61,607 nucleotides of DNA, filler included, from 4 parts of 4 records of this genome joined end to end with filler, not necessarily neighbours in it, one strand, 5' to 3'; positions 1-61,607 are shown, numbered from the whole stretch's first letter. Numbers and translations are program-made. Notes: generated by a model from the sequence alone, not told the origin.

Positions 1-1165
1 CGGAGTAAGGCGGGAAGTTGTAGTGCAGCAGGAAGTTTTCCTTCCGGGTGCCGTCCAGGCTGTCAATATATTGTTCGTCGTCGGACGTACCCAGCGTTGC
101 CACACAGATCGCCTGCGTTTCACCGCGGGTGAACAGCGAGGAACCGTGCGTACGCGGCAGGAAGCCGGCTTCGGCCACGATCGGGCGAACCTGGTCCAGC
201 TTGCGGCCGTCGATGCGCTCACCGGTCTTCAGGATGTCACCGCGGACCACAGCGGCCTCGGTTTCCTTGAAGGCGGCCTTGAAGGTTTCGGCGGACATTT
301 CGCCAGGCTCTTCTTCCGTACCCACCAGCGCGGCTTTGGCCTTGTCGCGGGCTTCGGCCACAGCGGCCTGACGGGCCAGCTTCTCGGTGATCTTGTAGGC
401 AGCGGAGAGGTCTCCGCCGACAATGCCCTGGATCGCAGCGACAGCAGCGGAATTGTCCACCGGCTCGAAGTCGAACGGGGCCTTGGCGGCTTTCTCGGCG
501 AGGTCGATGATCGCGTCGATCACCGGCTGCATGGCGTCATGGCCGGCGACAACGGCGCCCAGCATGATGTCCTCGGAGAGTTCCTTGGCCTGCGATTCCA
601 CCATCATCACGGCGTCGGCGGTGCCGGCGACGACGAGGTCCAGCTCGGACTCTTCAAGGTCTATCTGGCTCGGGTTGATGATGTATTCGCCATCCTTGTA
701 GCCGACGCGGGCGGCGCCGATCGGGCCCATGAACGGGGCACCCGACAGCACCAGCGCCGCGGAGGCGCCGATCATGCCGAGAATGTCCGGATCGTTCTCG
801 AGATCGTAGGACACAGCCGTCAGCACGACCTGGACTTCATGCTTGAAGCCGGACACGAACAGCGGGCGGATCGGGCGGTCGATGAGGCGCGAGGTCAGCG
901 TCTCTTTCTCGGTCGGGCGGCCTTCACGCTTGAAGTAGCCGCCAGGGATGCGGCCCGATGCGTAGTATTTTTCCTGATAGTTGACCGTCAGCGGGAAGAA
1001 GTCCTGTCCGGGCTTGGCTTCCTTCGCAAAAACGGCCGTCGCGAGGAGGACCGTGTCGCCATACGTCACCATAACGGCGCCATCGGCCTGGCGGGCCACC
1101 TGGCCCGTTTCAATCGTCAGCGTGCGGCCGGCCCATTCCAGCGACACGGATTGCTTGTTAAACAT
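1..1165 (-). CDS. pnp: Polyribonucleotide nucleotidyltransferase (PNPase), 3' part runs off the window
   Basis: Manual minus-strand translation from ATG at 1165: [31 protein letters not shown]...[30 protein letters not shown]...[12 protein letters not shown]. Lies directly downstream of rpsO. Confidence 0.97.
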
Positions 1166-1190
1166 TTCGTCTTGTCTTTCTTCACATACG

Positions 1191-1230
1191 AAAAGCCCGC
1201 CGCGGCCCTATTGCCCGGCGGGCTTGTTTT
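1191..1230 (-). terminator. Hairpin between rpsO and pnp (terminator or processing stem)
   Basis: Stem AAGCCCGCCG (1193-1202) / CGGCGGGCTT (1216-1225), with a short T run after it on the minus strand. Confidence 0.6.
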
Positions 1231-1238
1231 GGGTCGCC

Positions 1239-1508
1239 CTAGCGGCGGATGCCCAGTTCGGTGATGAGTTTTGTATAGCGCGCCTCATCCTTGCCCTTGA
1301 CGTAGTCAAGCAGCTTTCTACGCGTTGCCACCATGGCCAGCAGGCCGCGGCGGGAATGGTTGTCTTTCTTGTTGGTCTTGAAGTGATCGGTCAGATTGTT
1401 GATCCGTTCGGTCAGGATCGCGACCTGCACTTCCGGAGAGCCCGTGTCGCCCGGTTTGGTGGCGAATTTCGTGATCAGCTCTGCTTTTTTCTCAGCGGTA
1501 ATCGACAT
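1239..1508 (-). CDS. rpsO: 30S ribosomal protein S15
   Basis: 89 aa, MSITAEKK...[16 protein letters not shown]...[11 protein letters not shown]-like motif...LGIRR. Confidence 0.98.
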
Positions 1509-1584
1509 CGAATATCTTTCGTACTGTCGCCTTGCGGCGGGGTTCACATAAACGCCTGATTTGGCGGGGTTTTTCGGTGGTTTT

Positions 1585-1645
1585 CGGGGTCATTGGCCAC
1601 AGCCGGGATGTCGTCCAGCAGGGTCAAGGTCCGAAGGGCCCACCT
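1585..1645 (-). promoter_or_regulatory. Putative alphaproteobacterial S15 autoregulatory leader RNA
   Basis: Minus-strand CCTGCTGGACGACATCCCGGCTGTGGCC in the rpsO 5' region resembles the conserved alphaproteobacterial rpsO leader (recalled, not searched). Confidence 0.55.
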
Positions 1646-1699
1646 CAAGCGGCGGCTTATGGCTCATTTTTAGGGGGAATGGAAGGGGGCGAGGTGAGT

Positions 1700-2099
1700 T
1701 GGGACTCCAGCCGAGAAACATGTCTGGCTGATTGTTCTCGGGCAAAGCACGCAACCCTACCAGAAGGCACTGATTTTCAGTTCCACGTGTGGCATTGCGC
1801 CGCTTGTGGGTACTGAAACCCAATACCAAGCCGTTGTTGAAACGCTCTTTGTCGTATTTTTCACGGAATATCTTGAGAGCCTCTTCTTCCCCATGCTCGC
1901 TTTCAAAGCAAAAGTAAGCCCTCAACGTTTCCCAATCATCCATTTCGTGGGATCGTTTGGTGTTGTCTTGATCAACCCAATCCAGTCGAAAAGAGTAGGG
2001 ACTCGGATCCCATTCCTCGACCTTTTCTCCAAACATCGGAAGCTGCCTGCTTAGTTCCGCGTGTTTGCTGGCTTCACGCCAGTCCGGCTTTAAGTGCTG
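1700..2099 (-). pseudogene. AT-richer C-terminal fragment of a conserved hypothetical protein
   Basis: Frame ...RQLPMFGEKVEEWDPSPYSFRLDW...DWETLRAY...GEEEAL...FSTHKR... starts right after the stop of the upstream gene with no RBS, and reads on into the rpsO leader. Composition differs from the flanks. Confidence 0.55.
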
Positions 2100-2102
2100 G
2101 GA

Positions 2103-2606
2103 TCAGTTCGGCCAACTGGCGGCCATCCGGCTCGCCTGCCGGGAAAAGAGGCCAAGGCGGCCGCCGCTTTGCTCGTCGATCCAGTCGGCGGTGCGCTGCC
2201 AGACCATGATCCTGAGGCCCGGCACTTTTGCAGTTTCCAGCTCCACCGTCTTGTGGATCATCATCCAGGTCTGCGGCGTGGCCTGAAGGTCGGCAAACGG
2301 AATGTAGAGCGGCTTGAAGAAAGGCATGGTCAGCAGGAAGGGCCGGAACAGCAGCCAGACGCCGCCCCGGTCCACATGCAGCGTCACCATGGAGTGGTAG
2401 GAATTATAGGCAACGCCCCGGCCATGCAGGATGACCGTGCTGAAACGCTTGCGCGGGCCTTCGGGTTCGGCGGCGGATCCATAGGCCTCCGCCAGCTGGC
2501 GCCAGCGCCAGCTATCGCGCCAGATTACAAAGGCCAGCGCCCCGCCGCCAACGACGAGGCCGAAGCCGAGGGCATAAAACCGCGCGAAGATTTCCACGAA
2601 ATCCAT
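2103..2606 (-). CDS. Hypothetical membrane-anchored protein
   Basis: 167 aa ORF with an N-terminal hydrophobic helix and host-like codon usage. Confidence 0.75.
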   Translation of the reverse strand: MDFVEIFARFYALGFGLVVGGGALAFVIWRDSWRWRQLAEAYGSAAEPEGPRKRFSTVILHGRGVAYNSYHSMVTLHVDRGGVWLLFRPFLLTMPFFKPLYIPFADLQATPQTWMMIHKTVELETAKVPGLRIMVWQRTADWIDEQSGGRLGLFSRQASRMAASWPN

Positions 2607-2659
2607 CGCGCCAGTATTGGGGGATCAGGCTTAAAATACGGTGGAGGGAGCTTGTAAAA

Positions 2660-3649
2660 TTACGCCGCGAACACGCGGGCCGGCTCGAACCGTCCGGCGC
2701 GCACCTCGCCCATCGCCACGGCATGGCCGTCGCAAATAACGAGGGCGGAGCGGTCATCGTCCACGCGCTCGGCCCGCCACTGTTCCACAAGGTGGGGCAT
2801 CAGCTGGATCTCGCGGCCCAGGCGCACGTTCGCCGCCTCGCCGCGCGTGATGGTGAGCTGGGGGATATCGTCAAGCACGGCCTGCACTGGCTGCAGCAGG
2901 GCGAGCAGCTCGGCCTTGTCCTCGGTCTCCTCGATTTTGGAGATCGGCACGGCCGTCGCGGCGCCGAAATTGCCGACGCGCGTGCGGCGCAACTGGCTGA
3001 TATGGCCCTCGCAGCCAAGGTCAAACGCCAGGTCCCGCGCCATGGCCCGGACATAGAAGCCCTTGCCGGAGGTGACATGGATCACCGTATGGTCCGCATC
3101 CGGCATGCCGATGACGGCGGCCTCGAACACGTCGACTTCGCGGGCCTTCAGTTCGAAATCCTCGCCCTCGCGGGCCAGGTCATAGGCGCGCTGGCCGTCC
3201 ACCTTGATGGCCGAATATTTCGGCGGCACCTGTTCGATCGTGCCGACATAGGTTTTGAGGAGCTCTTCCACCTGTTCGCGCGTCGGCCGCGCATCGGAGG
3301 TGGCCGTCGCCTCCCCTTCCGCGTCCTGGCTGGCGGTGGAAATGCCCCAGCGGATGGTAAAGACATATTCCTTCTCGGCGTCCATGGCCCATTGCACGGT
3401 CTTGGTCGCCTCGCCGAAGGCAATCGGCAGGATACCGTCTGCCAGCGGATCAAGCGTGCCGCCATGGCCCACCTTCGCGGCATTGTAGCGGCGCTTCAGG
3501 ATCGCCACGGCCTGTGTTGAGGTCATGTCCACGGGTTTGAACAGGTTCAGCCACCCGGTGACCGGATCGCCCTTGCGCTTGCGCTGTCTCGCCAAGATAA
3601 ACTCCCTTGCACCGGCCGGCGGATCGGACGCCGTGATGCGGTCTGGCAA
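2660..3649 (-). CDS. truB: tRNA pseudouridine(55) synthase
   Basis: KVGHGGTLDPLADGILP, QVPPKYSAIKVDGQRAY, GKGFYVRAMARD. The start may be somewhat downstream. Confidence 0.97.
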   Translation of the reverse strand: MPDRITASDPPAGAREFILARQRKRKGDPVTGWLNLFKPVDMTSTQAVAILKRRYNAAKVGHGGTLDPLADGILPIAFGEATKTVQWAMDAEKEYVFTIRWGISTASQDAEGEATATSDARPTREQVEELLKTYVGTIEQVPPKYSAIKVDGQRAYDLAREGEDFELKAREVDVFEAAVIGMPDADHTVIHVTSGKGFYVRAMARDLAFDLGCEGHISQLRRTRVGNFGAATAVPISKIEETEDKAELLALLQPVQAVLDDIPQLTITRGEAANVRLGREIQLMPHLVEQWRAERVDDDRSALVICDGHAVAMGEVRAGRFEPARVFAA

Positions 3650-3713
3650 AATGGAAAGCGTGGGCCTTAAGCGGGCGGCCCCCCGCCGTCAACCGGGCGA
3701 ATTGTGTTCCCGT

Positions 3714-4457
3714 TCAGGAGGCCGGCTTCATCGCCTCGACCACCTTGTCGAACAGGGCGTCCTGATGGTCGTCATCATGCCGGCGGGCAAGCTTCGGTAG
3801 CGGCGGGTCATTTTCGGCGGTGCCCAGCTCCGGCAGCGGTTTTGGCTCCGGCTCCGCCGGGCGGTCCGGTGCCGCTGCGGAACGGCCCCGCGGGGGCTCA
3901 GGGTCTGGCTGGCCCGGGGACGGGTTCGGGGATTTGAGGTTCACGATGTCGAGGTTCAGATCAAAATCGCCGATGATCGTGCGATCGTCGGTGTCCATCT
4001 TGTGGCGTACCACATCGCGGATCTTGCACAGCACGTCGCGATTATCGTCCACCAGCGGGATCTGACGCCCATCCGACGTGCCGATGACGAGGCGGAAATA
4101 TTTCTGCTTCACCCGCAGCTTCGCCGCAATCATCCCCGCCCGCAGGCCGCAGACCATGGCACCGATCAGCATCACGACGCCGATCGCCAGCATCACCATG
4201 CTGGACGGCCGGCCCGGAAGGACAGCCCACCAGCCGATGCCCATCAGCGCGAAGAACATCAACGAAACGAACGCCGTAGCATAACCCTTCTGCGTCACGC
4301 GGTTCTTCAGCGTGTCCCACGGAAAGAAGTCTTTCGCTTCCACGCTCATTGTGGCGATGCGCTGGATGGCAATCGTATCATCGCCCATCTGCAACGAAGC
4401 AGCGGAAATCTCACCCTGGCGGGCGCCTTCCATGTCGAGCGTCTGGCGATCCATCAC
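3714..4457 (-). CDS. Hypothetical two-TM membrane protein (DUF6232-like)
   Basis: Two hydrophobic segments flanked by soluble domains, and a Pro-rich C-terminal tail. Confidence 0.7.
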   Translation of the reverse strand: MMDRQTLDMEGARQGEISAASLQMGDDTIAIQRIATMSVEAKDFFPWDTLKNRVTQKGYATAFVSLMFFALMGIGWWAVLPGRPSSMVMLAIGVVMLIGAMVCGLRAGMIAAKLRVKQKYFRLVIGTSDGRQIPLVDDNRDVLCKIRDVVRHKMDTDDRTIIGDFDLNLDIVNLKSPNPSPGQPDPEPPRGRSAAAPDRPAEPEPKPLPELGTAENDPPLPKLARRHDDDHQDALFDKVVEAMKPAS

Positions 4458-4572
4458 TTGCCCCTATTCCGGGGCGCTTGCTATGGCCCCTTTTCGGCAT
4501 GTCATGAAATGCTGGCAATGTGGCCAGAGTAAGTCAACTTACATCCGGTCCAGAATACCGGACCAGCTAGGC

Positions 4573-4977
4573 CTATTCGCCTTCCACATCCCGGCGGACC
4601 TTCGGATCCATCAGGAGACGGTCGATCGCCGTGGCGTCGTCATAGGATTTGTCGGCGATGAAGTGCAGTTCCGGTGTGTAACGCAGTTCAACCTCCCGGC
4701 CGAGACGGCCACGGAGGAAACCGGCTGCCCGGTTGAGTGCATTGGCCAGTTTCGTCCGGCCCTCATCGGAGTCGTCGCCCAGCGGAGACACGAACACGTT
4801 CGCATGCTTGAGGTCCGGTGAGCAGCGTACCTCGCCGACCGTGATCATGACCTGTTCCAGATCCGGATCGCGAAAGGCTTCGCGAGAGAGAATATCAGTC
4901 AGGGCATGGCGCACGAGTTCACCCGCCCGCAACTGACGTTGCGATGGCATGCCGGGTGGGGCGGATTTGCGGGCCAT
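4573..4977 (-). CDS. rbfA: Ribosome-binding factor A
   Basis: SQRQLRAGELVRHAL...EVRCSPDLKHANVF...LRYTPELHF. Confidence 0.97.
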   Translation of the reverse strand: MARKSAPPGMPSQRQLRAGELVRHALTDILSREAFRDPDLEQVMITVGEVRCSPDLKHANVFVSPLGDDSDEGRTKLANALNRAAGFLRGRLGREVELRYTPELHFIADKSYDDATAIDRLLMDPKVRRDVEGE

Positions 4978-5504
4978 CAGGAGGGAACCTTCTCTTTGAG
5001 CCGGGCCAGGAAAGCCTGGCGCGCGGTCTTGTTCTTGCCAAACCAGGCATTCGGGATGATCAGCGGCGCTGCCCCATCCAGCCGCAGCGTAACATGCCCG
5101 CCCGATGCTGCCACATCCGTGACACTGCTCCAGGCAGCGCGTGTTTCAATACCACCACGCCGGACGACCAGACTGTCCTCTTCCAGCGCGATGCTTGTCT
5201 CCAGCCGGGTTTCCGTGCCGCGCCCATGGGCATGGCGGTAGGACCACCGGATGAAGATCAGGTACCAGGCGATGCCGGCAAAAGCTGCGACGAGGGCCGC
5301 CACAAGCCATTGCCAATACGGGCTGGCGCCCACCATGACCATGGCATTGCGGATCAGGACCGACATGCTGGCCGAGATGATCGGCGCCGTCACACCGGCA
5401 TAATAGACCGCCGTTGGCCCGACTGTGCCGCCGCGCGCCAGCCGTGTCAGTTTCCTGACATCCTTCTCGGTCAGAAGACCGGTGACGGTGAGCGGCTCAG
5501 TCAT
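4977..5504 (-). CDS. YcxB-like membrane protein
   Basis: Two TM helices followed by ...AWSSVTDV...LIIP, typical of the YcxB C-terminal domain. Coupled to rbfA by TGATG. Confidence 0.65.
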   Translation of the reverse strand: MTEPLTVTGLLTEKDVRKLTRLARGGTVGPTAVYYAGVTAPIISASMSVLIRNAMVMVGASPYWQWLVAALVAAFAGIAWYLIFIRWSYRHAHGRGTETRLETSIALEEDSLVVRRGGIETRAAWSSVTDVAASGGHVTLRLDGAAPLIIPNAWFGKNKTARQAFLARLKEKVPS

Positions 5505-5515
5505 GGAAGGCCAGA

Positions 5516-8077
5516 CTAGTCGAGCGTTCTTGCGATTTCCTCAACCTGGAAGCATTCGATCTTGTCGCCGCCCCGGATGTCGTCATAGCGCTCGAACGCC
5601 ATGCCGCATTCCATACCGGCCGTGACTTCGTTCACTTCGTCCTTGAAGCGCTTCAGCGTCTTCAGCTTGCCTTCGTGGATCACGACATCGTCGCGCAGGA
5701 GGCGGACGCCGCAACCGCGAAGCACTTTGCCTTCAGAGATCCTACAGCCGGCAACCTTGCCGACCTTGGTGATGTTGAAGACTTCGAGGATCTCGGCATA
5801 GCCGATGAAGGTCTCGCGTTTCTCCGGTGCCAGCATGCCCGACAGGGTCGCTTTCACATCGTCGATCAGGTCATAGATCACCGAATAATAGCGGATCTCC
5901 ACGCCTTCCTTCTCCGCGAGGTCGCGGGCCTGTTTGTTGGCGCGGACGTTAAACGCGAAGATCGGGGCTTCAGACGATTTCGCCAGCAGGACGTCGCTTT
6001 CGGAGATACCGCCGACAGCGCCGTGAATGACGCGGGCGCGGACTTCCTCCGTCGACAGCTTGTCGAGGGATTGGCTGATGGCTTCGACCGAACCCTGCAC
6101 GTCGCCTTTGACAACGACCGGCAGTTCGGACGTTTCAACAGCGCCCTCTTTCAGCTTGGTCAGCAGCTGATCCAGCGAAGCGCGTGCGGCAACGCCAGCC
6201 TTACCGGCAACCTGACGCTTCGTCCGGATACGGTAATCCGTGATTTCACGTGCACGGGCTTCGGTATCGACCACCACGAAGGCCTCGCCCGGATCGGGCG
6301 CACCATCGAGGCCGAGAACCTCGACCGGCTGGGATGGGCCCGCATCTTTCAGCTGTTGGCCGCGCTCGTCGACCAGGGCGCGGACCTTGCCCCACTGGGT
6401 GCCGGCAACGACGATATCGCCGCGCTTCAGCGTGCCGCGCTTCACCAGAACGGTCGCAACAGGGCCGCGGCCCTTGTCCAGCTGGCTTTCGACCACGATG
6501 CCGTCGGCATCCCGGTTCGGATTGGCCTTCAGCTCAAGCAGTTCGGCCTGAAGCGAGATCGCGTCGGTCAGCTCATCAAGGCCCATGCCGGTCTTGGCCG
6601 ACACAGCAACCGCCTGGGTTTCACCGCCCATGCTCTCAACCTGAACGTCGTGCTGCAGCAGGTCTGTCAGCACCTTGTTCGGGTCGGCCGTTTCAAGATC
6701 GCTCTTGTTCACGGCGATGATGATCGGCACACCGGCCGCCTTGGCGTGATTGATGGATTCGATCGTCTGCGGCATGACCGAGTCATCAGCCGCCACAACG
6801 ATAATGGCGATATCGGTCGCAATCGCACCGCGTGCCCGCATCGCCGTAAAGGCAGCGTGGCCCGGCGTGTCGAGGAACGTGATCCGCTCGCCCGACTTCA
6901 GCTTCACCTGATAGGCACCGATATGCTGGGTAATGCCGCCGGCTTCGCCAGAGACCACGTCCGTCTTGCGCAAGGCGTCGAGCAGCGAGGTCTTGCCGTG
7001 GTCGACGTGGCCCATGATGGTCACAATCGGCGGGCGCGGCTCCAGATCCTTTGGATCGTCCTCAACCCCTTCCAGACCGATTTCAACATCGGCCTCGGAG
7101 ACACGTTTCACGGTGTGGCCGAATTCCTCGGCGATCAGTTCGGCTGTGTCGGCATCGATGATGTCGTTCCCGCGCAGCATCTCGCCCTGCTGGATCATGA
7201 ACTTCACGACGTCCGCGACGCGCTCGTTCATCCGGCCGGCCAGGTCCTGCAGCGTGATGGTTTCAGGCAGCGTGACCTCGACGGAGACCTTCTCGCGCTC
7301 ACCGCCGCCACCACCGCGGCGCTCACGTTCACGCTCACGGGCCCGGCGCACCGACGCGAGCGAACGCTGGCGGTCGGCATCGTCGCCAAGGGCAGACGTA
7401 ATGGTCAGCTTGCCACGGCGGCGGGAATCGCCCCCGCGTGCGCCGCGGGACGGGGCTTCGTTACGCGGCCGCTCATTGCGGTCGTCACGTCCGGACTTGC
7501 CGCGCTTTCCGCGGCCGGCGCTTTCCTCAGCGGGGGCAGGCTCGCCGGGTGCCGGCTGGAAGTCCGATTTTGCACGGGAAGGTTTCGAGGCGCGCTCGGC
7601 ACGCTCTTTCTCCGCGGCTTCAGCTGCCTTGCGGGCTTCTTCCTCGGCCTTGCGGCGGGCTTCGGCCTCTTCACGCTCTTTCTGTTCCTGGAGCTTGCGC
7701 TCCTGTTCGGACCGGAGGCGCTCCTGGGCGGCCTTGTCCTTCTCGATTTCTTTCTCGCGCGCGTTTTGCTGGGCCTTGCGTTCGGCCAGCGCTTTCTGCT
7801 GCGCGATCAGCTCTGCGACGGTAATCCCGCGCTGGGCCGCGATCGCCTTCAGCTTCTGCTCAAGCGACGGCTCTGCTTTGCCGGAGCCGGATGCAGCTGC
7901 GCCGCCGCCTCCCTCAGAGCCGCCCGGACCGACCGTCCGGCGTTTCTTCGTCTCCACGACGACCTGTTTGGACCGGCCATGGCTGAAGCTCTGCTTCACC
8001 GTCCCCGAGGTCTTGCGGGAAACAGTGAGCGGCTTGCGCCCGCCCGTATTGCCACCAGTGTCTTTCGTATCGCTCAT
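5516..8077 (-). CDS. infB: Translation initiation factor IF-2
   Basis: [34 protein letters not shown] and the N-terminal VKQSFSHGR. Confidence 0.99.
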
Positions 8078-8137
8078 TCGTCCTACATATCACAATTCTG
8101 GCCAACGCACCCACATGGCGCGAAGGCGGTTTGTCCG

Positions 8138-8815
8138 CTACCGATCCTGATCCGTAAACCAGTCCAGCTCCGGCCTCTCCCGAAACCCGGTAAGGCGCGC
8201 ATACGCGGCCTTCAGAGCTTTGGCGAAAGGCCCCTTGCGGACGAGACCGTGTATCACACGCTCACGTCCGAATGCCATGCCCAATTCAGTCGATGTCAGG
8301 GCACCCGCAACCTGCACCTCGCTATATAGGCCTTTTGCGAGGAAATACAGCTTCGAACGGCCATCTTCTGCACCGTCAGATGCCTCCAGCATCAGTCCCG
8401 GCGGCCGTTTTTGCAGGGCCGCGTGGACCTGATCGAAGCCAAGCACCACGTCCCCGCCCTTCTTTGCCATGCCGAGAAGGCCGACAAAGCGCTGCGCCAG
8501 CAGGCCTTCCACCGTATCCGGAAGGCCATCGGGCACCTGGACGGATGTCTTGAATGCGCGGGCAAACGCATTCTTCTTCACGGCTTCCGACAGAACAGCA
8601 CGGTCTGCCTTGATCCAGACCCCGCGTCCGGGAAGCTTCTCCGCCACGTCCGGCGTCACTACGCCGTCGGGCGAAAGTCCGAAGCGCACAAGCGCTTCCT
8701 TGCCGAGACGCTCACGCGTGACGGCACACTGCCGGACGGAAGCATCGCCTCCGTCCGCAGCATTTCCTTCAGTGCCGGCTACTGCGACATCACTCTTCGG
8801 GTGCGGCTTCGTCAT
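8138..8815 (-). CDS. RNA-binding protein (YlxR/DUF448 + L7Ae-like fusion)
   Basis: RQCAVTR...LVRF...KLPGRGVW followed by an L7Ae-like half, in its usual place between nusA and infB. Confidence 0.9.
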
Positions 8816-10562
8816 CGCCGCCCTCCGCTGCAAGTGCTTCAAGGTCAATATCGCCAAGATCGCCGAGGTCACCGAGATCGATTTCCTCCCCAGCACCGCT
8901 GTCGAGCGTGTTGAGAGCGAGCAGGGCGCGCTCTTCCTCGGTCAGCTCCTGCGGGGCTTCGGCTTCTTTCTGGGCGGCAATCATCTGGTCGATGGCGTCT
9001 GCCTCAATCCAGCCAGCAGCGACGCGGGCCTTCATGATGAACATCTGGGCGTCATCCTTGCGCATTTCGCCCTTCTTGAGGATGCCCTCGACCCAGACCG
9101 GCTTGCCATCCGGGCCAGGCTCTCGCCAGCCGGTGATGTCATCCGGCACAAGACCGGCCACATCGTCCAGCGTCTGCACGCCTTCCTCACCAAGGCGAAC
9201 CGCGAAGGACGGGTTCATGCCTTCCAGCTCCATGACGGCATCCTCGACGCCCAGCTCCTTGCGCTTGGCGTCGTTTTCAGCGGCCAGGCGCTCAAGATAT
9301 TCGCGGGCACGTTCCTGAAGCTCGGCAGCCACATCTTCGTCGAAGCCTTCGATCGAGATGAAGTCTTCCGGGGCCACATAGGCGATCTCTTCAACCGTCT
9401 CGAAGCCTTCCGAAGCCAGCAGCTGGGCCAGCGTTTCGTCAGCGTCGAGCGCCTTCATGAACAGTTCCGTCCGCTCCTGGAATTCGCGCTGATAACGCTC
9501 GGAATCGGCGCTTTCCGTGATCAGGTCGATCTGCCAGCCGGTCAGCTGGGAGGCGAGACGCACGTTCTGGCCGCGGCGGCCGATGGCCAGCGGGAACTGG
9601 TCGTCGGCGACGACGACTTCCACGCGGCGCTCTTCCTCGTCCAGCACCACTTTCGAAACTTCGGCCGGCTGCAGCGCGTTCACGATAAAGGTCGCGTCGT
9701 CATAGCTCCACGGGATGATGTCGATCTTCTCACCCGACAGTTCGCCGACAACCGCCTGCACGCGCGCACCGCGCATACCGACACAGGCGCCGACCGGATC
9801 GATCGAGCTGTCATTGGAAATCACGCCGATCTTGGCGCGCGACCCCGGATCGCGGGCACAGGCCTTGATTTCGATCACACCCTCGTAAACTTCCGGCACT
9901 TCCTGGGCGAACAGCTTGACCATGAAGTCAGGCGCGGCACGCGACAGGAAGATCTGCGGACCCTTGGTCTCGCGGGAGACCTTGTAGAGGTATGCACGCA
10001 CACGGTCGTTCGGCTGGAAGTTCTCGCGCGGGATACCGTCATTGCGGCGGATGATGCCTTCGGCTCGGCCGAGGTCCACGATCACATGGCCGTACTCAAC
10101 GCGCTTGACGACGCCGGAGATGACTTCGCCGACGCGGTCCTTGTACTCATTGTATTGACGCTCACGCTCGGCATCGCGCACTTTCTGCATGATGACCTGC
10201 TTGGCGGTCTGTGCAGCGACACGGCCGAAATCGAACGGTGGCAGCTCTTCGGTCAGCTCGCTGCCGATCTCGAGCGACGCATCGATCTTCTTGGCTTCGG
10301 CAAGACGCAGCTGCTTGGCTTCGTCTTCGAATTCCTCGTCCGGAACCACCGTCAGGACACGCAGCAGCGTCTGTTCACCGGTCACCGGGTCGATGGTGGC
10401 GCGGATGTCATGCTCCTGGCCGTATTTCGCCTTGGCAGCCTTCTCGATGGCTTCCTGCATGGCCTCGATGACGATCGACTGGTCGATCGACTTCTCTTCG
10501 GCCACCGCCTTGGCGATCTGCAGAATTTCGAGCCTGTTGGCTGAAACGCCGATAGCGCTCAT
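8790..10562 (-). CDS. nusA: Transcription termination factor NusA
   Basis: FGRVAAQTAKQVI, ARDPGSRAKI, DPVGACVGMRGARVQ, LAIGRRGQNVRLA. Confidence 0.99.
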   Translation of the reverse strand: MSAIGVSANRLEILQIAKAVAEEKSIDQSIVIEAMQEAIEKAAKAKYGQEHDIRATIDPVTGEQTLLRVLTVVPDEEFEDEAKQLRLAEAKKIDASLEIGSELTEELPPFDFGRVAAQTAKQVIMQKVRDAERERQYNEYKDRVGEVISGVVKRVEYGHVIVDLGRAEGIIRRNDGIPRENFQPNDRVRAYLYKVSRETKGPQIFLSRAAPDFMVKLFAQEVPEVYEGVIEIKACARDPGSRAKIGVISNDSSIDPVGACVGMRGARVQAVVGELSGEKIDIIPWSYDDATFIVNALQPAEVSKVVLDEEERRVEVVVADDQFPLAIGRRGQNVRLASQLTGWQIDLITESADSERYQREFQERTELFMKALDADETLAQLLASEGFETVEEIAYVAPEDFISIEGFDEDVAAELQERAREYLERLAAENDAKRKELGVEDAVMELEGMNPSFAVRLGEEGVQTLDDVAGLVPDDITGWREPGPDGKPVWVEGILKKGEMRKDDAQMFIMKARVAAGWIEADAIDQMIAAQKEAEAPQELTEEERALLALNTLDSGAGEEIDLGDLGDLGDIDLEALAAEGGDDEAAPEE

Positions 10563-11158
10563 TGGACGTCTCCCGTCTCTTCGTTGGTATCTGTTTCGTC
10601 TTCGGTCTCGTCGATCTCCAGATCGCCGAGGTCGTCTTCATCAGGTTGCGGCGGCAGATTGCCTGCCTGCCGGGCGGCCTCGATCAGCTCATCCGTCAGG
10701 ACGAGGCTTGCCCGGCTCATTTCATGGACGTGGGCCACCAGCTCGACGTCATCGTCCAGCTCTATGTGGGCCCCGTCCTCGTCTTCGCCAGTGATCACGC
10801 CGGTGAAGCGGCGGCGGCCATCGATCGGCCGGGCCAGTTCCACCTTGGCAAGGTGACCCACCCAGCGTCCGAAATCCCCTTCCCGGGTCAGCGGCCGGTC
10901 GATGCCGGGGGTCGAAACCTCCAGCGTGTAGGCTTCCTTGATCGGGTCATCGGCTTCCAGCACCGGACCAAGGGCACGGGACAGGCGCGCGCAATCCTCG
11001 ACATCGGTCGGCGCGCCGCCTTCTTTTTCGGCCATGATCTGAAGGTGCGGCCGGCGCCCGCCCTGGATGCGCAGGCGCACGATCTCCATGCCCAGCGACT
11101 CCGCCACGGGCGTGGCGAGGCTGAGAATGCGGCGTTCCTGTTCAGTCAGGGCGATCAT
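10559..11158 (-). CDS. rimP: Ribosome maturation factor RimP
   Basis: YTLEVSTPGIDRPL, GRRRFTG. Start taken at ATG 11158. Confidence 0.96.
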   Translation of the reverse strand: MIALTEQERRILSLATPVAESLGMEIVRLRIQGGRRPHLQIMAEKEGGAPTDVEDCARLSRALGPVLEADDPIKEAYTLEVSTPGIDRPLTREGDFGRWVGHLAKVELARPIDGRRRFTGVITGEDEDGAHIELDDDVELVAHVHEMSRASLVLTDELIEAARQAGNLPPQPDEDDLGDLEIDETEDETDTNEETGDVQ

Positions 11159-11180
11159 GCGTCCGGGACAGACCTTCGGG

Positions 11181-11219
11181 TAAAGAAAAGCGGCGGCCCC
11201 GTTCCCGGAACCGCCGCCG
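11181..11219 (-). promoter_or_regulatory. rimP-leader attenuator hairpin
   Basis: Minus strand GCGGCGG-TTCCGGGAACGGGG-CCGCCGC-TTTTCTTT, a terminator-like stem about 25 nt before the rimP start. Confidence 0.65.
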
Positions 11220-11310
11220 ATATGTTTCGACTTGGTGGGTTGTATAATGCTGTAGCTGCCCGCTGTCGAGAGGCACACTCAGCAGGCCCACTCGAAACAA
11301 AATTGCCTCA

Positions 11311-11344
11311 AACAAAAAACGGCAGCTCCGCAGAGCTGCCGTTC
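11311..11344 (-). terminator. Rho-independent terminator of cspA
   Basis: AACGGCAGCTC-TGCG-GAGCTGCCGTT followed by TTTTGTT on the minus strand. Confidence 0.85.
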
Positions 11345-11366
11345 CTGTTCCTGATTCCAGGAAACC

Positions 11367-11576
11367 TTAGAGAACCTTCAGGTCCACCGCCGAGGTCTTG
11401 CCGCGGCGCTCGTCCTTGTAGAGCTCGTAGGAAACCGCCTGGTCTTCCGCGAGCGTGCGGAGGCCCGAGCGTTCAACTGCGGAGATGTGAACGAACACGT
11501 CCGTGCCGCCTTCATCAGGTTTGATGAAGCCAAAGCCCTTCTGGTCGTTGAACCATTTCACTTTGCCAGTTGCCAT
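11367..11576 (-). CDS. cspA: Cold-shock protein
   Basis: MATGKVKWFNDQKGFGFI...DVFVHISA (RNP1/RNP2). Confidence 0.96.
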   Translation of the reverse strand: MATGKVKWFNDQKGFGFIKPDEGGTDVFVHISAVERSGLRTLAEDQAVSYELYKDERRGKTSAVDLKVL

Positions 11577-11760
11577 TACTTGTAGTCCTTTGTGTCAATT
11601 CAAGCAGCCGATCCCGGAATGGGAAGGTCTGCCTATCGAAACGGGTAGGAAGAAAGTCATGGCCGTCGGTCTGACGGGGTCTTGATATTTCAGACCGACC
11701 GAATTCGATGCGACATTTTGTACACGCTTTACAGTCTTCCGTCAACAAAATCCGCAGGGG

Positions 11761-12474
11761 TCAGACGATCTCGAAATCGTACCAGACTGGGTCACAATCC
11801 CCGAGCCTCTTTGTCTCATATCGGGTCGTCACATGGTCGCCGGGCGCGCAACGCCAGTCGTCTGCCTTTTCGGCCAGCCAGCGATAGCCGCCATGCTGCA
11901 GGAAGCGCCACAGCGCCTCGTCGGCATAGCTCGTCACATCGGTCGCAAAGCGTATGCGCGCACCTTTCCGGCAGGCGCGGTGCAGGCTTTCCAGAAAGTC
12001 CGGCTGGATCAGGCGCCGCTTCTGCTGGCGCTTCTTGGGCCAGGGGTCCGGGAACATGATGAACACCCGCGCGAGGCTGCCCGGCGCAAGCGCGTCGATC
12101 AACGGCCGCGCATCGTCCATCCGGAGGCAGACATTATCCAGGCCATCGGCATCGACCTGCGTCAAGGCCTTGGCCATGCCTTCGATGAAGGGCTCGCAGC
12201 CGATGAAGCCGACCTCCGGGTTCCGGCGCGCCTGTTCGGCAAGGTGCTCCCCGCCGCCGAAACCGATCTCCAGCCAGGTTTCCGTCAGACCCGGGAACAT
12301 CTCCAGCGGATCGCTCAGCCCGTCCGGAACCTGCAGTTTCGGCAACAGATCATCGACCAATGCCTGCTGGCGCCCCGACAGCGCCCGGCCACCAATGCGG
12401 CCGAAAGTACGGATCGGGCGCGCGGGTTGCTCGCCGCCCTCTTTGCCGCCCTTATTACCTGATATCTCGTTCAT
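11761..12474 (-). CDS. trmB: tRNA (guanine-N7)-methyltransferase
   Basis: LEIGFGGGEHL, FPDPWPKKR, RFATD, TRYE. Confidence 0.96.
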   Translation of the reverse strand: MNEISGNKGGKEGGEQPARPIRTFGRIGGRALSGRQQALVDDLLPKLQVPDGLSDPLEMFPGLTETWLEIGFGGGEHLAEQARRNPEVGFIGCEPFIEGMAKALTQVDADGLDNVCLRMDDARPLIDALAPGSLARVFIMFPDPWPKKRQQKRRLIQPDFLESLHRACRKGARIRFATDVTSYADEALWRFLQHGGYRWLAEKADDWRCAPGDHVTTRYETKRLGDCDPVWYDFEIV

Positions 12475-12506
12475 GGCGGGCCTGATGCCCGAGCCCTGCG
12501 CTGCAA

Positions 12507-12941
12507 TCAATCCTCGCCCTGCTTCGACTCGAAAGCAGATGCAGCGGCCCGTACCGTGTTCAGCAGCGACTTGCGCAGGGAATCGTCCTCGATCTTCTGG
12601 AAGGCCGCGATGAGGTCCAGCGTCTCCGCGTCCAGCACAGGCGCGCGCGGTCCGTCGCTTGCGCTGCCGCCCTCGGCGAAGCGATGTTGCTGGTCATCTT
12701 CCAGCTGGCTTTCGGCGCCATCGTAGAAATAATTGACGTTCACGCCCATGACCGAGGCGATCTCGAACAGGCGCCCGGCCGAGACACGGTTCACACCCTT
12801 CTCGTATTTCTGCACCTGCTGGAAGGTCAGGCTCAGCAATTCGGCGAGTTGTTCCTGGGACAGCTTCAGTTCCCGGCGGCGCCAGCGAATACGCTGGCCG
12901 ACGACGCGGTCTATTCCACTCGGAAGCTTGCTGTCAGACAT
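12507..12941 (-). CDS. XRE-family HTH transcriptional regulator
   Basis: VGQRIRWRR...SQEQLA...TFQQVQKYEKGVNRV. Confidence 0.93.
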   Translation of the reverse strand: MSDSKLPSGIDRVVGQRIRWRRRELKLSQEQLAELLSLTFQQVQKYEKGVNRVSAGRLFEIASVMGVNVNYFYDGAESQLEDDQQHRFAEGGSASDGPRAPVLDAETLDLIAAFQKIEDDSLRKSLLNTVRAAASAFESKQGED

Positions 12942-12983
12942 TTAACCCCTACCCGCGACGAAAATGTGGTCCGGCGCGCACTC

Positions 12984-14627
12984 CTAGCGGCGCCATGTTG
13001 CAAATGCCAGACCCACAAAGGCGGCAAGCGTGAGCCAGAACAGCACAACACCTGCCCGGCTCTGGAACAGGGTCACTTTCGCCGGGGCCGGCAGCTTGCC
13101 GCGCCCGAAGGTCGTATTCCAGCCAGAGGGGGCATCCTGGACCGGTGAGGCGCGCAGCACTTCGCGGCCATAGCCGTCGATAATTGCCGAGGCGCCACGG
13201 CTGGCGACACGCGCCATGGGCAGGCCGCTCTCGATCGCGCGATACCGGTTCTGCGCATAGTGCTGGGACGGGCCCATGCCGCCACCGAACCAGGCATCGT
13301 TGGAGACGAGGACAATCCAGTCCGCCCGCGTGGCAAGGTTCGCCGCGCGCGTAATCTCCGGGTAGAGGCCCTCATAGCAGATCAGCGCCACGAAAGGCGG
13401 CACATTGTCGGCAAAGATCACGGCCGGGCCCGTGCCGGGATGGAACCCGTTTCGGGCCAGCTGCTGCATCGCGCCCGGCAGGAAGTCCGACATGGCCTGC
13501 CCGAAGGGGATGATTTCTGCGGCGGCCAGTTCGCCGAACGGGACGAGCCGGAACTTGTCGTAGAGTGCCACGGCACCCGAGCGGCTGACATTCTCGTCAA
13601 GCACCACCATGGAATTGAAATAAACGCGCTCATTCTGCCCTTCGAGCTGGTAGCGCGTCGTCCCGGCGATCAGCGTGCGCGGGCCGAGATAGGCGCCGAT
13701 CGCATCCAGCGCGTTGATGTCGTTCAGCAGGCTGGTCGGCACCGCCCCTTCCGGCCAGATCATGATGTCCCCGGGCTGGCTCTCACCATTGGTCATCATG
13801 CGCAGGTATTCGATCATCACCGGATCAGGACCGGTTTCCCATTTTTCGTCCTGCGGCACGCCGGAATCCATCAGGACGACATATTGCTCCGTCAGCGGCG
13901 ACGGCGCGGCGATGCGCTGCGCGCCCCAGGCCCAGCCGACCGCCAGCAGGATGACCGCCCCGAAGGACGGTGCGATACGCAGCACCAGACCGCGCGCGTC
14001 TCGCGTGTCCACCATTGCGGCGGGCGCCGACATGACGAAGACGGTCAGAAGGGTCAGCCAATAGACCCCTCCAAGCGACGCCGCCTGAGAGATCGCGCCG
14101 CCCGGCACCCAGGTCGTGCCGGGCAGGTTCCACGGGAAGCCCCCAAACAAATGCCCGCGCACGAATTCGGCAATGGCAAAGAAGAAAGCAAAAACGAACA
14201 CACGAGATGGCGATGCAGACCAGAAGGCGCCCGCCATCGCCCCGAATGCGCCCCAGATCAGTGCCATGCCAGCCGGCAGCAGGATCAGCGGCATCCAGAG
14301 AAAGACGGCGAAACGTTCCGGCTCGACCAGGAAAGGCTCGGCCGTCCAGTGCATGGAAATCAGGGTGAAACCGACGCCGAATGCCCAGGTGCGCATGAAC
14401 ACCGCCCTGCCCCATCGGCGATGACTGCGGGCGCCGTCGATCATCCAGATCAGGCCGGTGAAAGACAGCGCCAGCACGGCGCTGAAATGGAACGGGGCAA
14501 AGGCAACGGCCGAGAACGCGCCCAGCAGGACGGCGGCGCCGGCGGCGGCCCAGCCGGTCAGACGGGCAAAGGCTTCGTGAAGGGGTCCAAGCGCAGTGAA
14601 CCCGTGGCTGCGGACAGCGGTATTCAT
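12984..14627 (-). CDS. lnt: Apolipoprotein N-acyltransferase
   Basis: GGFPWN, WPEGA, YDKFRLVPFGE, LICYE, SNDAWF. Confidence 0.96.
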   Translation of the reverse strand: MNTAVRSHGFTALGPLHEAFARLTGWAAAGAAVLLGAFSAVAFAPFHFSAVLALSFTGLIWMIDGARSHRRWGRAVFMRTWAFGVGFTLISMHWTAEPFLVEPERFAVFLWMPLILLPAGMALIWGAFGAMAGAFWSASPSRVFVFAFFFAIAEFVRGHLFGGFPWNLPGTTWVPGGAISQAASLGGVYWLTLLTVFVMSAPAAMVDTRDARGLVLRIAPSFGAVILLAVGWAWGAQRIAAPSPLTEQYVVLMDSGVPQDEKWETGPDPVMIEYLRMMTNGESQPGDIMIWPEGAVPTSLLNDINALDAIGAYLGPRTLIAGTTRYQLEGQNERVYFNSMVVLDENVSRSGAVALYDKFRLVPFGELAAAEIIPFGQAMSDFLPGAMQQLARNGFHPGTGPAVIFADNVPPFVALICYEGLYPEITRAANLATRADWIVLVSNDAWFGGGMGPSQHYAQNRYRAIESGLPMARVASRGASAIIDGYGREVLRASPVQDAPSGWNTTFGRGKLPAPAKVTLFQSRAGVVLFWLTLAAFVGLAFATWRR

Positions 14628-14633
14628 TTTTGC

Positions 14634-15509
14634 CTACTCCTGCGGCTTGGGCGCGGGCACAGGTTCGGGCGTCCTGAGACGCAGGCGCCGGATGCGGCGG
14701 GCATCGGCATCGAGGACTTCAATCTCGACGCCGGACGGATGCTTGAGGATTTCCCCGCGCACCGGCACACGGCCAGCCAGCGCGTAGGCAATCCCGCCCA
14801 GCGTGTCGAATTCCGAATCCTCATCACTGAGTTCGAGGTCAATCCCCGTCTCCTCGGCGAAATCCTGTATTTCGGTGCGCGCATCGACTTCCCAGACCCG
14901 AGCGCTGCGCCGGACGAACATGGGCTCTTCATCATCGTGTTCGTCTTCGATGTCACCGACGATTTCCTCAACCAGGTCTTCCAGACTCACAAGTCCGTCC
15001 GTTCCGCCATATTCATCCACAACCAATGCCAGATGGATGCGGGTCGACTGCATCTTCACCAGCAAATCGGACAGTTTCATGGAGGGCGGCACATAAAGCA
15101 CTTCCCGGTGCAGCCGTTCCAGCGGGCGCTTGGGCGGTTCGCCGCCCTTGGCCAGTTCGCTGACGACATCCTTGATGTGAACAAAACCGATCGGATCATC
15201 CAGCGTTTCCCGGAACACCGGCAGGCGCGAATGGGTGCATTCGGCAAAGACTTTCAGAAGGTCGGGGAATTCGGTGTTCACCTCGACGGCCTTCACCTCG
15301 GCCCGGGCAACCATCACATCTTCGACGCGCAGTTCCTGGAATTCCTGGATGCGCAGGCGCATCGCCTGCGGGGTCACCGGGGCGGCCGCCTCCGGATTGC
15401 CATTTGGTTCAGCCGGTGCTTCAGGCGCACTTTCCTGCCGGCGGCCTATTCCGAAAAAACTACGCCGGCGCCTTTGAGGCGCGGGTTCTGAAGGGTCTGG
15501 ATCGCTCAT
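14634..15509 (-). CDS. corC: HlyC/CorC-family CBS-domain transporter-associated protein
   Basis: HSRLPV, LALVVDEYGGTDGLVSLEDLVEEIVGDIEDEHD. Confidence 0.92.
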   Translation of the reverse strand: MSDPDPSEPAPQRRRRSFFGIGRRQESAPEAPAEPNGNPEAAAPVTPQAMRLRIQEFQELRVEDVMVARAEVKAVEVNTEFPDLLKVFAECTHSRLPVFRETLDDPIGFVHIKDVVSELAKGGEPPKRPLERLHREVLYVPPSMKLSDLLVKMQSTRIHLALVVDEYGGTDGLVSLEDLVEEIVGDIEDEHDDEEPMFVRRSARVWEVDARTEIQDFAEETGIDLELSDEDSEFDTLGGIAYALAGRVPVRGEILKHPSGVEIEVLDADARRIRRLRLRTPEPVPAPKPQE

Positions 15510-15521
15510 CGTCTCTGTAAA

Positions 15522-15971
15522 TCAGTCCGTTCCATATGGGTTTGGAATGCCGAGCGATGCAAGCGCCTTTATTTCCAATCCCTCCATGATCTCGGCCTCT
15601 GCCTCCACCTCATGATCATGCCCGAGAAGGTGAAGGTAACCATGCACCAGCAGGTGCGTCAGGTGATCGGCGAGGCTGATGCCCTGCGCCTCTGCATCGC
15701 GCGCGGAAACGCCGAGCGCGACGGCAATGTCGCCCAGCTGCGGCCGGTCCATCTCGTGGGCCGGAAAAGACAGAACATCCGTCGGCTTGTCCTTGCCCCT
15801 GAAATCCCGGTTCAGCTGGTGCAGCGTCTCGTCATCCGCCAGCAGGAGGGACACGGTGCCTTCAGCGGGCTCAACGGCTGCCGCAGCCGCAAAGGCGCGG
15901 TCGCACAGGGCGGCAAGATCCGGCACAGCTTCCCAGCCGGTCTCTTCAACGATCAGGTCTGTTGTAATCAT
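15522..15971 (-). CDS. ybeY: rRNA maturation endoribonuclease
   Basis: [28 protein letters not shown]. Confidence 0.96.
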
Positions 15972-15979
15972 CGGACGGC

Positions 15980-16969
15980 TCAGTTGCCCTCGCCGGCGGC
16001 AGCGTAGGCATCGATGATCCGGCTGACGAGGCCATGACGCACGACATCTGCGGCGGTCAGCGTGTGCACACTTATCCCCTCGACATCCGACAGGATCTGC
16101 AGTGCGTGCCGCAGGCCCGAGGCCTGGATGCCCGGCAGGTCCACCTGGCCCGGATCGCCGGTGACCACCATACGGCTGTCGCGGCCAAGCCGGGTCAGCA
16201 CCATTTTCATCTGCGGAACGGTCGTGTTCTGCGCCTCATCGACGATGACGAAGGCATTCTTCAGCGTCCGCCCGCGCATGAAGGCGATCGGGGCGACCTC
16301 GATCTCGCCGCGCGCCATGCGGCGTTCCATCTGCTCCTGGCCCATCAGCTCGCGCAGGCTGTCCCAGATGGGCAGCATGTAGGGGTCGACCTTCTCTTCC
16401 AGCGTGCCGGGCAGGAAGCCGAGCTTTTCACCCGCTTCGACAGCAGGGCGCGTCACGATCAGGCGTTGGCGCGCGCCGGAGATCAGTTCGGCCACACCGG
16501 CCGCAACAGCCAGGAAGGTCTTGCCGGTGCCGGCCGGGCCGATGCCGAAGACGAGCCCGTTATCCGGATTGGCCAGCAGATTGATGTAGCGCGCTTGACC
16601 CTTGGTCTGTGGCGTGATCGGCTTTTTCAGACCCTTCAGGCCACCGCCGAAACTCTGCGCCGGGGTGGAGGCGGCTTCGATGGCCGCATCAAGGTCCATG
16701 TCGGTAATGTCTGCGCCGGACCGCATGCGGCGCTCCAGCTCCGCCAGCGCGGCCTCCGCAATGGAGACGCCCTCTGCCGTACCGGCCAGCAGGATGCCGC
16801 CGCCCTGGCTTTCGGCCCGCAGGCCATCATCCTTCAGCTTGGCTTCCAGCCGGTGCAGATACCGGTGATGCGGCCCGCACAGGTCGCGCAGGCGCTCGGC
16901 ATTGCTGACTTCGTAGAACCGGCTCACCGGCGCTTCCGGTGACATGTTCGGACGGCGCTTTCCGCTCAC
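15980..16969 (-). CDS. phoH: PhoH-family ATPase (YbeZ-like)
   Basis: [33 protein letters not shown]. Confidence 0.95.
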
Positions 16970-18363
16970 AGGGCGGCCTCGCGAACGTTGACCAACTCAC
17001 CGGTAAGCGAGTTGAGGCTCGCATCGATCACGCGGACGTCCACGATGGTGCCGACCAGGTCCGGTATCGTCATGGCATGATCCTGCGGCAGTTCGAAGTG
17101 AACCGCCTGAAGCCACGGTGAGCGGCCATGCGCCTGGCCCGGATTGCGGCCCTTGCCTGTGATGAGGACCGGAACGGTCTGGTCGATCTTGGAGCGGTTG
17201 AACCCGATCTGCTGCTCGCGCAGAAGCTGTTGCAGCTGCTGCAGGCGCGCGTCTTTCACCTCTTCCGGCACCTGGCCGAACATGTTCGCCGCCGGCGTGC
17301 CGGGACGGGCCGAATATTTGAAGGAATAGGCGATTGCGTAATCGATATCGCGGACGAGCTGCATCGTCGCCTCGAAATCGGCATCGCTCTCGCCCGGAAA
17401 ACCGACAATGAAATCAGAGGCAATCGCGATATCGGGCCGCGCTTCGCGCACCTTCCGGATGATTTCGCGGTATTCTTCCGCTGTATGGCCACGGTTCATG
17501 GCCTTCAGGATATTGTCTGAGCCCGACTGCACCGGCAGGTGCAGGAAAGGCATCATTTCCGGCACCTCGCCATGGGCGGCGATCAGGTCATCATCCATGT
17601 CGCGGGGATGGCTGGTCGTGTAGCGGATCCGCTCGATCCCGCCGACTTTCGCGATATGCCGGACAAGTTGGCCGAGCGTCCAGTCGGCTTCATTGGTCAG
17701 GGCCGGTGCGGCGCCGTGGAAGGCGTTCACATTCTGGCCGAGCAGCGTGATCTCGCGCACGCCCTGAGCGGCAAGGCTTCGGGCCTCCATCGTAATATCA
17801 TCGACAGGGCGCGAGAGTTCGGCGCCGCGCGTATAGGGCACGACGCAGAAGGTGCAGAACTTGTCGCAACCTTCCTGAACGGACAGGAACGCCGTCGGCC
17901 CGTCCGCCTCGCGCGTCTTCGGCAGGGCGTCGAACTTCTCGAGTGTCTCGAATTCGGTTTCCAGCCGGTCACCCACAGCGCGGCTGGCCCGGGCGATCAT
18001 CTCCGGCAGCTTGTGATAGGCCTGCGGGCCGAGCACCAGGTCCACGGCAGGCTGGCGACGCATGATTTCAGCGCCTTCAGCCTGGGCGACACAGCCTGCC
18101 ACGGCGATGGTGAGATTGCCGCCACGCGCCTGCTTGGTCAGTTTCAGCTGGCCCAGCTCCGAATAAACCTTTTCGGTCGCCTTTTCGCGGATATGGCAGG
18201 TGTTGAGCACGACGAGGTCGGCTTCATCAGCACTCTCTACCGGCGCATAACCGAGCGGCCGCAGCACATCTCGCATGCGCTCGGAGTCATATACATTCAT
18301 CTGGCAGCCATAGGTCTTGATGAAGACGCCTTTGGCCTGCTTGGATTCGCGGGGGTCGGTCAT
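16966..18363 (-). CDS. miaB: tRNA-2-methylthio-N6-dimethylallyladenosine synthase
   Basis: [32 protein letters not shown] and a TRAM domain. Confidence 0.98.
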
Positions 18364-18509
18364 TCGCGGGCTTATGCCTGAAAACAGGCCGTCCTTCCAC
18401 AGCCGATTGCGGAGCCCTTGCAGCGTTACATACCTGCAATGCTCGCTTCACACATGGGCAAACGGGGTTAGTGTCGGCCCCAAGCAGAGTAAAGGAGCCG
18501 GGGAGGCTT

Positions 18510-19988
18510 ATGGAAAACATTATTCGGGCGCTAAATGAATTCGTCTGGGGGCCGCCCATGCTGGTGCTCCTGCTGGGAACCGGGCTCTATCTGACGATCG
18601 GCCTCCGGCTGCTGTCGGTTCTGAAGATCCCGTTCGCCTTCGGCCAGCTGTTCAAGAAACCGGACCAGAATGAAGAAGGTGACGTCACCCCGTTCGCCGC
18701 CCTGATGACCGCCCTGTCCTCCACGATCGGTACCGGCAACATTGCCGGCGTCGCGGCAGCGATCGCTATTGGCGGACCGGGCGCGGTGTTCTGGATGTGG
18801 ATCACGGCCATCGTCGGCACAGCCACGAAATATTCCGAAGGCGTGCTGGCCGTCCGCTTCCGCGAGATCGACCATGACGGCCGCCATGTCGGCGGGCCGA
18901 TGTACTACATCAAGAACGGCATGGGGAAGAAATGGATCTGGCTCGGCGGCCTGTTCGCGACACTGGGCATCCTGGCCAGCTGGGGCACAGGCGCCTCGAT
19001 CCAGTCCAACTCGATCGCCGACGCCCTGAACGCAACTTATGGCATCTCACCGCTGATTTCGGCCGTCGTGCTGTCCGTCGCTGCAGCGGCGGTGATCCTG
19101 GGCGGGATCAAGCGGATTGCGAGCGTGGCGAGCCGGCTCGTGCCGGTCATGGCGATCTCCTATCTTGCCGGCGGCCTGCTGGTGATCTCGCTGCACCTCG
19201 ACGCCGTCCCGGCCGCCTTCGGCATGATCTTCTCCGGTGCGTTCGGCTTTGACAGCGCGGGCACCGGCATCTCCATCGGCCTTCTGATGCTGGCCATGCA
19301 GAAAGGTGTCGCGCGCGGCATCTTCTCGAACGAGGCTGGTCAGGGCTCCGCCCCGATCGCCCACGCTGCCGCCAAGATCCAGGACCCGGTCGATCAGGGC
19401 CTCGTCGCGATGCTGGGCACGATCATCGACACGCTGATCGTCTGCTCCATCACCGCGCTCGTGATCCTCACCTCCGGCGTGCTTGGCCCGGAATGCATTC
19501 CGACAGCTGCCAATGCCGCCGATATCCTGGCGAACGGACAGCCTGCTGGATGTGACACAGGCGCGCCACTGACCGTTGCCGCATTTGATGCGGGCCTGAC
19601 CGGCATCGGCGAGCATATCGTCGCCATCGGCCTGACCGTGTTTGGCTTCACGACCATTCTCGGCTGGAGCTATTATGGCGAACGCTGCTGCGAATACCTG
19701 TTCGGCGAGAAGTCGATCCTGCCGTTCCGCATCAGCTGGATCGTGGTCACCTTCTTCGGTGCCGCCGCCCTGATGTTCGAAGGCTCGGTCGCCAATATCG
19801 TGAACCTGTTCTGGCTGGTTGCCGATACGCTGACCGGCATGATGGCCGCGCCGAACCTTGTCGGTCTGGTCTTCCTGAGCCCGGTCGTGTTCGCGATGAC
19901 CAAGGCGCACTTCGACGCCGTCCGGAACGACACACCGAAGCCGCGCTATCCGATCATCGACCAGCGTAAGCAGGCGCCGAAAGAGTAA
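18510..19988 (+). CDS. Alanine/glycine:cation symporter (AGCS family)
   Basis: GTGNIAGVA, GGPGAVFWMW, GGPMYYI, RGIFSNEAG. GGAGG RBS before ATG 18510. Confidence 0.95.
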   Translation: MENIIRALNEFVWGPPMLVLLLGTGLYLTIGLRLLSVLKIPFAFGQLFKKPDQNEEGDVTPFAALMTALSSTIGTGNIAGVAAAIAIGGPGAVFWMWITAIVGTATKYSEGVLAVRFREIDHDGRHVGGPMYYIKNGMGKKWIWLGGLFATLGILASWGTGASIQSNSIADALNATYGISPLISAVVLSVAAAAVILGGIKRIASVASRLVPVMAISYLAGGLLVISLHLDAVPAAFGMIFSGAFGFDSAGTGISIGLLMLAMQKGVARGIFSNEAGQGSAPIAHAAAKIQDPVDQGLVAMLGTIIDTLIVCSITALVILTSGVLGPECIPTAANAADILANGQPAGCDTGAPLTVAAFDAGLTGIGEHIVAIGLTVFGFTTILGWSYYGERCCEYLFGEKSILPFRISWIVVTFFGAAALMFEGSVANIVNLFWLVADTLTGMMAAPNLVGLVFLSPVVFAMTKAHFDAVRNDTPKPRYPIIDQRKQAPKE

Positions 19989-20007
19989 GGCGCTTTCCCC
20001 CAAAACG

Positions 20008-20048
20008 AACGCCCCGCCCGGCATCAGCCAGGCGGGGCGTTTTCATTT
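20008..20048 (+). terminator. Terminator between convergent genes
   Basis: AACGCCCCGCC...GGCGGGGCGTT followed by TTCATTT. Confidence 0.8.
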
Positions 20049-20116
20049 CAGCACGATAAAGAACACGATACATGGGCGATATACGGACGATTTATATGCG
20101 CCCTTTCTGAGCGGCC

Positions 20117-20590
20117 TTACCAGCTGCCGATATTCTCTGCGCTGGCCCAGGGCTCCTTCGGTGCCAGCGGCTTGCCCTGCTGGAGCAATTCCACCGAGAT
20201 GCCATCCGGCGAGCGGACGAAGGCCATGCGCCCGTCGCGCGGCGGACGGTTGATCGTGACGCCAAGGCCCTGCAGCTTTTCGACCGCGTCATAGATGTCC
20301 GAGACCGAATAGGCGAGGTGGCCGAAATTGCGCCCGCCGCCATAATCTTCCGGGTCCCAGTTGTGGGTCAGTTCGATCATCGGGATCTGCATGTCGGTCG
20401 GGCTCTTGCCCTCCGGGATGCCGCCGCAGCGTTCGATATCTGCCGGGGAGGCGAGGAAGACCAGCGTGAAGCGCCCGGCCTCGCTGTCATAGCGGCCGAC
20501 TTCCGTCAGGCCGAGGCCCTCGCAATAGAATTTGAGCGAAGCGTCGATATCGGTGACGCGCACCATGGCATGCAGGAATTCGATGCTCAT
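20117..20590 (-). CDS. gloA: VOC-family lactoylglutathione lyase (glyoxalase I)
   Basis: FLHAMVRV...FTLVFL...ELTHNWD...FGHLA...RPPRDG.MAFVRSPDGISVELLQ. Confidence 0.88.
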   Translation of the reverse strand: MSIEFLHAMVRVTDIDASLKFYCEGLGLTEVGRYDSEAGRFTLVFLASPADIERCGGIPEGKSPTDMQIPMIELTHNWDPEDYGGGRNFGHLAYSVSDIYDAVEKLQGLGVTINRPPRDGRMAFVRSPDGISVELLQQGKPLAPKEPWASAENIGSW

Positions 20591-21051
20591 CAGGCACCTC
20601 CGTTCAGATCGCGAATGACTTGTTTCAGATTGGGCGGCATGAGCGCGTAATAGCGGCGCATGGCAATCGCCAGAAGACCGATCGTGGAGAACATGAATGT
20701 CAGGAACACCATGAATGTGTGGATCAGTGTGCCGGTCTCGAAGACCGGTGACTTGCCGCTCATCTCCCAGAATATCTGCCAAACGGCATTGAAGCCGGCC
20801 ACGAAGGGTCCGAGCAACAGGAACATGATGGCGGCGCAGACGAAGAAATAGGTCTGCCCCCTCGGCCCTTCGCTGCGCAGATAGAGATCGGTGAACGCCT
20901 CGTCGGTCACGCTTTCAGGCAGTTCCTTGTCGCGCTTCTTCGCGGCGAGCACGTCCGGCGCAAAGGCCTTCACCTCTCTCCAGCGCCAGGCAAGACTGGC
21001 GCCCCAGATCAGCAATCCGGCAACGACGAAGAAATAGAGCAGCATGAGCAA
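20590..21051 (-). CDS. Hypothetical membrane protein
   Basis: Three hydrophobic segments, and its stop overlaps the gloA start. Confidence 0.75.
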   Translation of the reverse strand: MLMLLYFFVVAGLLIWGASLAWRWREVKAFAPDVLAAKKRDKELPESVTDEAFTDLYLRSEGPRGQTYFFVCAAIMFLLLGPFVAGFNAVWQIFWEMSGKSPVFETGTLIHTFMVFLTFMFSTIGLLAIAMRRYYALMPPNLKQVIRDLNGGA

Positions 21052-21081
21052 GCCGTCCGGGCTGTGCGCCCCGGTCAGCCA

Positions 21082-21966
21082 TCAGGCGGCATGGGCGCGT
21101 TCATAAGTGAGCATGGCGCGTTTGCGGGCCACACCCCAATGATAATTATGAAGACGCCCATCTGCCGCAAGGGCGCGATGACAGGGAATGAACCAGCTGA
21201 CCGGGTTTGCGCCGACCGCAGCCCCCACTGCCCGCGCCGCTTTCGGGTGCCCGCTGGCCCGTGCCAGGTCGCCATAGGTACAGGTGGTCCCGGCAGGGAC
21301 TTCCAGCAGGGCGCGCCAGACCTGCCGCCGGAAGGGCGTGCCATAAAGCGCGACCGGAAGCGGCTCACCCTTTTCGAAAACCTGCGCCGCCATTTTCCGC
21401 GCGGCGGCATCATCCCGCCGGATGTCGGCATCCGGATACCGCCCGGCCAGATCGGCAAAGGCGGCGTCCTCGCCATAGCCCGGATGGACGAACCCGGCCT
21501 TTTCAGGGGCGTTGTCGTCGATGAAGCCGAGCGCGACGAGCCCCCGGGGCGAGATCAGCCAGGCCCCTTCGCCGAACGGGGTCGGCGCCCGGCCAAGCAC
21601 AAGGTCAGCGCCCCGCCCGCCGGCCTTGGCTTCGCCGGGGGTCAGGCCCTCATGCGCAATGAACAAGTCATGCAGGCGGCCCGGGCCTGAAAGGCCCGTC
21701 TCGTACGTCGCGTCCAGAACGCTCGCGCCCTGGCGCAGCAATTCGCCGGCCTCGGCATGGGCGATGGCCGACTGGAACTGGCGCGGGGAGACGCCGGCCC
21801 AGCGGGTAAACTCCCGCTGGAAGTGGCCGGGGCTGAGGCCCATGGCCCCCGCGATCGAGGCCAGATCCGGCCAGTCCCGCCAGGTGTCACCCAGATAGGA
21901 GAGCGCCTCAGCCATGCGGTCATAGGCGGCGGCGCGTTCGTCGAGAGGGGTCGCTTGGGTCTGCAT
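21082..21966 (-). CDS. AraC-HTH / O6-methylguanine-DNA methyltransferase (Ada-like, no N-terminal Zn domain)
   Basis: SPGHFQREFTRWAGVSP HTH, and C-terminal ARAVGAAVGANP...IPCHR. Confidence 0.92.
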   Translation of the reverse strand: MQTQATPLDERAAAYDRMAEALSYLGDTWRDWPDLASIAGAMGLSPGHFQREFTRWAGVSPRQFQSAIAHAEAGELLRQGASVLDATYETGLSGPGRLHDLFIAHEGLTPGEAKAGGRGADLVLGRAPTPFGEGAWLISPRGLVALGFIDDNAPEKAGFVHPGYGEDAAFADLAGRYPDADIRRDDAAARKMAAQVFEKGEPLPVALYGTPFRRQVWRALLEVPAGTTCTYGDLARASGHPKAARAVGAAVGANPVSWFIPCHRALAADGRLHNYHWGVARKRAMLTYERAHAA

Positions 21967-22130
21967 GGGCACCAATCTGCCTGAGCGTTCGAAGCCCGGC
22001 CACCCGATTCTTGCGCCCTTGCGAAATGACGGGCGGAATGGCGGCAGGTCGGAATTGGCCTCTTCCCTGCCTGCGAAAAGCCCGGCATGACTACGCAACT
22101 CAAAAAACAAGAGACCGGAGTGAAACGGAC

Positions 22131-23078
22131 ATGGCGGACGCACGCAGCATTATTCTGCACGAATACCCGACTTCGCCCTATGCCGAGAAAATCCGTCTCG
22201 CCCTGCGCCTGAAGAACCTCGCCTGGTCGCGCGTGGAGATCCCTGTGATCATGCCCCGGCCGGACCTGATGCCTCTGACCGGCGGCTATCGCCGGACCCC
22301 TGTCATGCAGATCGGCGCCGACATCTATTGCGACACCGCCATCATCCTGCGCGAACTGGAAGCGCGCTATCCGATGCCTGCGCTGAAGCTGCCGGGGCAT
22401 GAAGGCCTTGCCCAGATGGTGGCCGGCTGGACGGATGGGCGCTGGTTCCAGTCTTCCGTCGCCGTGATCTTCGGCGAAATGGGCGACAAGGTCGGCGAGG
22501 AGTTCAAGAAGGACCGCGAAAAACTGTCGGGCCGTCCGTTCGACGTGAACGCCATGAAAGCCGTCGCCCCGATGATGCGCGACCAGTGGCGCGCGCGGCT
22601 GATGCTGCTGGAAGAACGCCTTCAGGGCGGCCAGGGCGCCGGGTCCGGCATGTACCTCGTCGGCATGAAGCCGGGACTGGTCGACGTTCATGCCTACATG
22701 AATGTCTGGTTCATGCAGCAGAACCTGCCGGACTTCCTGGAGAAGTGTTTCGAGACCGCTGACCTGACCAAGGCCTGGTTCGAGCGCCTGCAGGAGTATG
22801 AGGGGCAGGAGCCGGAGACCATCTCTTCGAAAGACGCACTGGACATCGGCCTGCATGCCGCGCCGCGCCTTGTCATGGCGACAACCAAATATGAGCCGCA
22901 GGATATTGCCCCCGGCGACATGGTGGCCGTAGCGCCGGACGATTACGGACAGGTCTGGGTGGAAGGCGAAATCGTGCATGCCGATTCCCAGCGCGTGATC
23001 CTGCAACGCCTGTCTGAGGAAGCCGGAACGGTGCATGTTCACTTCCCGCGGGCGGGATTCCTCGTCCGGCGCATCTGA
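22131..23078 (+). CDS. Glutathione S-transferase family protein
   Basis: SPYAEKIR...PLTGGYRRTPVMQIGADIYCDT, C-terminal VHFPRAGF. GGAG RBS. Confidence 0.9.
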   Translation: MADARSIILHEYPTSPYAEKIRLALRLKNLAWSRVEIPVIMPRPDLMPLTGGYRRTPVMQIGADIYCDTAIILRELEARYPMPALKLPGHEGLAQMVAGWTDGRWFQSSVAVIFGEMGDKVGEEFKKDREKLSGRPFDVNAMKAVAPMMRDQWRARLMLLEERLQGGQGAGSGMYLVGMKPGLVDVHAYMNVWFMQQNLPDFLEKCFETADLTKAWFERLQEYEGQEPETISSKDALDIGLHAAPRLVMATTKYEPQDIAPGDMVAVAPDDYGQVWVEGEIVHADSQRVILQRLSEEAGTVHVHFPRAGFLVRRI

Positions 23079-23148
23079 CAGGTCTTCTTCGGCGGGGCCT
23101 GTTACCCGGAGCGGAATGCGCTACATCTAAAGGCAAAGGAGCGCATTT

Positions 23149-23958
23149 ATGGAACGCCGACTTTGCCTGATCACAGGAGCCTCCGCCGGAATCGGCGCAG
23201 AATTCGCCCGCCAGTATGCCGCGCTCGGATGGGACGTTGCACTGACGGCGCGGCGTTCAGACCGGCTTGAAACGCTCGCGGCCGAAATCGAGGAACAGTA
23301 CAAGGTGACGGCGATCGTGATCGCCGAGGACCTGGCGAAGAAATCCGCGCCGGCAAAGATCCTCACCGCGCTGGACGAAAAGGGCCGTCATGTCGATGCG
23401 CTGGTGAACAATGCCGGTTACGGCCTGCCGGGCACCTTCTTCTCCACCAGCTGGAAGGATCAGTCGGATTTCCTGCAGGTGCTCTATGTCGCACCGCTGG
23501 AACTGGCGCACCGGGTCCTGCCGGGCATGGTGGAGCGCGGTTATGGCCGGATTATCAATGTCGCCTCGCTGGCAGGCTATGCCGCCGGAAGCGCCGGGCA
23601 CACGCTCTATGCCAGTGTCAAAGCCGGCCTGATCAAATTCTCCGAAAGCCTGAACGCCGAATGCGAGAGCCTCGGCCGTGAAGACATTCACTGCACCGCG
23701 CTCTGCCCCGGCTTCACCTGGAGCGAGTTCCACGATGCGAACGGCACGCGCGAACAGACGAACAAGATGCCGAAATGGATGTGGATGGCTGCAGAACCGG
23801 TCGTCCGGCAGGGCATCGAGGCCGTAAACAGGGGGCAGCCGGTGATCGTGCCGGGCCTCGTCAACAAAGGGATGGCCACCCTGTCCCGCATCCTGCCGGA
23901 ACCATTGGGCCGGGCCATGGTACGGTCTCAGGGAAAACGTTTCCGCAAGATCGACTGA
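23149..23958 (+). CDS. Short-chain dehydrogenase/reductase
   Basis: TGASAGIG, NNAG, YASVK. Confidence 0.93.
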   Translation: MERRLCLITGASAGIGAEFARQYAALGWDVALTARRSDRLETLAAEIEEQYKVTAIVIAEDLAKKSAPAKILTALDEKGRHVDALVNNAGYGLPGTFFSTSWKDQSDFLQVLYVAPLELAHRVLPGMVERGYGRIINVASLAGYAAGSAGHTLYASVKAGLIKFSESLNAECESLGREDIHCTALCPGFTWSEFHDANGTREQTNKMPKWMWMAAEPVVRQGIEAVNRGQPVIVPGLVNKGMATLSRILPEPLGRAMVRSQGKRFRKID

Positions 23959-24046
23959 GTCCCTGCGTTGTTGCACCGCACAAATATGGACTGACAGGGC
24001 CAAAAGAGGCCCCTATAAGAGCAAAAAACTGAAAAGGGGCAAGGAT

Positions 24047-25228
24047 ATGAGCACCGGCGAAATGGTTCAGGACAAGCAACCGACTGTGATGGAAGGCCTG
24101 ACGGCCACGATGCGCGACGCTCTCGGCGCGCTCGACACCTATGCGGCTGCCGCGACCTCCGGCGCACGCGGCCAGCTGGCTGGCGAAGACGGCCGTCCGG
24201 ACCGCAAGGCGTTCGAGCGCCACCAGCACCTCGCCCACGGCCTGTCCTGGCTCGTCACCTATGTCGAGACGCTGCGCCAGGTGTCCGAATGGGCCTCCCG
24301 CCTCGAAGCCGAAGGCAAGTTCGGCGAGGTCGAAGCCCTGCTCTCTCAGATCCTGTTCAGCGACTACTGCGCCCAGATCGTCGGCGGTATTCCGATGAAC
24401 CAGGGCGAGACCATTCGCCCGCACGAACTTGGCAGCCTCGAAGCTTCGGGCGCGCTGTTCGCGGACGCATCGATCAGGAAGCTGATCACCGAAGGCAAGA
24501 CGCCGGCCTCGATGGCCGCCGCCGCTGCCCTGCTGCCGGATGCCCTGACGCGCAATACGGTCGAGGAGACCGGCCTCGACGAAACCATGAGCATGGTGCG
24601 CGAGCAGTTCGCCAAATACGCCTCCGAGCGTATCAAGCCGCACGCCCATGGCTGGCACCTGCGCAACGACTATATCCCGATGGACGTGGTCAACGAGATG
24701 GCAGAGCTCGGCGTGTTCGGCCTGACCATTCCGGAAGATTTCGGCGGCCTCGGCATGGGCAAGACCGCGATGTGCGTCGTCTCCGAAGAACTCTCCCGCG
24801 GCTATATCGGCACCGGTTCGCTCGGCACCCGTTCCGAGATTGCCGCGGAACTGATCCTGATCGGCGGTACGTCGGAGCAGAAGGAAAAGTGGCTACCGAT
24901 GATCGCCAGCGGAGAGATCCTTCCGACGGCTGTCTTCACCGAACCGAACACCGGGTCCGACCTCGGCTCCCTGCGCACCCGCGCGGTGAAGGATGCCGAT
25001 GGTGAGACCTATTCGATCACGGGCAACAAGACATGGATTACCCACCCGGTGCGCGCAGACGTGATGACACTGCTGGCCCGGACCGATCCGGCCACGAACA
25101 ATTTCTCCGGCCTGTCCATGTTCCTGGCTGAGAAGCCGCGCGGCGACGACGCCAACCCTTTCCCGGCCGAAGGCATGACCGGCGGCGAGATCGAGGTGCT
25201 CGGCTATCGCGGCATGAAGGAATACGAA
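24047..25228 (+). CDS. mcd: Acyl-CoA dehydrogenase, probably methylsuccinyl-CoA dehydrogenase (truncated by gap)
   Basis: N-terminal extension HGLSWLVTYVETLRQ, plus SEELSRGYIG, FTEPNTGSDL, GNKTWITH, EIEVLGYRGMKEY. Confidence 0.8.
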
Positions 25229-25328
25229 NNNNNNNNNNNNNNNNNNNNNNNNNNNNNNNNNNNNNNNNNNNNTTAATTAATTAANNNNNNNNNNNNNNNN
25301 NNNNNNNNNNNNNNNNNNNNNNNNNNNN
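25229..25328. other. Artificial contig spacer
   Basis: 44 N + TTAATTAATTAA (stops in all six frames) + 44 N. Confidence 0.98.
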
Positions 25329-25501
25329 TCAGTCATACACAAAAGATCTGACACTCTCGTAGCGCTCGAGATTGGCCAATAATTGTCCAGAATAACCGGA
25401 GGACCAGAGCCCCGGGCGTAGCATTTCCGTACGAACATAACCTTTTGGCTTGTTTCATCCTTTCTCCGTCAAATAACTGAAACATAACGCTTTCCTATCA
25501 G

Positions 25502-26059
25502 TTAGAAATAACGGCGTGTTGAGGAGCGGTATGTCTCAAAGTCCTCTCCGTATGACTGCTTCAACCACGGTTCCTCCGCGAAGGGTGCAACCGCCAGGGC
25601 CAAGACGCCCGCCGCCGCGACCGGAATTGCAAACCAGGCGCTTGTTACCAGCACGAAACCAACCAAAATGGCCATGTCGGCGACATATTGTGGATTTCGC
25701 GAGTAGCGGTAGAGGCCTGTTGTCACCAATTCTGCCTTTGCCCCACTTGTGGCCTTCATCCCGATTCTGGCGACTCCAGCCCACACAACAGCGTTGCCTG
25801 CTAAGACCAATGGGAGGCCAATACCCCACCGAACCCAGCCAGGAAGGCCAATCTCGCCCCATCCGAGGATCCCGAGGGCGATCGTCAAAACAAATACTGC
25901 GACAGTCAGTAGCCAAGCAATCACTGCGCTCCAATCAATAGAGTGCGCGGGTGGCCAAAGCCGTCGCCTTGGAAACAGTATCGACCAAGCAAATATCGCG
26001 ATGAGCAGCCCCGCATCCGCTACCCCGGCGACTAGAAGGATTGCCTCCAGTTTCGTCAT
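25502..26059 (-). CDS. Isoprenylcysteine/phospholipid methyltransferase-family membrane protein
   Basis: LVTTGLYRYSRNPQY, EEPWL...YGEDFETYRSSTRRY. Confidence 0.88.
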   Translation of the reverse strand: MTKLEAILLVAGVADAGLLIAIFAWSILFPRRRLWPPAHSIDWSAVIAWLLTVAVFVLTIALGILGWGEIGLPGWVRWGIGLPLVLAGNAVVWAGVARIGMKATSGAKAELVTTGLYRYSRNPQYVADMAILVGFVLVTSAWFAIPVAAAGVLALAVAPFAEEPWLKQSYGEDFETYRSSTRRYF

Positions 26060-26973
26060 ATCTTGTGTCCATATAGCTGAGTGCCAGCTTGCGCCTTGCC
26101 GGTGGTTTCGAATTCGAGGGTCGAATGCTCGATACCCAATTCGGCGCTGAGCCTCGCTTTGATTTGAGACTTGACTGGTTCAACGTCGTGCCATCGATCC
26201 GGATGGACGACGATATGGCAGTCAAGGGAAACCGCATGTTCCTGCATCTGCCACAGATGGACGTGGTGGATTCCGATCACCCCCTCCACATCCCGGACCA
26301 ATGCGACCACTGCAGCGTTTTCGATGTCTGGCGGGCTGCCCAGCATCAGCGTTCGGATCGGCCCGCCGATTTCGGTTCCCGCGAGGTACAGAATGTAGCC
26401 TGCGATAAGGATGGTTATGACTGGATCGACCAGCCACCAGTCATAGAGAATGATCAGCATGCCACCGACGATTACGGCTACCGAAGACAGCGCGTCAGAC
26501 AGATTGTGCAGAAACATCGCCCGGATGTTCATGCTATCTTTTTGCATCGAGTAGGTGAGCAGTGCGGTCAGTGCATCAACGACCAGTGCAACACCGCCAA
26601 TGTATACTACGGTCCAGCCCGCCACTTCTGGCGGTTCGAGCAACCGCAAGACGCCTTCATAGCAAAGGTAGACACCCACAATTATCAGTGTGGTGTAGTT
26701 GATCAGTGCCGCGACGATCTCGATCCGACCATAACCAAACGTCATTTCCTCGTCGGCTTCCCTGCGCGAAATCTTTCGGGCTGCGAAAGCGATCACCAGA
26801 GCGGCCATATCCGAGAAATTGTGAAGAGCATCAGCAATCAGCGCCAAACTGCCCGACACGATGCCGCCGGCAATTTGTGCAATCGTAAGAAGTGCATTGG
26901 CCCAGATCGCAACGGCAACGCGGCGATCGCCAGATTGCGGATCAAGGTGATTGTGCCCGTGATCATGCGGCAT
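26056..26973 (-). CDS. czcD: Cation diffusion facilitator (CzcD/ZitB-like)
   Basis: MPHDHGHNH, SLALIADALHNFSD, FGYGR.E, HNLSD (HD-HD site), IEHSTLEFE. Confidence 0.93.
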   Translation of the reverse strand: MPHDHGHNHLDPQSGDRRVAVAIWANALLTIAQIAGGIVSGSLALIADALHNFSDMAALVIAFAARKISRREADEEMTFGYGRIEIVAALINYTTLIIVGVYLCYEGVLRLLEPPEVAGWTVVYIGGVALVVDALTALLTYSMQKDSMNIRAMFLHNLSDALSSVAVIVGGMLIILYDWWLVDPVITILIAGYILYLAGTEIGGPIRTLMLGSPPDIENAAVVALVRDVEGVIGIHHVHLWQMQEHAVSLDCHIVVHPDRWHDVEPVKSQIKARLSAELGIEHSTLEFETTGKAQAGTQLYGHKI

Positions 26974-27733
26974 GGCTGGTGTCCTGGTGGCGATGGTTGG
27001 GTTTGGCAAATCCGGGAATCGCCGGGACATGGCCAGCGCGGATGGAGCGGACTCGAGCGTTCATCCAATGACGAATGACATGTCGGTACAGGAATTCTCG
27101 TACAACACCCAATGCCTGCCGGTGCTGACCAAAAAACGCATCGGGAGTGTCAAATGTTCCGTAGTCCCGAGCAATCCCGGTCTTCTGAATGTAGGTATCG
27201 TCCCCTGTCCATGTTACCGGGGGGGTCGACAGACTTTCTGTTCCCGCGCCATATCCGCACAAGCTGTCCGAGCTCGAAAAGCTACTTTGCAGAACCTTCA
27301 GAAAGCTTTGATCTAGGATGAACCCTTCCAAATTCACCCAACCGCGCTCAGTTTCGACCTCAACCCAGGAATGCAGGATCTCTTTCGGAGCAACAGGGTA
27401 AACAAGTTCTGGAACAACACCACGCTGTAGTTCCTTGTGAATTGCGAACCCGTGGAATCTGCATCTGATGTCCACGCCCCGCAATAGCGCCATCAGCAGC
27501 GTTCCCTTGGTGTTGCATTGGCCATATCCATCCTCAAGGACTTCACTAGCGGGAATGTCGTCTTCTCGATTATAGCCGAACGCGATTTCATTACGCACGA
27601 AGTCGTAGACTGCTCCGATCCGCTCGTGTTCGTCGAGATCGGCCCATCCGTGATCCTGGATCAGTTTGGCAATTGACGGGGATTGGAAATCCACGAGCCT
27701 GGTAGGCTCTAGAAGCGGATCTTGGTCGGGCAT
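26963..27733 (-). CDS. Transglutaminase-like protein
   Basis: YDFVRNEI.FGY, ASEVL..GYGQCNTKGTLLMALLR, HSWVEV. AGGAG RBS. Confidence 0.88.
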   Translation of the reverse strand: MPDQDPLLEPTRLVDFQSPSIAKLIQDHGWADLDEHERIGAVYDFVRNEIAFGYNREDDIPASEVLEDGYGQCNTKGTLLMALLRGVDIRCRFHGFAIHKELQRGVVPELVYPVAPKEILHSWVEVETERGWVNLEGFILDQSFLKVLQSSFSSSDSLCGYGAGTESLSTPPVTWTGDDTYIQKTGIARDYGTFDTPDAFFGQHRQALGVVREFLYRHVIRHWMNARVRSIRAGHVPAIPGFAKPNHRHQDTSHAA

Positions 27734-27762
27734 GAAAGGTCTCCTCGAATCGTTCAAGGAGA

Positions 27763-27793
27763 TATGTAGGTGCTACAGTGACTGTAGATTCAA
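27763..27793 (-). promoter_or_regulatory. MerR-type promoter/operator for the transglutaminase-CDF operon
   Basis: -35 TTGAAT, 19-bp spacer containing the dyad CTACAGT-N-ACTGTAG, -10 TACATA. Confidence 0.85.
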
Positions 27794-27899
27794 GTTGTTT
27801 CTGAGTGTCCTCAATCCTCAAGGTATTGCTTGTTCTGGCACCTTTGAATTCGAATGACGATACGTCGCCTGCTAGCTAAGGGAAAATTGCATTTTGAAG

Positions 27900-28328
27900 C
27901 TAGGCTCCGATCTCGTTGTGGTCGGTCAGGCATTCCGAATGATCGCGCAACACTTCCAAAACGCGGCAGTCGGCAGTTCTCCCACCACTGCATTCGTGAA
28001 CCATTCGCTTTAGTTCTTGCCGAAGCGCTTCCAGACGCTGCAACCTCTGCTCAACCTGCTTTAGTTGCCGACGTGCAATCTGGTCCGCCTCCTCGCAAGG
28101 CCGATCAGGGTGGTCGCCTAGGTCGAGGAGTTCTCGGATTGCATCGAGCGAGAACCCCAACTGACGCGCGTGCCGAATGAAGGAAAGCCGGTCCAGCGCA
28201 GCAAGACTGTAACGGCGCTGCCCGCCTTCGGTCCGGTCCGGTTCTGGCATCAAACCGATCTGTTCATAGTACCGGATCGTTTGAACCTTGGTGCCGGTTT
28301 TCTTTCCCAAGCCACCTATTGTCAGCAT
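27900..28328 (-). CDS. MerR-family metal-sensing regulator (CadR/PbrR/ZntR type)
   Basis: VQTIRYYEQIGL...RLSFIRHARQLGFSL. Cys pattern PCEEAD...ECSGGRTADC. Confidence 0.95.
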   Translation of the reverse strand: MLTIGGLGKKTGTKVQTIRYYEQIGLMPEPDRTEGGQRRYSLAALDRLSFIRHARQLGFSLDAIRELLDLGDHPDRPCEEADQIARRQLKQVEQRLQRLEALRQELKRMVHECSGGRTADCRVLEVLRDHSECLTDHNEIGA

Positions 28329-28436
28329 TCCCCTCTCCTTCTAGCTATAGTCTTTGTAGGTTTGGAGGGCTGGGGATAGAATTGCAACACCTCAGTCACG
28401 ACCTCGTGATGGTACTGCTGAAGCTGAAGAAACAAC

Positions 28437-28467
28437 TTGAACCTCTAGCTGCTAGAGGATGTACAGC
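28437..28467 (+). promoter_or_regulatory. MerR-type promoter/operator for the SCO operon
   Basis: -35 TTGAAC, 19-bp spacer with the dyad CCTCTAGC-T-GCTAGAGG (28442-28458), -10 TACAGC. Confidence 0.85.
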
Positions 28468-28484
28468 CCGACAAATTGGCGAAT

Positions 28485-29105
28485 ATGGGCGGGCGACTTG
28501 CAGTGAATCTGGCGCTTCTACGAAAGATCCTTTGGGTGCTGGTCGGTGTCGCGGCGCTTTCATTTGCTATGCTTCTGCTTTGGGATAGTTACCGTTCCGA
28601 ACAGGGGTCAGACGAGCCGCAGGTCTTCCGCGCTGCTTTCGAGCTTACGGACCATCAGGGGATTGTACGGACGCAGGCGGACTTCGCAGGTCGATGGATG
28701 CTCGTGTTTTTTGGCTTTGCAAACTGTCCGGACGTCTGTCCAACAACGCTTTCCGAGGTCGCCGCAGTAATGGACTTGCTTGGCAACGATGCGGAACAAG
28801 TCCAGCCGCTTTTCATCTCCATCGATCCGGAGCGCGACACGCCCGAGGTGCTTGCGGATTTCGTTCCGCGGTTCGACGCTGGGATAATCGGTCTAACCGG
28901 AACACCAGCTCAAATTGCCCTTACGTCGGACACCTTCCACATCTTTTTCGAACGTATCGAAGAAGCGTCGGCACCTGACGGCTACACAATGGGCCACTCT
29001 TCGCAATTGTTCTTGTTCAACCCTGACGCGGGATACACCACGTCCTGGCAATATGGCACTCCGGCGGAAGAGATTCTGGTGGAATTGAGGGAATATATGG
29101 AATGA
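28485..29105 (+). CDS. SCO/SenC-family copper chaperone
   Basis: FGFANCPDVCP, IDPERDT, YTMGHS. Start uncertain. Confidence 0.93.
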   Translation: MGGRLAVNLALLRKILWVLVGVAALSFAMLLLWDSYRSEQGSDEPQVFRAAFELTDHQGIVRTQADFAGRWMLVFFGFANCPDVCPTTLSEVAAVMDLLGNDAEQVQPLFISIDPERDTPEVLADFVPRFDAGIIGLTGTPAQIALTSDTFHIFFERIEEASAPDGYTMGHSSQLFLFNPDAGYTTSWQYGTPAEEILVELREYME

Positions 29106-29530
29106 TGACATCAAGCCTGAGAGGCGAGGCGGCGCTCATGGCCGCATGGATCGTTGCGCTTTTCTCAACGCTGTCGGTTCTGTTCATCGGCGAAGTATTG
29201 GGCCAAATGCCCTGCCTGCTCTGCTGGTATCAGCGCGCGTTCATGTTCCCGCTGCCAATCATTCTGGGCCTTGGCCTCTGGTGGAAGGACACTGGCGTTG
29301 GACGCTACGGTGTCGCGCTCAGTCTAGGTGGCATGGCTATCGCGCTTTGGCATTCTGGTCTTTATGTCGGTGTCATCCCAGAGCCCATCCAACCCTGCAC
29401 CGCGACAGGTCCGTCTTGTACCGATGACAATCAAAAAATCTTCGGACTTCCGATTCCGGCACTGTCGCTTCTGGCCTTTACGCTCACCGCGAGCCTGTCG
29501 GCCCTGTCTCTGAAGGAAAATCAGCTATGA
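29102..29530 (+). CDS. DsbB/BdbC-like disulfide bond formation protein
   Basis: PCLLCWYQR, second Cys pair PCTATGPSC, 4 TM. Confidence 0.92.
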   Translation: MMTSSLRGEAALMAAWIVALFSTLSVLFIGEVLGQMPCLLCWYQRAFMFPLPIILGLGLWWKDTGVGRYGVALSLGGMAIALWHSGLYVGVIPEPIQPCTATGPSCTDDNQKIFGLPIPALSLLAFTLTASLSALSLKENQL

Positions 29531-30183
29531 TCCGCCGATCTATTGTCCTGGGAGTTCTCGCTCTCGGCTTTGCACTGTTTGCAACAGCGGTGTGGTACAC
29601 GACGCGATCCACCCCCGCGACTGAAAGCGCAGAGGTTCCGACCGAACTGCAACTGGCGCTCATTCGGCCTTATTCACCCATCCTGGGACCTGAGGAAGCG
29701 CCTGTCACCATCGTCGAGTTCTTCGATCCGGCCTGTGAAGCCTGCCGTGCCTTCTACCCGATCGTAGAGGACATCATGGCTGAACATGGTGAAAGTGTCC
29801 GGGTCGTTCTAAGATACACGCCGTTCCACGGCGAAGGTTCCGAAATCGCCATTCGCGTCCTCGAAGCCGCCCGAATGCAAGGGAACTTCGAAGCGGTCCT
29901 CGAAGCGCTCATGGAGGAACAACCCCGGTGGGCGGCCCATGGAGACATGCGCCCCGACCTAATCCTGCAGGTTGCCGTTTCGGCGGGTCTCGACCCCGAG
30001 GCCGCGCAGGCTCAGATGCTGGCGCCGCAAACCACCGGGCTTTTGAACCAAGAGCGCACAGATATCGAAACCGTCGGTGTGCGCCAGACGCCCACATTCT
30101 TCGTGAACGGCCGGCCTGTCGACCCATTTGGCGAGGCGGAATTGCGCGCGCTTGTGGCTGAAGAAGTCGCCAGCGAGTCGTGA
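29527..30183 (+). CDS. DsbA/BdbD-like thiol-disulfide oxidoreductase
   Basis: VTIVEFFDPACEAC, GVRQTPTFFVNG. Confidence 0.92.
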   Translation: MIRRSIVLGVLALGFALFATAVWYTTRSTPATESAEVPTELQLALIRPYSPILGPEEAPVTIVEFFDPACEACRAFYPIVEDIMAEHGESVRVVLRYTPFHGEGSEIAIRVLEAARMQGNFEAVLEALMEEQPRWAAHGDMRPDLILQVAVSAGLDPEAAQAQMLAPQTTGLLNQERTDIETVGVRQTPTFFVNGRPVDPFGEAELRALVAEEVASES

Positions 30184-30210
30184 GCACCCAAACTTGAAGT
30201 GGAAACCGAG

Positions 30211-30675
30211 ATGAAAAGAGTGACTCTTGTCATGCCGTTGGCCCTCGTTACAGTCCTCGCTGCACCCGTCGCGGCGTTAGCCGGATCAGAGGACGTGGAG
30301 ATTGAAAACGCCTGGGCGCGCGCCTCAATTTCCACCAGCCGGCCTGGCGCTGCGTACCTAACAGTTCGCAACACAGGCGACGTCGCAGTGACCCTCACTG
30401 GGCTCGCAACGCCATTGGCAATGATGCCTGAAATCCACGAGACAACAGTAACTGCCGAGGGCATCAGTTCCATGGCACCGGCAGGCGAGATCACGATTCA
30501 AGCCGGTGAAACCGTGGCGCTGGAACCCGGCGGCCTGCATGCGATGCTGATGGGTCTGCAATCTCCGATGACCGAGGGTGACTCCTTCCCGTTGACGCTG
30601 ACATTCTCGGATGGCGGTGACGTCACGGTCGACGTGCCGATCCTCGGCATCGCCGCGCGCGGACCCGAGGGCTGA
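30211..30675 (+). CDS. Periplasmic copper chaperone PCu(A)C
   Basis: Signal peptide, AWARA, GAAYL, EIHET...M...LEPGGLHAMLMGL. Confidence 0.93.
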   Translation: MKRVTLVMPLALVTVLAAPVAALAGSEDVEIENAWARASISTSRPGAAYLTVRNTGDVAVTLTGLATPLAMMPEIHETTVTAEGISSMAPAGEITIQAGETVALEPGGLHAMLMGLQSPMTEGDSFPLTLTFSDGGDVTVDVPILGIAARGPEG

Positions 30676-31301
30676 TGCGGCGGCGGGCGCTTCTCGGCTA
30701 TGGTGCGACGGGTTTCGGCGCACTCGGGCTGACACTTCTTGTCGGCTGGTGGCGCGTAGACGGTCCTGTCGCGCCTGATCCGGCGGAGCAGCGCCCGCTG
30801 CCCTTCTCGGAAATGGATTTCCGTCTGCAAGACCATGAAAGACAACCGGTTGGACCCGACATGTTGATCGGGCGCGCGTCGTTGGTTTTCTTCGGGTTCA
30901 CCTTTTGCCCGGATATCTGCCCCACAACGCTTTCCGACATTTCCGGCTGGCTGGACGACCTGGAAGATGATGCAGAACGGTTGAACGTGATCTTAATCAC
31001 AGTTGACCCCGAGCGTGACACCGTTGACGCGATGGCGGAATATGTAGGCTATTTTCATCCCGCAATACGCGGTTGGACAGGCCCTGAACCACAGATCGCG
31101 CGTGCTGCGGCCGATTTTCGCGCAATCTATGAACGGGTGCCCACTGAGAGTGGCGACTATACGATGAACCACACGGCGAGCGTGTTCTTGTTCGACCCGG
31201 AAGGACGCTTCGCCGGCTCCATCGACTATCACGAGCCGAGGGAATTCGCGGTGCCGAAGATCCGCAGAGCAATGGAAGCAGACGCTGTAGGTGAAACATG
31301 A
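30675..31301 (+). CDS. Second SCO/SenC-family protein
   Basis: FGFTFCPDICP, VDPERDT, YTMNHT. RR-containing N-terminus. Confidence 0.93.
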   Translation: MRRRALLGYGATGFGALGLTLLVGWWRVDGPVAPDPAEQRPLPFSEMDFRLQDHERQPVGPDMLIGRASLVFFGFTFCPDICPTTLSDISGWLDDLEDDAERLNVILITVDPERDTVDAMAEYVGYFHPAIRGWTGPEPQIARAAADFRAIYERVPTESGDYTMNHTASVFLFDPEGRFAGSIDYHEPREFAVPKIRRAMEADAVGET

Positions 31302-32677
31302 AACAATGGTATCTGGTTTCCGGGGTTGCATCAGCGGGTGTCGTTTCAGCCATTGCCTTTGCAATTTGGAGCGTCCGGCAAGTTGAACCCGTCCCGCCCT
31401 CGCTCGCAGCCGCCATTCGGTGGGTTCCGGAAACCGTCACTTCTCCTGAGCTTTCTGAGGCGCCGATTGTCGACTTGAGTGTTTCCCAAGTGCAAACGCG
31501 GCCCGAACTTACACCCCCGCCGCCGCTTCCCGTCGCCGCGAGTGTCGAGGAGTCGCTCCCTGTCATAGAGCCGCCACTCCTATCCTGGTCGCGTGATTTC
31601 GCTCCGGGTGAAACGCTCGATGGGGTGCTGGCAGATGCCGAACTCGGGGCCACAGACAGGGCCGAGGTCGCGCTGGCGCTTGGGGCAGAATACGATCTGC
31701 GGCGCCTGCGTCCGGGACATGGTCTCACCGTCGTGACGACCCGTCCGGAATCCCGTCTGCACAGCGTCCTTCTGGAATTGGATGGCGGCGTCCGTATTGA
31801 AGCGGTTTTTGGCACCGAAGTTGAGACACGCGTCCTTGTTCCTCAGCCCGAACTGGTGATCCGCGCGGGAGAGGCGCGTATCGAAAGTTCTGTCTTTGCA
31901 GCACTCGACGAGGCCGGAATGCCAGCACGCTTCGCGGTCGATCTCGCACAGATGCTGGGTGGAACATTTGACTTCCGGCGTGATCTGAGGGGCGGTGAAA
32001 CCTTGCGGCTGATGTGGCAGGAGGCACGGGTTGGAAACGAGATCATTGGCCAGCCGAGTCTGACCTTCGTGGCGCTTGACCTCGGTGACACAGTCTTCGA
32101 GATTGTTTGGCCCGGGGATGAGTCAGGTCGCGCAACTATCTATCGTGACGGAGAAATAATTCGGGTCTTCGCCCAACCCGTTGCGGGCGCGCGTCTCAGC
32201 TCGGTCTTTGGGCGCCGGACGCATCCGATCTACGGTAGTACGCGCATGCATACAGGCGTCGATTTCGCCGCTCCCCACGGAACACCGGTTTTTGCAACTG
32301 CCCCTGGCCAAGTCAGCTTCATCGGGCTTCGCGGTGGCTATGGTCGCGTCGTCGAGATTGCTCACGGGTCCGAGACCATGACCCGATATGCCCATCTGAG
32401 CGCCGTCCCCGAGGGCCTCGCCGTCGGCCAGTCCGTGGCTGCGGGGGACACGATTGGCCGCGTTGGTGAATCCGGCACTGCAACGGGACCGAATCTGCAC
32501 TACGAAGTACGTGTGGATGGCCGCCCCACCGATCCTCTCTCCGACGAACGCCTCATAACGGGCGTGGAAAGTGAAGCGCTGGATGCTGCCGCGCTCTCGC
32601 GTCTTAACGAAGCGCGCGCCATGCTCGACGAGCAACTCGCCGGCATGGGCTTCTCAAGCGACATCGAAAGGATTTAA
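31298..32677 (+). CDS. M23-family metallopeptidase (MepM-like)
   Basis: HTGVDFAA (HxxxD), TRYAHL, TGPNLHYE (NLH where HLH is usual). N-terminal TM. Confidence 0.9.
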   Translation: MKQWYLVSGVASAGVVSAIAFAIWSVRQVEPVPPSLAAAIRWVPETVTSPELSEAPIVDLSVSQVQTRPELTPPPPLPVAASVEESLPVIEPPLLSWSRDFAPGETLDGVLADAELGATDRAEVALALGAEYDLRRLRPGHGLTVVTTRPESRLHSVLLELDGGVRIEAVFGTEVETRVLVPQPELVIRAGEARIESSVFAALDEAGMPARFAVDLAQMLGGTFDFRRDLRGGETLRLMWQEARVGNEIIGQPSLTFVALDLGDTVFEIVWPGDESGRATIYRDGEIIRVFAQPVAGARLSSVFGRRTHPIYGSTRMHTGVDFAAPHGTPVFATAPGQVSFIGLRGGYGRVVEIAHGSETMTRYAHLSAVPEGLAVGQSVAAGDTIGRVGESGTATGPNLHYEVRVDGRPTDPLSDERLITGVESEALDAAALSRLNEARAMLDEQLAGMGFSSDIERI

Positions 32678-32680
32678 TCC

Positions 32681-33136
32681 ATGAAGCGACCCCTTGCGGC
32701 ACTCGCGTTTGCCCTAACCCTTTTCCCAACGGCGGAAGCCCTTGCACAGGCGATGCCAATCGAAGTCTACAAGACCAATGGATGCGGCTGTTGCCTTGCC
32801 TGGATGGAGCACTTGGAAGAGAACGACTTCGCTCCAACCGGGCAAGACATGTTCGCGGGGCTTCTGGTTCGGTTCAAGCTGGAGAACGGCGTGCCACAGC
32901 GCATGATTTCGTGCCACACGGGGCTTGTGGACGGATACGTTATTGAAGGCCATGTTCCCGCTACAGAAATTCGCCGTTTGCTGGAGGAACGCCCAGACGC
33001 CATAGGACTGGCTGTGCCGGGCATGCCGCTCGGATCGCCAGGTATGGATCAGAGTCGGCGCGCAGATGCATACGATGTCTTCCTCATAAACCGGGACGGA
33101 TCGACCGAGATTTTCGCAAGCTATCAAGGAATTTGA
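32681..33136 (+). CDS. DUF411 (CopG-like) metal-binding periplasmic protein
   Basis: CGCC..W, SCHT, IEGHVPA, GLAVPGMP.GSPGM. Confidence 0.92.
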   Translation: MKRPLAALAFALTLFPTAEALAQAMPIEVYKTNGCGCCLAWMEHLEENDFAPTGQDMFAGLLVRFKLENGVPQRMISCHTGLVDGYVIEGHVPATEIRRLLEERPDAIGLAVPGMPLGSPGMDQSRRADAYDVFLINRDGSTEIFASYQGI

Positions 33137-33139
33137 TCT

Positions 33140-33556
33140 ATGCAGAGCAGCACACAATCAGGCGGCATATCAGTGACAAACATTCACGGAACTCTAATAG
33201 AAGAGGCTGGGAATTGTGCGGGCGGGCGTCTGGAAAACCCAATGGTTGGCGGGTGGATATCTGCATTCTGCAAGGGGACCTTGTCTGCTGCCGTATTCCT
33301 TTCGCTCGGGGCCTGTGCTGTGCCAGTTACCGACACGTCCGCCACTCAACAGAACTACATGGAGGAATTGCCGGAGCAGGTCGTCGCAATTGCCGCATCC
33401 TATCAAAATCTTCAGGCCGTACGACTGCGGCCCGACGACGGGTGCTACTGGTACCAACATGTTGGACCCGTCGAGACGACAATGCTGCCGCTGTTAACCG
33501 CCTCTGGACGCTCGATTTGTACAAGGCGTGAGGCTGACCTTCCCGCGGCCAATTAG
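33140..33556 (+). CDS. Putative small lipoprotein (true start probably downstream)
   Basis: Lipobox-like LSLGAC, then DGCYWY.H.GPVETT.LPL...GRSIC. Confidence 0.65.
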   Translation: MQSSTQSGGISVTNIHGTLIEEAGNCAGGRLENPMVGGWISAFCKGTLSAAVFLSLGACAVPVTDTSATQQNYMEELPEQVVAIAASYQNLQAVRLRPDDGCYWYQHVGPVETTMLPLLTASGRSICTRREADLPAAN

Positions 33557-33688
33557 CGGACAAATTCGTCTGCAATTTCTTCCGGAACGTCAGGCCTATG
33601 ATTGACACCTCACGTGTTGCCGGAATGCCAACATCCCTCGCGAGCCTTGCCACCGCACGGCTCCGAAACGCCGGTAAATCCGAACCGA

Positions 33689-34360
33689 TCAACTATGCGC
33701 CGATGCGCGGCCGTCTCCATTAGCTGGATAGAGATGGGCGGTAACTCCGACCTGAACCTGTTCGTAGAGGTCATTAATATGGGGCATGACCATGCGCACA
33801 CAGCCCGAACTTGCGCGAGATCCTATCGAACGAGGATAGGGAGTGCCGTGGATGCGAAGATATGTATCCCTGTCGCCAACATAGAGATAGAGAGCACGCG
33901 ACCCCAAGGCATTCTGCGGGCCAGGCTCCATTCCGTTCTCATATTGAGAATAGAACTCGGGTTCGCGTTGGATCATAGCCGCTGTCGGCATCCAATGCGG
34001 CCATTCAACCTTGCGACGGATTGTGTAGGTGCCCGGCTCGTAAAGACCTGATCGACCGATAGCCACGCCATATCGCATGGCGGTTCCGCCCTCTTCAATG
34101 TGATAGAGATACCGAGCCACTGCATCGACGTGGATGTCGCCAGGCGAAAGATCGGCTCGCGCTTCGACCCGCTGCGGCAGCAACCGTGGGTGCAAACCCC
34201 AGGGGTTCGTTGTGGCCGGATCGTAGTTCGGCGGCGTAACTTGTGCATCCCAGTCAGCCCGTTGCGTTTCGGTTGGCCATGTGGTTGCAAGTGCTGGGAC
34301 GGCAATCGCTGGCGAAAACATCGCCGCAGCTGTCACGATAAAATGGCGCCTGGTCAGCAT
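33689..34360 (-). CDS. L,D-transpeptidase (YkuD family), Tat signal
   Basis: MLTRRHF, RYGVAIG, LGSRALYL, RIHGT...SIG..ASSGCVRM. Confidence 0.93.
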   Translation of the reverse strand: MLTRRHFIVTAAAMFSPAIAVPALATTWPTETQRADWDAQVTPPNYDPATTNPWGLHPRLLPQRVEARADLSPGDIHVDAVARYLYHIEEGGTAMRYGVAIGRSGLYEPGTYTIRRKVEWPHWMPTAAMIQREPEFYSQYENGMEPGPQNALGSRALYLYVGDRDTYLRIHGTPYPRSIGSRASSGCVRMVMPHINDLYEQVQVGVTAHLYPANGDGRASAHS

Positions 34361-34614
34361 GAGCCTGCTTCCCTCCAAGATTTGGTATTCCAGAGCACAG
34401 ATGTGCTGACTAAATTCCAGTAAACAAGAGCGGTTGCAAAAACCAAAGTCCAGTCAACTCCGCGCGAGATGTGAAGAAATGTCCTTGCCCCCTCGACATC
34501 AAGCAGGGGAAAACGCATTACCTCATCCACGATCAAAGGGCTGGCGGGACGAGCGCGAGTTTCGTTCGCCTGGCTTGCTGGCGGTAAGCGGCGATCGCAT
34601 CCGGAGGAAAGCTA

Positions 34615-34782
34615 ATGCTCGTAGTCTTAAGCGTTGTCGGTGGCGCAGTCTGGGGAGGCTTGTTGGCAAAAAAGCGCGGTGGTAACAGGCTCGATATCGC
34701 GCAGTATGCAGCTGTCTCGGCCATAGCCTTCGGCCTGCTGGCCGTTTTTGCAGTATTCCTTTTAGCAAGGCTTTTCGGTTAA
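34615..34782 (+). CDS. 55-aa two-TM membrane protein (not in ORF track)
   Basis: GGAGG RBS, then MLVVLSVVGGAVWGGLLAKKRGGNRLDIAQYAAVSAIAFGLLAVFAVFLLARLFG*. Confidence 0.75.
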   Translation: MLVVLSVVGGAVWGGLLAKKRGGNRLDIAQYAAVSAIAFGLLAVFAVFLLARLFG

Positions 34783-34812
34783 CTTTTCACGGTACTCCCC
34801 AATCATCCATGC

Positions 34813-35274
34813 TCAGGATGATGCATCAATGGCACGCTGGAAGGCTGCTAGAGTCGCCTCGCTCACATGATGCTCGATCCCCTCCGCATCGCGCTCGGCT
34901 GTTTCCTGGTCAATTCCGAGATTGATTAGGAATGCGACCACGATTCTGTGTCGCCGCCTGCACGCATCGGCAAGCGCTTGCCCCTCGTCAGTCAGAAAAA
35001 TCGAACGATATCGCTCGCGGCGAACTAGGCCTGCTGCTTTCAAGCGCGAGATATTCTTGGTGACAGTTGGCGGTTTCACCCCAAAACGCTCGGCAATATC
35101 GACCGGACGTGCTTCCCCCTGAACTTCAATAAGTTCGGCAATCAACTCAACGTAGTCCTCAGCCATTTCGCTCTCATGCGCCTTTCGCACGGTTGCGAAC
35201 CCATCGGCTTGTTCCTCGGGATCCCGCGCATAAGCGGCAGTGTCGTCACGAAAATTTGAAGGTTGGTTCGTCAT
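34813..35274 (-). CDS. mntR: MntR/DtxR-family metal-dependent repressor
   Basis: EDYVELIAEL...ARPVDIA..FGVKPPTVTK...RHRIVVAFL...AERDAEGIEHHVS. Confidence 0.9.
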   Translation of the reverse strand: MTNQPSNFRDDTAAYARDPEEQADGFATVRKAHESEMAEDYVELIAELIEVQGEARPVDIAERFGVKPPTVTKNISRLKAAGLVRRERYRSIFLTDEGQALADACRRRHRIVVAFLINLGIDQETAERDAEGIEHHVSEATLAAFQRAIDASS

Positions 35275-35302
35275 GGGGGGACAATGCCGGAACAACAATT
35301 GA

Positions 35303-35348
35303 TTGACAACTATTCGCCTCGGGTAGATATGTTAGCCTCATCTAACTT
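35303..35348 (+). promoter_or_regulatory. Promoter with putative MntR/DtxR operator
   Basis: TTGACA at 35303-35308 and dyad GTTAG-CCTCAT-CTAAC at 35331-35346, between divergent mntR and the di-heme gene. Confidence 0.65.
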
Positions 35349-35365
35349 TGGATCGGAGATTACGT

Positions 35366-37246
35366 GTGTTCCACAAGTTTTCCACTCTTGTGATTGGTGT
35401 AGCGCTTGGCGCTGGTCTTGCTAGTGGCCCTACATCGGCAACTCCGGTCCAGGAAGCCCCCTGGATTCCCGAAGCGGCTGCCTACCGGTTGACCTTGTTT
35501 CTGGGCAATCTAACCCCGGTCCCGTGGGATGAGTTGGAGCGGGCGTGGTTCGAACCTTATCACCAGTCCCAGTTCGCGCAGGGCGCTTTTCAGTGGCTTG
35601 AGGCTGAAAGCGATGTGGAGACTGATCAACTGATAGCCGCGATTGCAAGCGAGGATCGCCAGGCCGTTTTTTCGGAGGCGACACGACTGATTGCCGTACG
35701 CATCAACGAGGAATTGGACGAAGCACTCGCGGCCGAAACTCCTGCAGCGGCCCAACAAGCCGTCGGCGCGGCACAGGAACTCTACCGGGCATTTGCCGAC
35801 CACATTGCCGCCGCCGACCCAGACGCCGCGCGGGAGATCGGCCTTGCCTGGCTGGAAATGGCAAGCGCAACAGGCTCCGCCGGCGTACTTGGTGTCGCTG
35901 TCGTTCAGCCGGACCGCGACGCCATGCAAGCCTCGCGCGCGGTCATTTCAGACTACCTTGCTGCTAACTATCTCATTCACTCCTTCGCGCCGCGTGACAC
36001 GCTGAGCGCTGTGCCCGAAACCGTCGCCCTTGGAGGCCACGCCGTTGCCATCCCTGTAACGCTGCCACCCGGCTCTGACATATTCGATCAGGATCCCTTG
36101 CCACGTCTGGTTCTGGGCTTTGAAGAGCAGGGAATCGATGAAACCGATTTGCCGCTGATTGCATATGGCGACATGCTGTTTGATAGCCCCGAGATTTTCA
36201 GCGGACCAGCACGCGAGCTTGGGATTGCTTGCTCGTCCTGCCACAACCGCTCGGACATCAATCAGCGCTTTTTCATCCCCGGTGCCAGCCATCAGCCCGG
36301 CGCGGTGGATGTGGACGGCGCTTTCTTCAATCCGATGTTCAATGACCGGCGCGATGACCCGATCGACATTCCCAGCTTGCGCGGTCTTCGCTTCACTGGC
36401 CCCTATGGTCGCGACGGTCGCTTCGCCAGCCTCCGCGACTTCACACGCAATGTGATCGTCAATGAGTTCGCGGGTGCAGAGCCGACACCTTTCATGCTGG
36501 ATGCCATCGTCGCCTACATGACGGAGTTTGACTTTCTGCCAAATTCTCTGCTGACCGGAGATGGGCAATTGACTGCCGCTGCCTCCGAAGCTGCGCGGCA
36601 GGGTGAAGAGATTTTCAACCGGCCTTTCGATGGACTCGGGGGCAGGTCCTGCGCAAGTTGTCACGTCCCGGACGGGAATTTCCTCGACCGGCAGGCGCAT
36701 GATATCGGATCGGTTGCACCAGCCTATCAGGACGCGCGCGCAGGGGCGCTTGACACGCCGACCTTGTTGGGAACGGTTTACACCGCGCCCTATTTTCACG
36801 ACGGCTCGTTGCCAACGCTCGCAGCCGTTGTGGACTGGTTCGACGATACAAATGCGCTTGGACTGTCCGGCGCTGAGAGAGATGATCTGACCGCCTATCT
36901 CGAAGCCGTCGGTGCCGCGGATGAGCCTTACGAGCAGTTTGATGACGAAAACACCCCCTTCCGGCTGGCTTTCGCTGAGTTGACCACCTTTGCATCGACA
37001 CTCGACACGCTTCTGCTGCGGCGAGACATCCACCACATCCTGCTTCTGACCGATAGCGTCGCTTCGGATCTTGCGGCGGATGCCGGGACGATGGCCAATC
37101 TGTCCGCGCGCCCCGAAGTCTATTCATTGGCGGCGCACCTTGCTGAAGTTGGCACAGCTGTTCGCGCTGGTGACTGGCCTGCTGCAGAGGCAAGCTGGGC
37201 GGCCTTTCAGGGCGAAGCGCAAGCCATCGAAGAAAGGGCGTTCTGA
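35366..37246 (+). CDS. Exported di-heme cytochrome c (bCcP/MauG superfamily) with extra N- and C-terminal helical domains
   Basis: Signal peptide, CSSCH and CASCH, IPSLR..., TPTLL...TAPYFHDGS. GGAG RBS before GTG 35366. Confidence 0.88.
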   Translation: MFHKFSTLVIGVALGAGLASGPTSATPVQEAPWIPEAAAYRLTLFLGNLTPVPWDELERAWFEPYHQSQFAQGAFQWLEAESDVETDQLIAAIASEDRQAVFSEATRLIAVRINEELDEALAAETPAAAQQAVGAAQELYRAFADHIAAADPDAAREIGLAWLEMASATGSAGVLGVAVVQPDRDAMQASRAVISDYLAANYLIHSFAPRDTLSAVPETVALGGHAVAIPVTLPPGSDIFDQDPLPRLVLGFEEQGIDETDLPLIAYGDMLFDSPEIFSGPARELGIACSSCHNRSDINQRFFIPGASHQPGAVDVDGAFFNPMFNDRRDDPIDIPSLRGLRFTGPYGRDGRFASLRDFTRNVIVNEFAGAEPTPFMLDAIVAYMTEFDFLPNSLLTGDGQLTAAASEAARQGEEIFNRPFDGLGGRSCASCHVPDGNFLDRQAHDIGSVAPAYQDARAGALDTPTLLGTVYTAPYFHDGSLPTLAAVVDWFDDTNALGLSGAERDDLTAYLEAVGAADEPYEQFDDENTPFRLAFAELTTFASTLDTLLLRRDIHHILLLTDSVASDLAADAGTMANLSARPEVYSLAAHLAEVGTAVRAGDWPAAEASWAAFQGEAQAIEERAF

Positions 37247-38124
37247 TGAACCTACTGCTGACCCGCCGTCATCTTCTGGCCCAATCCGCTGCGGGAGCGT
37301 GCGCCTTGCTGGCAGTGCCAGCCATGGCACAAACTGAAACGCTTCGCCTTGCTTTCATCCCGCAGGAGAATCCGCAAAAACTCCTTGGAGATATCGAGGC
37401 CATCACCGGCTGGTTGTCCGCCGAAATCGGCGTGGAGGTGGAGGGCTTCGTGACCATCGACCATGCCGCCGCTGTCGAGGCACTGCGCAATGGCGACGCT
37501 GACATTTCATTTATGGGGGCACTGCCCTTCGTTCTGGCCGAAGCCGAGATCGGGGCGGTGCCGCTCCTGTCCGAGATTTACCGCGGTTCGCCGAGCTATA
37601 CGGGCCGCGTATTCGTCCGCAGGGATAGTGGCATCGAAACCCTGGCCGATCTTCGTGGTCGCGACATCGCCTTTGCCGATCCTGTTTCGGAATCGGGCTA
37701 CCTCTACCCATTGGCCGAGTTCGAGCGTGCAGGGTTGATTGCAAGCTTGGCTGATGCCGACACGTTTTTTGGCAGAATGTTTTTCGCAGGGGGCTATCAG
37801 CAGGCGATGCAGGCGATGGCCGAAGGGCTCGTCGATGCGGCAGGGGCCAGCCAGTTTGCAGATTTGCTCCTTTCACCTGACCAGCAGTCTCAAGTGACAT
37901 GGATCGCAGAGAGCGAGACTATCCCAAGCCATGTTGTGATCGCCCGCCCGGGTCTCGACGCTGAGGTGCAGGCAAGTTTTGTTGCGGCGATGCTGAGGCT
38001 CAACGAAGATGAAAACAGCGAGATGCTGCGCTATCTCTACGGTCCCGATGGGTATGTTACTGCCGATCCAACAGCGTTTGAAGGCGTTCGTGCCATGGCC
38101 AGTCGATATGGGTTGCTGCGATGA
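37246..38124 (+). CDS. PhnD-like ABC substrate-binding protein (Tat signal) with altered binding motifs
   Basis: LTRRHLL signal, AVEALRNGDADI, DLRGRDIAFADPVSESGYLYP. Confidence 0.88.
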   Translation: MNLLLTRRHLLAQSAAGACALLAVPAMAQTETLRLAFIPQENPQKLLGDIEAITGWLSAEIGVEVEGFVTIDHAAAVEALRNGDADISFMGALPFVLAEAEIGAVPLLSEIYRGSPSYTGRVFVRRDSGIETLADLRGRDIAFADPVSESGYLYPLAEFERAGLIASLADADTFFGRMFFAGGYQQAMQAMAEGLVDAAGASQFADLLLSPDQQSQVTWIAESETIPSHVVIARPGLDAEVQASFVAAMLRLNEDENSEMLRYLYGPDGYVTADPTAFEGVRAMASRYGLLR

Positions 38125-38903
38125 CACCCGCAATTCAAACTGAGGACCTTGCATTCTCTCATCTTGGCTCGGGCTTGCCCGCATTGGCAGAGGTCGCACT
38201 TTTAACGCCGGAAGGAGCGGCTATCGCGCTGCTTGGCCCCTCTGGCGCGGGGAAGACTACGCTGTTGACGCTGCTCGATGGGCGGCTGCGAGGCTGGCAT
38301 GGCCGCGCAACGGTGCTCGGGTCGGCTCTCGATCCCGATCGCGCTCCACCTCTTGCCCGGCGCGCCGATACGGGCTTTATCTTTCAGGAATTCGCGCTCG
38401 TTGAACGCTCCACTGTTCTGAGAAATGTTCTGAACGGCCGGCTAGCCCGGATGGAGTTCTTCCGCGCCCTCCTGGCGCGCCCGTCGCCGAATGACGTGAC
38501 CATCGCCCGGACAGCGTTGGAGGATTGCGGCATCGCGGATCTCGCCGAAAGGCGCGTCGATAGCCTAAGCGGCGGTCAACGCCAAAGGGTCGCGATTGCG
38601 CGCTGTCTGGCACAGGAACCAAGGCTGATCCTGGCCGACGAACCCGTTAGCAATCTTGACCCCGTCCGCGCTGCGGAGATTCTGTCGCTTCTCACCCGGG
38701 CTGCAAGAAAACGCGGTGCAACCACGGTTTTCTCTTCACATCAGCCCGAACTGGCGCGCCGGTTTGCTGAAAGGGTGATCGGTATGCGGAATGGGCGGAT
38801 CGTCTTCGACATGGCCACTGAAGATTTGAGCGAAGACGCGACTGTTCAGCTTTACCAGGACGCCGAGAATCCGCTTTCCCCTCTTTTGCAGGTGGTTCAG
38901 TGA
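38121..38903 (+). CDS. PhnC-like ABC ATPase
   Basis: GPSGAGKTT, LSGGQRQRVAIAR, LILADEPVSNLDP. Confidence 0.92.
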   Translation: MTPAIQTEDLAFSHLGSGLPALAEVALLTPEGAAIALLGPSGAGKTTLLTLLDGRLRGWHGRATVLGSALDPDRAPPLARRADTGFIFQEFALVERSTVLRNVLNGRLARMEFFRALLARPSPNDVTIARTALEDCGIADLAERRVDSLSGGQRQRVAIARCLAQEPRLILADEPVSNLDPVRAAEILSLLTRAARKRGATTVFSSHQPELARRFAERVIGMRNGRIVFDMATEDLSEDATVQLYQDAENPLSPLLQVVQ

Positions 38904-39661
38904 AGCGCGCGCGGAATGTCGGCGGTTTTGCGGCCAGCGCGCTTATCGCAGGTGCCGTGCTCTGGTCTTTAGTGACAACCGATGTTGAACTGTCCCGGTT
39001 GCTGTCCGCAGCGCCACGCATTGCTGATTTTCTTGGACGGATGTTCCCCCCGGATCCGACGGTGATGTCCGAGATTGTGCGCGGCAGCGCAGAAACACTG
39101 CGCATCGCCATCGTCGGGACGCTCGGCGCCGTCATCCTGTCCGTACCGCTCGGTATTCTTGCCTCCGACACGATGGCTCCGCCTGCCGTTTATCGACTGG
39201 TTCGTACGCTGCTCGCGCTCATTCGTGCCATTCCCCTGATACTTGTCGCAATGCTAATGGTTGGGGCGGTGGGGCTAGGACCATTGCCTGGCATCATCGC
39301 GGTTGCGTTTCATGCCACGGGCATGCTGGCAAAGTTCTATTCAGAGGCGATCGACAATGTCGAGCGCGCGCCAATCGCTGCGTTGGAAAGCGCCGGAGCC
39401 GGTCCGATTCTTCGTCTTCGCCACGCAATCTGGCCGCAGATGGCGCCGGTCATCGCCCGCGACACCATTTTCCGGTTCGAGTTGAACTTGCGGGAGTCAC
39501 TCGTCCTAGGCATCGTCGGGGCCGGCGGAATTGGGTTCTACATTCAGACATACGTGCGCTCGTTCCAGTACGATAAAGCGGCGAGCGTAACGATAGCAGT
39601 GATCATCATGGTTATCGCGATCGAGGCCGTGAATGTCGCGCTTAGGCGGCGCTTCACCTGA
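38900..39661 (+). CDS. PhnE-like ABC permease
   Basis: MFPPD, AKFYSEAI, RFELNLRESLVLGIVGAGGIG. Confidence 0.92.
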   Translation: MKRARNVGGFAASALIAGAVLWSLVTTDVELSRLLSAAPRIADFLGRMFPPDPTVMSEIVRGSAETLRIAIVGTLGAVILSVPLGILASDTMAPPAVYRLVRTLLALIRAIPLILVAMLMVGAVGLGPLPGIIAVAFHATGMLAKFYSEAIDNVERAPIAALESAGAGPILRLRHAIWPQMAPVIARDTIFRFELNLRESLVLGIVGAGGIGFYIQTYVRSFQYDKAASVTIAVIIMVIAIEAVNVALRRRFT

Positions 39662-39818
39662 CGCGTGTATCTAACCAATCTGCGGCGGATATCTCCGCAG
39701 CAGGGCTCATCGTCCCATCACTCGATCTGTTGTTTCGACGGCTGTTTTCGAAAGCTGGCCCGCTGCAGCCTGTCGCTTCGTTCCAATTCATTCTGGAAAG
39801 CGTATCCTACGCAAATCT

Positions 39819-41472
39819 TCAGTGCCCGTGCGCAAGAGCACCGGCGGCCCTCTGTTCTCCCGTTCCCAGGCCCCCGTGCGGTGTCCCTTGATCGTGTTTG
39901 GTGTTCAGCAACCGTAGTGTGTTCATCACCACAATCAGAGACACGCCGACATCAGCAGCAATCGCGCCCCACATCGAGGCCATGCCAAACGCGGTCAGGC
40001 CAACAAACAATGCCTTCGTTGCCAGTGAAATGCCGATATTCTGGCGAATGATCACCATTGTCCGTCGAGAGTGAGCAATGAGCCATGGCACCTTGCCGAT
40101 ATCATCGGTCATCAATGCGACGTCGGCAGTTTCGATGGCTGCGTCCGACCCTACCGCTCCCATGGCAATGCCATAATGCGCGAGCGCCATGGCAGGTGCG
40201 TCGTTCACACCGTCGCCAATCATCGCCACCATGTCGTGGCTGGTGACCAACTCCTCGATGGCGGTGACCTTGTCTTCGGGCAGAAGTTCGGCGCGCACTT
40301 CGTCGATTCCGACCTCGGCTGCAACCGCCCGTGCGGTGCGTTCATTGTCTCCGGTCAACATCACGACTGTGCCGACACCAAGGCCATGCAATCTCGCCAC
40401 GATGCTTCTGGCGTCGGGCCTGATCTGATCGCGCAGCTCTAGAATGCCAGTCACGCCATTTTCGTCGCCCACGGCAACCAATGTGCTGCCCGCTCCCTCG
40501 ATCCGGTCGCGGATATTGGCGGGGATTTCGACGCCGAAACCCAACTCCTCGGCAAATCTATCAGACCCGAGCCAAATCGTTTTACCGGCGGAACGACCTT
40601 CCAGTCCGCGTCCCGGAATCGTTCTGGTGTCATCGGCGGCGGTGATCAGAGCACCGTCGCGTTCGGCCCGTTTAAGAATGGCGCGTGCCAGTGGGTGCGA
40701 TGAGCGTGCCTCGAGCGAGGCAGCAATGCTCAGCAGGTCACGCTCGCTGCTGCCACCAAGCGGATAAACCGCGGAAACCTCGGGTTCTCCCATTGTCAAG
40801 GTTCCAGTCTTGTCCATTGCCAGCGCAGTTGTCCGGCCTGGAGCTTCGACATAGGCTCCGCCCTTGATCAAAACGCCGGACCGCGCAGACGAGGCAAGCG
40901 CAGCGACAATGGAAACCGGTGTCGAAATCACCAGCGCGCAGGGGCAGGCGATGACCAGAAGAACCAGTGCATTGTAGAACCAGAAGCCCCAGGTGCCACC
41001 GGCCAGCAGCGGTGGTAGCAATGCGATGGCGATGGCAAGGGCCATAACCGCAGGGGTGTAGATGCGGGCGAATTTGGTGACCCATTGTTCCACCTCAGCG
41101 CGCCGGGAATGCGCATCACCGACCATACGGATAATCTTGGACAAAACGGTATCGGCCACCACCTTCGTTACCCGAATGGTCAGTGTGCCTTCACCGTTGA
41201 TAGTGCCCGCAAACACATCGTCGCCGAGCCCTTTGGGGACAAGCGCACTCTCGCCAGTGATCGGAGCTTGGTCGACCGCTCCAACTCCCTCCGTCACCTC
41301 TCCATCAAGTGGGATACGGTCGCCACCACGCACGACAAAAAGATCGCCAATGGCGACCTGTTCTGCCGGGATGGTCGCTTCGCTGCCGTCGGATCTGATC
41401 ACGCGTGCTGTTGGCGGTGCAAGGTCCAGGAGCGCCGCGACAGCATTGCGCGCCCGTCCGACGCTCCAGCTT
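39819..41472 (-). CDS. Heavy-metal P1B-type ATPase (Zn/Cd/Pb, ZntA/CadA-like), 5' end lost at gap
   Basis: TGES, IACPCALV, DKTGT, SHPLA, GDGVNDAP, with Lys (ATKAL) and Asp (ADVG) in the last TMs. Confidence 0.93.
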
Positions 41473-41572
41473 NNNNNNNNNNNNNNNNNNNNNNNNNNNN
41501 NNNNNNNNNNNNNNNNTTAATTAATTAANNNNNNNNNNNNNNNNNNNNNNNNNNNNNNNNNNNNNNNNNNNN
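41473..41572. other. Artificial contig spacer
   Basis: 44 N + TTAATTAATTAA + 44 N. Confidence 0.98.
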
Positions 41573-42317
41573 CTTCGTCGTCTTCGCCGCCGCGCTGGTC
41601 GCGATGCTGGCGGCGCTGCCGCTGATGAAGGCGCCCGAGGTGGCCAGCAAGGCGGAGCTGCAGGAAAGCATGGGCACGATCCTTGGCCGCGCGGCGCGCG
41701 ACCCGTCCTTCACGCTGATCTTCCTCGGCTTCTTCTCCTGCGGCTACCAGCTTGCCTTCGTGACCGCCCACTTCCCGGCCTTCGTGACCGAGATGTGCGG
41801 GCCGATCATGCCGGGCGGCGTGCTGCACGGGCTGGGGATCACCACCACGTCGGCGCTGGGGGCCGTGTCGATCTCGCTGATCGGGCTGTTCAACATCCTG
41901 GGCACGCTGCTGGCGGGCTGGCTGGGCAAGCGCTACACCAAGAAATACCTGCTGGCGGGCATCTACACCATGCGCACCATCGCGGCGGCGGCCTTCATCA
42001 TGCTGCCGATCACGCCCACCTCGGTGCTGGTCTTCTCGGCGGTCATGGGCGCGCTCTGGCTGGCGACTGTGCCGCTGACCTCGGGCCTTGTCGCGCACCT
42101 CTACGGGCTGCGCTACATGGGCACGCTTTACGGGATCGTCTTCCTCAGCCACCAGATAGGCGGCTTCCTCGGCGTCTGGCTGGGCGGGCGGTTCTACGAC
42201 ATCTACGGCGATTACACGATGGTCTGGTGGATCGGCGTGGGCGTGGGCGCCTTCAGCGCCATCGTCCACCTGCCGGTGCGCGAACATCGCCCGGCCCCGG
42301 CGATGCAGGCGGCCTGA
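41573..42317 (+). CDS. MFS transporter, C-terminal half
   Basis: GFFSCGYQLAF, LWLATVPLTSGLV, GTLYGIVFLSHQIG. Confidence 0.9.
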
Positions 42318-42390
42318 ACCCACAGCGCCCGGCCTGCGGGACCGGTCCCGGGGCCGCGACCCGCGCCCCGAAAGGCGGTGCCTTCCTCCG

Positions 42391-43314
42391 TCAGGGCGCG
42401 CCGTCGCGGATCGCCTTTGCCACGGCCTGCGCATGGGTGTGCGGCAGGCCGTGATCGGCGTCGTCCACCACGGCCTGAAAGGCTTCGCGGTTCCATTCCG
42501 TCAGCCGTCCCATGGCGCGCAGCGGAATCGTCGTGTCCTCGCGCCCCCAGACCGCCGTGACCGGCAGGCCGGTCCGGGCGATGGCGCGATGGGCGGGCTC
42601 GAAATCCTCGCGCAGGATCCCCCGCAGAGAGGCGAGGATCGACCGCACATAGCCGCGCCGGTCCAGTTCCGCCAATTGCCGGTCGGCGATGCCGGGGGCG
42701 GTAGTCGGCAGGTCGCGGTCTTCCTCGATGGAATGCCGGGCGCTGGCGGGCCAGGCCATGTGGAAGGCCCAGTCGCCAAGACCCGGCCAGTCCGCCGCCC
42801 GCTTGGCAAGGGGGCCAAGCGCGTGCCCCATGCCCACGGGCGCGATCAGGCAGAGGCGGCTCAGGCGCTGCACCTCTTGCGCGGCGAAGGCGGTGGCGAT
42901 GGCGCCGCCCATGGAATAGCCGATGAGGGTGATGTCGTCGGTCACCCCCTCATGCGCCAGCAAGTCGCCCAGCTGACGGGTGAAGAAGGCGGCGCTTTGA
43001 GGTCCCTTGGGGGCGTCCGAATATCCGCGCCCGTAGAGGTCGTAGACCAGCACGCGAAAGCCCATGGCGTTCAGGTGTTGCACCAGACCCAGCCAGACGA
43101 CGGAGGGCGTGGTCAGCCCATGCACGCAGACCGCGACCGGCGCGCCTTCGGGGCCGATCCAGTCGTAATGGGTCACGCCCTGCGACAGCGCGGCAAAGCG
43201 TCCGGGGGCCTGTTCGCGCGCGGCATCGTCCATCGGGCGGCGCCGCGACTCGCGCCACGCCGGAAGCGCCGCCAGAGCGGCCAGCGCGCCCAGTCCGGCG
43301 TTGCCCCAGCTCAC
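42391..43314 (-). CDS. Alpha/beta hydrolase
   Basis: VHGL, DLYGRGYSD, GYSMGG nucleophile elbow. Confidence 0.9.
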   Translation of the reverse strand: MSWGNAGLGALAALAALPAWRESRRRPMDDAAREQAPGRFAALSQGVTHYDWIGPEGAPVAVCVHGLTTPSVVWLGLVQHLNAMGFRVLVYDLYGRGYSDAPKGPQSAAFFTRQLGDLLAHEGVTDDITLIGYSMGGAIATAFAAQEVQRLSRLCLIAPVGMGHALGPLAKRAADWPGLGDWAFHMAWPASARHSIEEDRDLPTTAPGIADRQLAELDRRGYVRSILASLRGILREDFEPAHRAIARTGLPVTAVWGREDTTIPLRAMGRLTEWNREAFQAVVDDADHGLPHTHAQAVAKAIRDGAP

Positions 43315-44219
43315 GAGGCGCTCCAGCGGTCGAGAATGTGGCGGGCGGTCATCAGATCCAGATGCGCGCCGCCGCCGTTCTTGCAGAGCGTGATCTCATC
43401 CGCGCCTTGCCGTTCGAAGCGGTCGAGGTCGTAGAAATCCGCGCGGATCGCGTCGCGGGTGATGGCGCCCGAGGCGAGCGGGATCTTCAGCTCTCCGATA
43501 TGATCCACCGTGGTGGCAAGGCTGTCGACATACAGCGTGGCGCGTTGCAGCGCGGTGTCGTCGGCCTCGCGCATGTCGGGGCGGTAGGCGCCGATCAGGT
43601 CGATGTGCTGGCCCGGTTGCAGCCAGTCGCCCTTCAGCACGGGGTCCGAGGACATGGTGGCGCAGCCGATGATGTCGGCCTTGGCGACCGCTTCGGCGAG
43701 GTCTTCGGCGTAGGCGATCCCGTGGGTTTCTGCAAAGGCGCGGGCCTTGGCGGGGGTGCGGTTCCAGACGGTGAAGCGCGCCTGCGGGAAGGCCGCGCCA
43801 TAGGCCGCGATCAGCGACGCGCCGACGGTGCCCGCACCCACGATCAGGATCTCGCGGCTGTCGGGCCGGGCAAGGCGGCGCGCGGCCAGCAGGCTGTCCC
43901 CGGCGGTCTTCCATTTCGTCACGAGGTGGAAATCCACCACCGCCACCAGCGACCCGTCCGCATCGTCGAAAAGGTTTACCGCCCCGCCGACCATCGGCTT
44001 GCCCTGCGCGGGGTTGCCGGGAAAGACCGTCGCGGCCTTCACCGCCAGCCCCAGCCCGTCGATCCACGCAGAGCGGTTCAGCAGCGTGTCCCTGCCGCGA
44101 TAGAGAAAGACGTCGGCGATCTCGGCCCTTGGCAGCCGGTGGCCATCGGCCAGGGCATCGGTCAGCGACAGCCAGTCGAGCTGCTTTTCGCCCTCGTCGA
44201 AGGGAATGATCGTGGTCAT
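43311..44219 (-). CDS. Ornithine cyclodeaminase/mu-crystallin family protein
   Basis: VTKWKTAGDS, GAGTVG, GAYRPDMREAD, KNGGGAHLDL. Real start MTTIIPF at 44219. Confidence 0.9.
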   Translation of the reverse strand: MTTIIPFDEGEKQLDWLSLTDALADGHRLPRAEIADVFLYRGRDTLLNRSAWIDGLGLAVKAATVFPGNPAQGKPMVGGAVNLFDDADGSLVAVVDFHLVTKWKTAGDSLLAARRLARPDSREILIVGAGTVGASLIAAYGAAFPQARFTVWNRTPAKARAFAETHGIAYAEDLAEAVAKADIIGCATMSSDPVLKGDWLQPGQHIDLIGAYRPDMREADDTALQRATLYVDSLATTVDHIGELKIPLASGAITRDAIRADFYDLDRFERQGADEITLCKNGGGAHLDLMTARHILDRWSAS

Positions 44220-44836
44220 GTGGCCTCGTGTTCCGTCAGCAGCCCGGCCTCCACCAAGCGCGCGGCCCAGCCCTCGGGGCCGGTGAAGAGGTGGGTCTGC
44301 CAGCCGCGCGCACTGGCGGCGGCGATGTTGTCGGCGCGGTCGTCGGCAAAGAGCAGCGCTTCGCCGGTCAGGCCGATGGCTTCTTCGACATGGGCAAAGG
44401 CCGCGGCGTCGGGCTTGGCGACGCCCATGTGGCCGGTGACGAAAGCCTTGTCGAACTCGGACAGGAAGGGGTAGGCGGGCACCGCGATCTCCCACGTTCC
44501 GATGCCGAAGTTGGTCAGCGCGTGGACCGGCACGCCCTTGGCGCGCAGCCTGCGCAGCAGACGGACCGAGTGCGGGATCTCGGGCGCCGCCATCTCGAGC
44601 CAGTTGTCGTGCCACATCAGGATTTCGGCCTGCCACTGCGGGTATTTGACCGCCCAGTCGGCCACGGTCTCGCGGAAGGGGCCGCCCCGGTCGATGACGT
44701 CGTTCATGCCGTGCAGGTCGACTTCCGCGAACATGGCGGCGCGGCGCGCGGCTCCGATGCGGGCATCGTAGAAGCGTTCGGGCTGCCATTCGATCAGCAC
44801 GTTGCCGATGTCGAAGATCACCGCCTGCGGGGTCAT
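44216..44836 (-). CDS. HAD-family hydrolase
   Basis: [24 protein letters not shown]. Confidence 0.9.
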
Positions 44837-45288
44837 TGCGACTCCTTCGCCGCCTGACGCACGGCGTTTTCCAAGGCGTTCAGAAAGCGGCTGCGGTCGG
44901 CCTTGGTGAAGCCCTTGCCGCCGCCCTGCCGGAAGGGATCGGCGGCCCGCAGGTCGGCCATCAGGTCGCGCATCGCCAGTTGCTGACCGATGTTGCGCGC
45001 GTCCAGCACCGAGCCGTCGTGCCGCAGCACGCGCGCCCCCGCCTCGACACATTTCGCCGCCAAGGGCATGTCCGAGGTCACCACCACGTCACCGGCGCGG
45101 GCGCGGTCGGCGATCCACATATCGGCCACGTCCGGCCCTTCGGGCACGATGACCGTCTCGACCAGCGGGTTGCGCGAGGGGCGCAGCCCGCCGTTCGACA
45201 CCAGCTTCAGCGGCGTCTTGTGGCGAGTCGCGACCCTCTCGGCCTCTTCCTTCACCGGGCAGGCATCGGCGTCGACGTAGACCACCAT
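44833..45288 (-). CDS. YaiI/YqxD family protein
   Basis: [26 protein letters not shown]. Confidence 0.92.
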
Positions 45289-45291
45289 GGC

Positions 45292-46122
45292 TCAGGCCAG
45301 CAAAGCCTCTGCATGGAAGGCGACATGCTCTTCCATGAAGGTCGAGATGAAGAAATACGAATGGTCGTAGCCCTTCTGCATCCGGAACGCGCCCTCTTGC
45401 CGGCGCGCGGCCATGGCCTCTGCAAGCGCTTCGGGCTTCAAGAGGTCGAGGAACTGGTCCTCGGTCCCCTGGTCGATCAGGACCGGCCCGTCGAAGCCCT
45501 TTTCCGCCATCAGAAGCGAGGAATCATGCGCCCGCCACGTCGTCTCGTCCGAGCCGAGGTAGGCCGCGAACTGCTTGCGGCCCCAGTCGCTGGCGGTCGG
45601 GTTGGCGATCGGCGCGAAGGCCGAGACGCTGCTGAAGCGGCCGGGCAGGGACATAGCCAGCGTGAGCGCGCCGTGCCCGCCCATGGAATGCCCGCAGATC
45701 GCCTGCCGGTCGAGGTCGACGGGGAAGTGTTCGCCCAGCAGCGCGGGGAGTTCCTCGGCGACATAGTCCCACATGCGGAAATGCGGCTTCCAGGGGGCCT
45801 GCGTGGCGTTGACGTAGAACCCGGCGCCTTGGCCAAGGTCGTAGGCGTCGTCGTTGGCCACGCCTTCGCCGCGCGGAGAGGTGTCGGGGAAGACGAGGGC
45901 GATCCCGTATTCCGCCGCCCATGCCTGCGCCCCGGCCTTGGTCATGGCGTTCTCATGCGTGCAGGTCAGGCCCGAAAGGAACCACAGCACCGGCACGGCG
46001 ACGTGCCGCGCCTCTTCCGGCAGGAAAAGGCCAAAGGTCATCTCGCCGCCGGTGGCCTTCGAGGCGTGGGAATAGACGCCTTGGACCCCGCCAAAGCACG
46101 CATTTTCGGATTTCGTCTGCAT
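45292..46122 (-). CDS. fghA: S-formylglutathione hydrolase
   Basis: LSGLTCT, PDTSPRG, GHSMGGHGAL, GYDHSYFFI. Confidence 0.96.
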   Translation of the reverse strand: MQTKSENACFGGVQGVYSHASKATGGEMTFGLFLPEEARHVAVPVLWFLSGLTCTHENAMTKAGAQAWAAEYGIALVFPDTSPRGEGVANDDAYDLGQGAGFYVNATQAPWKPHFRMWDYVAEELPALLGEHFPVDLDRQAICGHSMGGHGALTLAMSLPGRFSSVSAFAPIANPTASDWGRKQFAAYLGSDETTWRAHDSSLLMAEKGFDGPVLIDQGTEDQFLDLLKPEALAEAMAARRQEGAFRMQKGYDHSYFFISTFMEEHVAFHAEALLA

Positions 46123-46190
46123 CGTTCCTCCGGGCCCGCCGCTGTGCGGGCGCGCTGTCTGGATTGGTCTTCGCGGCCGTGCGGCCGGGC

Positions 46191-46805
46191 TTACGCGCCG
46201 TACCGTGCCATGAAGGTCTCGACAGCGCCATCCACAATCCGGGCGATTTCCGGCTTGCTGGGCATGGCGCGAATGCCGAAGAGCAGCTTGATCCAGATAT
46301 CGGCCTTGCAGAGTTCCGCGAACTGGTCGGCCGCCAGCTTGAGGTCGTCGATCTTCAGCTCGCCGCGCTGGACCGCCGCCTCGAGGTAATTGACGAGCGC
46401 GCCGTGCATCAGTTGCGGCCCGCTCTGGTAGAACTGGCGGCCCAACTCGGGGAAGCGGTCGGCCTCTGCCACGCAAATGCGAAAGATCCGCTGGCCCATG
46501 TCGGAATAGATGAACGAAAGGAAATGATGCGCCGCCTTGGGCAGCACTTCGCGCGGGGGGCGGCTGAGGTCGATGGCGACCATCGCCTCATCCGCCTGCC
46601 GGCAGCATTGGGTCGAGGCGACCTCCATGAACAGAAGGCGCTTGTCGGGGAAGTAGCTGTAGAGGGTGGCCTTGGACACGCCCGCTTCGCGGGCGATGTC
46701 GTCGACGCTGGCGCCTTCGAAGCCGTCGCGCATGAAGACCTCGCGCGCGCCGTCCAGCACCTGCTCGAACTTGCGCCCTTTGCGGACGACTGCCTCTGCG
46801 GTCAT
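46191..46805 (-). CDS. TetR/AcrR-family regulator
   Basis: GFEGASVDDIAREAGVSKATLYSYFPDK. Confidence 0.95.
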   Translation of the reverse strand: MTAEAVVRKGRKFEQVLDGAREVFMRDGFEGASVDDIAREAGVSKATLYSYFPDKRLLFMEVASTQCCRQADEAMVAIDLSRPPREVLPKAAHHFLSFIYSDMGQRIFRICVAEADRFPELGRQFYQSGPQLMHGALVNYLEAAVQRGELKIDDLKLAADQFAELCKADIWIKLLFGIRAMPSKPEIARIVDGAVETFMARYGA

Positions 46806-46832
46806 CAGACCCTCCTCTGCCGGTACCGAGTA

Positions 46833-46848
46833 TAAACTGTCCGGTTCA
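46833..46848. promoter_or_regulatory. Putative TetR operator 1
   Basis: TAAACTGTCCGGTTCA just upstream of tetR, matching the two sites at 47047-47084. Confidence 0.7.
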
Positions 46849-46865
46849 GTACCGGCAAGAAGCCC

Positions 46866-47027
46866 CTAGGGACAAGGCGTCACGACGGCCGCCGCGCAGC
46901 CTTGGGTGGAAACGCCGGGCTTGGTCACGGGTTCCGGGAAGGTCAGGTCCGGCAGGTAGACCGGGCTGGCGGCGGCGGCCATCGGCAGGGTCAGCGCAAG
47001 AACGGCGGAAGCAAGAATGCGGGTCAT
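46866..47027 (-). CDS. 53-aa secreted peptide (not in ORF track)
   Basis: AAGGAG RBS, then MTRILASAVLALTLPMAAAASPVYLPDLTFPEPVTKPGVSTQGCAAAVVTPCP*. Confidence 0.75.
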   Translation of the reverse strand: MTRILASAVLALTLPMAAAASPVYLPDLTFPEPVTKPGVSTQGCAAAVVTPCP

Positions 47028-47043
47028 GGCGAGTCTCCTTTTG

Positions 47044-47084
47044 AACTGAACTGTTCGGTTCAGTTATCTAAACGATACGGTTCA
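47044..47084. promoter_or_regulatory. Putative tandem TetR operators 2 and 3
   Basis: AACTGAAC-TGTTCG-GTTCAGTT and TAAACGATACGGTTCA. Confidence 0.7.
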
Positions 47085-47160
47085 TTTTGCAAGAGGCAGA
47101 GTGCCGCATTCCGGTATGGCGGCGTCATTCGGGGCTTGCACAGTTGCGGCACTTCTTTAA

Positions 47161-47177
47161 ATTAGAATCGTTCTAAT
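47161..47177. promoter_or_regulatory. Iron control element (Irr box)
   Basis: ATTAGAA-TCG-TTCTAAT, matching ICE consensus TTTAGAA-N3-TTCTAAA, 13 nt before mbfA. Confidence 0.85.
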
Positions 47178-47190
47178 CGGGATTGCCGCC

Positions 47191-48162
47191 ATGTTCTCCA
47201 CCCACCGCCGCCGCTTCGACGACCTCTCCGAGCAGGAGATCCTCGCTCTGGCCATTTCCTCGGAAGAGGACGACGCCCGCATCTATCGCAGCTATGCGGA
47301 ACGCTTGCGCGCCGATTACCCCGACACGGCGCGGGTCTTCGACGGCATGGCCGTGGAAGAGGACGGGCACCGCGCGCAGCTGATCGCCCTGCACCGCAGC
47401 CGGTTCGGCGAGGTCATTCCGCTGATCCGGCGCGAACATGTGGCAGGCTACTACGCGCGGCGGCCGGTCTGGCTGGTGGAAAACCTCTCGCTGGAGCGCA
47501 TCCGCGAAGAGGCTGGCGCGATGGAGCGCGAGGCGGAGCGGTATTACCGCGAAGCGGCGAAGCGGGTGAGCGATGCGGGGACGCGGAAGCTGCTCGGCGA
47601 TCTGGCCGCCGCAGAGGCCGGGCACGGGCGCACCGCCGACCGGCTGGAAGAAGAGCACCTCGACCCCGCCTCCCGAGAGGCGGAAGGGCAGGCGGAGAAG
47701 CGACAGTTCGTCCTGACATGGGTGCAGCCGGGGCTTGCCGGGCTGATGGATGGATCCGTCTCGACGCTGGCCCCGATCTTCGCCACGGCCTTTGCCACGC
47801 ATGACCCGTGGACCACCTTTCTGGTGGGGCTCGCGGCCTCTGTCGGGGCCGGTATCTCCATGGGCTTCACCGAGGCGGCCTCGGACGACGGGGCGCTGTC
47901 GGGGCGGGGGTCCCCGGTCAAGCGCGGCGTCGCCTCGGGGGTGATGACGACGGTCGGCGGCCTCGGGCACGCGCTGCCCTACCTGATCCCGCATTTCTGG
48001 ACCGCCACGGTGATCGCGCTGATCGTCGTCTTCATAGAGCTTTGGGCGATCGCCTGGATCCAGAGCCGCTTCATGGAGACGCCGTTCTGGCGGGCGACCT
48101 TTCAGGTGGTGCTGGGGGGTGCGCTGGTCTTTGCCGCGGGCGCCCTGATCGGCAGCGGCTGA
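47191..48162 (+). CDS. mbfA: Iron exporter MbfA (rubrerythrin/ferritin-like + VIT1/CCC1)
   Basis: LALAISSEEDD...EEDGH, QPGLAGLMDGSVSTLAP. Confidence 0.95.
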   Translation: MFSTHRRRFDDLSEQEILALAISSEEDDARIYRSYAERLRADYPDTARVFDGMAVEEDGHRAQLIALHRSRFGEVIPLIRREHVAGYYARRPVWLVENLSLERIREEAGAMEREAERYYREAAKRVSDAGTRKLLGDLAAAEAGHGRTADRLEEEHLDPASREAEGQAEKRQFVLTWVQPGLAGLMDGSVSTLAPIFATAFATHDPWTTFLVGLAASVGAGISMGFTEAASDDGALSGRGSPVKRGVASGVMTTVGGLGHALPYLIPHFWTATVIALIVVFIELWAIAWIQSRFMETPFWRATFQVVLGGALVFAAGALIGSG

Positions 48163-48327
48163 GGTGCCGTAGCGGCGCTGCCGTGACAGGCGCCGCGCCC
48201 TTCGCCGCACGAAGGACCGCCGCGCTTGTCCGGCGGGTGCGGAATGGTTAATGGTTCAGGGGTCCAACCATCCGGTTCGGGAGGAGCCGATGACCTGTCC
48301 CATTCCCGCCCTCGACGGCCGCGCCGC

Positions 48328-49020
48328 ATGAGGCGTGGCGTGCCGATCGCGGCCCTGTGCCTGAGCCTGATCGCGGGATGCGCCGCGGTGCCCGATGCGG
48401 GCGGGCAAGAGGCCGGGCGCAAGGGTCTGCTCTCCAGCGCGGCGGAACAGGCCACGACGCCCCGGATCGCCCCGCCGCTCGAACGTGTCGCCCTTGCCGG
48501 TGGGGACGTCCGGATCGCCCCGCCAGAGGGCTACTGCATCGATTCCAAAAGCCGCCGTGGCAGTGCCGAGCGGGGCTTTGCGGCCATCGCCGCCTGCCGG
48601 GTCCTGACCGCCGGTCGGGTGGGCGCCTATGTCGAGCCGGTGTTGATGACCGTGACCGCCGGTCCGCGCGGCGGCGTGGCGGACCTGCCCACCCCCGAGG
48701 CGCTGGCCAAGGCCGCGCAGGCGCCCCTGATCGCGGGCAGCCGCACCGAGGACACCACCCTCGCCCATCTTGCACGCGGTGGCGCCGCCACCCTGCCGGG
48801 TGGGGACCGACGGCATTGGCGAGCGATCTTCGTGGTCAACGAACGCCTCGTCGGGCTGGCGCTCTACGCGCCCGCGAACAACCCCATGGCCGGGGCAGAA
48901 GGCGCCGAGCTTCTGCTGCGGCTGAAAGCGCGCATCGTGGCGGAAAGCACGGCGCCGACGGAACAGGCGCCGCGCAAACCGGGCGGGGCCGGTCTGATGG
49001 CTCTGCTGAAGCGGCGCTGA
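48328..49020 (+). CDS. Hypothetical lipoprotein
   Basis: Lipobox LIAGC, then PPEGYCID...AACR. Confidence 0.7.
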   Translation: MRRGVPIAALCLSLIAGCAAVPDAGGQEAGRKGLLSSAAEQATTPRIAPPLERVALAGGDVRIAPPEGYCIDSKSRRGSAERGFAAIAACRVLTAGRVGAYVEPVLMTVTAGPRGGVADLPTPEALAKAAQAPLIAGSRTEDTTLAHLARGGAATLPGGDRRHWRAIFVVNERLVGLALYAPANNPMAGAEGAELLLRLKARIVAESTAPTEQAPRKPGGAGLMALLKRR

Positions 49021-49103
49021 CCCCTTCACCCCGCGGAAAGACTTGGGCGATATAGGCAGGCGACACCGGAGGCTTGCGAGTGTCGACGCCCCCGGGCATT
49101 TGC

Positions 49104-49119
49104 GTTAATGGTTTCTAAA
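49104..49119 (-). promoter_or_regulatory. Possible CtrA box
   Basis: Minus strand TTTA-GAAACCA-TTAAC, one mismatch to TTAA-N7-TTAAC, in an otherwise GC-rich region. Confidence 0.45.
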
Positions 49120-49160
49120 TCGGAAACGATGCACGGTTGGCGGGAAACGGAAGCGCGGGG

Positions 49161-49931
49161 ATGACGAAGCATCAGGGATGGATCGACCGAGCGGTCTTTG
49201 CCACGGGCCTCAGACGCTGGAGCCGCGCGGCGCGTGAGGCGCGCGAGGCCGATCTTGCCGTCTTGCGCCGCCAGCGGTCGCGCGCCCGGCGCCTGCGCAG
49301 TCATCTCGATACCCTGATCCACATCGCGGAAGAGCGGCTGGCCCTGCCGCTGATCGGCAATCAGGCCTTCCCCCGGCCCGCCGATGCGGACTGGGCGTGG
49401 CGGCCGGAGCTTTGGTGCGGCCCCATGCCGGTGGCCGGATTGTCTTCGGTGCAGACCAAGAGCAAGCTGGGCGACGAGGCGACGCTGTTCCACGACTGCA
49501 CGCACTCCGAGATGACGCTGCGCCAGATCCGCAATCGGCGCGAGGCGGATCTGGCCGCCTACGGCTTGCGGCTGGATGTCTTCCGGTTCGACGGCTCCTA
49601 CCTGTCGCTGGCGGTCGACCTGCCGGACTACGTGGCCCACGGGTTGAAACGCAATCACCTGATCCGCGTCGGCACCATCGCCGAGATGGAAAAGCCGCTG
49701 GAGATCTTCGCGCGGCTCAACATCAAGCACGGCCCCAACACCGAACAGATCGTGCGCGAACTGCCCTTGGGCGAAGAGGTGGTGGAGGTCGAATTCGACC
49801 TTGCCTACACCCGGCTGAACGAAAAGCGGGTAGAGCGGTTGTGGCTCGACCTGATCTTCGAGGGGCCCGAGATGAATCAGGTGATCCTGCGCGACCTGAC
49901 CTTCAGCCGCCGCAAGCGGGCCGCATTGTGA
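49161..49931 (+). CDS. Conserved Rhodobacteraceae protein (DUF6478-like)
   Basis: WAWRPELW, LFHDC, FRFDGSYLSL, RLNIKHGPNTEQ, PEMNQV. Confidence 0.8.
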   Translation: MTKHQGWIDRAVFATGLRRWSRAAREAREADLAVLRRQRSRARRLRSHLDTLIHIAEERLALPLIGNQAFPRPADADWAWRPELWCGPMPVAGLSSVQTKSKLGDEATLFHDCTHSEMTLRQIRNRREADLAAYGLRLDVFRFDGSYLSLAVDLPDYVAHGLKRNHLIRVGTIAEMEKPLEIFARLNIKHGPNTEQIVRELPLGEEVVEVEFDLAYTRLNEKRVERLWLDLIFEGPEMNQVILRDLTFSRRKRAAL

Positions 49932-49941
49932 GAGGGGCGAG

Positions 49942-50319
49942 ATGAGCGCGTATACATTGACCAAGACCCGCTTTCTGGAAGGCGTGTGGGAGGGGTTGCT
50001 GGTCTCTTCCGACGAGGCGGCGCCGGCGCCCGACATCGCGGTGATGCTGCATGACCGGCCCGTCGGCGGCGTGACGGTGACAGAGACCACGACCCCCGGG
50101 CGCTGGGCCATAGAGGTGCCGGTGCCGGTGCAGGCGGTGGGCGACGGGGTGCAGACCTTCCTGATCACCGATGCCCGCGCCGACGTGGTGCTCGACAGCT
50201 TCACCCTGATCGCCGGTGAGGCGCTGGCCGACGACATCCGCGCAGAAGTCGACCTGCTGCGGGCGGAACTCGACATGCTCAAGCGCGCCTTCCGGCGGCA
50301 TTGTCTGGAAACGACCTAG
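49942..50319 (+). CDS. Conserved hypothetical protein
   Basis: GVWEG...DGVQTF...RAEVDLLRAELDMLKRAFRRHC. GAGG RBS. Confidence 0.8.
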   Translation: MSAYTLTKTRFLEGVWEGLLVSSDEAAPAPDIAVMLHDRPVGGVTVTETTTPGRWAIEVPVPVQAVGDGVQTFLITDARADVVLDSFTLIAGEALADDIRAEVDLLRAELDMLKRAFRRHCLETT

Positions 50320-50527
50320 GCGGAAGAGCGCGGCGGCCGGTTCTTCGGCGCGCTCTCGTTTCTGCCGCCTTTGCCCGGCCCGGAACGCGCTCGGACAGCG
50401 ATGCGGCGGCGCTGCTTGCGTGATCCGCCTGCCCGGGGTGCGTCCCGGCTGACGGCTGCGTGGTCCGCCCCCCATTGACCCCGGCGCCCGGGGGCGTAGT
50501 CTGCGGCCATCCACGACAGGAGCCCCC

Positions 50528-51442
50528 ATGAATCCGACGCGCGCGATCGCGCTCAAACTGACTTCGGTCGTGCTGTTCACCATCATGGCGTCGCTCATCA
50601 AGGCCACTTCGGAGGTCGTTCCCACCGGCGAGGCGGTCTTTTTCCGCAGCCTGTTCGCCATGCCGGTGATCGTGGCATGGCTCTGGATGCGCGGCGATCT
50701 GAGGACCGGGCTCAAGGCGACATCCTGGATCGGTCACGCGTGGCGCGGCCTGCTGGGGGTGCTGGCCATGGGGTTCAACTTCGCCGCGCTGGGCCTCTTG
50801 CCGCTGCCCGAGGTGACGGCCATCGGCTTTGCCGCGCCGATGCTGACCGTCTTCGCCGCCGCCGTCCTTCTGGGCGAGCGTCTGCGCCTGTTCCGCACCC
50901 TGTGCGTCTTGCTGGGACTCGTCGGCGTCATGGTGGTGCTTTGGCCGCGCCTGTCGCTGGATACTCTCGAAGGCGCGGCGGCCTTGGGCGTGGGCCTCGT
51001 TCTGGCCTCGGCGGCTCTGCGGGCGCTGGTTCAGGTGCAGATCCGGCGCATGATCCAGGTCGAGGAGACATCCGCCATCGTCTTCTATTTCTCGCTGACG
51101 GCGACGGTGTTCTCTCTGGTCACCCTTCCCTTCGGCTGGACATGGCCGGAGCCATGGGCGCTGGGGATGCTGGTGGCCTCGGGCGTGATCGGCGGCGTGG
51201 CGCAGATCTTCCTGACCTCGGCCTATCGCTTTGCCGGGGCGGCGGTGGTGGCGCCCTTCGACTATGCCTCGATCCTCTTCGCGATCCTCTTCGGCTGGGT
51301 CTTCTTCGCCGAGGTGCCGACGGCCATGGTGATCCTTGGGTCTGCCATCGTCATCGCCGCAGGCGGCGCCATCATCTGGCGCGAACGGCAGCTGGGGCTG
51401 CGCCGCGGGCAGGCCCGGTCGAACATGACGCCGCACGGCTGA
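50528..51442 (+). CDS. DMT/EamA-family transporter
   Basis: About 10 TM, AVFFRS, LLGER, AYRFA.AAVVAPFDY. Confidence 0.92.
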   Translation: MNPTRAIALKLTSVVLFTIMASLIKATSEVVPTGEAVFFRSLFAMPVIVAWLWMRGDLRTGLKATSWIGHAWRGLLGVLAMGFNFAALGLLPLPEVTAIGFAAPMLTVFAAAVLLGERLRLFRTLCVLLGLVGVMVVLWPRLSLDTLEGAAALGVGLVLASAALRALVQVQIRRMIQVEETSAIVFYFSLTATVFSLVTLPFGWTWPEPWALGMLVASGVIGGVAQIFLTSAYRFAGAAVVAPFDYASILFAILFGWVFFAEVPTAMVILGSAIVIAAGGAIIWRERQLGLRRGQARSNMTPHG

Positions 51443-51445
51443 GGC

Positions 51446-52033
51446 CTATAGGTCGAAGAACTCCGCCGCCATGTAGGCGGGCCGCAGGAGCGCGCGCCGG
51501 TGCCGTCCCAGCGGGAACCGTCTTGGCGGCTGGCTGAGGAATGCGGGGCAGTGCTCGGGCTGCGCGCCCCGGACCAGAGCGGCGACGCTGGCGCCGGCGT
51601 GGGTGCCCATGGCGACTCCGTTGCCGTGAAACCCCATGGCGGCAAAGAGGCCCGGCGCGTCGGGCACGGGGCCGACGAACGGGTGCAGCCCGCGCATCAT
51701 GCAGATCAGACCTTCCCACGCGTGGGTGATGTCCACGTCTCGCCACGCGGGAAAGAGGGCGTGGAAATCCTTCCGGATGCGGCGCGACAGGCTGGCCCGT
51801 TCCCGCGGCGTGGCGCGCAACCCGCCGCGCATCCCGAAGAGGAAACGCCCCTCGGGCAGCTTGCGGAAATAGTGCAGCAGGACGCGGGAATCGAAGGCCA
51901 TCCGGTCGCTGGTCCAGCCCTGCGCGGCCTGTTCCCCCGGGGTCAGCGGGCGGGTGACGATCAAGCTGGACTGGACGGGCAGGGTGCGCCCGCGCAGCCA
52001 GTCCGGCAGGTCTTCGGAGGAATAGCCGTTGGT
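51446..52033 (-). CDS. FAD-dependent oxidoreductase (DAO family), C-terminal part
   Basis: TNGY..., YFRKLPEGRFLFG, GFHGNGVAM. Truncated by gap. Confidence 0.85.
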   Translation of the reverse strand, partial: TNGYSSEDLPDWLRGRTLPVQSSLIVTRPLTPGEQAAQGWTSDRMAFDSRVLLHYFRKLPEGRFLFGMRGGLRATPRERASLSRRIRKDFHALFPAWRDVDITHAWEGLICMMRGLHPFVGPVPDAPGLFAAMGFHGNGVAMGTHAGASVAALVRGAQPEHCPAFLSQPPRRFPLGRHRRALLRPAYMAAEFFDL

Positions 52034-52133
52034 NNNNNNNNNNNNNNNNNNNNNNNNNNNNNNNNNNNNNNNNNNNNTTAATTAATTAANNNNNNNNNNN
52101 NNNNNNNNNNNNNNNNNNNNNNNNNNNNNNNNN
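52034..52133. other. Artificial contig spacer
   Basis: 44 N + TTAATTAATTAA + 44 N. Confidence 0.98.
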
Positions 52134-53029
<896 letters not shown>

Positions 53030-53225
53030 GAAAACCCTCCTTCTGGTGAATCCGATCATCAACGGCAGCATCCTAGCACATTCCACGCGGCAATGCCGCA
53101 ACGGTACAGTGGCGCTTGCATTGATCGCCGTGCTGTTCCATATGTTGCGCGCCCTTGAAATAATCTTGCGCAAAGGGCATGTCCAGTAACAGGAAAATTA
53201 AACGTCTGGGGAGGCGAGCACAACA

Positions 53226-53726
53226 ATGCCAGGGGCAAAACTGGACCAAACCGACCGCATGATCCTGGCAGAGCTTCAGGGCAATGGCCGCATGACCAAT
53301 GTGGAACTCGCCAGCCGCGTGGGCATATCCGCCCCGCCGTGCCTGCGCCGCGTGCGAACGCTGGAAGAATCAGGCTTTATCCGAGGCTATCACGCCGAGG
53401 TCGATCCGCGTCTGCTGGGCTTCGAAGTGCAGGTTTTCGCCATGGTCGGGCTGCACAGTCAGGCCGAGGCAGATCTGGTCGCCTTCGAGGCACGCTGCCG
53501 GGAATGGTCGTTGGTTCGTGAATGCCACATGCTGAACGGCGAGATTGATTTCATCCTGAAATGCGTGGCGCCGGACCTGTCCACCTTCCAAAGCTTTCTG
53601 ACCGAACAGCTGACCTCGGCTGACAATGTCGCCCATGTGCGCACCTCGCTGGTGATCCGGGGTGCGAAGGACGATCCCGGCGTGCCGTTCGATGTGCTGG
53701 AAGACCGGATCGCACGCGAGGGCTAG
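53226..53726 (+). CDS. Lrp/AsnC-family regulator
   Basis: LQGNGRMTNVELA..VGISAPPCLRRVR..E. Confidence 0.95.
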   Translation: MPGAKLDQTDRMILAELQGNGRMTNVELASRVGISAPPCLRRVRTLEESGFIRGYHAEVDPRLLGFEVQVFAMVGLHSQAEADLVAFEARCREWSLVRECHMLNGEIDFILKCVAPDLSTFQSFLTEQLTSADNVAHVRTSLVIRGAKDDPGVPFDVLEDRIAREG

Positions 53727-53730
53727 GTCG

Positions 53731-55782
53731 ATGCTTCCGGTCAGCCCGGCGCGGATCAAGCAGCTGTACGGGCAGGCCATGGCCGCCCAATCCGCCGGTC
53801 GTGTGGAAGAGGCGCTGACGCTCTACGCGCAGGTGCTTCAGGCCCGGCCCGATCTGGCCGAGGCGCATTTTCAGGTGGGCCGCATCCATGCCGCGCGCGG
53901 CGATGCCGCCAAGGCGGAAACGGCCTTGCGCAAGGCTCTGACGGCGCGGCCAAAGGAACCGGCGATCTGGCAGGGGCTGGCGGCGGTGCTGACCGGCGGC
54001 AAGCTGAAGAAACTGCAACGAGAGGCCGTGGCAGCGGGCATCGTTCTGGGCAGCGGCTCGGATATCGCGCCCATTCTGCGCCAGATTGATCAAGGGCAGG
54101 CCAAGGCCGCAGAAACAGCCGCCTTCGCGCTTGTCTCACGCTTTCCAGGCGCGGCCGAACCGGCGCTGGCACTTGGCCTTGCCCGCAAGGCTGTTGGCAA
54201 TTTTGGGGGCGCTGTGGGGCCGTTGCAAAAGGCGGCGGATCGCGCCCCGGACGATCCCCGCGCGCTGCTTGCATTGGGCGAGTGCCATTTACAGCTTGGG
54301 CGGTTGCTATGGTCTGAACAGGCATTGGACCGCGCGGCCAAACTGGGGGCTGACATAACGCAGCCCATGGCGCGGGTCTTGCGCGAAACCTGCCGCCTCG
54401 AGGATGCAGAGACGCTGCTGGCCAAGGCCGTCGCCCGGCACAAGAAACGCCCCGATCTGCACCTTGACCACGGCGATACGCTGGCTGCGCTGCGCAGACC
54501 CAAGGACGCCCGCCGCGCCTATGAGGCGGCGATACGCCTTGGCCGTCCGCGTGGCCTGCTTGCGCGGCTGTCGGAAACGCTGGCCACCGAGGGCGAGACC
54601 GGGGCCGCCGCTGCCCTGATTGATGATCTTGTCCGGTCCGATCCAGCCAATCTCGCCTTTCGGACGATCCGGGGCCAGCAGCGCCAGACGGCAGGCGATA
54701 TGGACGGCGCGCGCGAGGATCTGCTGACAGCCATGCAGATCAGCCCCGACGCGGCAGAGGCGATCCGCTCCTATGTGGGTGGTGGCAAGATAACTGCCGA
54801 CGATCCGGTGCTGCCTTTGCTGGAACAACGGGTCGAGAATGCGTCGCTTCCGGCGCTAAGCCGCAGGGTGCTGGCCTTCGCCATGGCCAAGGCGCAAGAG
54901 GATCTGGGCCATCACGACCGGGTTTTCGCCTATCTTCACCGCGCCAACCGAATGATGCGGGCTGAGTTCCCCTACCGGTTCGAGGCTGATCTGGACGCTG
55001 CGCGGGCTCTGGTCGCAGGCTATGATGCCTTGCGAAAGGAACCCGCCCCGACCGGTTGCACCGACGATGCGCCGATCTTCGTCACCGGCCCGCCTCGGTC
55101 GGGCACGACGCTGGTGGAAACCATCCTTGCCGCGCATCCGCGCGTGACCGCAGGGGGGGAAATGCCGTTCCTCGTGCGGGCCCTGCATCTTCCGCTGGAT
55201 CGGCTGGCCGATGGCGCAGCCGCCATTGAGACGGGCTTTGCCGAGGCGGGCAGGCTTTACATGGCAGCCGCGCGGCGGCGATCGGGGGCCGGGGATATTC
55301 TGACCGACAAGGCGATTTCCACCTTCTCGCGCATCGGACAGGCGGCGCTGGCGTTGCCCAATGCGCGGTTCCTGCTGCTGCGCCGCGATCCGCGCGATGT
55401 GGGTCTGTCGATCTACCGCAACATGTTCCCTCAAGGCCGACAGCTATTTGCAACCGACCTTGCCGATATCGGGCGCTACCTGCGGCTCTATGAGGCGATG
55501 CTGGACCATTGGGCCGAAGCGTTGCCGGACCGGGTGCATGTCGTGGACTACGAGGCCCTGACCGCCGAGCCGGAACCGCAGATTCGCGCCCTGGTCGAGG
55601 CCTCCGGGCTGGACTGGGACGCCGCCTGTCTGGCGCCGCACAAGGCGCGGCGCACCGTGGCGACCCTCAGCTTCGCACAGGTGCGCCAGCCGATTTACCG
55701 CGCCTCTGTTGCGGGATGGAAACGCTATGAATCCGAGCTTGCCCCACTGTTGGAGGCGCTGGAAAAGCCGGTTCAGCTATAA
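53731..55782 (+). CDS. TPR-repeat sulfotransferase-domain protein
   Basis: N-terminal TPR-like helices, GPPRSGTT (5'-PSB), RDPRDVGLS (3'-PB), T.SFAQVRQPIY. Confidence 0.9.
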   Translation: MLPVSPARIKQLYGQAMAAQSAGRVEEALTLYAQVLQARPDLAEAHFQVGRIHAARGDAAKAETALRKALTARPKEPAIWQGLAAVLTGGKLKKLQREAVAAGIVLGSGSDIAPILRQIDQGQAKAAETAAFALVSRFPGAAEPALALGLARKAVGNFGGAVGPLQKAADRAPDDPRALLALGECHLQLGRLLWSEQALDRAAKLGADITQPMARVLRETCRLEDAETLLAKAVARHKKRPDLHLDHGDTLAALRRPKDARRAYEAAIRLGRPRGLLARLSETLATEGETGAAAALIDDLVRSDPANLAFRTIRGQQRQTAGDMDGAREDLLTAMQISPDAAEAIRSYVGGGKITADDPVLPLLEQRVENASLPALSRRVLAFAMAKAQEDLGHHDRVFAYLHRANRMMRAEFPYRFEADLDAARALVAGYDALRKEPAPTGCTDDAPIFVTGPPRSGTTLVETILAAHPRVTAGGEMPFLVRALHLPLDRLADGAAAIETGFAEAGRLYMAAARRRSGAGDILTDKAISTFSRIGQAALALPNARFLLLRRDPRDVGLSIYRNMFPQGRQLFATDLADIGRYLRLYEAMLDHWAEALPDRVHVVDYEALTAEPEPQIRALVEASGLDWDAACLAPHKARRTVATLSFAQVRQPIYRASVAGWKRYESELAPLLEALEKPVQL

Positions 55783-55822
55783 CCCCAAACCGAGGCGCCG
55801 ACCCCGTTTGGGAAGCGGCATT

Positions 55823-57262
55823 TCAGGCAGCGGTCCGCGCGAAGCGGGCGGTGGTCTCGTCGCAGCTATAGAGCGCGGCGTAGTCTTCGGCGGTTTCGGC
55901 CAGTTGCTCGACGCAGTCGATGACGAAATCCGCCTTTTCATCGGTCATCAGCGCTGACAGGTTCAGCCGCACCCAGCCCGGCTTTGCCAATTCCTGACCC
56001 GCTTCCAGCGCGGCGAACAGGGCTTCCGACTGGTCTTGTCCGATGCCAAGCAGGCGGTGCGCATAAGGCCCCGCGCAGGCACAGCCCCCGCGCGCCTGAA
56101 TGCCGTGAATGTCAGAGAGCATCCGGGTGAACAGCTGATGATGGAGATGGCCCCCATGCCCGTCGCGAATGCGAAAGGCGAAGATCGGCAGGGCCCTGGC
56201 GTCGGTATTCCCCAACAACTCCAGTCGCGGATTGGCCCGCCACCGCCGCAACGCGCGGACGCGCAGGATGCCCTGCCGCCGGTCCAGCCAGCTTTGACCG
56301 AGTGCCGCCTTCACCATCATCACCAGCGCCGCGCGGATATCGCCGACCACATTTGGCGTGCCCGCCTCTTCACGGGTCGACAACCGGTCTGAATATTTGT
56401 GCCGCCACGGTGACACGAAGCTGACGGTTCCGCCGCCGGGCAGGGTGGGCGTGGTCCGCGTCGCCACACCGTCGCGCAGGATCATCACGCCCGAAGCGCC
56501 CGGCCCGCCGGGGAACTTGTGGGCCGAGAACACGATGGCATCCTTGGCGCAATCGGTGCCGGTTTGCATCGACATCTCCATATACGGCCCGCCCCCGGCA
56601 AAGTCCCAGATGGCCAGCGCGCCGCCCTGTTTCAGCAGCCGGGTGACCTCGTCGCTATCGGTCATGATCCCGGTCACATTCGATGCCGCCGAAAAGCTGC
56701 CGACGATCAGCGCCGCGCCCTTGGCTGCGTCCAGGTGTGCCTGCAGGTCGTTCAGGTCCGGGCCGCCCGCCGCCGCTTCGGCCACTTCGATCACCTCGGC
56801 CCCGCTTTCGCGCCATGGCAGCAGGTTTGAATGATGCTCATAGGGACCGACCAGCACGACCACCCTTTCCCCGCGCGCCAGCCGTGCCGGAATGTCGAGC
56901 AAGGCCACCAGCCGGTTCAGCCCCGCCGTCGCGCCAGAGCCGGTGAACACAACGCTACACCCGTCATCCGCCCCGACCAGCGCGCCGATGCGCTGCCGCG
57001 CCTCTTCGCGCATCCGGGTCATGGCCGCGCCGCAATAGGAGGCCTCGGTATGGCTGTTCGCATAGTAGGGCAGCACCGCGTCGCGCACGAAATCCTCGAC
57101 CACTGTCAAGGCCCGGCCAGAGGCCACGTAATCCGCATAGATCAGGGGTTTTTCCCCGAATGGCGTGTCGATCAAGATGCCGTCACCGATGACCCCGGAC
57201 CGCAGGAATTCCACCAGATCATCCCGGTCGAGAGAGGCTTGAAAACGGGCGAGGGGGGTCAT
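55823..57262 (-). CDS. Class-V PLP aminotransferase / cysteine desulfurase-like
   Basis: YADYVASG, EHHSN, SNVTG, SAHKFPGGPG, RGGCACAGPY. Confidence 0.9.
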   Translation of the reverse strand: MTPLARFQASLDRDDLVEFLRSGVIGDGILIDTPFGEKPLIYADYVASGRALTVVEDFVRDAVLPYYANSHTEASYCGAAMTRMREEARQRIGALVGADDGCSVVFTGSGATAGLNRLVALLDIPARLARGERVVVLVGPYEHHSNLLPWRESGAEVIEVAEAAAGGPDLNDLQAHLDAAKGAALIVGSFSAASNVTGIMTDSDEVTRLLKQGGALAIWDFAGGGPYMEMSMQTGTDCAKDAIVFSAHKFPGGPGASGVMILRDGVATRTTPTLPGGGTVSFVSPWRHKYSDRLSTREEAGTPNVVGDIRAALVMMVKAALGQSWLDRRQGILRVRALRRWRANPRLELLGNTDARALPIFAFRIRDGHGGHLHHQLFTRMLSDIHGIQARGGCACAGPYAHRLLGIGQDQSEALFAALEAGQELAKPGWVRLNLSALMTDEKADFVIDCVEQLAETAEDYAALYSCDETTARFARTAA

Positions 57263-57373
57263 GTCGGGCTCCATCCTGTTGATATCAGGAAAATGACACG
57301 CGACTATGGTGATTTCATTGCCGATCTATTGATGATATCAACATATTTTGGGTCATATGATCGGAATATTGCC

Positions 57374-57841
57374 GTGAAGATAGATCAGATAGATTGCAAC
57401 CTGCTTGAGGCGCTTCAACAGGATGCCAGCCTGTCGCAACGGGCGCTGTCCGAAAAGGTCGGCCTGTCGCAGAACGCCTGCTGGCGGCGCCTGCGCACGC
57501 TGGAACAGCAGGGCGTGATTCGGGGCCGCACCGTATTGCTGGACCGGGCGCAGCTTGGGGCTACGCTGGTGGTGTTCGTGATGGTCAAGACGCGCCACCA
57601 CTCGGCCGACTGGCTCAACGCCTTTCGCCGTCATGTCCGGACAATTCCCAACGTCGTCGATTTCTTCCGCATCGGGGGGGAATATGACTACATGCTGAAG
57701 ATCGTGGCGCGCGATATGGCCGATTACGACCTGTGCTACAAACGGCTGATTGCAGGGGTGGAACTTGAAACCGTGACGTCCTTCTTCGCGATGGAGGCCA
57801 TCGAAGAGCAGCGCCCGATTCCGCTGCGCCCGATGGGCTAG
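57374..57841 (+). CDS. Lrp/AsnC-family regulator (DecR-like)
   Basis: LQQDASLS...VGLSQNACWRR, GEYDYMLK, VTSFFAME. Divergent from the PLP enzyme. Confidence 0.92.
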   Translation: MKIDQIDCNLLEALQQDASLSQRALSEKVGLSQNACWRRLRTLEQQGVIRGRTVLLDRAQLGATLVVFVMVKTRHHSADWLNAFRRHVRTIPNVVDFFRIGGEYDYMLKIVARDMADYDLCYKRLIAGVELETVTSFFAMEAIEEQRPIPLRPMG

Positions 57842-57889
57842 GCCGTTTCGCTGCGGACCAGGCCTGTCCGGGCTGCGATCCCGGCAACG

Positions 57890-57913
57890 AAAAAAGCGGC
57901 CCTGCGGGGCCGC
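57890..57913 (-). terminator. Rho-independent terminator for the 41-aa gene
   Basis: GCGGCCC-CGCA-GGGCCGC-TTTTTT on the minus strand. Confidence 0.8.
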
Positions 57914-57961
57914 CATTTCTCAGCGTTCTGCTGTCCGGGCCGGTCAGGCCCGCGCTATGGA

Positions 57962-58087
57962 TCAGGCCGAAGCCGCTTTGCGCAGCACGCTCCGGCGACG
58001 ATGACGTTTGCCACGCGACCAGGGCATTTCGATCTGTTCCTTCTGGCTTTCTTCCAGAACCTTTTCCATCCAGCGCCGTTTCAGCAT
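57962..58087 (-). CDS. 41-aa basic small protein (not in ORF track)
   Basis: GAGG/GAGAG RBS, MLKRRWMEKVLEESQKEQIEMPWSRGKRHRRRSVLRKAASA*, and its own terminator. Confidence 0.72.
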   Translation of the reverse strand: MLKRRWMEKVLEESQKEQIEMPWSRGKRHRRRSVLRKAASA

Positions 58088-58373
58088 CTCTCTCGTCCTC
58101 ATTTCATGCCGACCCTTTTCGGGTCATTTGATTTCCCGCTTCCGGGTTGAGGACAATCTGGCGGAACTTTCAGGCAGTCTTACGGCCCGCGCCCTAATAT
58201 CGCGTAAACAAAAGGGGCAAGAATGTGGCGTGGTTGCCCCCTGTCTCAAAAGGATAGTTCGTCTATCCCTTCGTGAATAAAAGCACCATTTGGGCAGAGC
58301 CTGCCCCCAATGCGCCAAAATTCGCCCTTCGCGCCGAAAAGCGTGGCAGCCTCGCCAGATTTGCAGACGTGCG

Positions 58374-59144
58374 TCAAAGACGAATCGCGGAAATGAGTCG
58401 CCCGTAATCTGCCTCGCCCTGATGGACCGAGCGGCGGTAGGAAAAGAACCGGTCAGGATCAGAATAGGTGCAATGGCGGGTCCATTCCGCCTGACCCAGA
58501 CCCGCGCGACGCAGGCGGTGCAGGCCGTAGGCGGGTAGATCGAACAGGAACCGGTCGCCCTCGCCATTGATGAAGAACATGGAGTTCTCGCGGTCCTCGT
58601 CAAAGAACATCTCGAAAAACTCTGGCCCGACCTCGTAGGCGCGCTGGCTGATAGAGGGGCCGATCACCGCATGGATATCCTCGCGCCGGGCGCCGAGACC
58701 TTCCATTGCCTCAACCGTGGATTCCAGCACCCCGTCCACCGCCCCGCGCCAGCCTGCATGGGCCGCGCCGATGACACCCGCCTTGCGGTCGGCAAACAGG
58801 ACCGGCTGGCAATCTGCGGTCAGAATGGCGATGGCGGTGCCGGGCGTCGCGGTTACGATCGCGTCGGCCTCGGGCCGGGGCAGGGGCTGCGCGTCATCGA
58901 CCGTGATGGCGCGGGTGGAATGGGTCTGATGCACGGTGACAAGCTGGATCAGCGGCACGCCCATGGCATCGGCCACGCGGGCGCGATTTGTTTCGACCAT
59001 GTTGGTCTGGTCAGATGATCCGGTGCCGCAATTGAGCCCCTTGAAGATGCCGGAGGACGCCCCGCCACGCCGGGTGAAAAACCCGTGCCGGACACCGTCC
59101 AGCAGGTCGGATGATATGATCTCGAGGCTGGTTGTCACGGTCAT
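58374..59144 (-). CDS. pgeF: Peptidoglycan editing factor / purine nucleoside phosphorylase (YfiH)
   Basis: HGFFTRRGG, LTADCQPV, HAGWRG, FFSYRR. Confidence 0.95.
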   Translation of the reverse strand: MTVTTSLEIISSDLLDGVRHGFFTRRGGASSGIFKGLNCGTGSSDQTNMVETNRARVADAMGVPLIQLVTVHQTHSTRAITVDDAQPLPRPEADAIVTATPGTAIAILTADCQPVLFADRKAGVIGAAHAGWRGAVDGVLESTVEAMEGLGARREDIHAVIGPSISQRAYEVGPEFFEMFFDEDRENSMFFINGEGDRFLFDLPAYGLHRLRRAGLGQAEWTRHCTYSDPDRFFSYRRSVHQGEADYGRLISAIRL

Positions 59145-59160
59145 CGGAATGCGGGGCCTT

Positions 59161-60225
59161 TCATGGGTCGAGGCCGGGGGGCAGGGGCGCGTCGGGCGGG
59201 GTCAGGGACATCACTTTGAACAGCGTTCCCATTTCCTGCCCATGCGTCAAGCGTCTGTGCGCCGCGATATGGGATGCGAGAGACGGACCGCTCATCTTTG
59301 CGGCAAGCGCCTGCGCCCGCGCGGTGATGCCAAGCCGTTCCAGAAACACGCCCTGCGGTGTCGGGCTCGATGCACGGGCGGGGCTGGCCGCCGCAGCCAG
59401 GGGCGCGAAGGCCAGATGCGCGGTCAGGTCGGCCTGACCGGGGCAGGTCAGGGGATCGACCGGCTTGTGATCCCTCAGCGCCTGGAACGTGTCGCCGATG
59501 CTGACGGCATCGCCATAATCGACGATCAGCGCCGCGCCGCCATGGGTCGCGATCCGGCGACCGATATCCTCGGCCAGCGGCAGGGCGGGGGTGTTGACCT
59601 CGACGATCTGGCCCTCGGTCGTGTCGGCCAGCCGGTCCTCCAGCATCTCGAAGGCGCTTTCCGGCCCCAGACCCCAGATCAGCCGGTCGCCCTCGGCCCC
59701 GATCATCCGTTCATGCCAGCCGGTCTTGCCGCGTTGAAACTGGCGGATGGGCAGGGCATCGAAGAACTCGTTGGCGAGCAGGAAGAGCGGCCCGTCCGGC
59801 AGGCTGGCCAGATGGTCGTGAAAGGTGATCTGGTGGCCCGTCAACGCCTCAGCCTGCTTGGCGCGGAGCGCGGGCGAGACCTCGACCAGATGCAACCGCG
59901 CGGCATCGTGAAAGCCGGGGACGGTCCGCGTGGCGCGCAGGACATCGGCCATCAGCGTTCCGCGTCCCGGCCCAAGCTCTGCCAGCAGAAACGGCGCGGG
60001 CGCGCCCTGATCCATCCAGACCTGCGCCAGCCAGAGGCCCAGAAGCTCTCCGAACATCTGGCTGATTTCCGGCGCGGTGGTGAAATCGCCCGCCGCCCCA
60101 AGCGGATCGCGGGTGGTGTAATAGCCATGGGTGGGGTGCAGCAGGCACTCGGTCATGAACTCGGCCAGCGTCATCGGGCCGGTCCGGGCGACACGCGTCA
60201 GGAGGTTGTCCCGAAGGGCGCTCAT
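59161..60225 (-). CDS. SAM-dependent methyltransferase (MidA/NDUFAF7 family)
   Basis: GDFTTAPEISQMFGE, ELGPGRGTL, ANEFFDALP, DYG, ADLTAH. Confidence 0.93.
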   Translation of the reverse strand: MSALRDNLLTRVARTGPMTLAEFMTECLLHPTHGYYTTRDPLGAAGDFTTAPEISQMFGELLGLWLAQVWMDQGAPAPFLLAELGPGRGTLMADVLRATRTVPGFHDAARLHLVEVSPALRAKQAEALTGHQITFHDHLASLPDGPLFLLANEFFDALPIRQFQRGKTGWHERMIGAEGDRLIWGLGPESAFEMLEDRLADTTEGQIVEVNTPALPLAEDIGRRIATHGGAALIVDYGDAVSIGDTFQALRDHKPVDPLTCPGQADLTAHLAFAPLAAAASPARASSPTPQGVFLERLGITARAQALAAKMSGPSLASHIAAHRRLTHGQEMGTLFKVMSLTPPDAPLPPGLDP

Positions 60226-61139
60226 GCTGCCCGCCTGCGGGCAAGGACTACAAGCGCGATCCCCACGATCAGCATCGGCAGCGACAGGATCTGCCCCATG
60301 CTCATTCCGATGGCGGGCGAGAGAGAGATCACAAACCCAAGCGGGTTGCCTTCGGTGATGAATTGGGGATCGGCCTGACGAAACAGCTCTACAATGATGC
60401 GCGCGATGCCGTAGCCCGCGAAAAAGACCCCCATCGTCATGCCCGGCCGCGTCAGCGCCCCGCGCCGGTAGGCCAGCCAGATCAGCAGCGCGCCAAGAAC
60501 CAGCCCCTCCAGCGCGGCCTCATAGAGCTGCGAGGGGTGCCGGGCGCAATAAAGCGCCCCGTCGATGGTCACCAACCCCTCTGGCCCCGCGCAATCCTGC
60601 GCCGCGCTGCCGGGGAAAATCACCGCCCAGGGCAGGTCCGAGGCGCGGCCCCAAAGCTCCGCATTGATGAAATTCGCGAGCCGCCCGAACAAAAGCCCCG
60701 GCGCGGTGCACAGCGCCATCAGGTCGCCCGCCTGCGCCATCGGAATGCCCTGCCGCCAGCAAAAGAGCGCCCCACCGATCACAACCCCCAGAAATCCGCC
60801 ATGAAAGGACATGCCGCCCTGCCACAGGATCAGGATCTCGCCCGGATTTTGCAGGTAATAGCCGGGCTGATAGAACAGCACATAGCCAAGCCGCCCGCCC
60901 GCGACGATGCCAAGGATGATCCAGGTCATCAGCCCTTCCAGTTGTTCGCCCGTCATCGGGGCGGTGCCCTTTGGCCAAAGTGCGGGTCGGCGCAGGGTGA
61001 CCAGCGCCAGACGCCAGCCGAGAAGAATGCCCACGATATAGGCCAGCGCGTACCAGCGCAGGGCGAACTCCATTCCGCCAAGCGTGATCGAGAAGATCTC
61101 GGGCGAGATTTCGGGGAAGGGGATCGCGGCTGGCAGCAT
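60222..61139 (-). CDS. lgt: Prolipoprotein diacylglyceryl transferase
   Basis: RWYALAY, GGRLGYV, GGMSFHGG, GRLANFINAELWGR, HPSQLYE. Confidence 0.98.
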   Translation of the reverse strand: MLPAAIPFPEISPEIFSITLGGMEFALRWYALAYIVGILLGWRLALVTLRRPALWPKGTAPMTGEQLEGLMTWIILGIVAGGRLGYVLFYQPGYYLQNPGEILILWQGGMSFHGGFLGVVIGGALFCWRQGIPMAQAGDLMALCTAPGLLFGRLANFINAELWGRASDLPWAVIFPGSAAQDCAGPEGLVTIDGALYCARHPSQLYEAALEGLVLGALLIWLAYRRGALTRPGMTMGVFFAGYGIARIIVELFRQADPQFITEGNPLGFVISLSPAIGMSMGQILSLPMLIVGIALVVLARRRAA

Positions 61140-61253
61140 CTTGGGCCTCGTCTGCTCGGGTCGGTGTTTGGATGGCTGGCCCCTGCGGCGAAGTCAACCT
61201 TGATGCCGGGCCTCTGCGGGGCCATATGAGGGTCAAGCGACAGGAGGCCCCTT

Positions 61254-61502
61254 ATGCAGACCCGCAACAAGTTCATGGAAGATATGTCCCAGCTGATGAC
61301 CAACGCCATGGGCGTTGCGCAGGGCGCAAAGGACGAGGCCGAGACGGCCATGCGCTCGCTGATGGACCGCTGGCTGGCCGACCGCGATTTTGTCACCCGC
61401 GAAGAATTCGACGCGGTGCGCGCCATGGCCCAGAAGGCCCGCGAGGAAAACGAAGCGCTGAAAGCCCGCATCGCGGCGCTGGAGGAGAAGGCGGGCGCGT
61501 AA
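61254..61502 (+). CDS. ubiK: Ubiquinone biosynthesis accessory factor (BMFP family)
   Basis: DFVTREEFDAV...ARIAALE, divergent from lgt. Confidence 0.88.
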   Translation: MQTRNKFMEDMSQLMTNAMGVAQGAKDEAETAMRSLMDRWLADRDFVTREEFDAVRAMAQKAREENEALKARIAALEEKAGA

Positions 61503-61607
61503 TTCAGCGCCTGCTTATCGGTTTTATTTCCTGCTTATTGCTTTTGCGTGACAACGCACCCGTTTTCTTGAACTGAGGCGGTTTCGCCGCGCTTTGCGCG
61601 TCGACCG

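Follow-up and report, generated by a model that had tools for sequence, protein, structure and literature searches.

What does a transporter that public annotation assigns to phosphate, phosphite or phosphonate carry when its genes share an operon with one for an exported di-heme protein and face a divergent mntR? We addressed this question in a 61.6-kb window (the whole stretch of DNA analysed), in which runs of N at 25229-25328, 41473-41572 and 52034-52133 separate four contigs, the five genes sitting on the contig piece 25329-41472. A sequence-only reading had described mntR as divergent from four genes with overlapping stops and starts, encoding an exported di-heme protein and homologues of PhnD, PhnC and PhnE. 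The ORFs and profile matches bear out both the layout and the products, with the junctions overlapping as TGATG (37244-37248), ATGA (38121-38124) and GTGA (38900-38903):

34813..35274, minus strand: mntR, encoding a Mn-sensing DtxR-family regulator of 153 aa, divergent from the operon (MntR HMM, Mn ligands)
35303..35308, plus strand: TTGACA, predicted -35 hexamer of the operon promoter (from conservation)
35330..35349, no strand: MntR-box-like palindrome of 20 bp, TGTTAGCCTCATCTAACTTT (family consensus AAGTTAGC-N4-kCTAACTT)
35352..35357, plus strand: RNA contig starts in six runs, a weak hint of the transcript 5' end (contig ends)
35366..37246, plus strand: exported di-heme protein, 626 aa (Pfam CCP_MauG, AF2 model, structure comparison)
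37246..38124, plus strand: PhnD-fold periplasmic binding protein, 292 aa (Pfam Phosphonate-bd, 188 bits)
38121..38903, plus strand: PhnC-like ABC ATPase, 260 aa (ABC_tran; TIGR02315 equivalog 219.4 bits, below the cut-off of 266.1)
38900..39661, plus strand: ABC permease of the PhnE family, 253 aa (TIGR01097 equivalog 245.6 bits, above the cut-off of 216.7)

The most likely start of mntR is ATG 35274, in favour of which TTG 35298 was set aside, and that of the cytochrome gene is GTG 35366, 7 nt after a GGAG at 35355-35358. The alternative cytochrome start TTG 35348 falls inside the operator.

A conserved module on marine plasmids and islands

Synteny was sampled at 80 related loci, with counts limited to those having enough flanking sequence. 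A check of whether MntR, this cytochrome clade and PhnDCE co-occur had been proposed with the initial reading, and the set is indeed kept together: phnD, phnC and phnE follow the cytochrome gene in 71/71 loci with at least 2.5 kb downstream, and a divergent mntR is present in 77/77 loci where 900 nt or more precede it. A Labrenzia plasmid clade carries the same module at 55% cytochrome identity. In the window the module is flanked by genes for a CDF protein, MerR, two SCO1 proteins, DsbB, a DsbA-like protein, PCuAC, a DUF411 protein and a ZntA-like ATPase, forming a low-GC3 Cu/Zn/Cd island on the contig piece in agreement with the metal-homeostasis island suggested earlier; a ZntA-like gene recurs in 49 of the 64 loci that extend 3 kb or more beyond phnE. 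The cytochrome matches 104 plasmid records, 43 of them across at least 80% of its length, and the module, found among marine bacteria on plasmids and islands, is common on conjugative and mobilizable roseobacter plasmids, with identical copies in different genera. The module is a conserved, horizontally moving five-gene unit.

Searches with two of its proteins returned only a tight clade among the 120 matches listed (72-100% and 76-100%). The binding-protein clade occurs in 1 of 401 sampled genomes (next best match 33% identity) and the cytochrome, at E 1e-40, in 3 of 401, counts that describe a sample and are no proof of absence elsewhere; the distribution is sporadic in the class and phylum samples. 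The nearest comparison genome, G001 (28% shared words), has a copy identical at the protein level, and its single MntR gene and single operator-type site both lie within the module. A search of this genome for Nramp gave no match; it encodes three ZnuA-family binding proteins, which may be an existing route of Mn uptake. A literature search of open-access papers found no description of the module.

The regulator and its predicted operator

The regulator scores 199.3 bits against the NCBIfam MntR equivalog NF008273 (cut-off 153) and matches E. coli MntR (2h09) at E 3.7e-38. Its residues D40, E43, H109, E131, E134 and H135 align, by comparison with 1on1, with the six ligands of the binuclear Mn site of B. 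subtilis MntR (Asp8, Glu11, His77, Glu99, Glu102 and His103; PMC6860424). This D-E-H-E-E-H set is kept in 77/77 homologous divergent regulators, whose products are 66-85% identical to the window's MntR (ORF-based blastp), and RefSeq likewise names the plasmid homologues MntR. Cd(II), too, elicits an MntR response, according to the accessible part of PMC6860424.

The DtxR-like dyad that had been noted in the promoter is present, conserved and unique in the window. Its halves, at 35330-35349, read TGTTAGCC-TCAT-CTAACTTT and adjoin the -10 region; in PMC1698941, AACATAGCnnnnGCTATGTT and the sites of alphaproteobacteria in Table S5 share the 8-4-8 layout, and a predicted operator of AACATAGCnnnnGCTATGTT type lies at the target promoter, as befits a member of the MntR family. 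Of 57 unique intergenic regions, 54 carry the core TAGM-N4-KCTA without change and two with one mismatch, the remaining extraction being too short. Within the 61.6-kb window TTAGCCTCATCTAA at 35332-35345 is the sole match to TTAGC-N4-KCTAA (0.05 expected), and GTTAG-N6-CTAAC occurs once in G001, inside the module. By comparison, CTGTCAT-N4-CTGTCAT, the Pho box, matches four times in the window with three mismatches allowed (3.28 expected), none of them in the promoter and the nearest inside mntR, which agrees with the earlier remark that no obvious Pho box is present.

Among 54 aligned unique intergenic regions TTGACAAC is almost invariant, and AGATAT, the -10 region, starts 16 nt past the TTGACA at 35303..35308. 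A simple sigma-70 scan of 34600-39900 called no promoter, and the predicted operon promoter is thus assigned from conservation. RNA contigs, which record presence and carry neither level nor Mn response, begin at 35354 in runs X15, X16, X17 and X20, at 35352 in X18 and at 35357 in X19, that is, 3-8 nt downstream of the palindrome; those from the six runs span the operon and bridge all three gene junctions. They leave 35256-35351 uncovered, a stretch that the DNA runs X4 and X12 cross in one contig, which is a weak hint at most. The RNA libraries carrying the module are estuarine.

We infer that MntR represses the operon in a Mn(II)-dependent manner. Of the Mn/Fe-starvation control first envisaged, the Mn part stands at the level of sequence because the MntR HMM, the six Mn ligands and a conserved operator abutting the -10 region coincide, whereas the Fe part found no support.

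A binding protein with a remodelled pocket

The binding protein is predicted to be exported by the Tat pathway, its signal containing the twin-arginine motif TRRHLL. It passes the broad subfamily model TIGR01098 (146.7 against 112.05) and falls short of the PhnD equivalog TIGR03431 (153.5 against 261.1). Its closest solved relatives take phosphite or arsenic oxyanions, the nearest being PtxB (5lv1; E 2.6e-21), whose ligand residues are D22, Y55, Y100, S130, T131, S132, H160 and Y208 (PMC5700983). Three pairwise alignments place Q40, H73, Y118, S148, E149, S150, Y184 and H229 at these positions, a mapping by homology at about 27-31% identity that gives the predicted residue identities of the pocket. 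The phosphite binders Y55, T131, H160 and Y208 are thereby replaced by H73, E149, Y184 and H229. In phosphonate- and phosphite-binding PhnD/PtxB proteins the STS-H oxyanion motif and the Tyr ligands are conserved (PMC5700983); here S148-E149-S150 and Y184 stand in place of the motif.

These pocket residues are invariant in 60/60 unique sequences of the clade (for Y118, 59 and one gap). In contrast, 17/17 other alphaproteobacterial PhnD-like proteins from the 401-genome sample keep Y-Y-S[TN]S, and the H73/E149/Y184/H229 set is absent from all of them. The two nearest outgroup binding proteins have the pocket QYYSTSYH and are encoded beside a fused ATPase-permease gene, without the cytochrome. 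The pocket thus appears, from the alignments, to hold metal-binding-type residues in place of phosphite-binding ones. Since the anion site retains S148, S150 and Y118, the ligand may be an anion or a metal-anion complex. That PhnDCE has been repurposed, as had been suggested, holds at the sequence level because this divergent paralogue has lost the STS-H phosphite/phosphonate motif. The further statement that C-P lyase and ptxD are missing also stood for the ORFs of the piece 25329-41472, among which no C-P lyase, ptxD or htxA was found; elsewhere in its genome G001 encodes a canonical PhnD and its own C-P lyase, with phnJ matched three times.

A di-heme protein outside the named subfamilies

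The di-heme protein comprises a signal peptide, a helical N-domain (residues ~27-232), a core of the bCcP/MauG fold (~250-525) and a four-helix C-terminal bundle (523-626), and was modelled by AF2 at a pLDDT of 93.6. It contains two CxxCH motifs (C289SSCH and C429ASCH), and the Pfam CCP_MauG match (40.1 bits, cut-off 25.6) is limited to residues 431-495. Over residues ~250-525 the model matches the di-heme superfamily at Z 17-19 (Foldseek E 1.7e-8 to 3e-7), and the two CxxCH motifs together with the two-domain di-heme fold place it in the bCcP/MauG superfamily. The subfamily HMMs score far lower: 17.4 against 150 for the di-heme CCP model NF040606, 32.6 against 443.85 for MauG (TIGR03791) and 39.5 against 362.85 for MbnH (TIGR04039). 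The core has the bCcP/MauG fold and lies outside every named subfamily.

The best VIA Z scores for the core are 19.2 to hydrazine synthase gamma, 18.7 to the MbnH-like 6e1c ('MauG-like protein associated with microbial copper homeostasis') and 18.5 each to MauG and BccP. Because these ties run across peroxidases, protein-modifying MauG/MbnH enzymes and hydrazine synthase gamma, the fold does not fix the chemistry. F492 occupies the position aligned with a Met of BccP and of the N. europaea and Paracoccus CCPs, which we take to be that of the axial ligand of the electron-transfer heme (Met in bCcP, Tyr in MbnH), and H309 follows H293 by 16 residues, presumably the spacing of the distal His in bCcP.

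About 300 additional residues form the two helical domains. Against Foldseek the N-domain gave nothing at E <=0.001, its top matches being the non-significant EfeM 7q1g (E 0.62), EfeO 7wgu (E 0.69) and imelysin 3n8u (E 0.72); ESM Atlas gave no usable match, and in VIA the best Z was 7.5, with imelysin at Z 6.0 and rank 24, within helical noise. For the C-terminal bundle the similarity to four-helix bundles of PsbQ/CyanoQ type reaches Z 12.9, and since this lies within the noise stated for helical bundles we draw nothing from it.

Proposed function and its alternatives

From these sequence features we consider it likely that the module is a so far undescribed type of system for manganese uptake. 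More specifically, it may be a Mn-starvation uptake system in which the PhnD-fold protein binds a metal cation and the di-heme redox partner changes the state of that metal, a reading we hold with belief and doubt in equal measure. Mn(II)-loaded MntR would occupy the palindrome beside the -10 region and turn both promoters off, and the operon would be expressed as Mn falls. The Tat-exported binding protein would hold the metal via H73, E149 and H229 with the tyrosinates Y118/Y184, while S148 and S150, in the manner of ferric-binding proteins, perhaps retain a synergistic anion. For the redox step we tentatively prefer that the di-heme protein, with peroxide, oxidises Mn(II) to Mn(III), which the hard-ligand site would capture and PhnCE import, though we think this part less likely than not; as a second option, the cytochrome would reduce Mn(III) chelates or oxides and so free Mn(II). 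Capture of Mn(III) would confer selectivity beyond mimicry by Zn(II) and Cd(II), and would account for the module's travel with Zn/Cd/Cu resistance genes.

A different use of the same parts would be maturation: uptake of metal would still be Mn-controlled, but the MauG/MbnH-like cytochrome would oxidatively modify the binding protein, for example at the invariant W56 or W219 or at one of the Tyr residues of the pocket, and thereby form the metal site. The Z scores to 6e1c and MauG, tied with the best, are consistent with this, as are the alignment of F492 with the bCcP Met/MbnH Tyr ligand position, the adjacency and translational coupling of the cytochrome to a periplasmic metal-binding-type partner, and two helical domains that could dock a protein. 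Yet the MbnH and MauG cut-offs are far from reached, the partner is a PhnD-fold protein rather than MbnP or MADH, and His, Glu and Tyr ligands are present in the pocket without any modification; we judge maturation unlikely. We also find it improbable that the system is a plain importer of phosphorus or another oxyanion, its MntR control being a metabolic link such as phosphate buffering or precipitating metals. The Phosphonate-bd and TIGR01098 matches, the PhnE equivalog, the retained S148, S150 and Y118, and the phosphite- or arsenic-binding relatives speak for such an importer, whereas the anion loop gains a negative charge from the Glu that replaces T131, H160 has become Tyr and Y55 and Y208 His, the PhnD and PhnC equivalog cut-offs are missed, the promoter lacks a Pho box, no ptxD, htxA or C-P lyase lies alongside, and the host G001 has a canonical PhnD and C-P lyase elsewhere.

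Sites for Fe(III) are typically rich in tyrosinate, with His and Glu, as in FbpA, and the pocket of the binding protein resembles them. It might accordingly bind Fe(III) or another hard cation, beside a ferroxidase-like cytochrome and a regulator that is merely MntR-like; iron is the subject of the EfeUOB logic, and the N-domain has EfeM and EfeO as its non-significant top matches. However, all 77 regulators carry the Mn-specific ligands, including the equivalents of Asp8, Glu11 and Glu99, the MntR equivalog is passed, and the operator is of MntR type, unlike the iron boxes named in the accessible part of PMC1698941. We therefore think another metal no more probable than the plain anion importer. 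Slimmer still is the chance that two loosely linked functions are combined, a periplasmic peroxidase shielding Mn-starved cells from peroxide and a functionally unrelated transporter: the bCcP fold with its Z to BccP and the H293-H309 spacing would suit a peroxidase, and Mn is tied to peroxide defence in bacteria in the accessible part of PMC8632737. Against it stand the strict co-occurrence and overlapping stop and start codons at 71/71 loci, the distance from the di-heme CCP subfamily cut-off and the ~300 additional residues in two helical domains. Type I ABC systems dependent on a binding protein are importers, which argues against resistance in place of uptake, in which MntR would switch the operon on when Mn or Cd is high and the system would help to detoxify metals. 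The operator at and past the -10 region, with RNA contigs starting just downstream, is also the layout of a repressor site; although the neighbours are Cu/Zn/Cd resistance genes and MntR activates efflux genes in other bacteria (accessible part of PMC11882963), we give this reading very little credence.

Relationship to known systems

The preferred reading, Mn-starvation uptake, shares its logic with EfeUOB/EfeM and FtrABCD, which combine a periplasmic heme peroxidase, a metal-binding protein and a membrane importer induced by metal starvation. This analogy, drawn at the outset, stands for the logic but not for the components: the module has an ABC importer, a c-type di-heme protein and MntR in place of an FTR1/EfeU permease, DyP and cupredoxin, no ORF of the piece 25329-41472 belongs to the FTR1/EfeU permease or DyP EfeB Pfam families, and the EfeO-like lead of the N-domain is non-significant. 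In the type I ABC importer FbpABC, a class II binding protein with relatives among anion binders coordinates a bare hard cation through His, Glu and Tyr together with a synergistic anion. This importer is the nearest precedent for the PhnD-fold cation site proposed here, which is predicted from alignment, but it differs in its binding-protein family, its iron regulation and its lack of a heme partner.

The pairs MbnP/MbnH (6e1c) and MauG/MADH likewise place, in operons linked to metals, a gene for a MauG-like di-heme enzyme (Z 18.5-18.7) beside one for a metal-binding periplasmic partner; unlike them, the module scores below the MbnH and MauG cut-offs, has the binding protein of a transporter as partner, and adds two helical domains and a Phe at the axial position. 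With PtxABC, PhnCDE and HtxBCDE it shares the fold and the subunit families, including a PhnE above its equivalog cut-off, whereas STS-H has become SES-Y, the capping and O3-binding Tyr are both His, an MntR operator is present with no Pho box, and the oxidising or C-P lyase genes are absent beside it. The PhnD fold has been turned to non-phosphorus ligands in the arsenic sensors AioX/ArrX and the sterol carrier BstB, but for none of these has metal-cation binding or a heme-protein partner been reported, and their pockets differ (SFS in ArrX).

Among Mn importers, the accessible part of PMC8632737 gives only two types, MntH and MntABC, as conserved in bacteria, and names none with a PhnD fold. 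MntABC/SitABCD/PsaABC and MntH have in common with the module its predicted MntR-repressed acquisition of Mn; as far as that source goes, they rely on Nramp or on binding proteins of cluster A-I (ZnuA/TroA fold) and, unlike what is proposed for the module, import Mn(II) with no redox partner involved.

Implications

If the proposal is true, a PhnD-fold, heme-assisted and MntR-controlled system would be a third type of Mn importer beside the two in the accessible part of PMC8632737, and a second instance, independent of the first, of conversion from an anion-binding fold to a cation binder. In its fullest form, in which a peroxide-driven di-heme Mn(II) oxidase supplies Mn(III) to a transferrin-like His/Glu/Tyr site of PhnD fold for ABC import proof against Zn and Cd, the third importer class spreading on marine metal-resistance plasmids, it is a speculation that we put forward as possible but more likely wrong than right. 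The proposal is directly testable, since the module's parts are easy to clone and Phaeobacter inhibens is among its tractable carriers. Because public annotation calls these proteins phosphate, phosphite or phosphonate transporters, counts of marine phnD may misjudge phosphorus-redox capacity. Given the plasmid spread, the identical copies across genera and the estuarine RNA, a link of Mn supply to Zn/Cd/Cu stress would also have a bearing on coastal bacteria facing metal pollution.

A conserved five-gene core in a metal island

The arrangement recognised in the sequence-only reading, with mntR divergent from an operon for an exported di-heme cytochrome, a PhnD-like binding protein, a PhnC-like ATPase and a PhnE permease, is borne out with small corrections to the start sites: the likeliest start of mntR is ATG 35274 and that of the cytochrome is GTG 35366, preceded by GGAG at 35355-35358. 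The overlapping junctions that it reported along the operon (TGATG, ATGA and GTGA) are all seen. The cytochrome bears two CxxCH motifs and a hydrophobic helix at its N-terminus, and the binding protein begins with a twin-arginine motif, TRRHLL, with both arginines invariant, from which export by the Tat pathway is predicted. The operon is covered, and all three of its junctions are bridged (31-letter rule), by RNA contigs of one transcriptome and five estuary metatranscriptomes, the latter possibly of a single campaign. They start at 35352-35357, a weak hint of the transcript 5' end; two DNA runs continue straight across. These contigs establish that the operon is present in RNA libraries and say nothing on its level or Mn response.

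The co-occurrence check proposed in that reading supports a conserved unit. We scanned one genome per species and retained the loci of the best 80 of 148 cytochrome relatives. Wherever a locus extends 2.5 kb or more past the cytochrome (71 loci), homologues of phnD, phnC and phnE follow in the same order, and wherever it has 900 nt or more upstream (77 loci), a divergent mntR is found; three loci with too short an upstream region were excluded from the latter count. Except at two identical loci, the mntR products share 66-85% identity with the window's copy.

The window comprises four contigs with N spacers at 25229-25328, 41473-41572 and 52034-52133 and is not one molecule; each joint shows paired 44-N runs and a 12-base linker. 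The contrast in GC3 between these pieces is sharp, with 0.63-0.68 for the genes of the piece at 25329-41472, which is a metal island, versus 0.75-0.95 on most of the remaining window.

Genes of the metal island at 25329-41472
Group 1: methyltransferase-like membrane protein, CDF efflux protein, transglutaminase-like protein, MerR regulator
Group 2: two SCO1, DsbB, DsbA-like protein, PCuAC
Group 3: M23 peptidase, DUF411, ORF without family (33140-33556, +), YkuD transpeptidase
Group 4: mntR, four-gene operon, ZntA-like P-type ATPase (39819-41402, truncated by the contig end)

Nioella ostreopsis Z7-4 and one MAG encode the entire island stretch at 100% protein identity. Across loci, the cargo of the island differs around the unchanging five-gene core. 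The ZntA-like gene is present in 49 of the 64 loci having at least 3 kb beyond phnE. The 138-aa ORF gave zero Pfam or NCBIfam matches. Of the 80 loci, 44 have tblastn matches to it (37-60% identity), and most of these also have a YkuD transpeptidase homologue; it seems to be a conserved island protein of no assigned family. On a Labrenzia plasmid (locus L089), a PAP2 phosphatase gene (7217-8071) adjoins mntR; genes for a heavy-metal ATPase and for the CbtA/CbtB cobalt transporter are on this plasmid too.

The regulator and its operator

The window's MntR passes the NCBI MntR equivalog model (199.3 vs 153 bits) and matches E. coli MntR with E 3.7e-38. The B. subtilis protein is described as having a binuclear Mn site with six ligands (PMC6860424), and in our alignment all six are kept in the window's MntR and in 77 of 77 homologues.

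The intergenic region runs in the order TTGACAAC, about 17 variable bases, TAGATAAGT and the palindrome AAGTTAGC-N4-kCTAACTT. This palindrome, earlier noted as a dyad in the operon promoter, is indeed there and occurs once in the window (0.05 expected). Its core matches TAGM-N4-KCTA without mismatch in 54 of the 57 unique intergenic regions, the raw count being inflated by the kinship of the loci; two of the exceptions are one base off and the third is an extraction that is too short. The palindrome arms are constant and the four spacer bases variable, the pattern that selection on a dimer-binding site predicts. The Labrenzia clade (a second one, at about 55% cytochrome identity) has two such boxes within an otherwise different intergenic sequence. 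In the nearest comparison genome (G001), which encodes an identical module at the protein level, the pattern has a single site, at the module, and a control pattern has 4 matches per strand; the only MntR gene of that genome also lies inside the module. The enterobacterial MntR consensus and the five alphaproteobacterial sites given by Rodionov et al., 2006 (PMC1698941, Table S5) have the same layout as this palindrome; phn and cytochrome genes are not among the targets in that paper. The position of the palindrome at and just past the -10 region would imply repression by Mn-MntR.

The spacer from the -35 to the -10 region (35309-35329) contains a degenerate second half-palindrome. Its counterpart in four loci of Limimaricola and Labrenzia (L055, L072, L075 and L089) is a complete TTAGx-N4-xCTAA box, additional to the first, which may allow tandem binding by two MntR dimers.

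A divergent binding-protein pocket

The binding protein has the PhnD fold by Pfam (188 bits), under the PhnD equivalog cut-off, and its nearest solved relatives are PtxB, ArrX, HtxB, AioX and PhnD. Using three pairwise alignments (~27-31% identity), we mapped onto it the phosphite ligands described for Te_PtxB (Bisson et al., 2017, PMC5700983).

Phosphite ligands of Te_PtxB and the aligned residues of the window's binding protein
D22: Q40
Y55: H73
Y100: Y118
S130: S148
T131: E149
S132: S150
H160: Y184
Y208: H229

All eight residues are invariant across 60 unique clade sequences and the Labrenzia copy. The other PhnD-like proteins of a 401-genome sample keep Y-Y-S[TN]S in 17 of 17 cases, with His at the H160 position in 14 and Tyr in two. 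A Glu in the anion loop, together with two new His and two Tyr, suggests the make-up of a cation site rather than an oxyanion site, and the remaining two Ser could hold a synergistic anion. The transporter of the module is an additional and divergent paralogue, since G001 carries a canonical PhnD and three phnJ matches outside the module.

The nearest outgroup binding proteins (L112 and L113, from genomes G021 and G133; ~28-33% identity) have the pocket QYYSTSYH, sharing Q40, Y184 and H229 with the module, and their genes are followed by one gene fusing the ABC ATPase and permease.

A distinct di-heme cytochrome

The AF2 model of the cytochrome (pLDDT 93.6, pTM 0.89) places a bCcP/MauG fold at residues ~250-525. 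The structural neighbors of this core are hydrazine synthase gamma (Z 19.2), MbnH-like 6e1c (18.7), MauG and BccP (18.5 each) and YhjA (18.0), with Foldseek E-values of 1.7e-8 to 3e-7; in HMM comparisons, the protein falls far under the cut-off of every curated subfamily model. F492, beside the invariant W491, aligns with the axial Met of three peroxidases and with a Tyr of the MbnH-like protein. H309 lies 16 residues beyond H293, and H445 is nearly invariant across the wider family. A four-helix bundle, whose structural matches are all generic, makes up the last 100 residues. Structure searches returned no convincing relative for the helical N-terminal 200 residues, the weak leading Foldseek matches being EfeM, EfeO and imelysin (E 0.6-0.7). 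The wider family numbers 466 representatives at E 1e-10, many with ~430 residues and no such N-terminal domain, and some with a propeller in its place. Three members of ~610-650 aa (P0272, P0358 and P0364) have Reg_prop propeller repeats ahead of a distantly related di-heme core, a layout that recalls the hydrazine synthase beta-gamma fusion.

Sporadic distribution and probable horizontal spread

The distribution of the module is sporadic: of 401 alphaproteobacterial genomes sampled, 1 has the binding-protein clade, and of 401 genomes sampled across the phylum, 3 have the cytochrome at E 1e-40. The second clade resides on plasmids of Labrenzia, Roseibium, Leisingera and Ruegeria, and the one record of it that we inspected, Labrenzia THAF191a, has all five genes, as in the window. 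Cytochrome matches occur in 104 plasmid records (48 typed as conjugative and 19 as mobilizable), and 43 span at least 80% of its length. In a quick tree, the window's cytochrome clusters with Hoeflea (SH-aLRT 89), and identical proteins recur across genera, among them Tritonibacter, Thalassovita and Tropicibacter, and Sulfitobacter and Paracoccus (L069-L071; L058/L059/L063; L031/L032; L037/L039). Such identity suggests that the island has moved horizontally very recently.

A cytochrome homologue from a complete-looking genome within the same family (L109, G715:C4:197447-198676; E 2.4e-161) carries two in-frame TGA codons, which may mark a decaying copy. Plasmids of Dinoroseobacter shibae and Salipiger profundus retain only a 65-residue cytochrome remnant (query residues 21-85, 66% identity), annotated as hypothetical, which looks like the relic of a lost module.

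A candidate manganese-starvation system

In the open-access literature, we found no paper describing an MntR-cytochrome-PhnDCE module, and public annotation handles its parts separately. From its sequence features, we consider it an even call that the module is a manganese-starvation uptake system. Mn(II)-loaded MntR would repress the operon, and when Mn is absent the cytochrome, the binding protein and the PhnCE-type importer would be produced in coupled amounts, the binding protein holding the metal and the cytochrome altering its redox state. We tentatively favor a version in which peroxide would serve to oxidize Mn(II) and the resulting Mn(III) would be captured by a hard His/Glu/Tyr site, because tyrosinate sites favor trivalent ions and because it parallels EfeB/EfeO logic and FbpA chemistry. 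Further, Zn and Cd poison Mn(II) binding proteins, and such oxidation would make Mn uptake possible even where these metals are high, which fits the island.

Several less probable alternatives have to be set beside this. The transporter could be a plain anion importer, as its PhnD fold would allow, a reading to which the predicted cation-type pocket is opposed; alternatively, it could take up Fe(III), against which stands a regulator that retains every Mn ligand. The cytochrome, for its part, could mature the binding protein in the manner of MauG or MbnH, or act as an independent peroxidase; both kinds of protein are among its structural neighbors, and it is encoded in one conserved operon with the transporter. 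A resistance role for the module would suit the efflux genes of the island, set against an operator placed for repression by Mn-MntR. On the uptake reading that we prefer, the module would belong among the starvation-controlled, redox-assisted ABC metal uptake systems.
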